The notes under the pieces are model-generated. The model saw nothing but the letters and a program-made list of their open reading frames with translations, made no database searches and had not been told where the DNA came from. Below, in pieces: positions 1 through 64,000 of a stretch of DNA of 64,000 bases. The stretch's first letter is position 1; every line of letters begins with the position of its first letter. The DNA comes from Eledone cirrhosa. Its lineage: Eukaryota. A program made the translations under genes and the position numbers. The DNA lies in assembly GCA_964016885.1 (NCBI GenBank), contig OZ024744.1:125674001-125738000 (forward strand). Direction: 5' to 3'.

Positions 1-3000
1 GTACCAGTAATTACAGATCGATTCCGGTGAAAATTCACTGAAAACGGGCCATCCGGCCCTGTGCGTCGATCGTGGGCCGGCCGGATGTTGACGGATCGAT
101 GTGTAATTAGAAGTACATGTGCGGACACTCATTGGCTGTGCGTGGTATGCATTTCAGCAAGATATCTCCGTAACATCAAGAGTTATGGCTGTGGAGGCAC
201 ACCTAGTCAAACGTAAACAAGGTCTGGAGCGTTTACGCTTCGCGATTTTGTTTACGTTTGACTAGGTGTGCCTCCACAGCCACAACTCTTGATGTTACGG
301 AGATATCTTGCTGAAATGCATACCGCGCACAGCCAATGAGTGTCCGCACATGTACTTCTAATTACACATCGATCCGTCAACATCCGGCCGGCCCACGATC
401 GACGCACAGGGCCGGATGGCCCGTTTTCAGTGAATTTTCACCGGAATCGATCTGTAATTACTGGTACATGTGCGGAGACACATTTGCTGTGTGTGGTGTG
501 ATTTTCAAGAAAAACTGCCCATGCTAAATGAGGAAGCTGAAGTCCGCCGGCGAATGGTGTGCTTCGAAGAAAACTAATTCGAAAATGACCGTTTGCAGGC
601 GGAGTAACCTTTTCGATCGTGGGCCAGCCGCCCGTGGTGGGATCCATCTGTAATTACTGGTACATGTGCGGACATACATTTGCTGTGTGTGGTGTGATTT
701 TCAAGAAGAACTGCCCATGCTAAATGAGGAAGCTGAAGTCCGCCGGCGAATGGTGTGCTTCGAAGAAAACTAATTCGAAAATGACCGTTTGCAGGCGGGG
801 TAACCTTTTCGATCGTGGGCCAGCCGCCCGTGGTGGGATCCATCTGTAATTACTGGTACATGTGCGGACACACATTTGCTGTGTGTGGTGTGATTTTCGA
901 GAAAGACTGCCCATGCTAAATGAGGAAGCTGAAGTCCGCCGGCGAATGGTGTGCTTCGAAGAAAACTAATTCGAAAATGACTATTTGCCGGCGGAATCAC
1001 CTTTTCGGTCCTGGTCCGGCCGGATCTTGCCGGATCGATCGGAAATTTGTGGACCATGTTCGGAAGGCCATTGTGCATGTGTGGTGAAAAAAATTTGTGT
1101 CGAAATCTTCTCGGAAAATAACGGATCGCCGGCGGAGATTGCCATTTCGATCGTGGGCCGGCCGGATCTTGTCGGATCGATTCGGACATATGTGCATCGT
1201 GTTCGCAAGGCCCTTGTCTATGTGTGGTGTGATTTTCATAAAGAAATTCCGAAAAACCCAGTTTTAAATCTGATTTCGCCAAAGAATTTTGGCTATCAGA
1301 TCGGGTTGAAAGGTATGGTTTCAGGTCGATCTGAAAGTCTAAAATGGAATTCACTCGGTTAGCTAACTATTGATATTTCGGAGATATCTTTCTGAAAATC
1401 ACACCACACACTCCCAATGAGTGTCTGCACATGTACCAGTAATTACAGATGGATCCCACCACGGGCGGCCGGCCCACGATCGAAAAGGTTACTCCGAAGC
1501 ACACCATTCGCCGGCGGAATTCATTTAGCATGGGCAGTTTTTCTCGAAAATCACACCACACACAGCCAATGAGTGTCCGCACATGTACCAGTAATTACAG
1601 ATGGATCCCACCACGGGCGGCTGGCCCACGATCGAAAAGGTTACTCCGCCTGCAAACGGTCATTTTCGAATTCGTTTTCTTCGAAGCACACGATTCGCCG
1701 GCGGACTTCAGCTCCCTCATTTAGCATGGGCAGTTTTTCTCGAAAATCACACCACACACAGCAAATGTGTGTCCGCACATGTACCAGTAATTACAGATCG
1801 ATTCCGGTGAAAATTCACTGAAAACGGGCCATTCGGCCCTGTGCGTCGATCGTGGGCCGGCCGGATGTTGACGGATCGATGTGTAATTAGAAGTACATGT
1901 GCGGACACTCATTGGCTGTGCGTGGTATGCATTTCACCAAGATATCTCCGTAACATCAAGAGTTATGGCTGTGGAGGCACACCTAGTCAAACGTAAACAA
2001 GCTCTGGAGCGTATACGCTTCGCGATTTTGTTTACGTTTGACTAGGTGTGCCTCCACAGCCACAACTCTTGATGTTACGGAGATATCTTGCTGAAATGCA
2101 TACCACGCACAGCCAATGAGTGTCCGCACATGTACTTCTAATTACACATCGATCCGTCAACATCCGGCCGGCCCACGATCGACGCACAGGGCCGGATGGC
2201 CCGTTTGCAGTGAATTTTCACCGGAATCGATCTGTAATTACTGGTACATGTGCGGACACACATTTGCTGTGTGTGGTGTGATTTTCACGAAAAACTGCCC
2301 ATGCTAAATGAGGAAGCTGAAGTCCGCCGGCGAATGGTGTGCTTCGAAGAAAACTAATTCGAAAATGACCGTTTGCAGGCGGAGTAACCTTTTCGATCGT
2401 GGGCCAGCCGCCCGTGGTGGGATACATCTGTAATTACTGGTACATGTGCGGACACACATTTGCTGTGTGTGGTGTGATTTTCGAGAAAGACTGCCCATGC
2501 TAAATGAGGAAGCTGAAGTCCGCCGGCGAATGGTGTGCTTCGAAGAAAACTAATTCGAAAATGACTATTTGCCGGCGGAATCACCTTTTCGGTCCTGGTC
2601 CGGCCGGATCTTGCCGGATCGATCGGAAATTTGTGGACCATGTTCGGAAGGCCATTGTGCATGTGTGGTGAAAAAAATTTGTGTCGAAATCTTCTCGGAA
2701 AATAACGGATCGCCGGCGGAGATTGCCATTTCGATCGTGGGCCGGCCGGATCTTGTCGGATCGATTCGGACATATGTGCATCGTGTTCGCAAGGCCCTTG
2801 TCTATGTGTGGTGTGATTTTCATAAAGAAATTCCGAAAAACCCAGTTTTAAATCTGATTTCGCCAAAGAATTTTGGCTATCAGATCGGGTTGAAAGGTAT
2901 GGTTTCAGGTCGATCTGAAAGTCTAAAATGGGATTCACTCGGTTAGCTAACTTTTGATATATCGGAGATATCTTTCTGAAAATCACACCACACACTCCCA

Positions 3001-4522
3001 ATGAGTGTCTGCACATGTACCAGTAATTACAGATGGATCCCACCACGGGCGGCCGGCCCACGATCGAAAAGGTTACTCCGAAGCACACCATTCGCCGGCG
3101 GAATTCATTTAGCATGGGCAGTTTTTCTCGAAAATCACACCACACACAGCCAATGAGTGTCCGCACATGTACCAGTAATTACAGATGGATCCCACCACGG
3201 GCGGCTGGCCCACGATCGAAAAGGTTACTCCGCCTGCAAACGGTCATTTTCGAATTCGTTTTCTTCGAAGCACACGATTCGCCGGCGGACTTCAGCTGCC
3301 TCATTTAGCATGGGCAGTTTTTCTCGAAACTCACACCACACACAGCAAATGTGTGTCCGCACATGTACCAGTAATTACAGATCGATTCCGGTGAAAATTC
3401 ACTGAAAACGGGCCATTCGGCCCTGTGCGTCGATCGTGGGCCGGCCGGATGTTGACGGATCGATGTGTAATTAGAAGTACATGTGCGGACACTCATTGGC
3501 TGTGCGTGGTATGCATTTCAGCAAGATATCTCCGTAACATCAAGAGTTATGGCTGTGGAGGCACACCTAGTCAAACGTAAACAAGCTCTGGAGCGTATAC
3601 GCTTCGCGATTTTGTTTACGTTTGACTAGGTGTGCCTCCACAGCCACAACTCTTGATGTTACGGAGATATCTTGCTGAAATGCATACCACGCACAGCCAA
3701 TGAGTGTCCGCACATGTACTTCTAATTACACATCGATCCGTCAACATCCGGCCGGCCCACGATCGACGCACAGGGCCGGATGGCCCGTTTGCAGTGAATT
3801 TTCACCGGAATCGATCTGTAATTACTGGTACATGTGCGGACACACATTTGCTGTGTGTGGTGTGATTTTCACGAAAAACTGCCCATGCTAAATGAGGAAG
3901 CTGAAGTCCGCCGGCGAATGGTGTGCTTCGAAGAAAACTAATTCGAAAATGACCGTTTGCAGGCGGAGTAACCTTTTCGATCGTGGGCCAGCCGCCCGTG
4001 GTGGGATACATCTGTAATTACTGGTACATGTGCGGACACACATTTGCTGTGTGTGGTGTGATTTTCGAGAAAGACTGCCCATGCTAAATGAGGAAGCTGA
4101 AGTCCGCCGGCGAATGGTGTGCTTCGAAGAAAACTAATTCGAAAATGACTATTTGCCGGCGGAATCACCTTTTCGGTCCTGGTCCGGCCGGATCTTGCCG
4201 GATCGATCGGAAATTTGTGGACCATGTTCGGAAGGCCATTGTGCATGTGTGGTGAAAAAAATTTGTGTCGAAATCTTCTCGGAAAATAACGGATCGCCGG
4301 CGGAGATTGCCATTTCGATCGTGGGCCGGCCGGATCTTGTCGGATCGATTCGGACATATGTGCATCGTGTTCGCAAGGCCCTTGTCTATGTGTGGTGTGA
4401 TTTTCATAAAGAAATTCCGAAAAACCCAGTTTTAAATCTGATTTCGCCAAAGAATTTTGGCTATCAGATCGGGTTGAAAGGTATGGTTTCAGGTCGATCT
4501 GAAAGTCTAAAATGGAATTCAC
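1..4522. repeat. Palindromic higher-order satellite array 1 (1584-bp period built from ~196-bp subunits in both orientations)
   Basis: Hairpin-centre motif acctagtcaaacgtaaacaa at 201, 1981, 3565 (spacing 1780=1584+196, then 1584); near-identical ORF translations recur on both strands; array stops abruptly at ~4522. Confidence 0.95.
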
Positions 4523-5189
4523 ACATTTTTAGTTATACTTTGAAGCACATTTTTTTTGTTACTATTATATTAAAAGTTATCTGGTTACGTTATTTGACTG
4601 GTATTTCTAGCATTTTACAAGGACCACGTGTGTGTTTTATTTAAGGAAGATCTAGTTGTTATTTCTGATATTTTCTTCATCAAGTTAGTTGCTATTTCCT
4701 GCATCCTCTTGAAGACAAGAAATAATAATGAATTAGCTGCTGTTTCTAGTAGGTTCTATGGTAGTGATGAGCGTGGGAGGGAGGTTTGACTGCTATTTTT
4801 AGCAGGTTCTAAGGCATTGAGGTTTATGTTTTACGAGAGATTTGGCTGTTATTTCTAACATGTTATAATGGAGAGAGAGAGAGAGAGAGTATAAGATATA
4901 CAGAGAGAGGGAGTATAAGATATAGAGAGAGGGGAAACGGCCGATGTTTACGTTGAGAAAACCTAATAAAATGTTATAAATGGGTTTATAAAGAATAGAA
5001 TGAGATAAACAAGACAAAGTTAGATAAAATAAATCAGCTGTAAGGATATTATACGATATATTTATAATATTTTAATATATTTTTCCTGGTCGTCTGCTGC
5101 CATTGATAGAGAGAGGAGTGGTGGGAGGTAGCCATAACAACCGTGGTAGCAGCACTGAGGTTTGTTTTTAAAGAAGTGAATACAAGAAA

Positions 5190-5826
5190 AACAAGCAACT
5201 AAGAATATTAATCTCTTAAACCCTTCAAGATGTGTATGACAAGAAAGAAGACGTTTTAGAGTCGTATGACATAGATGATAACTGGAAATTCTTACGTGAC
5301 AACTTACTGCAGGCTACTGAAGAAACTTGTGGCTGGAGCAGAGCTCCGACCAGACAGAGAGTGACCTGGTGGTGGGACAACACGGTAGATAAGGCCATTA
5401 GAGACAAAAGACTAGCATGGAACACTTGAAAAAATGGTGGGAGTAGAGACCGATACACAGCTGCTAAGAGAGAAGCTAGACGTCAGATGTACTTAGCACG
5501 CACGGAGGCTGAGAGTAGGAGGTTTGCCAATGTTCTGTGATGGGAAGATCAGAGGCGTGCGGTGTTCCACATTGCAAGGCATGGTGTCAGTGTAAATCAG
5601 GATGTTGTTGGAGATAAGTGTATCCGGAATGATGCCAGTGTACTTGGTGTCACGAATGATCAAAAAAAGGAGGCCTGGAAATATCATTATGAGAGGCTGA
5701 TGAATTGTGGAGAATGAATGGGAGAGAGGGAAACTATCCCCAGTAGACTCAACAGAGGGACCAGCTATTGAGATTGGGGAATATAGGGTACAAGAGGCAA
5801 TTAAGGAAATGAAGAATGGCAAGGCT
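5190..5826 (+). mobile_element. Decayed RTE-clade LINE fragment (APE-RT linker)
   Basis: WKFLRDNLLQATEETCGWS..TWWWDNTVDKAIRDKRLAW and ENEWE..VQEAIKEMKNGKA, with stops and frameshifts. Confidence 0.8.
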
Positions 5827-5834
5827 ACATTTAA

Positions 5835-6055
5835 CCCTTTAGCATTTAAACCAGCCATACCTAGCCAGAATACTCTCACATCTTTCTGTTCAAACCAGCC
5901 ATAACTGGCCACTCATACTGACGTTAAGGTATTGTTCTCAATATAAATAATATCAAAATCTCATAGATTCGATATTATATGAGATAATTATGTAAGATAA
6001 AGCCTTTACCACAAAAATACAATAGTATATATAGAGTAATAAAAATGCTAAAGGG
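5835..6055. mobile_element. piggyBac-like MITE
   Basis: TTAA|CCCTTTAGCATTT ... AAATGCTAAAGGG|TAA: 13-bp TIRs with CCC/GGG ends and a TTAA on the left side. Confidence 0.75.
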
Positions 6056-6499
6056 TAAAAGTAGCTTATTATTTTGTGAGCTCTTGCTACTTATTGCTCT
6101 TGTGCATCAAGAACATACACAGCTTACATTTTGTTGCTAATCTCACTGAGATCCAACTACATCTCTTGTTTATCCATAGTTTGGAATTTCTACCTACTCC
6201 TTTCCTTTAGAATGATCAAGGCCATTTTCTTGTGGGGATCTAGGCCCTGTTTTCCTTTCTATTTTGCCAAGTTATCTTACATCACTTTCATTCTAGACCA
6301 TGCTTCCAGGTTTGGAATTTCTCCTCTAATTTTACCACAGATTAAGTGACAAGGGTTCAATCATGTGCATACAGGAGTTCCCATGGACAGCCAGTAATAT
6401 GTAATAGCCTGCAGGATGATAATAAACAGAAGAGGGTTAATTACAGAGCCCTGATAGAGGGTTAATAACAGAGCCCTGATAGACTTGTTCACTCAACTC

Positions 6500-7970
6500 C
6501 TCACTATAGCCATCATTACTTTTAACCTTACTGACTGCTCCTCCATACATGGCTTTTACTGCTCTCACAAGCCACTCATATACCCCTAGTTTTCTAAGTT
6601 ATACACCAGATTAGGGAAGGGGGAAGTCTCACAGAAGCTCTCTCTGGGTCAACAAATGCCAAGTAGAGGGGCTTATTTTAGCTAGGTACTACTCTTGCAG
6701 TTGCCACACAAGGAAGAGGACATCAGTGGTACTTTTACCTGGCACAAATCCAAACTTCATCTCATCTAGGTTAACTTGGTCCCTAATCAGCTGTGTTATA
6801 AATCTAACACCTTCATGAAGTGGTCCATCTAATATCTCTATAGTTTTCTAGCTCTAGTACATCTCCTTTGCCCTTGTAGCAGTTGATGATGATGATACTA
6901 CACCATTTATTTGGTATGACACCATTTTGTATTACATGCTGTACGATACCAGTGGTTAAGATGTGACCCACCATCCCAGATACTTTCAGTATCTCAGCAA
7001 CTATCACCAATGGACAAGATACTTTCTCTGTCTTCATATCCTTAATTACCTTACTTCATATCCTTAATTACCTTACTGCTTACTTGTATGGCTGGACCCT
7101 CTGTTGGGCCCACTTTCCGTAGACTATCTTCCTCCCATGCATTCTCCTCATTCAGTAATCTTTCATAAAGGCATTTCCATGTTACAAAGGTTGGCTGAAA
7201 AGTTCATAGACTATCAATGATAGCATGATGCTAGAGCTGTGAAATCTTGCCTGCATTAATTTCAACTCTTCTTATTAATAACTGCATTGTTTCCTTCCAG
7301 GGACTATGTTGAAAAATAAACCTCATTTGGTCATTCCATGAGTGTATCTTGGTCTGCCTATGAACTTTTCAGCTGACCCTATTCAGCATCAGTGAGCCCA
7401 AATGCCCCATTATCATCCTGGACACACTTTACCCCAACATCACAATTTGCCCTCACACACTGCCTCACAATCCTGAACATCTCATGTATTTCATCCTCAC
7501 ATCATAAAACCAACTGAAATTATATATTCTCTGCTTCCCTCCTTGCAAAGAATACTTCTTGCCTAGCTTCCTGTAGTGTACCCTCCAGCTGCCTCCATTC
7601 TGCCATTATTCCATGCCTGTCTCTTGGCCTTAACTGTCTCATCTACCCTAGTGTTTCACCACCAAGATACTCTCCTCTCTGAAGCCCTGCTCCAGCCACA
7701 GATCTAGTTTGACACCTTCAGCAAAGGTTCTTTAAGGAACTCCCACTGTTCCCCTATATTGTATGTTTCTATTTGTTCTTCCTTACTGTTGTAAAGATCA
7801 AACAAAATATCTCTAAATTTGGAACTGGCTGAGGGGTCCTTTAACTTCCATATCCTTCTCCTCCAAGTTGCCCTCAGTCTTCAAGTTCATCTAAGTCTAT
7901 GAAATCACTAACTACTGGGTTATGTTGGGAGGTGCATTCTTCCCCAGGGGGTGGGGATTGTGTGTTTACA
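6500..7970 (-). mobile_element. Decayed RTE-clade LINE fragment, interrupted by a mariner-like MITE
   Basis: Minus-strand MKTEK..IVAEILK..IPNKWCSIIIINCYKGKGDVLELENYRDI (RT domain 1 region) plus degenerate linker; many stops. Confidence 0.8.
7183..7382. mobile_element. Tc1/mariner-like MITE
   Basis: Imperfect TIRs tacaaaggttggctgaaaagttcatag ... ctatgaacttttcagctgaccct, ~200 bp, nested in the RTE fragment. Confidence 0.65.
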
Positions 7971-8093
7971 AATGTCAATATCTCATCTTCTGGTGAGGAT
8001 AAAAATCTGACTGGCATGCTCCTCTGACCAATAGGTGTTGAAGTGGTTGTCGGGTAAACGTTAAGACCCTCTGATATACATATATATATATAT

Positions 8094-8160
8094 ACTAGCA
8101 GTGGTACCCGGCGTTGCACGGGATAACGTATTTCGGAACGCGGGCCGCCATCTTCCACTT
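8094..8160 (+). mobile_element. Helitron/Helentron-like non-autonomous element terminus
   Basis: (TA)n-ACTAGCAGTGGTACCCGGCGTTGCACGGG resembles HINE/Lep1-type termini; also at 11744, 44620 and inverted at ~41527. Extent of the element unknown. Confidence 0.55.
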
Positions 8161-8399
8161 CAGCCGGTCGCCCTAAAGTGTTGGCGGTTCAGTCTACTTG
8201 AGGCCAGTTGGTGAGGGGGGTAAAGCTTTCAGTGTGCTACTACCCTCACGGTCAAATAGAAAGGGAGAGGAAGAAAAGTCAGCGTTAATATCGTGCTACA
8301 CGTTTGAAAGGTTGGATGACCTTAGAGTTCACCAGGGTGGGGGGTTCTAAAAGTATCTATCTTGGTATTTTATCTTAGAAGTAATCATTACAGAGTGTA

Positions 8400-9183
8400 C
8401 TGGGTGTATTTTAGTGGGCAGTAATTCCATAAAGAACACAGTATAATCTGTGGACACAAGCCTTGCAGTGTGATTACAGGCAGGTTAATGGGAAAGATAG
8501 ATTATATATGTGACATGATGTACATGAGAAGTGAGGACACAGACCACACATGAAATAGATTCCTACAACTGTCAGGGAGGCTCCCTAGAATTACAGATGA
8601 CATATTTCAATATCTCGGTGATCAAGTTAGCAGTGGAGGAAGAATCTCTAAAAGTGTAATACCCAGGATAAGGACAGGCTGGAAGAAGTTTAGAGTACTG
8701 TTCCATCTGTTGACAACAAAGGGCTTCTCTCTCAGAATGGAGGCTAGACTGCTTGATACTTATGTGTGGTCTGCAATCTACACCCCAGCCATGCCCCTTC
8801 CACTACCACTCCTTAGCTATTTCTCTCCATTAATACTCCTCACATTTCAAGCAGTTTTCTCATCTCAATGAAAGAAAAATATTGGGCTCAAGAGAAGTCT
8901 TCAGTTATGCCATGGTGTGGCAACCTCCCTAGGGTTGGGCAGAGTGTAAATGAGAGTGAAATTAGGTATGAGAGGGATCAGATGCAGTATACAAGAGAGT
9001 AGATTACATTGGTATGGTCATGTGATGGGTATAAAGGATGACAGCTGTATAAAAATGTGCTGGGCAATCAAAGTTGATGGAAGTTATGAAGGCGGAAGAC
9101 CTAGGATGACCTGGGATGAGGTGATAAAAGATGACTTTGCACAATTGCAACTCTCAAAAACAATGACACAGGATAGAGATCTT
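8400..9183 (+). mobile_element. Decayed RTE-clade LINE 3' fragment
   Basis: FQYLGDQVS..GWKKFR and SRLHWYGHVM..GGRPRMTWDEVIKDD, typical of the RTE C-terminal region. Confidence 0.8.
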
Positions 9184-9498
9184 ATTTATGTTTATTTACG
9201 TTTAGCGTAATCGATTTGTTTTCGATTTGTTTCCATATCACCACGCGTTTTATTTCATAGTCATAGTTATCAAGTTAGAAAACAAATGAAGTTCAGGGGG
9301 CCGACACTACCGACTTTCTTAAAGAAAAACAATTTAACGCGGGTAACTACAAGATAGGCATCAGTAGTAGTAGCTCCCTAAACTGTTTCCATCCCATTCT
9401 CACTCAGGCTACTGTACCTTCAGAACACCCACCTCCACTGTTAATTTGGTTAATTAAGTTAACAGAAATTATGAACCGGTTTCTACAGAGCCTTCTGG

Positions 9499-12400
9499 AC
9501 ATTTAACCCTTTAGCATTTAAACCAGCCATACCTAGCCAGAATACTCTCACATCTTTCTGTTCAAACCAGCCATAACTGGCCACTCATACTGACGTTAAG
9601 GTATTGTTCTCAATATAAATAATATCAAAATCTCATAGATTCGATATTATATGAGATAATTATGTAAGATAAAGCCTTTACCACAAAAATACAATAGTAT
9701 ATATAGAGTAATAAAAATGCTAAAGGGTAAAAGTAGCTTATTATTTTGTGAGCTCTTGCTACTTATTGCTCTTGTGCATCAAGAACATACACAGCTTACA
9801 TTTTGTTGCTAATCTCACTGAGATCCAACTACATCTCTTGTTTATCCATAGTTTGGAATTTCTACCTACTCCTTTCCTTTAGAATGATCAAGGCCATTTT
9901 CTTGTGGGGATCTAGGCCCTGTTTTCCTTTCTATTTTGCCAAGTTATCTTACATCACTTTCATTCTAGACCATGCTTCCAGGTTTGGAATTTCTCCTCTA
10001 ATTTTACCACAGATTAAGTGACAAGGGTTCAATCATGTGCATACAGGAGTTCCCATGGACAGCCAGTAATATGTAATAGCCTGCAGGATGATAATAAACA
10101 GAAGAGGGTTAATTACAGAGCCCTGATAGAGGGTTAATAACAGAGCCCTGATAGACTTGTTCACTCAACTCCTCACTATAGCCATCATTACTTTTAACCT
10201 TACTGACTGCTCCTCCATACATGGCTTTTACTGCTCTCACAAGCCACTCATATACCCCTAGTTTTCTAAGTTATACACCAGATTAGGGAAGGGGGAAGTC
10301 TCACAGAAGCTCTCTCTGGGTCAACAAATGCCAAGTAGAGGGGCTTATTTTAGCTAGGTACTACTCTTGCAGTTGCCACACAAGGAAGAGGACATCAGTG
10401 GTACTTTTACCTGGCACAAATCCAAACTTCATCTCATCTAGGTTAACTTGGTCCCTAATCAGCTGTGTTATAAATCTAACACCTTCATGAAGTGGTCCAT
10501 CTAATATCTCTATAGTTTTCTAGCTCTAGTACATCTCCTTTGCCCTTGTAGCAGTTGATGATGATGATACTACACCATTTATTTGGTATGACACCATTTT
10601 GTATTACATGCTGTACGATACCAGTGGTTAAGATGTGACCCACCATCCCAGATACTTTCAGTATCTCAGCAACTATCACCAATGGACAAGATACTTTCTC
10701 TGTCTTCATATCCTTAATTACCTTACTGCTTACTTGTATGGCTGGACCCTCTGTTGGGCCCACTTTCCGTAGACTATCTTCCTCCCATGCATTCTCCTCA
10801 TTCAGTAATCTTTCATAAAGGCATTTCCATGTTACAAAGGTTGGCTGAAAAGTTCATAGACTATCAATGATAGCATGATGCTAGAGCTGTGAAATCTTGC
10901 CTGCATTAATTTCAACTCTTCTTATTAATAACTGCATTGTTTCCTTCCAGGGACTATGTTGAAAAATAAACCTCATTTGGTCATTCCATGAGTGTATCTT
11001 GGTCTGCCTATGAACTTTTCAGCTGACCCTATTCAGCATCAGTGAGCCCAAATGCCCCATTATCATCCTGGACACACTTTACCCCAACATCACAATTTGC
11101 CCTCACACACTGCCTCACAATCCTGAACATCTCATGTATTTCATCCTCACATCATAAAACCAACTGAAATTATATATTCTCTGCTTCCCTCCTTGCAAAG
11201 AATACTTCTTGCCTAGCTTCCTGTAGTGTACCCTCCAGCTGCCTCCATTCTGCCATTATTCCATGCCTGTCTCTTGGCCTTAACTGTCTCATCTACCCTA
11301 GTGTTTCACCACCAAGATACTCTCCTCTCTGAAGCCCTGCTCCAGCCACAGATCTAGTTTGACACCTTCAGCAAAGGTTCTTTAAGGAACTCCCACTGTT
11401 CCCCTATATTGTATGTTTCTATTTGTTCTTCCTTACTGTTGTAAAGATCAAACAAAATATCTCTAAATTTGGAACTGGCTGAGGGGTCCTTTAACTTCCA
11501 TATCCTTCTCCTCCAAGTTGCCCTCAGTCTTCAAGTTCATCTAAGTCTATGAAATCACTAACTACTGGGTTATGTTGGGAGGTGCATTCTTCCCCAGGGG
11601 GTGGGGATTGTGTGTTTACAAATGTCAATATCTCATCTTCTGGTGAGGATAAAAATCTGACTGGCATGCTCCTCTGACCAATAGGTGTTGAAGTGGTTGT
11701 CGGGTAAACGTTAAGACCCTCTGATATACATATATATATATATACTAGCAGTGGTACCCGGCGTTGCACGGGATAACGTATTTCGGAACGCGGGCCGCCA
11801 TCTTCCACTTCAGCCGGTCGCCCTAAAGTGTTGGCTATTCAGTCTACTTGAGGCCAGTTGGTGAGGGGGGGTAAAGCTTTCAGTGTGCTACTACCCTCAC
11901 GGTCAAATAGAAAGGGAGAGGAAGAAAAGTCAGCGTTAATATCGTGCTACACGTTTGAAAGGTTGGATGACCTTAGAGTTCACCAGGGTGGGGGGTTCTA
12001 AAAGTATCTATCTTGGTATTTTATCTTAGAAGTAATCATTACAGAGTGTACTGGGTGTATTTTAGTGGGCAGTAATTCCATAAAGAACACAGTATAATCT
12101 GTGGACACAAGCCTTGCAGTGTGATTACAGGCAGGTTAATGGGAAAGATAGATTATATATGTGACATGATGTACATGAGAAGTGAGGACACAGACCACAC
12201 ATGAAATAGATTCCTACAACTGTCAGGGAGGCTCCCTAGAATTACAGATGACATATTTCAATATCTCGGTGATCAAGTTAGCAGTGGAGGAAGAATCTCT
12301 AAAAGTGTAATACCCAGGATAAGGACAGGCTGGAAGAAGTTTAGAGTACTGTTCCATCTGTTGACAACAAAGGGCTTCTCTCTCAGAATGGAGGCTAGAC

Positions 12401-12834
12401 TGCTTGATACTTATGTGTGGTCTGCAATCTACACCCCAGCCATGCCCCTTCCACTACCACTCCTTAGCTATTTCTCTCCATTAATACTCCTCACATTTCA
12501 AGCAGTTTTCTCATCTCAATGAAAGAAAAATATTGGGCTCAAGAGAAGTCTTCAGTTATGCCATGGTGTGGCAACCTCCCTAGGGTTGGGCAGAGTGTAA
12601 ATGAGAGTGAAATTAGGTATGAGAGGGATCATATGCAGTATACAAGAGAGTAGATTACATTGGTATGGTCATGTGATGGGTATAAAGGATGACAGCTGTA
12701 TAAAAATGTGCTGGGCAATCAAAGTTGATGGAAGTTATGAAGGCGGAAGACCCAGGATGACCTGGGATGAGGTGATAAAAGATGACTTTGCACAATTGCA
12801 ACTCTCAAAGACAATGACACAGGATAGAGATCTT
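9499..12834 (+). repeat. ~3.35-kb segmental duplication, copy 2 (same MITEs at 9507-9727 and 10833-11032, RTE fragments, Helitron-like end at 11744)
   Basis: Near-identical to 5827-9183 but lacks the 22-bp duplication at ~7032-7075. Confidence 0.95.
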
Positions 12835-12968
12835 GAGATGTATGCAGCAATACAGAAGGCCTGCTTTCCAATGTGCACGGACTCAAACATACATCTAGTA
12901 GGCCCCTCCTAACCACTATACTCCTTTCCAAACTCCCACACTCCCACTTCTGTACACACCACCTTTAG

Positions 12969-13676
12969 ACTGTAAAGTGGTAGTGTACAAGTCACAACAA
13001 AAGCACCCAGTCCACTCTGTAAAGTTGATGTGTTGGTGTCATAACAAAAGGCACTCAGTCCACTCTGTAAAGAGGTTGTGTAAGTGTCACAACAAAGACA
13101 TCTAGTCCACACTGTAAAGTGGTCATGTAGGTGTCACAACAAAAAGTACCAGTCATTATTGTAAAGTGGTTGTATAGGTGTCATAACAAAAAGCACCCAG
13201 TCGACACTGTAAAGTGGTTGTGTAGGTGTCAGAACCAAAAGCACCCAGTCCACACTGTAAAGTGGTTGTGTAGGTGTCATGACAAAAAGCACCTAGTCCA
13301 CACTGTAAAGTGGTCATGCAGGTGTCATGACAAAAAGCACCCAGTCCTCACTGTAAAGTGGTCATGTAGGTGTCATGTCAAAAAGCACCCAGTCCACCCT
13401 GTAAAGTGGTTGTGTAGGTGTCATGATAAAAAGCACCCAGTCCACACAGTAAAGTGGTCATGTAGGTGTCACTAAAAAAGCACCCAGTCTACTCTGTAAA
13501 GTGGTCATGTAGGTGTCATGACAAATAGCACCCAGTCCACCCTGTAAAGTGTTCATGTAGGTGTCATGATGGAGAGTAACCAGTCCACAATGTAAAGTAG
13601 CCATGTAGCTGTCACAACAAAGCACCCAGTCCACACTGTAAAGTGGTCATGTAGGTGTCATTTCAAAAAGCACCCA
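12969..13676 (+). repeat. ~48-bp minisatellite (~15 copies)
   Basis: Consensus ctgtaaagtggttgtgtaggtgtcatgacaaaaagcacccagtccaca. Confidence 0.9.
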
Positions 13677-13756
13677 GGTCCATGGCTTGGCCTGCTAACC
13701 GACGCTATACCCAAGTCGGTCGCCATGCTTTCCAGCATAGAGTTACGTCTCTTTAT

Positions 13757-13870
13757 GGTCTGAGTTCAAATCACGCCGAGGTTAACTTTGCCTTTCATCC
13801 TTACGGGGTCGATAAAATAAAGCACCAGTAATGTACTGGGGTCGATTTAATCGACTTTCCCCTCCTCTGC
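13757..13870 (+). mobile_element. tRNA-derived SINE with Meta-like core
   Basis: B-box-like gagttcaaatc followed by gcctttcatccttacggggtcgataaaataaagcaccag. Confidence 0.75.
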
Positions 13871-13907
13871 CAAATGACACACACATGCATGGTTCGGGGG
13901 AACCTAC

Positions 13908-13953
<46 letters not shown>

Positions 13954-14832
13954 GTAGGTCCCTGGTTGAGTCGGTATTAACCACAGTAACTAAGGTACTC
14001 AATACATATTAGATATAGGTGTCTTTCTAATTGCTGGCCTTGTTCATAAGGTATACACAAGTATGATGTGTGTCTGTTTAACTGTACGTGTGAAAACATC
14101 GCGAAATTGCGCCTTTTAATATTTGAATATAAACAGTTAAAAAATTATTATTTTAGTAATTTTTAAATATCGATAATGTGTATATAAATATTAGAAATCA
14201 ATTTAATTAGTTCAGTAACATTACTCGGAGTTAAGATAAACCTTCATTTGAAGAAATTCGAGATTTGACCAAATAAATAGATTATGTGATCAATAAAAAA
14301 AATATGTATACGCGCTTGAACGACGGGTTGCAGACAGTCAGGCATACAGACACATATTTTAAAGCGTGCGACTTTAAAAGTCTTACTCTCTCTCTTTTTA
14401 GATAGATAGACTTAATTAAAGCAGTTTCACTCTCTCTATATTTCATCAGCTCTCTCTCTCTTAAATTGAAAGATTCATTAAGGCTGAAATAATCTAAACA
14501 GTAACATCATGTTTCGCCAGCTCTAGCTTGCGTCCAGAGATATACACACACATATATATATATTTTTTTTGTTATCGAGTTGAGCTTTGCCAAGCATAGA
14601 ATTCCAAATTTGACCATCTCCACTGAAAATGTTCGTGAAATAGTCTTTAAGAAGCAATTTAATTTTTTCCAACTGAAACTGTAAGTATTTTAAAATTTAT
14701 TTCAACATGGTCTTAAAAGATTGTTGGCTTTTTTTAAATTCATAACTATTTACTATGAAATATAAATTATTAAATCCAATTTATTTGATAACCATGATTT
14801 GATTTTATAATTACCTGAATCACGTTAACATG

Positions 14833-14873
<41 letters not shown>

Positions 14874-15132
14874 GTGTGTGTATATATATATATATATAAT
14901 AATTGTTTCTACGTTACGCAGTGTATTACTGGTACTGTATTTTACGATATTAAATATTAAATATTAACTATTAGATATTAAATATTAAATATTAGATATT
15001 AGATATTAAATATTAAATATTAAATATGATATCCCTGAAATATATATAATGAAATAAATATGGTTTTATAAATGTAATTTCCATTTGTTTAATATCAAAT
15101 ATATATATATATATATATGTATTTATGTATAT

Positions 15133-15183
<51 letters not shown>

Positions 15184-15409
15184 GCAGACACAGACACAGA
15201 ATATCGTATATATCACACACACACAATTAAGACTTGACGTGTTGCAGACAGCCAGACATACAGAGAGATATTTTAAAGCGTGCGACCTTACATTTCTTAC
15301 TCTTTCTCTTATCAAAAGAGAAAGAGTAATGCTAACACTTACGTCTACTTCACGCTCTCTTGAACCGTTACAGAAATTGCATCACATCTAATTATAACTT
15401 TGTACGTTT

Positions 15410-15935
<526 letters not shown>

Positions 15936-16019
15936 ATTTAAAAAATACTAATAATTTTTATATTTTATTATTATATACACACAAGTGAGTGTGTATATAA
16001 TATATGTATATATATATAT

Positions 16020-19000
16020 TTACAATAATAATTAATAATGAAATGATTGTGTACAGTGCTCAGGTGCACTACAACTCATCAAAGGTGCATGTATAGTACA
16101 TAGAATAATGTACAAATGTCAGGAAAATAAACAGTGCACACATGTGTGCATGTGTATGGAAGGGGCACATCAGGTGTAGTTTTGGCGTATTTCGGGAAGC
16201 ATGAGTGTCTTAAAGGATGCAGTGTCTCGGCAGCTAACAATTGACGCAGGCAGTTTGTTCCATGTTTCAGCAACTCTGAGCGTGAAAAAATGTCTGCGAA
16301 AGTCATGGGAGCTGTGCTGTTTTCTTATCTTGTAGGCATGTCCACGTGTGTTAGACACATGGAGATCAAAGAGGCGCTCAGGGTTGCAGTTGGCGAGATG
16401 GTTAAAAACTTTGTGGGTATTCACCAAGTCCACTGCCAGATGTCGGAGCTTCAATGAATCCATGCCCAGGGAAGCAAGGCGTTCAGAGTATGGTAGGTGT
16501 CTGATGGAGGGTATGCGCTTGGTTGCACGTCTCTGAACAGCTTCCAGGAGGTCAATGTTCCGAGCAAGATAGGGGTTCCAGACTGATGATGCGAATTCCA
16601 AGTGTGGTCGCACCATAGCTGTATACAGTTTTAAATAGATGGCTGGAGAGCGGCTAACAAAGGTCTTGCTGAGTGATGCCAAGACACCCTCGGCCTTCTT
16701 GACAATCTTAGAGACATGCTTTGTCCAACGCAAATCGTTGCCGACAGTAATGCCCAGGTCACGTTCACAAGAGGACTTTTTGATGTCAGTGTTGTGGAGG
16801 GAGTATGTGGACGCTGGATTTTTCCTTCCAAAATGCATGGTGGTACACTTGTCCACAGCCAGCTTCAGTTGCCAGTCTGTGATCCATTGCTGCATTGTGT
16901 CCAGGTCTGATTTTAGGAAAGAGTTGTAAATTTCAGGATCAGTCCTTTTGATTTCAAGGTACAGCTTGATGTCATCTGCATATTTTAGTACCGTGGCATT
17001 CTGTAAGTTGGCATCTATGTCATTAATATATGCCACAAACAAAAGAGGACCAAGAACAGATCCCTGTGGTACACCAGATGACATCTCATATGGTGAAGAA
17101 TGCTGTCCTAGAACCGTGACTACTTTCCTTCGGCTGAGAATGAAGGATTTCAGCCAGTCGAAAAGATCATCCCTCACACCCATTGCAGAGAGTTTTGCCA
17201 TAAGTCTTTTGTGTGGCACAGAATTAAAAGCCTTAGCAAAGTCAAGGTAAACAACATCCACCCATGAGCCGCTGTCAGTGATCCGGGTGATGTCCTCAAG
17301 GAACTCGATAAGCTGATCACAGCAGCTGGAGTTAGGGATAAATCCAAACTGTGAGGGCCGGATGAGGCTGTGAGAGCTCCAGAAGTTCCAAAGTGTTTCT
17401 CTGACACAGGATTCCATCAGTTTGGCCATACAGCTAGTAAGACTGACTGGACGATAGTTGACAGGTGACATGCGGTTGCCCTTTTTGAACAGGGGAATGA
17501 CACTGGCAGTTTTCCACTGCTCCGGAGTAGCACCATTGCTGAGACAGTATTGAAAGAAAAAAGAAAGCTGGCGCAAAAGGAAATCCCCGCCACGTTTGAG
17601 AAGCAGGTATGTCACACCATCAAGACCAGGGGAGGCATAGTTGCGCTTATTCTTAAGGTGACGTCGCAACATTGCAGGTGTAAATTCCATAGTTGTTATG
17701 GAATTTGATGTTAGAGATGGTGGAGATGGTACATTCTGGTTTTCAACAGTAAAAATACTTGCATAGCACTCAGCAATGAGTTCTGCGCATTCCTTGGGAT
17801 CGTCAGTGATCTGGCTTGTGTGGGGATTGCGAAGAGGACCAACTGGAGAGTGAGGTCTCTGCTTTGAATGAACATATTTCCAGAACACCTTACTGTCAGG
17901 ATTGGTTGCGATGCACTGTTCAAATTCAAGCACTGCCTTCTTTGTCACTTGCTTGAGATGGTTAGAAGATTTATTCCGCTTTTTTCTGTTGGCATCTGAT
18001 CTATGCAGTTTATATTCCCGTTCAGCGTTCCGACGTTCTTTCCTGGCAAGTCGGACTGCTGAAGTTTCCCAGATTGCACTTTTGGGGTGGTTATTTTTCC
18101 GCTTCCGTGGCACTGATGCTGCACACGCTATCCATATTGAGTCCAGGATGCTCTGGAGTATAGAGTTCACATCTCCAGAGTTATACATCTCATGCCAGTT
18201 TGGGCGCTGTAGCTCAGTGCAGTACAAGTTCCAATCCGCCCTCTTCCAATCAAAGCAAGCAGATTGGAGATGGCTCTGGTTTTTGTTGCTGCCCTCAAGT
18301 GCCAGATTGGCAATGATCATAGCATGATCAGAGTCGCCTAGAGGTTCCTCAGTAGTACAACTGATAACCACTTCAGGAGTAGTGGTGAAGATCAGGTCCA
18401 AAGTGTTGTCACCTCTTGTTGGAGAGGTGACTACTTGTGACCAGTTTGAGTCCAGCACTAGTTCAAGGAAATCGTTTGCACCCTGTGGCCAACGAAAGGT
18501 TTCCCAATCGATCTCAGGATGATTGAAGTCACCTGCAATAAACACATAAGTGGCTGTTTTCTTGGCAGCAACTCTGAGGATATCGCAAAGCTGTGTGTCC
18601 TGATGGTAGTTTGGGGGGCGATAAACAACACCAAGCAGAAGTGTTGACATGGTCATACGTATGTCACAGAAAAAAACTTCTTCCTGTGATTCGTTCAAAT
18701 CAACGCAAGGAATTACCGAAAAGTTTGAACGAACGTAGACCATCACACCACCACCACGGCGGTTAATGCGGTCCTTGCGGAAAAGGTTGTACCCAGTAAT
18801 GGTGAAAACCCCATCACAGAGTAAGGAATGTGCCCATGTTTCCGTGACTGTGATGAAGTCAGGGTCGATGCTTCTGACGTAGGATTCGAACAGATGTATC
18901 TTGTTGCATAAACTGCGAGCATTTAAGGACAACAATTTGTACCCTGCTCGCAGTCTATGATGGTGTGTAGAGGGTGGCAGGTTGTTCTGGTTTAGTTTCC

Positions 19001-19146
19001 CAGAGTTGTAGCAGTTTTTACATTGCCAGTTATTGTGGGTAGATCACACTCAGACCAGCTGGTATCTCTCTTCCACGTTTCACCCGCCTTGACAAACCTC
19101 CAGATCTGCCCATCATCACGCAGACTGAAACTTTCATCTTGTGCTG
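16020..19146 (-). mobile_element. 5'-truncated CR1/L2-group LINE (ORF1 C-terminal remnant, complete ORF2, 3' UTR with ATT-rich tail)
   Basis: ORF2 plus an upstream frame ending ..ATTLGN* at 18992; both ends lie in (TA)n-rich microsatellite. Confidence 0.9.
16170..18935 (-). CDS. LINE ORF2: APE endonuclease + reverse transcriptase, 921 aa, no ATG at start
   Basis: APE motifs LNARS, TETW, YRPP, GDFN, LDL, SDH; RT motifs NYRPVSLTS, QFGF, YLDFAKAF, GVPQGSVLGP, YADD, ERDLG; CR1-type C-terminus RPHLEFASSVWNP, VQRRATK, TRGH, WNKLP. Confidence 0.93.
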   Translation of the reverse strand: MLSLNARSLCNKIHLFESYVRSIDPDFITVTETWAHSLLCDGVFTITGYNLFRKDRINRRGGGVMVYVRSNFSVIPCVDLNESQEEVFFCDIRMTMSTLLLGVVYRPPNYHQDTQLCDILRVAAKKTATYVFIAGDFNHPEIDWETFRWPQGANDFLELVLDSNWSQVVTSPTRGDNTLDLIFTTTPEVVISCTTEEPLGDSDHAMIIANLALEGSNKNQSHLQSACFDWKRADWNLYCTELQRPNWHEMYNSGDVNSILQSILDSIWIACAASVPRKRKNNHPKSAIWETSAVRLARKERRNAEREYKLHRSDANRKKRNKSSNHLKQVTKKAVLEFEQCIATNPDSKVFWKYVHSKQRPHSPVGPLRNPHTSQITDDPKECAELIAECYASIFTVENQNVPSPPSLTSNSITTMEFTPAMLRRHLKNKRNYASPGLDGVTYLLLKRGGDFLLRQLSFFFQYCLSNGATPEQWKTASVIPLFKKGNRMSPVNYRPVSLTSCMAKLMESCVRETLWNFWSSHSLIRPSQFGFIPNSSCCDQLIEFLEDITRITDSGSWVDVVYLDFAKAFNSVPHKRLMAKLSAMGVRDDLFDWLKSFILSRRKVVTVLGQHSSPYEMSSGVPQGSVLGPLLFVAYINDIDANLQNATVLKYADDIKLYLEIKRTDPEIYNSFLKSDLDTMQQWITDWQLKLAVDKCTTMHFGRKNPASTYSLHNTDIKKSSCERDLGITVGNDLRWTKHVSKIVKKAEGVLASLSKTFVSRSPAIYLKLYTAMVRPHLEFASSVWNPYLARNIDLLEAVQRRATKRIPSIRHLPYSERLASLGMDSLKLRHLAVDLVNTHKVFNHLANCNPERLFDLHVSNTRGHAYKIRKQHSSHDFRRHFFTLRVAETWNKLPASIVSCRDTASFKTLMLPEIRQNYT

Positions 19147-19356
19147 TATATATATATATATACACACGTGTGTGTGTATTTATGTATATATATATATATA
19201 CACACACACGTGTGTGTGTATATATATATATATATACACACGTGTGTGTGTGTATATATATTTATATATATATACACACACGTGTGTGTATATATATATA
19301 TATATATACACGTGTGTGTGTATTTATATATATATATATATACACACACACGTGTG

Positions 19357-19389
<33 letters not shown>

Positions 19390-19774
19390 GTGTGTGTATA
19401 TATATATATCTGTCTCTCTCCCTGTCTCTCACTCTCCCTCTATCCCCCCTCTCTCTCTCTGTCTCTCCCCCCCCCTCTCTCTCTCTCTAGTAGTAGAGAG
19501 AGACAAAGAGAGAGAGATATAAACGTATAACCCTAACCAAACCCTAACCCAACCCTAACCCCAACCCTAACCCTAACCTAACCCTAACCCATCTCTCTCT
19601 CTCTCTCACCCCCTCTCTCTCTCTCTAGGAGTAGAGAGAGAGACAAAGAGAGAGAGAGATATAAACGTATAACCCTAACCCAACCCTAACCTCTCTCTCT
19701 CTTCTCTCTCTCTCTCTCCCCTCTCTCTCTCTATTCCCCCCTCTCTATTTCCCCCCCCCTCTCTCTCTAGTAGT

Positions 19775-19805
<31 letters not shown>

Positions 19806-19885
19806 TATAAACGTATAACCCTAACCCAACCCTAACCCTAACCCAACCCCAACCCTAACCCATCTCTCTCTCTCTCTCTCTCTCT
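19147..19885. repeat. Palindromic TA/CA/TG microsatellite followed by three (CT)n-TAG-(AG)n / (CCCTAA)n blocks
   Basis: Directly visible; gagagatataaacgtataaccctaacc recurs three times. Confidence 0.9.
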
Positions 19886-20019
19886 TTGTTTTTAACATTG
19901 TTTTGTTTTTCTTTTCTTTTCTTATTCAGATGACAAACGGCAGAGGATACAACAGAAGAAAAGAACAAAGATAATTATTATTATTATTGCTATTATTATT
20001 TGTTTTATTATAATCAAAA

Positions 20020-21060
20020 TATGCTGTTAGTTAGATCTGCATTGTGTACATTTTATATAATTTATGCCAGTTCCTTTTCTGCATATCGAACATGGCCATT
20101 TCCCTGACGGAATAGAGTTTTGTCCTCTTTCGTGACACAAAGTACAGCCAGCGGCATCATTGCGGACAGACTTAATCCCGAATTGCACTGACACACTGCC
20201 TCGCAATACGGAACACCGCACGTCTTTGATCTTCTTCCCGTCGATCAGCCTCCTTGCCATGCTAAGTACACCTGACGTCTAGCTTCTCTCTTAGCGGCGG
20301 CTTTATATTCTTCTCTACTCCCACTAATTTTCCAAGCATTCCATGCTAGCCTTTAGTCTCCAATGGCCCGATCTACCGTGCTGTCCCACCACCATGTCAC
20401 TCTCTGTCTGGTTGGAACTCTGATCCAGCCACAAGTTTAATCAGTAGCCTGCAATAAGTTGTCACATAAGAAAATCGAGTTCTCATGTATGTCATACGAC
20501 TGTGAATCGTCTTCTTTTTCGTCATACACATATTGAAGGGCTTTCCTAAATTTCTATTTTAGTGAAATCTCTTTTAGCTTCCAGACCTTTCTTTTTTCCA
20601 CATCTTCCTGTATGTCTCAATCATACCTGGAGCTGTCCAACATGACCATTGAAATCCCCTGCTAGCATAACGATGTCTCCGTCCTGTCATTGTGGCTGTT
20701 TGTAAAAATTGCTTGTAAATGAAGTCTTTCTTTTCTTTACCTAGCAGAAGCAATTAACACTAACCCAACTGTAACACTAACCCTAACACTAACTTATGCA
20801 GGCCTAGGTAAAGACAAGAAAGATAAAACAAGGAGTGATGCTTCTTGAATTTTGTGATGCAAGTGTTTTAACCATTTGCAAAACCAACTTCCACAAACCT
20901 GCCTCACTGCCGCCTAATAACCTACAAATCAGGCAAGCACAGAAGCCGGATTTCTCGGTAGTTAGGCAGCGAGACAGACAGATGGGGTGTGAAGTACCAG
21001 GGTGTGCCCCGGGGAGGAATGTTTCCCACAGCGTGGGTTGGTTGTTGGTGATGTCTCGGT
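20020..21060. mobile_element. Rearranged RTE fragments (minus-strand linker and zinc-finger pieces, plus-strand APE piece)
   Basis: SGKWPCSICRKG..IKCTQC on minus; LLEFCDA..LTICKTNFHKP on plus. Confidence 0.7.
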
Positions 21061-21439
21061 TATCTTGAGACGGAGTGAGACGTGCAGGAATACTCTCACG
21101 GAATCGCCAAATGAGGTTTATTTTTCAACATAGTCCCTGGAATGAAACAATGTGGTTATTAAGAAGAATTGAAATTAATGTAAGATTTCACAGATCTATG
21201 ATCAATCCTTCACAGTCAGCTTACAAAGTTTTCAGCCAAACCTTGTGTATTTCCAACATTTCAAACCCTATCTAGGACTACATTATCTAATGTACAGTAC
21301 AGTAGTTAGTATTAGTGGCTATCAGACATAGTGTATCTAAATGCAACATTTTTAACATTGTTTTTTTTTTCTTTTCTTTTCTTTTCTTATTCAGATGACA
21401 GACGGCAGAGGATACAATAGAAGAAAAGAACAATGATAA

Positions 21440-21859
21440 TTATTATTATTATTATTGTTGTTATTCCTTGAATCTCAGTCATTGATGTTGGTTAACTGGA
21501 AAGTCCGTTGGAATGAATATCAAGCCACTACCTGCAGCCTCAGATATTCAGGACGTATCGGAGGGTTCTTGCTGTTCCAAGCAAGCATGCCTTTTGAAGC
21601 GTTCCAAAAAGCGTGAAGGGGCCGATTTTCTTTAACCATCCCTGGAAACTTTTGGAGATGGACAAAAAACTGGAACACAATAGACCTGACCTGGTGGTTG
21701 TGGACAAAGAAAAAAGATCGTGTCTGATTGTGGATGTGGCCTGCCCGTTCAACACGAGAGTGCAAGAGAAGGAGAGGGAGAAAATTAACCGATACCAGGA
21801 CCTAAAGTGGGAGGTGAAAAGGATTTGGAACTTCCATGAAGTCAAAGTGATCCCGATTG

Positions 21860-21860
<1 letters not shown>
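21440..21860 (-). mobile_element. Dong/R4-type (RLE) non-LTR retrotransposon 3' end with inverted 5' segment, inserted in (TAT)n
   Basis: Plus 21658-21859 encodes HNRPDLVVVDK..LIVDVACP..EKINRYQDL..VIPI; minus 21655-21540 encodes SKSFQGWLKKIG..LQKACLLGTARTLRYVLNI*, followed by UTR and (AAT)n. Confidence 0.85.
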
Positions 21861-21900
<40 letters not shown>

Positions 21901-21929
21901 TATTATTTGTTTTATTATAATCAAAATAT

Positions 21930-22460
21930 GCTGTTAGTTAGATCTGCATTGTGTACATTTTATATAATTTATGCCAGTTCCTTTTCTACATATCGAACAT
22001 GGCCATTTCCCTGACGGAATAGAGTTTTGTCCTCTTTTCTACTCATCAACACTCATTCGTGACACAAAGTACAGCCAGCGGCATCATTGCGGACAGACTT
22101 AATCCTGATTTGCACTGACACACTGCCTCGCAATACGGAACACCGCACGTCTTTGATCTTCTTCCCGTCGATCAGCCTCCTTGCCATGCAAAGTACACCT
22201 GACGTCTAGCTTCTCTCTTAGCGGCGGCGGCTGTATATTCTTCTCTACTCCCACTAATTTTCCAAGCATTCCATGCTAGTCTTTAGTCTCCAATGGCCCG
22301 ATCTACAGTTTCTGTCTCAACTCGTCTATGCTTGGTCGTTCCCGCACATTGACATTGCACATCCAACGGAGCATGCTTGCTTCATTTCTCTCCAGCCGTC
22401 GCATGTCCTCTGCAGTTGCTGCCCGTGTCTCACTACCATGCAGCATCGCGCATCTAAACC
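21930..22460 (-). mobile_element. RTE fragments
   Basis: Paralog of 20020-20370 plus AMLHGSET..MRRLERNEASMLRWMC..ELRQKL. Confidence 0.75.
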
Positions 22461-22464
22461 TGGC

Positions 22465-23335
22465 CCTTACCCTAACCCCAACCTCTTTGGTTTTCGTTTT
22501 CTCGACGGCTAGCCGCATTTCGTGATCCGCCTTTCGATTGCGCTTCCGTCGCGGCAAAAGAATTGCCTTTCCAGACCGCCGTCGCCCGACCGGACCCATG
22601 ATAGAAGACGTTCGTTACCGTTGGAGCAACGCAAATTACTCCTCGGTTGACGCCAAAAACGAACGCCTTCCCGCCTCGCGCCGCCTTCTCCTCGCCGACC
22701 CTCGGCCTCGACGATTAGCCACTTTCCGTCACAGCAGTAGATACGCGTCCGTCGTAATAGCCGTCATTTTAACGCAGGAGAAACGCCTAATTGCCCTGCA
22801 CCGCGTTTGACGGCGATCTACGACGGCGACGATGCGCGCACTCTTCCTTGCTGCGACGAAGGTTTCGGCTTTTCGTCGTGGACCCGGTCAGGTCATGCCG
22901 CTGACCTCGCGTTACGGCGACGCGAGAAGACGTTCGTTACCGCTGGAGCAACGCAAATTACTCCTCGGTTGACGCCAAAAACGAACGCCTCGCGCCGCCG
23001 CTTCCTCCTCGGCCTCGACGATTAGCCGCTTTCCGTCACAGCAGTAGATACGCGTCCATCGTAATAGCCGTCATTTTAACGCAGGAGAAACGCCTTGACG
23101 ACGATATACGACGGGTCGACGACGCGCGCACTCTTTCTGCTGCGACGAAGGTTTTGGCTTTTCGTTGTGGACCCGGTCGGGTCATGCCTCTGACCTCGCG
23201 TTGCGTCGCCACCGCCGCGGCGGGCTTGGGTTTAGCCGTAGCTACCCTCGTTTTGCCAACGGCGACGCGAGAAGACGTTCGTTACCGCTGGAGCAACGCA
23301 AATTACTCCTCGGATGAGGCCAAAAACGAACGCTG
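22465..23335 (+). repeat. Orphan diverged copy of the rDNA spacer/ETS-like sequence with internal duplications
   Basis: Shares the 169-bp repeat and downstream motifs (cgtcacagcagtag, gtaatagccgtcattttaa, ggacccggtcaggtcatgcc) with 29435-30720; no 18S follows. Confidence 0.85.
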
Positions 23336-23412
23336 AAGAGATATTGTCCATGGATATCGGGAATTTTACCCGCCCTAGATAGATAGATAGATAGGGATGT
23401 ATGTATGTATGT

Positions 23413-23454
<42 letters not shown>

Positions 23455-23833
23455 GTATGTATCTTTCTCATTCTCTCTGTATGTATGTATGTATGTATAT
23501 ATATATAATTATATATTTATAGACATCCTGAAAGCTTTTTAAATGTCTGAGAGATTGGCTAAATATGTTTTGCAGGTATGACCAGTAAGAGAGAGGTAAG
23601 TTATTTCAAAACAATTCTTTGACCATTATTTTAAGGTACTATCTCAGTGTATTTTTAAATTGACCTCTTGATAGGATGAAATGACCTGTATAATTTTTTT
23701 CATATTTAGATGGAATAGAAGAAAAACAAGAAAAATGAAATGAATTCAAACAGAAAATATACACCAATGCCAATGGAGGTATGATTTCAGTTTAATCTTA
23801 ACCTAATGACCACTTTACAGAGTGTACTGGATA

Positions 23834-23902
<69 letters not shown>

Positions 23903-24369
23903 AGGAAGCTCCAACCGTTAAGGTTGTCTTTCCATTTATTAATATATTGTGTATTTACTCCACTAAACTGTTGAGTGCTTTATATCAGTTATAAAAAAAT
24001 TTCAGCTTGTTGAATCCCAAAATAGTTGTTGAAACAGCCACAGCTCAGCCGTCGGGGTCCTGAATATTTATCATATATATATACGTATGAGTGTGTGTGT
24101 TTTGAGAATTAATAATTATATAAACAAGTTTGTAATGAACAATTTATTTCTTATCAAAACTGTATAAACATGATATTATTTACAGTAAGAATAACAATAA
24201 TAATGATGGTTTCTAGTAAAGGTGGAAGGCCAGTAATTTGGGGGAGGGGAAAGTTGATTAAATCGAAGAGAGAAAGAAAGAAAAAACAGAACGGGAAGGA
24301 GAGGGGATGGCAAGAGGTCCGGTGTCGCAGGAGAGAGGGGAGGGTGGTTGAGCTTTGAGTCTAGGGCAA

Positions 24370-24840
24370 GAGGGCAGAAATGCTGCGCCCCACGGATAAG
24401 ACGGCAAAAATATTCTCGCGGACGATGGCCAGAGATACCCAATGCAACAACCACCCAACCTCGCGGTGTTCCCTCCTCAGATGGGCTGCTGACTCTCCGA
24501 TCTTTTGGAGGAGCTCGGCAGTACAAGGTCCAAGTACTCCTGGGGTCTCGACGTTGACTGGTGCAGAGAGGAAGTGGCCGGACAATCCTCGGTATTTGTT
24601 TATTTTACGTTCTTCTGCGAGGTGGGCTGCGATGCCGGGGTTTGTGACCGAAACGACTTGGAAACGAAGTTGTAGGCGGAGATTGTGTCGTAGCTGGTGG
24701 TGTCCCAGATGAGGGACCTACGTCCTTCGAATGGGAAGAGAGTGATTCCGTCGGGGCGCTTGCCATCTCCGGGACCTGTTGGCCCCAGTTGTGATGGGAA
24801 GCCAGCTGCGTCCAGGCTTCTTCTCAATATGTCGTTGACA
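24370..24840 (-). mobile_element. CRE-like (RLE) non-LTR retrotransposon C-terminal fragment, frameshifted
   Basis: DGKRPDGITLFPFEGRRSLIWDTT and VETPGVLG..VSLAIVRENIFAVL match the CRE-type restriction-like endonuclease pattern. Confidence 0.7.
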
Positions 24841-25139
24841 ACGACGTGTATCTATTCAATAATTATTTGAATATTGAAATTTTAGGTTTAACTACCTTTT
24901 AAACCAAATACATTAAGAAAGGCATGACCAACACCACATCATTTTTATTTCTATTTTGAAAGTAGGTTTATAAGTATTAAATTTCAGTAGATTCTTATAT
25001 CCTTCATGGTGGTCTGGTGGGAGATACGAGAGATGGTGGAGGTTCTGGTCTGGGGTTCAATCCTGCTCAGGAGATACTCTAAGGGGGTTCATACTAAACT
25101 TCTTCAGTGTTTCTTATCTCTAGAGACAAATATATATAC

Positions 25140-25285
25140 ATAAGGTAATCTGGTAAAGTTGTTAGAACATCACATAGAATTCTTTGTAGTATTTTTTCCA
25201 GTTCTTCAATCTGAGTTCAACTTTACTTTTCTTCCATTCGGGGTTGATAATAACGTACCAGTCAAATACTAGGGGTTAATTCTTC
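25140..25285 (+). mobile_element. Decayed Meta-type SINE
   Basis: ctgagttcaa..cttttcttccattcggggttgataa..gtaccagtc. Confidence 0.55.
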
Positions 25286-25393
25286 CTCTATATCTCTTTC
25301 TCACTCTCTGTCTGTTTTATTAAGACCTGGAGAGGTGATGTACTCTACCAGGTTTTATAATGAGTGATGGGGTCATACCTGCCTGCTACACCT

Positions 25394-25716
25394 CTGTGTA
25401 CTAAGTGTAGCATATTATATCCTTGTTCAGGGCCTTCCTGACATTACTGTGTACTAAGGGTAGCATTTTATATCCTTGTTCAGGGCCATCTTAACATTGC
25501 TGTGTACTAAGTGTAGCATATTATATCCTTGTTCGGGGCCTTCCTGACATTAGTGTGTACTGAGTGTAGATTTTAACATCCTTGTTCTGGGCCTTCCTAA
25601 CATTACTGTGTACTGAGTGTAGATTTTAACATCTTTGTTCAGAGCCTTCCTTACATTACTGTGTACTAAGTGTAGCATTTCATATACTTGTTCTGGGCCT
25701 TCCTAACGTTACTGTG
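25394..25716 (+). repeat. 53-bp minisatellite (~6 copies)
   Basis: ctgtgtactaagtgtagcatattatatccttgttcagggccttcctgacatta. Confidence 0.9.
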
Positions 25717-25719
25717 GAA

Positions 25720-26495
25720 ATAGTAGTTTATATCCAATATGTAATATAGATATGGATTCTACAGGACTAAAACTCATTAATATGAGGGGTATTAGTAGAT
25801 TATATGCCATATTTAATAGAGAAATGGCTTCTACAAGACTAAAACTCATTAATATGAGGGGTATTACAGTTTATATGCCATATTTAATACAGAAATGGCT
25901 TCTAAAGGACTAGAACTCTTTAAATTGAATAAAATAGTAGTATATATCCTATGTTTAATACAGAAATGCCTTCTAAAGGACTCATTAATATGAGGGTATT
26001 AGTAGATTATATAACATATTTAATACAGAAATGGCTTTTAAATTCAGGGACTCGTTAATTTGATGGAAATAGTAGTGTCTATGCAATATTTAATACAGAA
26101 ATAGCTTCTACAGGACTAAAACTAATTAATATGAGGGGTATTAGTAGTATATGTGCCATATTTAATACAGAGATGGCTTCTAAATGGAGGTATCTCATTA
26201 ATTCGATTGAAATGGTAGTGTATATGCAATATTTAATACAGAAAAATAGCTTCTACAAGAATAAAACTCATTAATATGAAGGTTATTATTACATTATATG
26301 CCATATTTAATACAGAAATCGGTTCTAAAGGACTAGAACTCTTTAATTCAAATCAAATAGTAGTATAAAGCAATATTTACTACAGAAATGGCTTCTACAA
26401 GACTAAAAATCCTTAATATGAGGGGTATTGTTAGATTATATACCATATTTAATACAGAAATGGCTTCTAAATGAAGAAATCTCTTTAATTCGATA
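25720..26495 (+). repeat. ~72-bp AT-rich minisatellite (~10-11 diverged copies)
   Basis: Recurring atatttaatacagaaatggcttct...taatatgaggggtattag. Confidence 0.85.
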
Positions 26496-27149
26496 GTAAT
26501 AGTAATAATAATAATAGTAATAGTAATAATACAGCCAATTTTCCACGCAATACTTTTAGTTAGCACCCCGAACGCATAATTGGGAATATAATCACTTATT
26601 TCCTAATGTTTGTTGAGTGAGTTGGGAAAAAAAACTTGGGAAATATATTTTCAGGGTCTCAAAATCTTAAAGAGAAAAAAAAGTCCTGTGGAAGGTAGCA
26701 AAACAATTAGGAAGAAAATGGTTTGAAGTTGGTTGGTGAGTATAAGATTACAGTATCTTGTTGATTTCTATAAAGTTTACTTTTAACTGAATTGGTAAAA
26801 ATGGATAAATTAGAAGACACAATATAATAACTAATATTGTCTTCTAAAACAGGGAATAAAAATATGTTGGTGTATTGGGGGGGGGGGGGGTAAACATGTG
26901 AGTTAATGGGAATGTTTTTGTTTGTTTTTATTGAAACATATTCAATCTACAGATAGGTTGTTATAGTTATTTAGTCTCGGGTCTGCCATTATCTGCAGAT
27001 TTATAATTGAGGGGTGTTCCAGGTGTGACCACCCTACATTATTCCTAGAGATTGTTACTCCTTCATTCTTCAGTCATCTTGGTCTTCTTATGAGATGGTG
27101 GTGTAGTCTTATTTATTGTTAAGGTTATGGTCTTCCTTTGTCCACACTC

Positions 27150-27187
<38 letters not shown>

Positions 27188-27189
27188 AA

Positions 27190-28210
27190 AGGCTTCCTTC
27201 TCTGGAAAAAGATGATTTAATATTCACAACCATCTGTCTAATTGTTTTCTGATGAGAATAAAGTTAATCTTGCTTGTATGTCTACCTGATCAAATGACTG
27301 GCTGATATCTTGAAGTCATTTACACCACAGAACTGTAGGAGTCTTGATCCCTCAAGCCATACCTCTAGCCATCATGTACTCCAAAAGAGTCTCACCTTGG
27401 TGCTACTCAACATGTCCATTAAATTTAGCAGCAAGGATGCCCTCTTCTTAGTGAGAGACAACTACAAGAGAGGTTCTTAGAGAAGAATAAGCCACTATAG
27501 TTAACTTTTGTTGACATAGAGAACCCCGATCTGTCATCTGGTGGTCCTTAAGGAAACTAGGTGTAGGGGAATGGCTTGTGAGGACAGTGCAAGCTATGTA
27601 CAAGGGTGCTGTCAGTAAAGTGAGAGGAGGAATTCCAGAAACAAAGTAGGTGTACATCAGGGTTCGGTCCTCAGTCCGCTCTTGTTCATTATAGTCCTCC
27701 CTCCCTCCCTCCCTCCCTCCCTCCAAGCCATAACAGAGGAGGAGTAGTTTAAGACTGGATGCCCATGGGAACTTCTCTATGCTGACGATCTGGTTCTTAT
27801 AGCAGAATCAGTAGAGGAGCTAGCTAGAGAATAAATTCTGGCTATGGAAACAGCAGTAGTTGGAATCAAGAAGACTGAGAGTGAACCTAGCTAAGACAAA
27901 AGTGTTTATAAGTAGAAGAGAGGACAAAACTCTGATTCTGTCAGGGAAATGGCCATGTTCGATATGTAGGAAAGGAGTTGGCATAAATTCTATGAAATGT
28001 AGTACGCAATGCAGATCTTGGCTACACAAGAGATGTAGTGGGATAGCAGGAAAACTGACTGACAGGTAGGGAGAAATACGTATGCAGTAGATGTACAGGG
28101 AAATTTGACAGAGATTGCAGTGATAGACACATTTTTCAAATGCAGGTGGGATCTATAGAGGGAGTTGATAGCTTCTGATACCTAGGTGATCAGATTAGTA
28201 AGGGAGGAGG
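27190..28210 (+). mobile_element. Decayed RTE-clade LINE RT region with Cys-rich insert
   Basis: VPRSVIWWSLRKLG-like, VGVHQGSVLSPLLFII, PWELLYADDLVLIAES, LRVNLAKTK..SGKWPCSICRKGVG..WLHKRCSGI. Confidence 0.85.
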
Positions 28211-28544
28211 GTGATATAAAATATATTGTTATCATGACTGTCTTTATTATTTAAATTACCTCTGTCTATTTACAGATTTTACAGAGTGTACTGGGTGCTT
28301 TTATGATGGGAGCAGCAACTCTATACGATTTTACAGAGTGTACTTGGTGCTTTTATCATGGCACATGGCAGCAGCAGCAGCAGCAACTACGATTTTACAG
28401 AGTGTACTTGGTGCTTTTTACTCTGACATCAGCACTGAGGAAGTTGTCATATTTTCAGCTAAATTAATGAGTAGAAAAACCAAGTTTCTGCTACAAAAAA
28501 TTCTCAGATTCAAGGGAGACATTCAGTTTAAGTATGGTATACTG

Positions 28545-28720
28545 TCACTAAGGCAGCAAATTGGCAGAGTCGCTAGAATATCAGATAGCATTCTTTACAT
28601 TATTTGTTTCAGCTCTCTGTTCTCTCAATTCAAATCCTGCTCAGGTCAACTTTGCCTTTCATCCATACAAAATAGATTAATAAAAGTACCAGTGTATTAC
28701 TGGGGTCAATTCTTCTTCTA
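28545..28720 (+). mobile_element. Meta-type SINE
   Basis: aaggcagcaaattggcagag head, ttcaaatcc, actttgcctttcatcc, taaaagtaccag, actggggtc. Confidence 0.65.
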
Positions 28721-28742
28721 ACTCTTCTGCACTTCCATTCTC

Positions 28743-28781
<39 letters not shown>

Positions 28782-28849
28782 GCTTCTTTAGAACACATCT
28801 GCTGTATTCAGACCTGGAGCGGAGATGGGCTCCACCAAGTTTTAAAAAT

Positions 28850-29200
28850 TGCCCTTTAAGCGCTGTATGTCAATATGGTGCCCCTATGATTCCCTCCCTC
28901 AGGAGTTATGGGACCATAGATACTGTCAATTGTAAAGAATAACAGAGATATTCAGTGCTAGTGTGGTGTTCTGTCAGTTGTGGAGATTGATGAATCTAAA
29001 CAGAAATATCAACAGCACTTTTCATTTCTGAGTAACACATTTGTTACCAAGTGCTGCATGGCTGGAATGAAAATCAGTGCTGTGAAAACCAAGACATTCA
29101 TCCTCTCAAGGAAGCTTGTGCAGTGCACTCTACATGTAAATGGAGTCCCACTGAAGCAGGTAGAAAAGTTCATGTATCTCGAAGCTGTGTTCACGAGTGA
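28850..29200 (+). mobile_element. RTE-like RT fragment (second family)
   Basis: AGMKISAVKTK..LKQVEKFMYLEAVFTSD. Confidence 0.65.
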
Positions 29201-29344
29201 TGACAGAGACGGCAAAGGCACAACACACAACAGAAGAAAAGAACAATGACAATTATTATTATTATTATTATTATTATTATTTGTTTTATTAGTTTTATTA
29301 TAATAAAAATTGTGCTGTTAGTTTGCTTGCTATACCATCATGTA

Positions 29345-29437
29345 CCCTAACCCTAAACCTAACCCCAACTCCAACTCTGACCCTAAACCTAACCCCAACC
29401 CCAACCCCAACCCTAACCCTAACCCTAACCCTAACCC
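29345..29437 (+). repeat. Degenerate telomere-type (CCCTAA)n tract fused to the spacer repeats
   Basis: ccctaa/ccccaa hexamers ending ..ccctaaccctaacccacgatag. Confidence 0.9.
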
Positions 29438-30363
29438 ACGATAGAAGACGTTCGTTACCGCTGGAGCAACGCAAATTACTCCTCGGTTGACGCCAAAAAC
29501 GAACGCCTTCTCGACGGCTAGCCGCATTTCGTGATCCGCCTTTCGATTGCGCTTCCGTCGCGGAAAAAGAATTGCCTTTATAGGCCGCCGCCGCCCGACC
29601 GGACCCACGATAGAAGACGTTCGTTACCGCTGGAGCAACGCAAATTACTCCTCGGTTGACGCCAAAAACGAACGCCTTCTCGACGGCTAGCCGCATTTCG
29701 TGATCCGCCTTTCGATTGCGCTTCCGTCGCGGAAAAAGAATTGCCTTTATAGGCCGCCGCCGCCCGACCGGACCCACGATAGAAGACGTTCGTTACCGCT
29801 GGAGCAACGCAAATTACTCCTCGGTTGACGCCAAAAACGAACGCCTTCTCGACGGCTAGCCGCATTTCGTGATCCGCCTTTCGATTGCGCTTCCGTCGCG
29901 GAAAAAGAATTGCCTTTATAGGCCGCCGCCGCCGCCCGACCGGACCCACGATAGAAGACGTTCGTTACCGCTGGAGCAACGCAAATTACTCCTCGGTTGA
30001 CGCCAAAAACGAACGCCTTCTCGACGGCTAGCCGCATTTCGTGATCCGCCTTTCGATTGCGCTTCCGTCGCGGAAAAAGAATTGCCTTTATAGGCCGCCG
30101 CCGCCGCCCGACCGGACCCACGATAGAAGACGTTCGTTACCGCTGGAGCAACGCAAATTACTCCTCGGTTGACGCCAAAAACGAACGCCTTCTCGACGGC
30201 TAGCCGCATTTCGTGATCCGCCTTTCGATTGCGCTTCCGTCGCGGAAAAAGAATTGCCTTTATAGGCCGCCGCCGCCGCCCGACCGGACCCACGATAGAA
30301 GACGTTCGTTACCGCTGGAGCAACGCAAATTACTCCTCGGTTGACGCCAAAAACGAACGCCTT
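29435..30363 (+). repeat. 169/172-bp GC-rich tandem repeat (5 full + 1 partial), putative rDNA spacer/ETS subrepeats
   Basis: atagaagacg at 29441, 29610, 29779, 29951, 30123, 30295; length differs by one GCC; lies ~360 bp upstream of the 18S start. Confidence 0.9.
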
Positions 30364-30721
30364 CCGGTTCGGGCGACGTAAAAGTCTGTAGCCTTTTCGC
30401 CGATCCTCGACGATTATCCGCCTTCCGAACAACCGCCTTTCCGCCGTCACAGCAGTAGGTACTCGTCCGTCGTAATAGCCGTCATTTTAATGCAGGAGAA
30501 ACGCCTAAATGCACTGCGATTGACGACGATCTACGACGCGCTTACTCTTCCTTGCTGCGACGAAGGTTTCGTTCGGCTTTTCGTCGTGGACCCGGTCAGG
30601 TCATGCCGCTGATCTCGCGTTGCGTCGTTACCGCTGGAGCAACGCAAATTACTCCTCGTTTAACGCCAACATCGAACGCGCTTCGGTTCTCGGTCGTCGT
30701 TGTTTTGTTTCGTGCGGAAGA
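30364..30721 (+). other. Putative 5' external transcribed spacer
   Basis: CpG-rich DNA contiguous with the 18S 5' end. Confidence 0.6.
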
Positions 30722-30907
30722 TACCTGGGTGATCCTGCCAGTAGTCATATGCTTGTCTCAAAGCTTAAGCCATGCAAGTGGAAGTTCATGCCGTAAACGA
30801 AAATGGTGAAACCGCGAATGGCTCAGGAACCGGATCTAATCCTCGGGACCGTATTCCTCACCGCGAGGAGAGGATAACTGTGGCAATTCTAGAGCTAATA
30901 CATGCAA
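30722..30907 (+). pseudogene. 18S rRNA 5' fragment (~185 nt)
   Basis: TACCTGGgTGATCCTGCCAGTAGTCATATGCTTGTCTCAAAGcTTAAGCCATGCA ... GGTGAAACCGCGAATGGCTCA ... GGATAACTGTGGCAATTCTAGAGCTAATACATGC. Confidence 0.93.
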
Positions 30908-30909
30908 TT

Positions 30910-33900
30910 GAGATCGGAGAGGGAGCGATCCGTCTGCTTGATTCCGATAACGAACGAGACATTCGTATCCGAAAGAACGTTTGTCTGGAAACTGGTGCAG
31001 TCAGTGAGTCGAAAAAAAAATATCTCGGTGGTAGTAGCAAATATTCGAACGAGACATTCGTATGCGAAAGAACGTTTGTCGGTGGTAGTAGCAAATATTC
31101 GAACGAGACATTCGTATGCGAAAGAACGTTTGTCTGGAAGTGGCGATCCATGCCCGGTGGATAGTTGGTTCCGGGTTTTACTATGATTGTTGCAAAACAG
31201 AAACTTAAAGGGATTGACAGAATTTGCGATTCCAGAGAGAGGGCGATCCGTCTGCTTGATTCCGATAACGAACGAGACATTCGTATCCGAAAGAACGTTT
31301 GTCTGGAAACTGGTGAGTCAGTGAGTCGAAAAAAAAATATCTCGGTGGTAGTAGCAAATATTCGAACGAGACATTCGTATGCGAAAGAACGTTTGTCGGT
31401 GGTAGTAGCAAATATTCGAACGAGACATTCGTATGCGAAAGAACGTTTGTCTGGAAGTGGCGATCCATGCCCGGTGGATAGTTGGTTCCGGGTTTTACTA
31501 TGATTGTTGCAAAACAGAAACTTAAAGGGATTGACAGAATTTGCGATTCCGGAGAGAGGGCGATCCGTCTGCTTGATTCCGATAACGAACGAGACATTCG
31601 TATCCGAAAGAACGTTTGTCTGGAAACTGGTGAGTCAGTGAGTCGAAAAAAAAATATCTCGGTGGTAGTAGCAAATATTCGTATGCGAAAGAAAAGATCT
31701 CGGTGGTAGTAGCAAATATTCGAACGAGACATTCGTAGGCGAAAGAAAAATATCTCGGTGGTAGTAGCAAATATTCGAACGAGACATTCGTATGCGAAAG
31801 AACGTTTGTCGGTGGTAGTAGCAAATATTCGAACGAGACATTCGTATGCGAAAGAACGTTTGTCGGTGGTAGTAGCAAATATTCGAACGAGACATTCGTA
31901 TGCGAAAGAACGTTTGTCTGGAAGTGGCGATCCATGCTCGGTGGATAGTTGGTTCCGGGTTTTACTATGATTGTTGCAAAACAGAAACTTAAAGGGATTG
32001 ACAGAATTTGCGATTCCGGAGAGGGGGCGATCCGTCTGCTTGATTCCGATAACGAACGAGACATTCGTATCCGAAAGAACGTTTGTCTGGAAACTGGTGA
32101 GTCAGTGAGTCGAAAAAAAAAATATCTCGGTGGTAGTAGCAAATATTCGAACGAGACATTCGTATGCGAAAGAACGTTTGTCGGTGGTAGTAGCAAATAT
32201 TCGAACGAGACATTCGTATGCGAAAGAACGTTTGTCGGTGGTAGTAGCAAATATTCGAACGAGACATTCGTATGCGAAAGAACGTTTGTCTGGAAGTGGC
32301 GATCCATGCCCGGTGGATAGTTGGTTCCGGGTTTTACTATGATTGTTGCAAAACAGAAACTTAAAGGGATTGACAGAATTTGCGATTCCGGAGAGAGGGC
32401 GATCCGTCTGCTTGATTCCGATAACGAACGAGACATTCGTATCCGAAAGAACGTTTGTCTGGAAACTGGTGCAGTCAGTGAGTCGAAAAAAAAATATCTC
32501 GGTGGTAGTAGCAAATATTCGAACGAGACATTCGTATGCGAAAGAACGTTTGTCGGTGGTAGTAGCAAATATTCGAACGAGACATTCGTATGCGAAAGAA
32601 CGTTTGTCTGGAAGTGGCGATCCATGCCCGGTGGATAGTTGGTTCCGGGTTTTACTATGATTGTTGCAAAACAGAAACTTAAAGGGATTGACAGAATTTG
32701 CGATTCCAGAGAGAGGGCGATCCGTCTGCTTGATTCCGATAACGAACGAGACATTCGTATCCGAAAGAACGTTTGTCTGGAAACTGGTGAGTCAGTGAGT
32801 CGAAAAAAAAATATCTCGGTGGTAGTAGCAAATATTCGAACGAGACATTCGTATGCGAAAGAACGTTTGTCGGTGGTAGTAGCAAATATTCGAACGAGAC
32901 ATTCGTATGCGAAAGAACGTTTGTCTGGAAGTGGCGATCCATGCCCGGTGGATAGTTGGTTCCGGGTTTTACTATGATTGTTGCAAAACAGAAACTTAAA
33001 GGGATTGACAGAATTTGCGATTCCGGAGAGGGGGCGATCCGTCTGCTTGATTCCGATAACGAACGAGACATTCGTATCCGAAAGAACGTTTGTCTGGAAA
33101 CTGGTGAGTCAGTGAGTCGAAAAAAAAAATATCTCGGTGGTAGTAGCAAATATTCGAACGAGACATTCGTATGCGAAAGAACGTTTGTCGGTGGTAGTAG
33201 CAAATATTCGAACGAGACATTCGTATGCGAAAGAACGTTTGTCTGGAAGTGGCGATCCATGCCCGGTGGATAGTTGGTTCCGGGTTTTACTATGATTGTT
33301 GCAAAACAGAAACTTAAAGGGATTGACAGAATTTGCGATTCCGGAGAGGGGGCGATCCGTCTGCTTGATTCCGATAACGAACGAGACATTCGTATCCGAA
33401 AGAACGTTTGTCTGGAAACTGGTGAGTCAGTGAGTCGAAAAAAAAAATATCTCGGTGGTAGTAGCAAATATTCGAACGAGACATTCGTATGCGAAAGAAA
33501 AATATCTCGGTGGTAGTAGCAAATATTCGAACGAGACATTCGTATGCGAAAGAACGTTTGTCTGGAAGTGGCGATCCATGCCCGGTGGATAGTTGGTTCC
33601 GGGTTTTACTATGATTGTTGCAAAACAGAAACTTAAAGGGATTGACAGAATTTGCGATTCCGGAGAGGGGGCGATCCGTCTGCTTGATTCCGATAACGAA
33701 CGAGACATTCGTATCCGAAAGAACGTTTGTCTGGAAACTGGTGAGTCAGTGAGTCGAAAAAAAAATATCTCGGTGGTAGTAGCAAATATTCGAACGAGAC
33801 ATTCGTATGCGAAAGAACGTTTGTCGGTGGTAGTAGCAAATATTCGAACGAGACATTCGTATGCGAAAGAACGTTTGTCTGGAAGTGGCGATCCATGCCC

Positions 33901-35325
33901 GGTGGATAGTTGGTTCCGGGTTTTACTATGATTGTTGCAAAACAGAAACTTAAAGGGATTGACAGGATTTGCGATTCCGGAGAGGGGGCGATCCGTCTGC
34001 TTGATTCCGATAACGAACGAGACATTCGTATCCGAAAGAACGTTTGTCTGGAAACTGGTGAGTCAGTGAGTCGAAAAAAAAATATCTCGGTGGTAGTAGC
34101 AAATATTCGTATGCGAAAGAAAAGATCTCGGTGGTAGTAGCAAATATTCGAACGAGACATTCGTAGGCGAAAGAAAAATATCTCGGTGGTAGTAGCAAAT
34201 ATTCGAACGAGACATTCGTATTCGAAAGAACGTTTGTCTGGAAGTTGCGATCCATGCCCGGTGGATAGTTGGTTCCGGGCTTTACTATGATTGTTGCAAA
34301 ACAGAAACTTAAAGGGATTGACAGAATTTGCGATTCCGGAGAGGGGGCGATCCGTCTGCTTGATTTCGATAACGAACGAGACATTCGTATCCGAAAGAAC
34401 GTTTGTCTGGAAACTGGTGAGTCAGTGAGTCGAAAAAAAAAATATCTCGGTGGTAGTAGCAAATATTCGAACGAGACATTCGTATGCGAAAGAACGTTTG
34501 TCGGTGGTAGTAGCAAATATTCGAACGAGACATTCGTATGCGAAAGAACGTTTGTCGGTGGTAGTAGCAAATATTCGAACGAGACATTCGTATGCGAAAG
34601 AACGTTTGTCTGGAAGTGGCGATCCATGCCCGGTGGATAGTTGGTTCCGGGTTTTACTATGATTGTTGCAAAACAGAAACTTAAAGGGATTGACAGAATT
34701 TGCGATTCCAGAGAGAGGGCGATCCGTCTGCTTGATTCCGATAACGAACGAGACATTCGTATCCGAAAGAACGTTTGTCTGGAAACTGGTGAGTCAGTGA
34801 GTCGAAAAAAAAATATCTCGGTGGTAGTAGCAAATATTCGAACGAGACATTCGTATGCGAAAGAACGTTTGTCTGGAAGTGGCGATCCATGCTCGGTGGA
34901 TAGTTGGTTCCGGGTTTTACTATGATTGTTGCAAAACAGAAACTTAAAGGGATTGACAGAATTTGCGATTCCGGAGAGGGGGCGATCCGTCTGCTTGATT
35001 CCGATAACGAACGAGACATTCGTATCCGAAAGAACGTTTGTCTGGAAACTGGTGAGTCAGTGAGTCGAAAAAAAAATATCTCGGTGGTAGTAGCAAATAT
35101 TCGTATGCGAAAGAAAAGATCTCGGTGGTAGTAGCAAATATTCGAACGAGACATTCGTATGCGAAAGAAAAATATCTCGGTGGTAGTAGCAAATATTCGA
35201 ACGAGACATTCGTATTCGAAAGAACGTTTGTCTGGAAGTTGCGATCCATGCCCGGTGGATAGTTGGTTCCGGGCTTTACTATGATTGTTGCAAAACAGAA
35301 ACTTAAAGGAATTGACAGAATTTTC
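30910..35325 (+). repeat. Satellite of scrambled 18S/28S rRNA fragments, ~13 units of 263-467 bp with an internal 54-bp subrepeat
   Basis: Unit landmarks at 31165, 31482, 31949, 32321, 32639, 32956, 33274, 33593, 33910, 34269, 34641, 34904, ~35263; motifs GATTCCGGAGAGGG, TTCCGATAACGAACGAGAC, GAAACTTAAAGG(G/A)ATTGAC (18S) and ATCTCGGTGGTAGTAGCAAATATTC (28S). Confidence 0.9.
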
Positions 35326-35344
35326 GAATCGACATCAACTCGGC

Positions 35345-35710
35345 TACGGCTATCCCGTCGAGTACGAGAGTATCGCGGGATCAGAGCAACGGTTTGCTAG
35401 GCTGCCTCTGAGCGATAACGGCTGAACGCCTCCTCTAAGCCGGAACCCTAGCCGGACCCGAGTTGTTTTTCGACAAGCGTCTCGACCTTCTTAAGGCCCA
35501 TGCCTTAGTTTGGCGATTGCCGTCCGTTCGCCGACGGCGGCAGCGTCAGCGGAAATGCCATTCTGTGACGACTACGACGATTCGTCGTCGTCGTCGTCCA
35601 TTCGATTTCCTGAAAGAGATAGAGACTAAAGTGATCAAATTGTTCGGAGTTACGTGCTTAGTAGAGCAGCTACCACACTGCAATCTATTGAGAGTTTTCT
35701 GACGAACGAT
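35345..35710 (+). pseudogene. 28S rRNA 3'-terminal fragment, diverged and internally deleted
   Basis: AGTACGAGAG (sarcin-ricin loop) at 35361, CTGAACGCCTC(ctc)TAAG at ~35422, GTAGAGCAGCT..CTGCAATCTATTGAGAGT at ~35661, in canonical order. Confidence 0.8.
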
Positions 35711-36090
35711 ACAATCCGCCCACGTGGCGCCAGAAAGGGAGAAGAAAAGAAAAGTTAGACGCCGCCGATCGATCGGTTCGTTGTTTTACGTGTACACAGC
35801 TTGTGTGTGTGTCTGTATGTGATACAAGCCGCCTATCCGTCTTCCAAGTAAGTTTTGTGTGTAGACTGCGGAAAGAAATCCAATCCGCCGTCTAGGCGGT
35901 TCTGCCGCCGACCCATACTTTTGCGAGTCGCTCCCGGGAAAGACAGGCGGCAAGACGGCGTGTATACACGACGCCTTCCGTCTTCCGCCTCGAACCCGGG
36001 CAAACGTTCCTTTATTCGTCCACGCCTTCCCGCTTCGATCGCGAGAAAGTAATCAATCTGTTTTGTGTGTGTGTCTGTGTGTGATACAAA
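35711..36090 (+). other. Putative 3' ETS / proximal IGS
   Basis: CpG-rich DNA immediately after the 28S 3' end. Confidence 0.45.
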
Positions 36091-36439
36091 TTTGTTTTCT
36101 TAATTTGATAACCATGAATTGTTTCAACACCGGCCCTTTTAAGGGCCACTTATATTTTCAATAATCAGTTTAAATGGGTTGCACCGTAGCCACTTGGTAA
36201 TACACTGCAAATCTCCCGTCAATCTATGAAGGTTTTGTAGTAGATTAGATCAAAACACAATCAGCAAGACAGTAATGGAATGAATAATATAAACATTTGT
36301 TTATAATTAAAGCCTTAAGATGTCCCTCCCTCCCTCCCTTCCTCCCTTCCTTCCTTCCTTCCTTCCTTCCTTACGATATACACTTTAATAACATTGAAAC
36401 TTATTTAATAAGTTTAAATTTTAAACACTTTTTATTCAG

Positions 36440-36570
36440 ACGTACCGCGATAAGTAACTAGATATGTTCTAACGAATAATCCGCGATGTGGCGAGGATTA
36501 CCGCGATAGGAAATTAGATACGTTCCAAAGAAATATCCGCGAAAAGTGAACCGCGATATAGCGGGTTCAC
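36440..36570 (+). mobile_element. Possible Tigger/pogo-like MITE end
   Basis: Repeated ccgcga motifs ending ccgcgaaaagtgaaccgcgatatagcg. Confidence 0.35.
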
Positions 36571-36574
36571 CAGC

Positions 36575-36632
36575 CAGTGTATTACTGGTACTTTATTTTA
36601 TCGACCCCCATAAGGATGAAAGGCAAAGTTAA
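36575..36632 (-). mobile_element. Meta-type SINE fragment
   Basis: actggtactttattttatcgacccccataaggatgaaaggcaaagttaac. Confidence 0.7.
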
Positions 36633-36727
36633 CTGTGCAATAACAAAGGGAGATAACCTCGTCTTTTTTTTTTTACGGAGTTATTTCCCTTTAAATTTTA
36701 TCTATTACTTATGATGATACAATTTAA

Positions 36728-36860
36728 TCAGTTCTTAGCTGTCGAGACACTGCATCCTTTAAAACCTCCATGGAACAAGCTACCTGCAACAGTTGTTAGC
36801 TGTCGAGACACTGCATCTTTTAAAACCTCCATGGAACAAACTACCTGCATCAGTTGTTAG
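36728..36860 (+). mobile_element. Tandemly duplicated ~61-bp piece of the CR1 ORF2 3' end
   Basis: Encodes WNKLPA.VVSCRDTASFKT, matching the ORF2 C-terminus at 16170-16260. Confidence 0.8.
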
Positions 36861-36918
36861 GGTCTGAGTTCAAATCACGCCGAGGAGGTTAACTTTGCCT
36901 TTCATCCTTACGGGGTCG
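36861..36918 (+). mobile_element. Meta-type SINE fragment
   Basis: ggtctgagttcaaatcacgccgagg..gcctttcatccttacggggtcg, nearly identical to 13757. Confidence 0.75.
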
Positions 36919-37128
36919 GTCGGAAAACGAACCATTCCCGGTTCGCTTTCGAAGCGGGTTTCCGAAAACAGCGCTTCTCTCGACCGGGCCCGTCGTCCGC
37001 TCGGCGGTGGTTTTCATCGTCCCAGGCACGGCTAACAGGCGGAGACGGGACAAACGCGCGTGTTCCTTTTTTTATCAGCCGCAGCGCCGTTCGTATATAT
37101 GCTTAGGTTGTTTTTTTTTTAAATATCC

Positions 37129-37358
37129 TAAGTTAAGTTGGGGCTAAGTTAAGTTGGGGCTAAGTTAAGTTGAGGTTAAGTTGAGTTGGGGTTAAGTTAA
37201 GTGGGGGTTAAGTTAAGCTGGGGTTAAGTTAAGTTGAGGTTAAGTTAAGTTGGGGTTAAGTCAAGTTGGGGTTAAGTTAAGTTGGGGTTAAGTTAGGTTG
37301 GGGTTAAGTTAGGTTGGGGTTAAGTTAAGTTGGGGTTAAGTTAGGTTGCGGTTAAGTT
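37129..37358 (+). repeat. 16-bp G-rich telomere-like repeat (TTAAGTTAAGTTGGGG)n, ~14 copies
   Basis: Directly visible; variants contain TTAGG. Confidence 0.9.
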
Positions 37359-37360
37359 AC

Positions 37361-40300
37361 ATTCGCCGCCGGACTTCAGCTTCCTCATTTAGCATGGGCA
37401 GTTTTTCTTGAAAATCACACCACACACAGCAAATGTGTGTCCGCACATGTACCAGTAATTACAGATCGATTCCGGTGAAAATTCACTGAAAACGGGCCAT
37501 CCGGCCCTGTGCGTCGATCGTGGGCCGGCCGGATGTTGACGGATCGATGTGTAATTAGAAGTACATGTGCGGACACTCATTGGCTGTGCGTGGTATGCAT
37601 TTCAGCAAGATATCTCCGTAACATCAAGAGTTATGGCTGTGGAGGCACACCTAGTCAAACGTAAACAAGGTCTGGAGCGTTTACGCTTCGCGATTTTGTT
37701 TACGTTTGACTAGGTGTGCCTCCACAGCCACAACTCTTGATTTTACGGAGATATCTTGCTGAAATGCATACCGCGCACAGCCAATGAGTGTCCGCACATG
37801 TACTTCTAATTACACATCGATCCGTCAACATCCGGCCGGCCCACGATCGACGCACAGGGCCGGATGGCCCGTTTTCAGTGAAATTTCACCGGAATCGATC
37901 TGTAATTACTGGTACATGTGCGGAGACACATTTGCTGTGTGTGGTGTGATTTTCAAGAAAAACTGCCCATGCTAAATGAGGAAGCTGAAGTCCGCCGGCG
38001 AATGGTGTGCTTCGAAGAAAACTAATTCGAAAATGACCGTTTGCAGGCGGAGTAACCTTTTCGATCGTGGGCCAGCCGCCCGTGGTGGGATTCATCTGTA
38101 ATTACTGGTACATGTGCGGACATACATTTGCTGTGTGTGGTGTGATTTTCAAGAAGAACTGCCCATGCTAAATGAGGAAGCTGAAGTCCGCCGGCGAATG
38201 GTGTGCTTCGAAGAAAACTAATTCGAAAATGACCGTTTGCAGGCGGAGTAACCTTTTCGATCGTGGGCCAGCCGCCCGTGGTGGGATCCATCTGTAATTA
38301 CTGGTACATGTGCGGACATACATTTGCTGTGTGTGGTGTGATTTTCAAGAAGAACTGCCCATGCTAAATGAGGAAGCTGAAGTCCGCCGGCGAATGGTGT
38401 GCTTCGAAGAAAACTAATTCGAAAATGACCGTTTGCAGGCGGGGTAACCTTTTCAATCGTGGGCCAGCCGCCCGTGGTGGGATCCATCTGTAATTACTGG
38501 TACATGTGCGGACACACATTTGCTGTGTGTGGTGTGATTTTCGAGAAAGACTGCCCATGCTAAATGAGGAAGCTGAAGTCCGCCGGCGAATGGTGTGCTT
38601 CGAAGAAAACTAATTCGAAAATGACTATTTGCCGGCGGAATCACCTTTTCGGTCCTGGTCCGGCCGGATCTTGCCGGATCGATCGGAAATTTGTGGACCA
38701 TGTTCGGAAGGCCATTGTGCATGTGTGGTGAAAAAAATTTGTGTCGAAATCTTCTCGGAAAATAACGGATCGCCGGCGGAGATTGCCATTTCGATCGTGG
38801 GCCGGCCGGATCTTGTCGGATCGATTCGGACATATGTGCATCGTGTTCGCAAGGCCCTTGTCTATGTGTGGTGTGATTTTCATAAAGAAATTCCGAAAAA
38901 CCCAGTTTTAAATCTGATTTCGCCAAAGAATTTTGGCTATCAGATCGGGTTGAAAGGTATGGTTTCAGGTCGATCTGAAAGTCTAAAATGGGATTCACTC
39001 GGTTAGCTAACTTTTGATATATCGGAGATATCTTTCTGAAAATCACACCACACACTCCCAATGAGTGTCTGCACATGTACCAGTAATTACAGATGGATCC
39101 CACCACGGGCGGCCGGCCCACGATCGAAAAGGTTACTCCGAAGCACACCATTCGCCGGCGGAATTCATTTAGCATGGGCAGTTTTTCTCGAAAATCACAC
39201 CACACACAGCCAATGAGTGTCCGCACATGTACCAGTAATTACAGATGGATCCCACCACGGGCGGCTGGCCCACGATCGAAAAGGTTACTCCGCCTGCAAA
39301 CGGTCATTTTCGAATTCGTTTTCTTCGAAGCACACGATTCGCCGGCGGACTTCAGCTGCCTCATTTAGCATGGGCAGTTTTTCTCGAAACTCACACCACA
39401 CACAGCAAATGTGTGTCCGCACATGTACCAGTAATTACAGATCGATTCCGGTGAAAATTCACTGAAAACGGGCCATTCGGCCCTGTGCGTCGATCGTGGG
39501 CCGGCCGGATGTTGACGGATCGATGTGTAATTAGAAGTACATGTGCGGACACTCATTGGCTGTGCGTGGTATGCATTTCAGCAAGATATCTCCGTAACAT
39601 CAAGAGTTATGGCTGTGGAGGCACACCTAGTCAAACGTAAACAAGCTCTGGAGCGTATACGCTTCGCGATTTTGTTTACGTTTGACTAGGTGTGCCTCCA
39701 CAGCCACAACTCTTGATGTTACGGAGATATCTTGCTGAAATGCATACCACGCACAGCCAATGAGTGTCCGCACATGTACTTCTAATTACACATCGATCCG
39801 TCAACATCCGGCCGGCCCACGATCGACGCACAGGGCCGGATGGCCCGTTTGCAGTGAATTTTCACCGGAATCGATCTGTAATTACTGGTACATGTGCGGA
39901 CACACATTTGCTGTGTGTGGTGTGATTTTCACGAAAAACTGCCCATGCTAAATGAGGAAGCTGAAGTCCGCCGGCGAATGGTGTGCTTCGAAGAAAACTA
40001 ATTCGAAAATGACCGTTTGCAGGCGGAGTAACCTTTTCGATCGTGGGCCAGCCGCCCGTGGTGGGATACATCTGTAATTACTGGTACATGTGCGGACACA
40101 CATTTGCTGTGTGTGGTGTGATTTTCGAGAAAGACTGCCCATGCTAAATGAGGAAGCTGAAGTCCGCCGGCGAATGGTGTGCTTCGAAGAAAACTAATTC
40201 GAAAATGACTATTTGCCGGCGGAATCACCTTTTCGGTCCTGGTCCGGCCGGATCTTGCCGGATCGATCGGAAATTTGTGGACCATGTTCGGAAGGCCATT

Positions 40301-41385
40301 GTGCATGTGTGGTGAAAAAAATTTGTGTCGAAATCTTCTCGGAAAATAACGGATCGCCGGCGGAGATTGCCATTTCGATCGTGGGCCGGCCGGATCTTGT
40401 CGGATCGATTCGGACATATGTGCATCGTGTTCGCAAGGCCCTTGTCTATGTGTGGTGTGATTTTCATAAAGAAATTCCGAAAAACCCAGTTTTAAATCTG
40501 ATTTCGCCAAAGAATTTTGGCTATCAGATCGGGTTGAAAGGTATGGTTTCAGGTCGATCTGAAAGTCTAAAATGGAATTCACTCGGTTAGCTAACTTTTG
40601 ATATATCGGAGATATCTTTCTGAAAATCACACCACACACTCCCAATGAGTGTCTGCACATGTACCAGTAATTACAGATGGATCCCACCACGGGCGGCCGG
40701 CCCACGATCGAAAAGGTTACTCCGAAGCACACCATTCGCCGGCGGAATTCATTTAGCATGGGCAGTTTTTCTCGAAAATCACACCACACACAGCCAATGA
40801 GTGTCCGCACATGTACCAGTAATTACAGATGGATCCCACCACGGGCGGCTGGCCCACGATCGAAAAGGTTACTCCGCCTGCAAACGGTCATTTTCGAATT
40901 AGTTTTCTTCGAAGCACACCATTCGCCGGCGGACTTCAGCTTCCTCATTTAGCATGGGCAGTTTTTCTTGAAAATCACACCACACACAGCAAATGTGTGT
41001 CCGCACATGTACCAGTAATTACAGATCGATTCCGGTGAAAATTCACTGAAAACGGGCCATTCGGCCCTGTGCGTCGATCGTGGGCCGGCCGGATGTTGAC
41101 GGATCGATGTGTAATTAGAAGTACATGTGCGGACACTCATTGGCTGTGCGTGGTATGCATTTCACTAAGATATCTCCGTAACATCAAGAGTTATGGCTGT
41201 GGAGGCACACCTAGTCAAACGTAAACAAGGTCTGGAGCGTTTACGCTTCGCGATTTTGTTTACGTTTGACTAGGTGTGCCTCCACAGCGACAACTCTTGA
41301 TGTTACGGAGATATCTTGCTGAAATTCATACCACGCACAGCCAATGAGTGTCCGCACATGTACCTGTAATTACACATCGATCCGA
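37361..41385. repeat. Palindromic higher-order satellite array 2
   Basis: Centre motif at 37649, 39625, 41209 (spacing 1976=1584+2x196, then 1584). Confidence 0.95.
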
Positions 41386-41527
41386 CGACGGACAGAGTAT
41401 TCGGTTTATTTTCTTGACATATTTCTTTACATATTGTCCAGGCATGCACTTTTTCCATGATTAGTTCTGTTGACGGCCCGCTTTCCAAAATACCTTATCC
41501 TGTGCAACGCCGGGTACCACTGCTAGT
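41386..41527 (-). mobile_element. Helitron/Helentron-like terminus abutting the satellite array
   Basis: Reverse complement reads (TA)n-ACTAGCAGTGGTACCCGGCGTTGCACAGGATAAGGTATTTTGGAAAGCGGGCCG, homologous to 8094. Confidence 0.6.
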
Positions 41528-41747
41528 ATATATATGTGTATGTATATATATATATATATATATTGGTAAACGGAATAGAAAATTGTGACAAATTGTTCAC
41601 AGTGAAAAATAGTTTAATTAGGAATAAGTGATAATTAGTAATAGTATTGGTTAGTATTAAGTTTTGGTTTTAAGTTTTACCGGTTGCGCATTTCTAATGC
41701 TTTTCAAAAATAATTTTGAGATAGAGCGTCCGTGATGTTTGCTCTGA

Positions 41748-41795
<48 letters not shown>

Positions 41796-41945
41796 AACAG
41801 TAGAAAGGAAAAAGATTTTTTCAGTAGAAATTGCTGAAGAGATTCTTTCAGTGTAATTTCAAAACATTAATTTATTTATAAAGTGGATATTTCCACATTT
41901 AATAATGGCACTGGGTTCAGCATTATATACATTGTCAATTGTGGA

Positions 41946-42290
41946 TTCTACTTTTGGCACAAGGGCTGCAATTATCCAGTACATTACTGGTACTTTATTA
42001 TTTATACAAATAATAATTGTTTCTACTTTTGGCACAAGGGCAGCAATTACCCAGTACATTACTGGTACTTTATTATTTATACAAATAATAATTGTTTCTA
42101 CTTTAGGCACAAGGTCAGCAATTACCCAGTACATTACTGGTACTTTATTATTTATACAAATAATAATTGTTTCTACTTTAGGCACAAGGTCAGCAATTAC
42201 CCCAGTACTTTATTTTATCGACCCCGTAAGGATGAAAGAAAAGTTAACCTCAACGGGATTTGAACTCAGTCTGTAAAGGGAGGTAACTGC
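41946..42290 (-). repeat. 75-bp tandem repeat (~3.4 copies) at the tail of a minus-strand Meta-type SINE
   Basis: ttctacttt at 41946, 42021, 42096, 42171; SINE core ttttatcgaccccgtaaggatgaaag at ~42213. Confidence 0.8.
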
Positions 42291-45200
42291 TGGATTAATT
42301 TGGTTAATTAAGTTAACAGAAATTATGAACCGGTTTCTACAGAGCCTTCTGGACATTTAACCCTTTAGCATTTAAACCAGCCATACCTAGCCAGAATACT
42401 CTCACATCTTTCTGTTCAAACCAGCCATAACTGGCCACTCATACTGACGTTAAGGTATTGTTCTCAATATAAATAATATCAAAATCTCATAGATTCGATA
42501 TTATATGAGATAATTATGTAAGATAAAGCCTTTACCACAAAAATACAATAGTATATATAGAGTAATAAAAATGCTAAAGGGTAAAAGTAGCTTATTATTT
42601 TGTGAGCTCTTGCTACTTATTGCTCTTGTGCATCAAGAACATACACAGCTTACATTTTGTTGCTAATCTCACTGAGATCCAACTACATCTCTTGTTTATC
42701 CATAGTTTGGAATTTCTACCTACTCCTTTCCTTTAGAATGATCAAGGCCATTTTCTTGTGGGGATCTAGGCCCTGTTTTCCTTTCTATTTTGCCAAGTTA
42801 TCTTACATCACTTTCATTCTAGACCATGCTTCCAGGTTTGGAATTTCTCCTCTAATTTTACCACAGATTAAGTGACAAGGGTTCAATCATGTGCATACAG
42901 GAGTTCCCATGGACAGCCAGTAATATGTAATAGCCTGCAGGATGATAATAAACAGAAGAGGGTTAATTACAGAGCCCTGATAGAGGGTTAATAACAGAGC
43001 CCTGATAGACTTGTTCACTCAACTCCTCACTATAGCCATCATTACTTTTAACCTTACTGACTGCTCCTCCATACATGGCTTTTACTGCTCTCACAAGCCA
43101 CTCATATACCCCTAGTTTTCTAAGTTATACACCAGATTAGGGAAGGGGGAAGTCTCACAGAAGCTCTCTCTGGGTCAACAAATGCCAAGTAGAGGGGCTT
43201 ATTTTAGCTAGGTACTACTCTTGCAGTTGCCACACAAGGAAGAGGACATCAGTGGTACTTTTACCTGGCACAAATCCAAACTTCATCTCATCTAGGTTAA
43301 CTTGGTCCCTAATCAGCTGTGTTATAAATCTAACACCTTCATGAAGTGGTCCATCTAATATCTCTATAGTTTTCTAGCTCTAGTACATCTCCTTTGCCCT
43401 TGTAGCAGTTGATGATGATGATACTACACCATTTATTTGGTATGACACCATTTTGTATTACATGCTGTACGATACCAGTGGTTAAGATGTGACCCACCAT
43501 CCCAGATACTTTCAGTATCTCAGCAACTATCACCAATGGACAAGATACTTTCTCTGTCTTCATATCCTTAATTACCTTACTTCATATCCTTAATTACCTT
43601 ACTGCTTACTTGTATGGCTGGACCCTCTGTTGGGCCCACTTTCCGTAGACTATCTTCCTCCCATGCATTCTCCTCATTCAGTAATCTTTCATAAAGGCAT
43701 TTCCATGTTACAAAGGTTGGCTGAAAAGTTCATAGACTATCAATGATAGCATGATGCTAGAGCTGTGAAATCTTGCCTGCATTAATTTCAACTCTTCTTA
43801 TTAATAACTGCATTGTTTCCTTCCAGGGACTATGTTGAAAAATAAACCTCATTTGGTCATTCCATGAGTGTATCTTGGTCTGCCTATGAACTTTTCAGCT
43901 GACCCTATTCAGCATCAGTGAGCCCAAATGCCCCATTATCATCCTGGACACACTTTACCCCAACATCACAATTTGCCCTCACACACTGCCTCACAATCCT
44001 GAACATCTCATGTATTTCATCCTCACATCATAAAACCAACTGAAATTATATATTCTCTGCTTCCCTCCTTGCAAAGAATACTTCTTGCCTAGCTTCCTGT
44101 AGTGTACCCTCCAGCTGCCTCCATTCTGCCATTATTCCATGCCTGTCTCTTGGCCTTAACTGTCTCATCTACCCTAGTGTTTCACCACCAAGATACTCTC
44201 CTCTCTGAAGCCCTGCTCCAGCCACAGATCTAGTTTGACACCTTCAGCAAAGGTTCTTTAAGGAACTCCCACTGTTCCCCTATATTGTATGTTTCTATTT
44301 GTTCTTCCTTACTGTTGTAAAGATCAAACAAAATATCTCTAAATTTGGAACTGGCTGAGGGGTCCTTTAACTTCCATATCCTTCTCCTCCAAGTTGCCCT
44401 CAGTCTTCAAGTTCATCTAAGTCTATGAAATCACTAACTACTGGGTTATGTTGGGAGGTGCATTCTTCCCCAGGGGGTGGGGATTGTGTGTTTACAAATG
44501 TCAATATCTCATCTTCTGGTGAGGATAAAAATCTGACTGGCATGCTCCTCTGACCAATAGGTGTTGAAGTGGTTGTCGGGTAAACGTTAAGACCCTCTGA
44601 TATACATATATATATATATACTAGCAGTGGTACCCGGCGTTGCACGGGATAACGTATTTCGGAACGCGGGCCGCCATCTTCCACTTCAGCCGGTCGCCCT
44701 AAAGTGTTGGCTATTCAGTCTACTTGAGGCCAGTTGGTGAGGGGGGGGGGTAAAGCTTTCAGTGTGCTACTACCCTCACGGTCAAATAGAAAGGGAGAGG
44801 AAGAAAAGTCAGCGTTAATATCGTGCTACACGTTTGAAAGGTTGGATGACCTTAGAGTTCACCAGGGTGGGGGGTTCTAAAAGTATCTATCTTGGTATTT
44901 TATCTTAGAAGTAATCATTACAGAGTGTACTGGGTGTATTTTAGTGGGCAGTAATTCCATAAAGAACACAGTATAATCTGTGGACACAAGCCTTGCAGTG
45001 TGATTACAGGCAGGTTAATGGGAAAGATAGATTATATATGTGACATGATGTACATGAGAAGTGAGGACACAGACCACACATGAAATAGATTCCTACAACT
45101 GTCAGGGAGGCTCCCTAGAATTACAGATGACATATTTCAATATCTCGGTGATCAAGTTAGCAGTGGAGGAAGAATCTCTAAAAGTGTAATACCCAGGATA

Positions 45201-46642
45201 AGGACAGGCTGGAAGAAGTTTAGAGTACTGTTCCATCTGTTGACAACAAAGGGCTTCTCTCTCAGAATGGAGGCTAGACTGCTTGATACTTATGTGTGGT
45301 CTGCAATCTACACCCCAGCCATGCCCCTTCCACTACCACTCCTTAGCTATTTCTCTCCATTAATACTCCTCACATTTCAAGCAGTTTTCTCATCTCAATG
45401 AAAGAAAAATATTGGGCTCAAGAGAAGTCTTCAGTTATGCCATGGTGTGGCAACCTCCCTAGGGTTGGGCAGAGTGTAAATGAGAGTGAAATTAGGTATG
45501 AGAGGGATCATATGCAGTATACAAGAGAGTAGATTACATTGGTATGGTCATGTGATGGGTATAAAGGATGACAGCTGTATAAAAATGTGCTGGGCAATCA
45601 AAGTTGATGGAAGTTATGAAGGCGGAAGACCCAGGATGACCTGGGATGAGGTGATAAAAGATGACTTTGCACAATTGCAACTCTCAAAGACAATGACACA
45701 GGATAGAGATCTTGAGATGTATGCAGCAATACAGAAGGCCTGCTTTCCAATGTGCACGGACTCAAACATACATCTAGTAGGCCCCTCCTAACCACTATAC
45801 TCCTTTCCAAACTCCCACACTCCCACTTCTGTACACACCACCTTTAGACTGTAAAGTGGTAGTGTACAAGTCACAACAAAAGCACCCAGTCCACTCTGTA
45901 AAGTTGATGTGTTGGTGTCATAACAAAAGGCACTCAGTCCACTCTGTAAAGAGGTTGTGTAAGTGTCACAACAAAGACATCTAGTCCACACTGTAAAGTG
46001 GTCATGTAGGTGTCACAACAAAAAGTACCAGTCATTATTGTAAAGTGGTTGTATAGGTGTCATAACAAAAAGCACCCAGTCGACACTGTAAAGTGGTTGT
46101 GTAGGTGTCAGAACCAAAAGCACCCAGTCCACCCTGTAAAGTGGTTGTGTAGGTGTCATGATAAAAAGCACCCAGTCCACACAGTAAAGTGGTCATGTAG
46201 GTGTCACTAAAAAAGCACCCAGTCTACTCTGTAAAGTGGTCATGTAGGTGTCATGACAAATAGCACCCAGTCCACCCTGTAAAGTGTTCATGTAGGTGTC
46301 ATGATGGAGAGTAACCAGTCCACAATGTAAAGTAGCCATGTAGCTGTCACAACAAAGCACCCAGTCCACACTGTAAAGTGGTCATGTAGGTGTCATTTCA
46401 AAAAGCACCCAGGTCCATGGCTTGGCCTGCTAACCGACGCTATACCCAAGTCGGTCGCCATGCTTTCCAGCATAGAGTTACGTCTCTTTATGGTCTGAGT
46501 TCAAATCACGCCGAGGTTAACTTTGCCTTTCATCCTTACGGGGTCGATAAAATAAAGCACCAGTAATGTACTGGGGTCGATTTAATCGACTTTCCCCTCC
46601 TCTGCCAAATGACACACACATGCATGGTTCGGGGGAACCTAC

Positions 46643-46684
<42 letters not shown>

Positions 46685-47563
46685 GTAGGTCACTGGTTGA
46701 GTCGGTATTAACCACAGTAACTAAGGTACTCAATACATATTAGATATAGGTGTCTTTCTAATTGCTGGCCTTGTTCATAAGGTATACACAAGTATGATGT
46801 GTGTCTGTTTAACTGTACGTGTGAAAACATCGCGAAATTGCGCCTTTTAATATTTGAATATAAACAGTTAAAAAATAATTATTTTAGTAATTTTTAAATA
46901 TCGATAATGTGTATATAAATATTAGAAATCAATTTAATTAGTTCAGTAACATTACTCGGAGTTAAGATAAACCTTCATTTGAAGAAATTCGAGATTTGAC
47001 CAAATAAATAGATTATGTGATCAATAAAAAAAATATGTATACGCGCTTGAACGACGGGTTGCAGACAGTCAGGCATACAGACACATATTTTAAAGCGTGC
47101 GACGTTAAAAGTGTTACTCTCTCTCTTTTTAGATAGATAGACTTAATTAAAGCAGTTTCACTCTCTCTATATTTCATCAGCTCTCTCTCTCTTAAATTGA
47201 AAGATTCATTAAGGCTGAAATAATCTAAACAGTAACATCATGTTTCGCCAGCTCTAGCTTGCGTCCAGAGATATACACACACATATATATATATTTTTTT
47301 TGTTATCGAGTTGAGCTTTGCCAAGCATAGAATTCCAAATTTGACCATCTCCACTGAAAATGTTCGTGAAATAGTCTTTAAGAAGCAATTTAATTTTTTC
47401 CAACTGAAACTGTAAGTATTTTAAAATTTATTTCAACATGGTCTTAAAAGATTGTTGGCTTTTTTTAAATTCATAACTATTTACTATGAAATATAAATTA
47501 TTAAATCCAATTTATTTGATAACCATGATTTGATTTTATAATTACCTGAATCACGTTAACATG

Positions 47564-47614
<51 letters not shown>

Positions 47615-47874
47615 GTGTGTGTATATATATATATATATAATAATTGTTTCTACGTTACGCAGTGTATTACTGGTACTGTATTTTACGATATTAAATATTA
47701 AATATTAACTATTAGATATTAAATATTAAATATTAGATATTAGATATTAAATATTAAATATTAAATATGATATCCCTGAAATATATATAATGAAATAAAT
47801 ATGGTTTTATAAATGTAATTTCCATTTGTTTAATATCAAATATATATATATATATATATATGTATTTATGTATA

Positions 47875-47912
<38 letters not shown>

Positions 47913-48139
47913 GCAGACACAGACACAGAATATCGTATATATCACACACACACAATTAAGACTTGACGTGTTGCAGACAGCCAGACATACAGAGAGATAT
48001 TTTAAAGCGTGCGACCTTAAATGCCTTACTCTTTCTCTTATCAAAAGAGAAAGAGTAATGCTAACACTTACGTCTACTTCACGCTCTCTTGAACCGTTAC
48101 AGAAATTGCATCACATCTAATTATAACTTTGTACGTTTG

Positions 48140-48316
<177 letters not shown>

Positions 48317-48378
48317 GTGTGTGTGTGTATATATATACACACACACGTGTATATATATATATATATATACACACACAC

Positions 48379-48409
<31 letters not shown>

Positions 48410-48460
48410 AATACACACACACGTGTGTGTGTATATATATATATATATACACACACACAC

Positions 48461-48506
<46 letters not shown>

Positions 48507-48549
48507 GTGTGTATATATATATATATACACACACACGTGTGTGTGTATA

Positions 48550-51500
48550 TAATAATAATAATGAAATGATTGTGTACAGTGCTCAGGTGCACTACAACTC
48601 ATCAAAGGTGCATGTATAGTACATAGAATAATGTACAAATGTCAGGAAAATAAACAGTGTATGAGTCATGATATAATAACAATAACAATAATGAAATATT
48701 GTGCACTGCCCAGGTGCACCACAACCCATCAAAAAAGTGCATGTACAGTACATAGGGCAATGCACAAACATCAGTAAAATGAACAGTGCACACATGTGTG
48801 CATGTGTATGGAAGGGGCACATCAGGTGTAGTTTTGGCGTATTTCGGGAAGCATGAGTGTCTTAAAGGATGCAGTGTCTCGGCAGCTAACAATTGACGCA
48901 GGCAGTTTGTTCCATGTTTCAGCAACTCTGAGCGTGAAAAAATGTCTGCGAAAGTCATGGGAGCTGTGCTGTTTTCTTATCTTGTAGGCATGTCCACGTG
49001 TGTTAGACACATGGAGATCAAAGAGGCGCTCAGGGTTGCAGTTGGCGAGATGGTTAAAAACTTTGTGGGTATTCACCAAGTCCACTGCCAGATGTCGGAG
49101 CTTCAATGAATCCATGCCCAGGGAAGCAAGGCGTTCAGAGTATGGTAGGTGTCTGATGGAGGGTATGCGCTTGGTTGCACGTCTCTGAACAGTTTCCAGG
49201 AGGTCAATGTTCCGAGCAAGATAGGGGTTCCAGACTGATGATGCGAATTCCAAGTGTGGTCGCACCATAGCTGTATACAGTTTTAAATAGATGGCTGGAG
49301 AGCGGCTAACAAAGGTCTTGCTGAGTGATGCCAAGACACCCTCGGCCTTCTTGACAATCTTAGAGACATGCTTTGTCCAACGCAAATCGTTGCCGACAGT
49401 AATGCCCAGGTCACGTTCACAAGAGGACTTTTTGATGTCAGTGTTGTGGAGGGAGTATGTGGACGCTGGATTTTTCCTTCCAAAATGCATGGTGGTACAC
49501 TTGTCCACAGCCAGCTTCAGTTGCCAGTCTGTGATCCATTGCTGCATTGTGTCCAGGTCTGATTTTAGGAAAGAGTTGTAAATTTCAGGATCAGTCCTTT
49601 TGATTTCAAGGTACAGCTTGATGTCATCTGCATATTTTAGTACCGTGGCATTCTGTAAGTTGGCATCTATGTCATTAATATATGCCACAAACAAAAGAGG
49701 ACCAAGAACAGATCCCTGTGGTACACCAGATGACATCTCATATGGTGAAGAATGCTGTCCTAGAACCGTGACTACTTTCCTTCGGCTGAGAATGAAGGAT
49801 TTCAGCCAGTCGAAAAGATCATCCCTCACACCCATTGCAGAGAGTTTTGCCATAAGTCTTTTGTGTGGCACAGAATTAAAAGCCTTAGCAAAGTCAAGGT
49901 AAACAACATCCACCCATGAGCCGCTGTCAGTGATCCGGGTGATGTCCTCAAGGAACTCGATAAGCTGATCACAGCAGCTGGAGTTAGGGATAAATCCAAA
50001 CTGTGAGGGCCGGATGAGGCTGTGAGAGCTCCAGAAGTTCCAAAGTGTTTCTCTGACACAGGATTCCATCAGTTTGGCCATACAGCTAGTAAGACTGACT
50101 GGACGATAGTTGACAGGTGACATGCGGTTGCCCTTTTTGAACAGGGGAATGACACTGGCAGTTTTCCACTGCTCCGGAGTAGCACCATTGCTGAGACAGT
50201 ATTGAAAGAAAAAAGAAAGCTGGCGCAAAAGGAAATCCCCGCCACGTTTGAGAAGCAGGTATGTCACACCATCAAGACCAGGGGAGGCATAGTTGCGCTT
50301 ATTCTTAAGGTGACGTCGCAACATTGCAGGTGTAAATTCCATAGTTGTTATGGAATTTGATGTTAGAGATGGTGGAGATGGTACATTCTGGTTTTCAACA
50401 GTAAAAATACTTGCATAGCACTCAGCAATGAGTTCTGCGCATTCCTTGGGATCGTCAGTGATCTGGCTTGTGTGGGGATTGCGAAGAGGACCAACTGGAG
50501 AGTGAGGTCTCTGCTTTGAATGAACATATTTCCAGAACACCTTACTGTCAGGATTGGTTGCGATGCACTGTTCAAATTCAAGCACTGCCTTCTTTGTCAC
50601 TTGCTTGAGATGGTTAGAAGATTTATTCCGCTTTTTTCTGTTGGCATCTGATCTATGCAGTTTATATTCCCGTTCAGCGTTCCGACGTTCTTTCCTGGCA
50701 AGTCGGACTGCTGAAGTTTCCCAGATTGCACTTTTGGGGTGGTTATTTTTCCGCTTCCGTGGCACTGATGCTGCACACGCTATCCATATTGAGTCCAGGA
50801 TGCTCTGGAGTATAGAGTTCACATCTCCAGAGTTATACATCTCATGCCAGTTTGGGCGCTGTAGCTCAGTGCAGTACAAGTTCCAATCCGCCCTCTTCCA
50901 ATCAAAGCAAGCAGATTGGAGATGGCTCTGGTTTTTGTTGCTGCCCTCAAGTGCCAGATTGGCAATGATCATAGCATGATCAGAGTCGCCTAGAGGTTCC
51001 TCAGTAGTACAACTGATAACCACTTCAGGAGTAGTGGTGAAGATCAGGTCCAAAGTGTTGTCACCTCTTGTTGGAGAGGTGACTACTTGTGACCAGTTTG
51101 AGTCCAGCACTAGTTCAAGGAAATCGTTTGCACCCTGTGGCCAACGAAAGGTTTCCCAATCGATCTCAGGATGATTGAAGTCACCTGCAATAAACACATA
51201 AGTGGCTGTTTTCTTGGCAGCAACTCTGAGGATATCGCAAAGCTGTGTGTCCTGATGGTAGTTTGGGGGGCGATAAACAACACCAAGCAGAAGTGTTGAC
51301 ATGGTCATACGTATGTCACAGAAAAAAACTTCTTCCTGTGATTCGTTCAAATCAACGCAAGGAATTACCGAAAAGTTTGAACGAACGTAGACCATCACAC
51401 CACCACCACGGCGGTTAATGCGGTCCTTGCGGAAAAGGTTGTACCCAGTAATGGTGAAAACCCCATCACAGAGTAAGGAATGTGCCCATGTTTCCGTGAC

Positions 51501-51798
51501 TGTGATGAAGTCAGGGTCGATGCTTCTGACGTAGGATTCGAACAGATGTATCTTGTTGCATAAACTGCGAGCATTTAAGGACAACAATTTGTACCCTGCT
51601 CGCAGTCTATGATGGTGTGTAGAGGGTGGCAGGTTGTTCTGGTTTAGTTTCCCAGAGTTGTAGCAGTTTTTACATTGCCAGTTATTGTGGGTAGATCACA
51701 CTCAGACCAGCTGGTATCTCTCTTCCACGTTTCACCCGCCTTGACAAACCTCCAGATCTGCCCATCATCACGCAGACTGAAACTTTCATCTTGTGCTG
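48550..51798 (-). mobile_element. CR1/L2-group LINE, copy 2 (duplicated 3' UTR)
   Basis: Near-identical to 16020-19146 with an extra ~130-bp 3'-end repeat. Confidence 0.9.
48822..51587 (-). CDS. LINE ORF2 (APE + RT), 921 aa
   Basis: Same translation as 16170-18935 except LLEAVQ to LLETVQ. Confidence 0.93.
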   Translation of the reverse strand: MLSLNARSLCNKIHLFESYVRSIDPDFITVTETWAHSLLCDGVFTITGYNLFRKDRINRRGGGVMVYVRSNFSVIPCVDLNESQEEVFFCDIRMTMSTLLLGVVYRPPNYHQDTQLCDILRVAAKKTATYVFIAGDFNHPEIDWETFRWPQGANDFLELVLDSNWSQVVTSPTRGDNTLDLIFTTTPEVVISCTTEEPLGDSDHAMIIANLALEGSNKNQSHLQSACFDWKRADWNLYCTELQRPNWHEMYNSGDVNSILQSILDSIWIACAASVPRKRKNNHPKSAIWETSAVRLARKERRNAEREYKLHRSDANRKKRNKSSNHLKQVTKKAVLEFEQCIATNPDSKVFWKYVHSKQRPHSPVGPLRNPHTSQITDDPKECAELIAECYASIFTVENQNVPSPPSLTSNSITTMEFTPAMLRRHLKNKRNYASPGLDGVTYLLLKRGGDFLLRQLSFFFQYCLSNGATPEQWKTASVIPLFKKGNRMSPVNYRPVSLTSCMAKLMESCVRETLWNFWSSHSLIRPSQFGFIPNSSCCDQLIEFLEDITRITDSGSWVDVVYLDFAKAFNSVPHKRLMAKLSAMGVRDDLFDWLKSFILSRRKVVTVLGQHSSPYEMSSGVPQGSVLGPLLFVAYINDIDANLQNATVLKYADDIKLYLEIKRTDPEIYNSFLKSDLDTMQQWITDWQLKLAVDKCTTMHFGRKNPASTYSLHNTDIKKSSCERDLGITVGNDLRWTKHVSKIVKKAEGVLASLSKTFVSRSPAIYLKLYTAMVRPHLEFASSVWNPYLARNIDLLETVQRRATKRIPSIRHLPYSERLASLGMDSLKLRHLAVDLVNTHKVFNHLANCNPERLFDLHVSNTRGHAYKIRKQHSSHDFRRHFFTLRVAETWNKLPASIVSCRDTASFKTLMLPEIRQNYT

Positions 51799-51861
51799 TA
51801 TATATATATATATACACACGTGTGTGTGTATTTATGTATATATATATATATACACACACAC

Positions 51862-51903
<42 letters not shown>

Positions 51904-52018
51904 GTGTGTGTGTGTATATATATTTATATATATATACACACACGTGTGTGTATATATATATATATATATACACGTGTGTGTGTATTTATATATATATATA
52001 TATACACACACACGTGTG

Positions 52019-52049
<31 letters not shown>

Positions 52050-52434
52050 GTGTGTGTATATATATATATCTGTCTCTCTCCCTGTCTCTCACTCTCCCTC
52101 TATCCCCCCTCTCTCTCTCTGTCTCTCTCTCCCCCCCCTCTCTCTCTCTAGTAGTAGAGAGAGACAAAGAGAGAGAGATATAAACGTATAACCCTAACCA
52201 AACCCTAACCCAACCCTAACCCCAACCCTAACCCTAACCTAACCCTAACCCATCTCTCTCTCTCTCTCACCCCCTCTCTCTCTCTCTAGTAGTAGAGAGA
52301 GAGACAAAGAGAGAGAGAGATATAAACGTATAACCCTAACCCAACCCTAACCTCTCTCTCTCTTCTCTCTCTCTCTCTCCCCTCTCTCTCTCTATTCCCC
52401 CCTCTCTATTTCCCCCCCCCCTCTCTCTAGTAGT

Positions 52435-52465
<31 letters not shown>

Positions 52466-54103
52466 TATAAACGTATAACCCTAACCCAACCCTAACCCTA
52501 ACCCAACCCCAACCCTAACCCATCTCTCTCTCTCTCTCTCTCTCTCTCTTTGTTTTTAACATTGTTTTGTTTTTCTTTTCTTTTCTTATTCAGATGACAA
52601 ACGGCAGAGGATACAACAGAAGAAAAGAACAAAGATAATTATTATTATTATTACTATTATTATTTGTTTTATTATAATCAAAATATGCTGTTAGTTAGAT
52701 CTGCATTGCGTACATTTTATATAATTTATGCCAGTTCCTTTTCTGCATATCGAACATGGCCATTTCCCTGACGGAATAGAGTTTTGTCCTCTTTCGTGAC
52801 ACAAAGTACAGCCAGCGGCATCATTGCGGACAGACTTAATCCCGAATTGCACTGACACACTGCCTCGCAATACGGAACACCGCACGTCTTTGATCTTCTT
52901 CCCGTCGATCAGCCTCCTTGCCATGCTAAGTACACCTGACGTCTAGCTTCTCTCTTAGCGGCGGCTTTATATTCTTCTCTACTCCCACTAATTTTCCAAG
53001 CATTCCATGCTAGCCTTTAGTCTCCAATGGCCCGATCTACCGTGCTGTCCCACCACCATGTCACTCTCTGTCTGGTTGGAACTCTGATCCAGCCACAAGT
53101 TTAATCAGTAGCCTGCAATAAGTTGTCACATAAGAAAATCGAGTTCTCATGTATGTCATACGACTGTGAATCGTCTTCTTTTTCGTCATACACATATTGA
53201 AGGGCTTTCCTAAATTTCTATTTTAGTGAAATCTCTTTTAGCTTCCAGACCTTTCTTTTTTCCACATCTTCCTGTATGTCTCAATCATACCTGGAGCTGT
53301 CCAACATGACCATTGAAATCCCCTGCTAGCATAACGATGTCTCCGTCCTGTCATTGTGGCTGTTTGTAAAAATTGCTTGTAAATGAAGTCTTTCTTTTCT
53401 TTACCTAGCAGAAGCAATTAACACTAACCCAACTGTAACACTAACCCTAACACTAACTTATGCAGGCCTAGGTAAAGACAAGAAAGATAAAACAAGGAGT
53501 GATGCTTCTTGAATTTTGTGATGCAAGTGTTTTAACCATTTGCAAAACCAACTTCCACAAACCTGCCTCACTGCCGCCTAATAACCTACAAATCAGGCAA
53601 GCACAGAAGCCGGATTTCTCGGTAGTTAGGCAGCGAGACAGACAGATGGGGTGTGAAGTACCAGGGTGTGCCCCGGGGAGGAATGTTTCCCACAGCGTGG
53701 GTTGGTTGTTGGTGATGTCTCGGTTATCTTGAGACGGAGTGAGACGTGCAGGAATACTCTCACGGAATCGCCAAATGAGGTTTATTTTTCAACATAGTCC
53801 CTGGAATGAAACAATGTGGTTATTAAGAAGAATTGAAATTAATGTAAGATTTCACAGATCTATGATCAATCCTTCACAGTCAGCTTACAAAGTTTTCAGC
53901 CAAACCTTGTGTATTTCCAACATTTCAAACCCTATCTAGGACTACATTATCTAATGTACAGTACAGTAGTTAGTATTAGTGGCTATCAGACATAGTGTAT
54001 CTAAATGCAACATTTTTAACATTGTTTTTTTTTTCTTTTCTTTTCTTTTCTTATTCAGATGACAGACGGCAGAGGATACAATAGAAGAAAAGAACAATGA
54101 TAA

Positions 54104-54523
54104 TTATTATTATTATTATTGTTGTTATTCCTTGAATCTCAGTCATTGATGTTGGTTAACTGGAAAGTCCGTTGGAATGAATATCAAGCCACTACCTGCA
54201 GCCTCAGATATTCAGGACGTATCGGAGGGTTCTTGCTGTTCCAAGCAAGCATGCCTTTTGAAGCGTTCCAAAAAGCGTGAAGGGGCCGATTTTCTTTAAC
54301 CATCCCTGGAAACTTTTGGAGATGGACAAAAAACTGGAACACAATAGACCTGACCTGGTGGTTGTGGACAAAGAAAAAAGATCGTGTCTGATTGTGGATG
54401 TGGCCTGCCCGTTCAACACGAGAGTGCAAGAGAAGGAGAGGGAGAAAATTAACCGATACCAGGACCTAAAGTGGGAGGTGAAAAGGATTTGGAACTGCCA
54501 TGAAGTCAAAGTGATCCCGATTG

Positions 54524-54524
<1 letters not shown>
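54104..54524 (-). mobile_element. Dong/R4-type 5'-inverted insertion, copy 2
   Basis: Copy of 21440-21860. Confidence 0.85.
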
Positions 54525-54564
<40 letters not shown>

Positions 54565-55128
54565 TATTATTTGTTTTATTATAATCAAAATATGCTGTTA
54601 GTTAGATCTGCATTGTGTACATTTTATATAATTTATGCCAGTTCCTTTTCTACATATCGAACATGGCCATTTCCCTGACGGAATAGAGTTTTGTCCTCTT
54701 TTCTACTCATCAACACTCATTCGTGACACAAAGTACAGCCAGCGGCATCATTGCGGACAGACTTAATCCTGATTTGCACTGACACACTGCCTCGCAATAC
54801 GGAACACCGCACGTCTTTGATCTTCTTCCCGTCGATCAGCCTCCTTGCCATGCAAAGTACACCTGACGTCTAGCTTCTCTCTTAGCGGCGGCGGCTGTAT
54901 ATTCTTCTCTACTCCCACTAATTTTCCAAGCATTCCATGCTAGTCTTTAGTCTCCAATGGCCCGATCTACAGTTTCTGTCTCAACTCGTCTATGCTTGGT
55001 CGTTCCCGCACATTGACATTGCACATCCAACGGAGCATGCTTGCTTCATTTCTCTCCAGCCGTCGCATGTCCTCTGCAGTTGCTGCCCGTGTCTCACTAC
55101 CATGCAGCATCGCGCATCTAAACCTGGC

Positions 55129-55999
55129 CCTTACCCTAACCCCAACCTCTTTGGTTTTCGTTTTCTCGACGGCTAGCCGCATTTCGTGATCCGCCTTTCG
55201 ATTGCGCTTCCGTCGCGGCAAAAGAATTGCCTTTCCAGACCGCCGTCGCCCGACCGGACCCATGATAGAAGACGTTCGTTACCGTTGGAGCAACGCAAAT
55301 TACTCCTCGGTTGACGCCAAAAACGAACGCCTTCCCGCCTCGCGCCGCCTTCTCCTCGCCGACCCTCAGCCTCGACGATTAGCCACTTTCCGTCACAGCA
55401 GTAGATACGCGTCCGTCGTAATAGCCGTCATTTTAACGCAGGAGAAACGCCTAATTGCCCTGCACCGCGTTTGACGGCGATCTACGACGGCGACGATGCG
55501 CGCACTCTTCCTTGCTGCGACGAAGGTTTCGGCTTTTCGTCGTGGACCCGGTCAGGTCATGCCGCTGACCTCGCGTTACGGCGACGCGAGAAGACGTTCG
55601 TTACCGCTGGAGCAACGCAAATTACTCCTCGGTTGACGCCAAAAACGAACGCCTCGCGCCGCCGCTTCCTCCTCGGCCTCGACGATTAGCCGCTTTCCGT
55701 CACAGCAGTAGATACGCGTCCGTCGTAATAGCCGTCATTTTAACGCAGGAGAAACGCCTTGACGACGATATACGACGGGTCGACGACGCGCGCACTCTTT
55801 CTGCTGCGACGAAGGTTTTGGCTTTTCGTTGTGGACCCGGTCGGGTCATGCCTCTGACCTCGCGTTGCGTCGCCACCGCCGCGGCGGGCTTGGGTTTAGC
55901 CGTAGCTACCCTCGTTTTGCCAACGGCGACGCGAGAAGACGTTCGTTACCGCTGGAGCAACGCAAATTACTCCTCGGATGAGGCCAAAAACGAACGCTG
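55129..55999 (+). repeat. Orphan spacer/ETS-like copy 2
   Basis: Copy of 22465-23335. Confidence 0.85.
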
Positions 56000-56076
56000 A
56001 AGAGATATTGTCCATGGATATCGGGAATTTTACCCGCCCTAGATAGATAGATAGATAGGGATGTATGTATGTATGT

Positions 56077-56124
<48 letters not shown>

Positions 56125-56503
56125 GTATGTATCTTTCTCATTCTCTCTGTATGTATGTATGTATGTATATATATATAATTATATATTTATAGACATCCTG
56201 AAAGCTTTTTAAATGTCTGAGAGATTGGCTAAATATGTTTTGCAGGTATGACCAGTAAGAGAGAGGTAAGTTATTTCAAAACAATTCTTTGACCATTATT
56301 TTAAGGTACTATCTCAGTGTATTTTTAAATTGACCTCTTGATAGGATGAAATGACCTGTATAATTTTTTTCATATTTAGATGGAATAGAAGAAAAACAAG
56401 AAAAATGAAATGAATTCAAACAGAAAATATACACCAATGCCAATGGAGGTATGATTTCAGTTTAATCTTAACCTAATGACCACTTTACAGAGTGTACTGG
56501 ATA

Positions 56504-56572
<69 letters not shown>

Positions 56573-59500
56573 AGGAAGCTCCAACCGTTAAGGTTGTCTT
56601 TCCATTTATTAATATATTGTGTATTTACTCCACTAAACTGTTGAGTGCTTTATATCAGTTATAAAAAAATTTCAGCTTGTTGAATCCCAAAATAGTTGTT
56701 GAAACAGCCACAGCTCAGCCGTCGGGGTCCTGAATATTTATCATATATATATACGTATGAGTGTGTGTGTTTTGAGAATTAATAATTATATAAACAAGTT
56801 TGTAATGAACAATTTATTTCTTATCAAAACTGTATAAACATGATATTATTTACAGTAAGAATAACAATAATAATGATGGTTTCTAGTAAAGGTGGAAGGC
56901 CAGTAATTTGGGGGAGGGGAAAGTTGATTAAATCGAAGAGAGAAAGAAAGAAAAAACAGAACGGGAAGGAGAGGGGATGGCAAGAGGTCCGGTGTCGCAG
57001 GAGAGAGGGGAGGGTGGTTGAGCTTTGAGTCTAGGGCAAGAGGGCAGAAATGCTGCGCCCCACGGATAAGACGGCAAAAATATTCTCGCGGACGATGGCC
57101 AGAGATACCCAATGCAACAACCACCCAACCTCGCGGTGTTCCCTCCTCAGATGGGCTGCTGACTCTCCGATCTTTTGGAGGAGCTCGGCAGTACAAGGTC
57201 CAAGTACTCCTGGGGTCTCGACGTTGACTGGTGCAGAGAGGAAGTGGCCGGACAATCCTCGGTATTTGTTTATTTTACGTTCTTCTGCGAGGTGGGCTGC
57301 GATGCCGGGGTTTGTGACCGAAACGACTTGGAAACGAAGTTGTAGGCGGAGATTGTGTCGTAGCTGGTGGTGTCCCAGATGAGGGACCTACGTCCTTCGA
57401 ATGGGAAGAGAGTGATTCCGTCGGGGCGCTTGCCATCTCCGGGACCTGTTGGCCCCAGTTGTGATGGGAAGCCAGCTGCGTCCAGGCTTCTTCTCAATAT
57501 GTCGTTGACAACGACGTGTATCTATTCAATAATTATTTGAATATTGAAATTTTAGGTTTAACTACCTTTTAAACCAAATACATTAAGAAAGGCATGACCA
57601 ACACCACATCATTTTTATTTCTATTTTGAAAGTAGGTTTATAAGTATTAAATTTCAGTAGATTCTTATATCCTTCATGGTGGTCTGGTGGGAGATACGAG
57701 AGATGGTGGAGGTTCTGGTCTGGGGTTCAATCCTGCTCAGGAGATACTCTAAGGGGGTTCATACTAAACTTCTTCAGTGTTTCTTATCTCTAGAGACAAA
57801 TATATATACATAAGGTAATCTGGTAAAGTTGTTAGAACATCACATAGAATTCTTTGTAGTATTTTTTCCAGTTCTTCAATCTGAGTTCAACTTTACTTTT
57901 CTTCCATTCGGGGTTGATAATAACGTACCAGTCAAATACTAGGGGTTAATTCTTCCTCTATATCTCTTTCTCACTCTCTGTCTGTTTTATTAAGACCTGG
58001 AGAGGTGATGTACTCTACCAGGTTTTATAATGAGTGATGGGGTCATACCTGCCTGCTACACCTCTGTGTACTAAGTGTAGCATATTATATCCTTGTTCAG
58101 GGCCTTCCTGACATTACTGTGTACTAAGGGTAGCATTTTATATCCTTGTTCAGGGCCATCTTAACATTGCTGTGTACTAAGTGTAGCATATTATATCCTT
58201 GTTCGGGGCCTTCCTGACATTAGTGTGTACTGAGTGTAGATTTTAACATCCTTGTTCTGGGCCTTCCTAACATTACTGTGTACTGAGTGTAGATTTTAAC
58301 ATCTTTGTTCAGGGCCTTCCTAACATTGCTGTGTACTAGGTGTAGCATATTATATCCTTGTTCAGGGCCCTCCTGACATTACTGTGTACTAAGTGTAGAT
58401 TTTGATATCCTTGTTCAGGGCCATCCTAACATTACTGTGTACTAAGAGTAGCATTATATATCCTTGTTCAGGGCCTTCCTAACATTACTGTGTACTAAAT
58501 GTAGATTTGGATATCCTTGTTCAGAGCCTTCCTTACATTACTGTGTACTAAGTGTAGCATTTCATATACTTGTTCTGGGCCTTCCTAACGTTACTGTGGA
58601 AATAGTAGTTTATATCCAATATGTAATATAGATATGGATTCTACAGGACTAAAACTCATTAATATGAGGGGTATTAGTAGATTATATGCCATATTTAATA
58701 GAGAAATGGCTTCTACAAGACTAAAACTCATTAATATGAGGGGTATTACAGTTTATATGCCATATTTAATACAGAAATGGCTTCTAAAGGACTAGAACTC
58801 TTTAAATTGAATAAAATAGTAGTATATATCCTATGTTTAATACAGAAATGCCTTCTAAAGGACTCATTAATATGAGGGTATTAGTAGATTATATAACATA
58901 TTTAATACAGAAATGGCTTTTAAATTCAGGGACTCGTTAATTTGATGGAAATAGTAGTGTCTATGCAATATTTAATACAGAAATAGCTTCTACAGGACTA
59001 AAACTAATTAATATGAGGGGTATTAGTAGTATATGTGCCATATTTAATACAGAGATGGCTTCTAAATGGAGGTATCTCATTAATTCGATTGAAATGGTAG
59101 TGTATATGCAATATTTAATACAGAAATAGCTTCTACAAGAATAAAACTCATTAATATGAAGGTTATTATTACATTATATGCCATATTTAATACAGAAATC
59201 GGTTCTAAAGGACTAGAACTCTTTAATTCAAATCAAATAGTAGTATAAAGCAATATTTACTACAGAAATGGCTTCTACAAGACTAAAAATCCTTAATATG
59301 AGGGGTATTGTTAGATTATATACCATATTTAATACAGAAATGGCTTCTAAATGAAGAAATCTCTTTAATTCGATAGTAATAGTAATAATAATAATAGTAA
59401 TAGTAATAATACAGCCAATTTTCCACGCAATACTTTTAGTTAGCACCCCGAACGCATAATTGGGAATATAATCACTTATTTCCTAATGTTTGTTGAGTGA

Positions 59501-60027
59501 GTTGGGAAAAAAAACTTGGGAAATATATTTTCAGGGTCTCAAAATCTTAAAGAGAAAAAAAAGTCCTGTGGAAGGTAGCAAAACAATTAGGAAGAAAATG
59601 GTTTGAAGTTGGTTGGTGAGTATAAGATTACAGTATCTTGTTGATTTCTATAAAGTTTACTTTTAACTGAATTGGTAAAAATGGATAAATTAGAAGACAC
59701 AATATAATAACTAATATTGTCTTCTAAAACAGGGAATAAAAATATGTTGGTGTATTGGGGGGGGGGGGTAAACATGTGAGTTAATGGGAATGTTTTTGTT
59801 TGTTTTTATTGAAACATATTCAATCTACAGATAGGTTGTTATAGTTATTTAGTCTCGGGTCTGCCATTATCTGCAGATTTATAATTGAGGGGTGTTCCAG
59901 GTGTGACCACCCTACATTATTCCTAGAGATTGTTACTCCTTCATTCTTCAGTCATCTTGGTCTTCTTATGAGATGGTGGTGTAGTCTTATTTATTGTTAA
60001 GGTTATGGTCTTCCTTTGTCCACACTC

Positions 60028-60069
<42 letters not shown>

Positions 60070-61100
60070 AAGGCTTCCTTCTCTGGAAAAAGATGATTTA
60101 ATATTCACAACCATCTGTCTAATTGTTTTCTGATGAGAATAAAGTTAATCTTGCTTGTATGTCTACCTGATCAAATGACTGGCTGATATCTTGAAGTCAT
60201 TTACACCACAGAACTGTAGGAGTCTTGATCCCTCAAGCCATACCTCTAGCCATCATGTACTCCAAAAGAGTCTCACCTTGGTGCTACTCAACATGTCCAT
60301 TAAATTTAGCAGCAAGGATGCCCTCTTCTTAGTGAGAGACAACTACAAGAGAGGTTCTTAGAGAAGAATAAGCCACTATAGTTAACTTTTGTTGACATAG
60401 AGAACCCCGATCTGTCATCTGGTGGTCCTTAAGGAAACTAGGTGTAGGGGAATGGCTTGTGAGGACAGTGCAAGCTATGTACAAGGGTGCTGTCAGTAAA
60501 GTGAGAGGAGGAATTCCAGAAACAAAGTAGGTGTACATCAGGGTTCGGTCCTCAGTCCGCTCTTGTTCATTATAGTCCTCCCTCCCTCCCTCCCTCCCTC
60601 CCTCCCTCCCTCCAAGCCATAACAGAGGAGGAGTAGTTTAAGACTGGATGCCCATGGGAACTTCTCTATGCTGACGATCTGGTTCTTATAGCAGAATCAG
60701 TAGAGGAGCTAGCTAGAGAATAAATTCTGGCTATGGAAACAGCAGTAGTTGGAATCAAGAAGACTGAGAGTGAACCTAGCTAAGACAAAAGTGTTTATAA
60801 GTAGAAGAGAGGACAAAACTCTGATTCTGTCAGGGAAATGGCCATGTTCGATATGTAGGAAAGGAGTTGGCATAAATTCTATGAAATGTAGTACGCAATG
60901 CAGATCTTGGCTACACAAGAGATGTAGTGGGATAGCAGGAAAACTGACTGACAGGTAGGGAGAAATACGTATGCAGTAGATGTACAGGGAAATTTGACAG
61001 AGATTGCAGTGATAGACACATTTTTCAAATGCAGGTGGGATCTATAGAGGGAGTTGATAGCTTCTGATACCTAGGTGATCAGATTAGTAAGGGAGGAGGG
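60070..61100 (+). mobile_element. Decayed RTE RT region, copy 2
   Basis: Copy of 27190-28210. Confidence 0.85.
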
Positions 61101-61631
61101 TGATATAAAATATATTGTTATCATGACTGTCTTTATTATTTAAATTACCTCTGTCTATTTACAGATTTTACAGAGTGTACTGGGTGCTTTTATGATGGGA
61201 GCAGCAACTCTATACGATTTTACAGAGTGTACTTGGTGCTTTTATCATGGCACATGGCAGCAGCAGCAGCAGCAACTACGATTTTACAGAGTGTACTTGG
61301 TGCTTTTTACTCTGACATCAGCACTGAGGAAGTTGTCATATTTTCAGCTAAATTAATGAGTAGAAAAACCAAGTTTCTGCTACAAAAAATTCTCAGATTC
61401 AAGGGAGACATTCAGTTTAAGTATGGTATACTGTCACTAAGGCAGCAAATTGGCAGAGTCGCTAGAATATCAGATAGCATTCTTTACATTATTTGTTTCA
61501 GCTCTCTGTTCTCTCAATTCAAATCCTGCTCAGGTCAACTTTGCCTTTCATCCATACAAAATAGATTAATAAAAGTACCAGTGTATTACTGGGGTCAATT
61601 CTTCTTCTAACTCTTCTGCACTTCCATTCTC

Positions 61632-61672
<41 letters not shown>

Positions 61673-62235
61673 GCTTCTTTAGAACACATCTGCTGTATTC
61701 AGACCTGGAGCGGAGATGGGCTCCACCAAGTTTTAAAAATTGCCCTTTAAGCGCTGTATGTCAATATGGTGCCCCTATGATTCCCTCCCTCAGGAGTTAT
61801 GGGACCATAGATACTGTCAATTGTAAAGAATAACAGAGATATTCAGTGCTAGTGTGGTGTTCTGTCAGTTGTGGAGATTGATGAATCTAAACAGAAATAT
61901 CAACAGCACTTTTCATTTCTGAGTAACACATTTGTTACCAAGTGCTGCATGGCTGGAATGAAAATCAGTGCTGTGAAAACCAAGACATTCATCCTCTCAA
62001 GGAAGCTTGTGCAGTGCACTCTACATGTAAATGGAGTCCCACTGAAGCAGGTAGAAAAGTTCATGTATCTCGAAGCTGTGTTCACGAGTGATGACAGAGA
62101 CGGCAAAGGCACAACACACAACAGAAGAAAAGAACAATGACAATTATTATTATTATTATTATTATTATTATTTGTTTTATTAGTTTTATTATAATAAAAA
62201 TTGTGCTGTTAGTTTGCTTGCTATACCATCATGTA

Positions 62236-62328
62236 CCCTAACCCTAAACCTAACCCCAACTCCAACTCTGACCCTAAACCTAACCCCAACCCCAACCCCA
62301 ACCCTAACCCTAACCCTAACCCTAACCC
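62236..62328 (+). repeat. Degenerate (CCCTAA)n tract, copy 2
   Basis: Same as 29345-29437. Confidence 0.9.
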
Positions 62329-63085
62329 ACGATAGAAGACGTTCGTTACCGCTGGAGCAACGCAAATTACTCCTCGGTTGACGCCAAAAACGAACGCCTT
62401 CTCGACGGCTAGCCGCATTTCGTGATCCGCCTTTCGATTGCGCTTCCGTCGCGGAAAAAGAATTGCCTTTATAGGCCGCCGCCGCCCGACCGGACCCACG
62501 ATAGAAGACGTTCGTTACCGCTGGAGCAACGCAAATTACTCCTCGGTTGACGCCAAAAACGAACGCCTTCTCGACGGCTAGCCGCATTTCGTGATCCGCC
62601 TTTCGATTGCGCTTCCGTCGCGGAAAAAGAATTGCCTTTATAGGCCGCCGCCGCCGCCCGACCGGACCCACGATAGAAGACGTTCGTTACCGCTGGAGCA
62701 ACGCAAATTACTCCTCGGTTGACGCCAAAAACGAACGCCTTCTCGACGGCTAGCCGCATTTCGTGATCCGCCTTTCGATTGCGCTTCCGTCGCGGAAAAA
62801 GAATTGCCTTTATAGGCCGCCGCCGCCGCCCGACCGGACCCACGATAGAAGACGTTCGTTACCGCTGGAGCAACGCAAATTACTCCTCGGTTGACGCCAA
62901 AAACGAACGCCTTCTCGACGGCTAGCCGCATTTCGTGATCCGCCTTTCGATTGCGCTTCCGTCGCGGAAAAAGAATTGCCTTTATAGGCCGCCGCCGCCG
63001 CCCGACCGGACCCACGATAGAAGACGTTCGTTACCGCTGGAGCAACGCAAATTACTCCTCGGTTGACGCCAAAAACGAACGCCTT
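62326..63085 (+). repeat. 169/172-bp spacer repeats (4 full + 1 partial)
   Basis: atagaagacg at 62332, 62501, 62673, 62845, 63017. Confidence 0.9.
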
Positions 63086-63433
63086 CCGGTTCGGGCGACG
63101 TAAAAGTCTGTAGCCTTTTCGACGATTATCCGCCTTCCGAACAACCGCCTTTCCGCCGTCACAGCAGTAGGTACTCGTCCGTCGTAATAGCCGTCATTTT
63201 AATGCAGGAGAAACGCCTAAATGCACTGCGATTGACGACGATCTACGACGCGCTTACTCTTCCTTGCTGCGACGAAGGTTTCGTTCGGCTTTTCGTCGTG
63301 GACCCGGTCAGGTCATGCCGCTGATCTCGCGTTGCGTCGTTACCGCTGGAGCAACGCAAATTACTCCTCGTTTAACGCCAACATCGAACGCGCTTCGGTT
63401 CTCGGTCGTCGTTGTTTTGTTTCGTGCGGAAGA

Positions 63434-63619
63434 TACCTGGGTGATCCTGCCAGTAGTCATATGCTTGTCTCAAAGCTTAAGCCATGCAAGTGGAAGTTCA
63501 TGCCGTAAACGAAAATGGTGAAACCGCGAATGGCTCAGGAACCGGATCTAATCCTCGGGACCGTATTCCTCACCGCGAGGAGAGGATAACTGTGGCAATT
63601 CTAGAGCTAATACATGCAA
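63434..63619 (+). pseudogene. 18S rRNA 5' fragment, copy 2
   Basis: Same as 30722-30907. Confidence 0.93.
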
Positions 63620-63621
63620 TT

Positions 63622-64000
63622 GAGATCGGAGAGGGAGCGATCCGTCTGCTTGATTCCGATAACGAACGAGACATTCGTATCCGAAAGAACGTTTGTCTGG
63701 AAACTGGTGCAGTCAGTGAGTCGAAAAAAAAATATCTCGGTGGTAGTAGCAAATATTCGAACGAGACATTCGTATGCGAAAGAACGTTTGTCTGGAAGTG
63801 GCGATCCATGCCCGGTGGATAGTTGGTTCCGGGTTTTACTATGATTGTTGCAAAACAGAAACTTAAAGGGATTGACAGAATTTGCGATTCCGGAGAGGGG
63901 GCGATCCGTCTGCTTGATTCCGATAACGAACGAGACATTCGTATCCGAAAGAACGTTTGTCTGGAAACTGGTGAGTCAGTGAGTCGAAAAAAAAAATATC
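63622..64000 (+). repeat. Scrambled rRNA satellite, start of array 2
   Basis: Same unit as at 30910; the first unit has one 54-bp subrepeat instead of two. Confidence 0.9.

Follow-up and report, generated by a model that had tools for sequence, protein, structure and literature searches.

The window analysed here, 64,000 nucleotides of Eledone cirrhosa DNA, carries a unit that we consider, with reasonable confidence, to be a silent passenger amplified with a large tandem repeat, namely a promoterless rDNA orphan with a scrambled satellite inside it and about 7% of the rDNA body still in place (714 nt, against 10,539 in the reference). The array to which it belongs is probably inert and not transcribed, judging by its sequence.

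Layout of the unit and its array

The layout is given in Table 1. A first-pass annotation had listed spacer repeats, ETS-like DNA, the 18S 5' end, a satellite cargo, and the 28S 3' end with a trailer as a unit with intact ends; the parts are real and lie in that order, but the labels of cargo, spacer repeats, and intact ends are wrong. The repeats are 93-97% identical to canonical sub-repeats at -1990..-1240, and other units have 3-9 copies of them. They map to -1990..-1560 from the canonical 18S, past the last start-like motif, and so are taken as 5'-ETS and not spacer. The 18S 5' end, which had been called exact over 185 nt, is 191 nt long with 4 substitutions in 189 aligned nt plus 2 gaps. 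The 28S end is matched by the Rfam LSU model at 35334-35716 with 61.6 bits, and the trailer ends 110-300 nt short of where the next spacer start-like motif would be. The reported absence of 5.8S and ITS holds for 5.8S, of which the monomer has no significant piece (a 7-nt likeness only, below null), but a 19-nt ITS1 piece is present. The unit has no complete collinear 18S-5.8S-28S and would be unable to encode rRNA. A tRNA search found none, no histone coding motif was found within the window, and the open reading frames of the satellite were rejected as genes, being repeat artefacts. A short C-rich telomere-like run also precedes the second ETS fragment, and a 16-bp satellite at 37129-37359 follows the internal 28S scrap.

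Table 1. Coordinates in the window of the unit, its macro-repeat, and neighboring rDNA scraps
Feature	Position	Strand	Remarks
Separate second 5'-ETS fragment	22480..23330	+	Same macro-repeat; 94% identity to canonical
One macro-repeat period carrying the unit	29344..62234	.	32.9 kb
Degenerate C-rich telomere-like tract	29344..29437	+	TRF; 4-nt overlap with first ETS repeat, aligned by eye
5.4 copies of 169-172-bp repeat	29434..30364	+	Inferred 5'-ETS sub-repeat, amplified
Remaining 5'-ETS with internal deletions	30365..30721	+	~830 nt before 18S lost, final 43 nt kept
18S nt 1-191	30722..30912	+	Aligned to the genome's own 18S
Mosaic satellite	30913..35331	+	Monomer ~263-372 bp, 54-bp sub-repeat inside
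Decayed final ~460 nt of 28S	35332..35722	+	31/384 substitutions, 7 gaps
3'-ETS/IGS trailer with deletions	35723..36089	+	Matches canonical 3' spacer
73-nt histone-3'-end-derived scrap of dispersed foldback repeat	36088..36160	+	Contains Rfam Histone3 stem-loop
Third rDNA scrap, internal 28S piece	36924..37129	+	97% identity

A second copy of the unit starts at 62235. On contig C28 there are about 47 macro-repeat copies of 31-50 kb (median 37.5 kb) forming an array of at least 1.78 Mb, which adjoins other satellites within a satellite- and transposon-rich block where a LINE frame is intact. The upstream flank is the same in 23 of 24 units, the sequence of the remaining one not reaching that far. 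Copies differ from one another by 0.01-0.03% substitutions within the unit itself and by 0-0.12% in neighboring DNA, so the unit is no more uniform than its surroundings. The earlier statement that a defective rDNA derivative had been amplified in a macro-repeat is supported. The array originates from host rDNA, stands apart from the functional rDNA, and is tandem and homogenized with a variable monomer number.

Several other identities were considered and rejected. A dispersed SINE or other non-autonomous transposon does not agree with the same upstream flank recurring in those 23 of 24 units, which are among the best 40 scored matches. A telomere-capped rDNA minichromosome does not agree with an interstitial position 10 Mb from the contig end, and the G-rich tract downstream is the local 16-bp satellite; a mobile, telomere-capped rDNA was dismissed since no such tracts lie beside 14 other rDNA copies. 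The histone stem-loop is not credited as a 3'-end signal, as it belongs to a dispersed foldback scrap whose downstream part is lost; of 12 loci, 8 share this match over 68-73 nt and 3 are true histone genes, with matches of 33-62 nt.

Zero-difference contigs from sequencing run X1 bridge the ETS deletion join at a depth of 3,693 and the join between 18S and satellite at 3,770, and because they do, the unit junctions are real DNA. No one contig spans the whole unit. The abundance ratio, from one run, suggests about one unit per true rDNA copy. Runs of 11 other organisms contained 45-53% of the words; in the 3 of these that were compared (X4-X6), monomer contigs have 0-2 differences at depth 3-57, and X5 and X6 also contain the Eledone cirrhosa canonical ETS at depth 4-10, with conserved 18S bins at 10^4-10^5. 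Conservation across species was rejected as the explanation; these matches are best read as trace contamination and are not used as evidence.

The satellite as a mosaic of rRNA-gene pieces

The satellite monomer is an rDNA-derived mosaic, not the foreign cargo it had been called. Pieces of the genome's own 18S, ITS1, and 28S, each 15-39 nt long, account for 67% of it at a score of at least 15 and 76% at 12 or more, with a null of 0.01 matches per shuffled monomer at the former threshold. All 5 significant distinct pieces per monomer are sense and none is antisense, but their order is scrambled. They comprise 18S 575-589, 1843/1867-1900, and 2042-2080; ITS1 289-307, which occurs at 38 places; and 28S 1396-1413 and 2083-2121. 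The 34-39-nt pieces have 91-97% identity to 18S or 28S and are repeated 12-29 times per unit. At the 6 distinct joins the exact overlaps are 3, 5, 10, 4, -2, and 1 nt, giving microhomology of 4-10 nt at 3 of them (null P of 4 nt or more, 0.022). A hairpin or GC bias of deletion was rejected, with a GC of 0.51 in the islands versus 0.58 (P = 0.11) and unremarkable local folding. It had also been proposed that the satellite partly restores the length of the missing body, which does not fit a satellite of 0.72-8.6 kb in the 23 units measured, with match spacing implying lengths of 9.8 and 13.4 kb in others.

Start motif and decay of the ends

The canonical unit of 22.5 kb contains 12 copies of a start-like motif, TATATAGGG, the last at about -2169 from the 18S, and the ETS repeats sit 170-215 nt downstream of this inferred start, which we place from the motif and the layout. 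Spacer and terminal copies have only about 40 nt in common. The motif fits the arthropod start consensus (PMC2590618), with 4 matches versus 0.29 expected in L027. In the window there are 0 copies of it, and neither the window nor any of 62 loci within or beside the array (470 kb) has the duplicated start-like block. The arthropod consensus has no match within the unit, and its 25 matches in the window are no more than chance would give (20.5 ± 4.3). Two changes in each ETS repeat produce a weak TATAGG-like word, still 4 mismatches from the consensus. Hence the unit likely lacks a Pol I core promoter, given a start placed by motif, and the proposal that the kept parts carry Pol I initiation loses its footing.

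At the other end, the 28S piece has 31 substitutions in 384 nt (8.1%), the IGS 22 in 253 (8.7%; Fisher p = 0.77), the sarcin-ricin loop is mutated, and most of some 1.2 kb immediately past this piece is missing. The 28S end thus diverges like spacer, with no sign of purifying selection, so the exit once described as intact is not. Divergence in the 18S 5' block is lower than in the 28S end (4/189 versus 31/384, p = 0.005) but not lower than in the adjoining ETS (p = 0.14), and it is lower in the 5' half as a whole than in the 3' half (18/456 versus 53/637, p = 0.004). Constraint or gene conversion at the 18S 5' block is possible on these counts.

Proposed origin

Of 14 other rDNA copies compared in this genome, 13 are collinear and one, on C6, is circularly permuted. 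Many of these show kilobase-scale deletions with blocks overlapping by 2-14 nt, so this mode of decay is general in the genome. On C4 there is another orphan that recurs, together with its flank, at a spacing of 39.4 kb. To account for the unit, we propose that a segment whose start lay a short way into the 5'-ETS escaped from the main array, like other orphans, and that microhomology-mediated deletions then reduced the body to islands of 15-60 nt, a few hundred bases altogether. Slippage over short distances at shared words, such as one of 10 nt that occurs in both 18S and 28S and the overlaps of 4-5 nt, would have reordered and duplicated these islands, giving a tandem monomer. Unequal exchange would keep altering the numbers of monomers and ETS repeats, and a recent amplification in a domain rich in satellites would have multiplied the whole block of 31-50 kb, including transposon debris. 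The ends would survive because internal deletions spare them, not by selection.

Several findings count against the passenger reading, among them the lower divergence of the 18S 5' block and the TATAGG-like word of the ETS repeats. Other copies retain 41-99% at a similar substitution load, so 7% is far outside their range. Slow decay by itself is a poor fit to this, and its explanation may require a burst of template switching; no state intermediate between full rDNA and the mini-unit is among the matches listed. Inert DNA would also not be expected to come so close to true rDNA in abundance.

Alternative readings

It is unlikely that the array is a natural pseudo-NOR or rRNA-decoy locus, binding Pol I factors or yielding small RNAs that match rRNA, and so buffering or silencing the ribosomal genes. 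Pseudo-NORs are promoterless, non-transcribed, UBF-binding arrays of Mb size, in the portion of PMC3923965 consulted, and by sequence the present array would resemble them in being promoterless and of Mb scale. In its narrower form, which we consider rather improbable, the array would bind the rDNA HMG-box factor (UBF or an equivalent) through its amplified ETS repeats and CpG-rich rRNA scraps, would stay open while untranscribed, and would sequester the Pol I machinery or tether the chromosome to the nucleolus. The size, the unit count near that of true rDNA, and a CpG observed/expected of 1.4-1.9 in the array versus 0.19 in the flank agree with it. However, that CpG level is inherited (canonical rDNA has 1.4-1.7), rDNA-derived sequence makes up no more than about 15-25% of each macro-repeat, the repeats that were amplified are not those of the upstream enhancer type, and there is no excess conservation. 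A search of the genome for a UBF-type domain gave no match, in a search without a working control.

Improbable to a slightly greater degree is a source of small RNAs, in which read-through of the Pol II or piRNA-cluster type across hundreds of rRNA-core scraps would give sense or antisense small RNAs matching pre-rRNA that tune or silence rDNA. The repeated 34-39-nt pieces and the transposon-rich setting with its intact LINE frame are what such a locus might have, but selection for targeting would preserve a higher identity than these pieces show. The junctions occur in no RNA run among those available, none of which is known to come from Eledone cirrhosa; the best RNA matches are 6 soil or fungal metatranscriptomes with a share of 0.05, which probably match through the conserved 28S piece.

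The reading offered in the first-pass annotation, a Pol I-transcribed non-ribosomal RNA that relies on retained signals for initiation, 5' processing, and 3' end formation, is very unlikely. The ordered ETS-18S junction and 28S end, the less diverged 5' half, and the TATAGG-like word speak for it, but the start-like block is absent, the 28S end and the DNA behind it have decayed or gone as described above, and length varies more than tenfold. A selfish replicon, by which a shrinking extrachromosomal rDNA circle, in the manner of a petite or defective-interfering genome, won by keeping only replication or amplification signals and was then reintegrated and spread, is the least credible, for although the extreme hollowing relative to other copies and the permuted copy on C6 would suit it, the amplified unit is the macro-repeat, mostly transposon debris, and not the mini-rDNA, the 5' flank is the same in every compared copy reaching that far, and no solo copy is among the matches listed.

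Relation to known systems

The comparisons that follow draw on parts of the cited papers. A tomato rDNA-derived satellite (PMC2679016) was likewise born from degenerating 45S by internal duplication and loss of neighbors, but it amplifies an IGS sub-repeat with coding sequence eliminated, whereas the monomer here consists of scrambled 18S, ITS1, and 28S scraps, with the two gene ends still on either side of it. The frog 5S satellites PcP190 and 219A (PMC12054243) are also rRNA-derived and outside the functional locus, but each has one collinear 5S source where ours is a multi-gene mosaic of 15-39-nt pieces. Human dispersed 45S pseudogenes (PMC5381670) are displaced, decaying rDNA too, and pseudogene numbers can match functional copies, as in Cycas revoluta, where about 50% of rDNA is pseudogenes (as cited in PMC10462631) and to which our ratio of about 1:1 compares; the human and Cycas copies are described as degraded near-full-length or diverse, in contrast to one hollowed form whose copies are over 99.9% alike. 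The synthetic XEn pseudo-NOR (PMC3923965) is a promoterless, Mb-scale, rDNA-related array as well, but its definition includes UBF binding, silver staining, and a secondary constriction. SINE28 and other rDNA-carrying mobile elements (PMC10946416) also multiply rRNA-gene fragments outside the NOR, though dispersed by transposition and not in tandem with the same flanks in compared copies. A literature search, mostly without subscription papers, found neither a satellite of scrambled 18S/28S pieces nor a cephalopod rDNA pseudogene array.

If the array is inert, it is an unusually clear record of how a satellite is born, with the source of at least two thirds of the monomer and most joins readable base by base, and the 14 less-decayed rDNA copies of the same genome serve as earlier stages of the deletion process. 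There is a practical side, in that any estimate by read-depth, qPCR, or FISH that relies on the 18S 5' end, 28S 3' end, or repeated core motifs would overcount rDNA here, by a factor of about two or more, and might suggest a false NOR. If instead Pol I factors are bound or small RNAs are made, the array would offer a natural test of whether non-transcribed, rDNA-like arrays regulate nucleoli.

Composition of the satellite

The satellite between the two gene ends of the unit had been annotated as separate cargo, but its sequence is rDNA, with pieces that match the genome's own unit. One monomer carries five significant pieces against that unit, 5/5 in sense orientation, where 100 shuffled monomers give 0.01 matches each at the same score. 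Together the rDNA pieces account for 67% of the 4,419-nt satellite, or 76% at a looser threshold. The six distinct joins have exact overlap lengths of 3, 5, 10, 4, -2, and 1 nt; at random positions an overlap of 4 nt is reached with P = 0.022. A 10-nt word is common to 18S 2071-2080 and 28S 2107-2116, and the 54-bp sub-repeat arises because of this shared word. The piece order is partly collinear (18S 191, 18S 580, 18S 2042, ITS1, 28S 2083), with three backward jumps.

The window covers C28 125674001-125738000. The reference for these matches is a tandem 22,492-bp rDNA unit on contig C12 of the 3.0-Gb animal assembly, with an 18S of 2,876 nt, a 5.8S, and a 28S span of 6,342 nt. One 28S site is found in three states, with nothing on C1, an apparent insert of about 1.2 kb in the C12 reference, and about 5 kb of other DNA on C2, which suggests R2-type inserts as the source of the variable DNA there.

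Locations of the unit, its pieces, and associated features (gene positions are those of the reference unit)
Feature	Location	Orientation	Remark
Unit	window 29344..36089	+	
Satellite	window 30913-35331		
Satellite piece	28S 1396-1413	sense	significant in monomer
Satellite piece	18S 1867-1900	sense	significant in monomer
Satellite piece	18S 2045-2080	sense	significant in monomer
Satellite piece	ITS1 289-307	sense	significant in monomer
Satellite piece	28S 2083-2121	sense	significant in monomer
Sixth satellite piece	18S 575-589		exact match in 7 monomers
Two further rDNA scraps per macro-repeat	window 22440-23330, 36924-37129	same as unit	each touches a telomere-like run
16-bp telomere-like satellite	window 37129-37359; C28 124.66-124.69 Mb (L047-L050)		inside each macro-repeat; left of the array gap
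196-bp satellite	window 37360-41384 and 1-4522; C18 6.746-6.85 Mb	alternating inverted blocks	CpG-rich; on C18 it expands into a long pure array
LINE frame	window 16170-19043	-	957 aa uninterrupted, endonuclease and RVT_1; carried in macro-repeat
Array	C28 124,691,719-126,474,900		assembly gap on each side
28S site with about 5 kb of other DNA	C2 166.88-166.89 Mb (L115-L116)		
Full rDNA unit, permuted	C6 69.58-69.60 Mb (L035-L036)		18S 588 to end, spacer, 18S 1-299
Full rDNA unit in apparent reverse-transcriptase gene	C4 352.06-352.11 Mb (L022-L026)		recurs with flank 39.4 kb away
Histone stem-loop foldback repeat	L139-L150		many C18 and C28 sites

Layout, joins, and divergence

The order of parts in the first-pass annotation is borne out by the window. 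The ETS deletion join and the 18S-satellite join are both bridged by zero-difference contigs of run X1, evidently from this species, and the satellite-to-28S join is visible at a loose contig end in the same run; since X1 contigs bridge them, the joins exist in sequenced DNA. The 18S block, described as an exact 5' end, covers 18S nt 1-191 and differs from the canonical unit by 4 substitutions and 2 gaps. Nor does the satellite restore the length of the missing 9.9-kb body, as it runs from 0.72 to 8.6 kb (median 5.0) in 23 of the 24 units examined, the remaining one ending at a contig end and most having been picked to fit 10-kb stretches. Match spacing implies longer satellites, two of 9.8 kb and one of 13.4 kb.

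Divergence from the canonical unit is 9/223 in the ETS, 4/189 in the 18S block, 31/384 plus 7 gaps in the 28S end, and 22/253 in the IGS. The 18S block is less diverged than the 28S end (p = 0.005) but not significantly less than the ETS (p = 0.14). The proposed check on decay finds the 28S end diverged at the IGS level (p = 0.77), with its sarcin-ricin loop altered, so the exit is not intact, and at this level of comparison we see no sign of selection on the unit. Differences between copies are 0.01-0.03% in unit parts (30-34 copies) and 0-0.12% in neighbouring DNA (2-29 copies); hence, uniformity is a property of the whole block.

The putative start site

In each canonical unit, a block ending in TATATAGGG occurs 12 times. 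Eleven copies lie upstream in the spacer, mostly at intervals of about 710 bp, and the last is at -2169 from the 18S. Around it, spacer and terminal copies have only about 40 nt in common, as duplicated core promoters would be expected to. The block fits the arthropod Pol I start consensus of PMC2590618, with 4 matches versus 0.29 expected in genomic locus L027; TATA and GGGG boxes are general features according to PMC6730533. The start-like block is absent from the window, where the best 40-mer has 18 mismatches. In 470 kb of sequence from 62 loci within or flanking the array, the 12-nt form of the motif has no match and the 9-nt form has one, outside the array, while the arthropod consensus is at chance level across the window with no match within the unit. 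The likely Pol I initiation signal is thus not among the parts kept. The unit begins 170-215 nt downstream of the last start-like motif position, and its trailer ends before the next; the repeats annotated as spacer would therefore be ETS.

Origin of the unit

Fourteen other rDNA copies retain 41-99% of the body with 0.2-6.9% substitutions, and the unit is the extreme among them at 7% retained and 6.2% substitutions; the insert in the reference 28S slightly depresses some of these retention figures, leaving the conclusions unaffected. Thirteen of the 14 are collinear, and large deletions in these copies have block overlaps of 2-14 nt. The C6 copy is circularly permuted, as expected for a reinserted circle. 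The C4 copy interrupts an apparent reverse-transcriptase gene, recognised by eye and probably Penelope-like.

Within the best explanation, the unit would probably have formed by microhomology deletion of the rDNA body at the DNA level, followed by local slippage; with the body down to a few hundred bases, the backward jumps would be ordinary short duplications. A reverse transcriptase jumping on pre-rRNA is a distinctly less probable source: the unit's extent resembles read-through pre-rRNA and every satellite piece is sense, but a poly(A) tail and target duplication are not seen by eye at the unit. Less likely still is a repair-associated burst of serial template switching. The C-rich tract, which meets the unit at a 4-nt overlap, may mark a healed break, but tracts of this kind also lie in dispersed repeats within the same window.

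The array and its neighbours

C28 holds at least 43 unit positions at a median spacing of 37.5 kb, or about 47 units, and, among the 40 candidates scored per search, copies lie at least on C18, C178, C760, C1185, and C1204 as well. The 16-bp satellite adjoins the array for at least 31 kb (31.5 kb), and other satellites extend back to 124.0 Mb. The C18 unit copy adjoins the 196-bp inverted satellite, which occurs at all positions sampled as far as 6.85 Mb and is possibly a pericentromeric repeat. All 31 candidates for a canonical-only ETS probe match, yet just 6 do so over the full length at ≥97%, so the assembly has probably collapsed the true rDNA arrays. Contig depths in X1 are 3,614, 3,693, and 3,770 for unit-specific and 3,633 and 4,526 for canonical-type sequence, a ratio near 1 by a rough measure from one run.

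Of the other elements, the LINE region has 1 substitution in 5,602 nt versus 2 other copies, and a dispersed foldback repeat consists of a pair of histone 3'-end stem-loops in inverted orientation, separated by about 90 nt, and lacks histone coding sequence. The genome also has 84-bp zinc-finger-like repeats, which together with the 2,876-nt 18S may point to a coleoid cephalopod.

Class and expression

Among the 24 sequencing runs listed for words of the unit, the six RNA runs are all environmental, with 5% of the words, and none of the listed runs of the organism richest in these words is recorded as RNA; the listing speaks neither for nor against transcription. The monomer also turns up in runs of 11 other organisms (X4-X14), at trace depth in the 3 examined, likely a marker of cross-library contamination.

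The unit does not behave as a functional rDNA unit or as a dispersed element in tests for either; judged by sequence, it would be an amplified rDNA pseudogene with an rDNA-derived satellite nested inside it. A functional role as a natural pseudo-NOR or rRNA-decoy locus seems improbable, and the unit is real, odd, and most likely silent and inert. The literature listings contain no entry for a multi-gene monomer of rDNA scraps that is framed by both gene ends. What makes the unit unusual is such a monomer, so framed, at a copy number about that of true rDNA.
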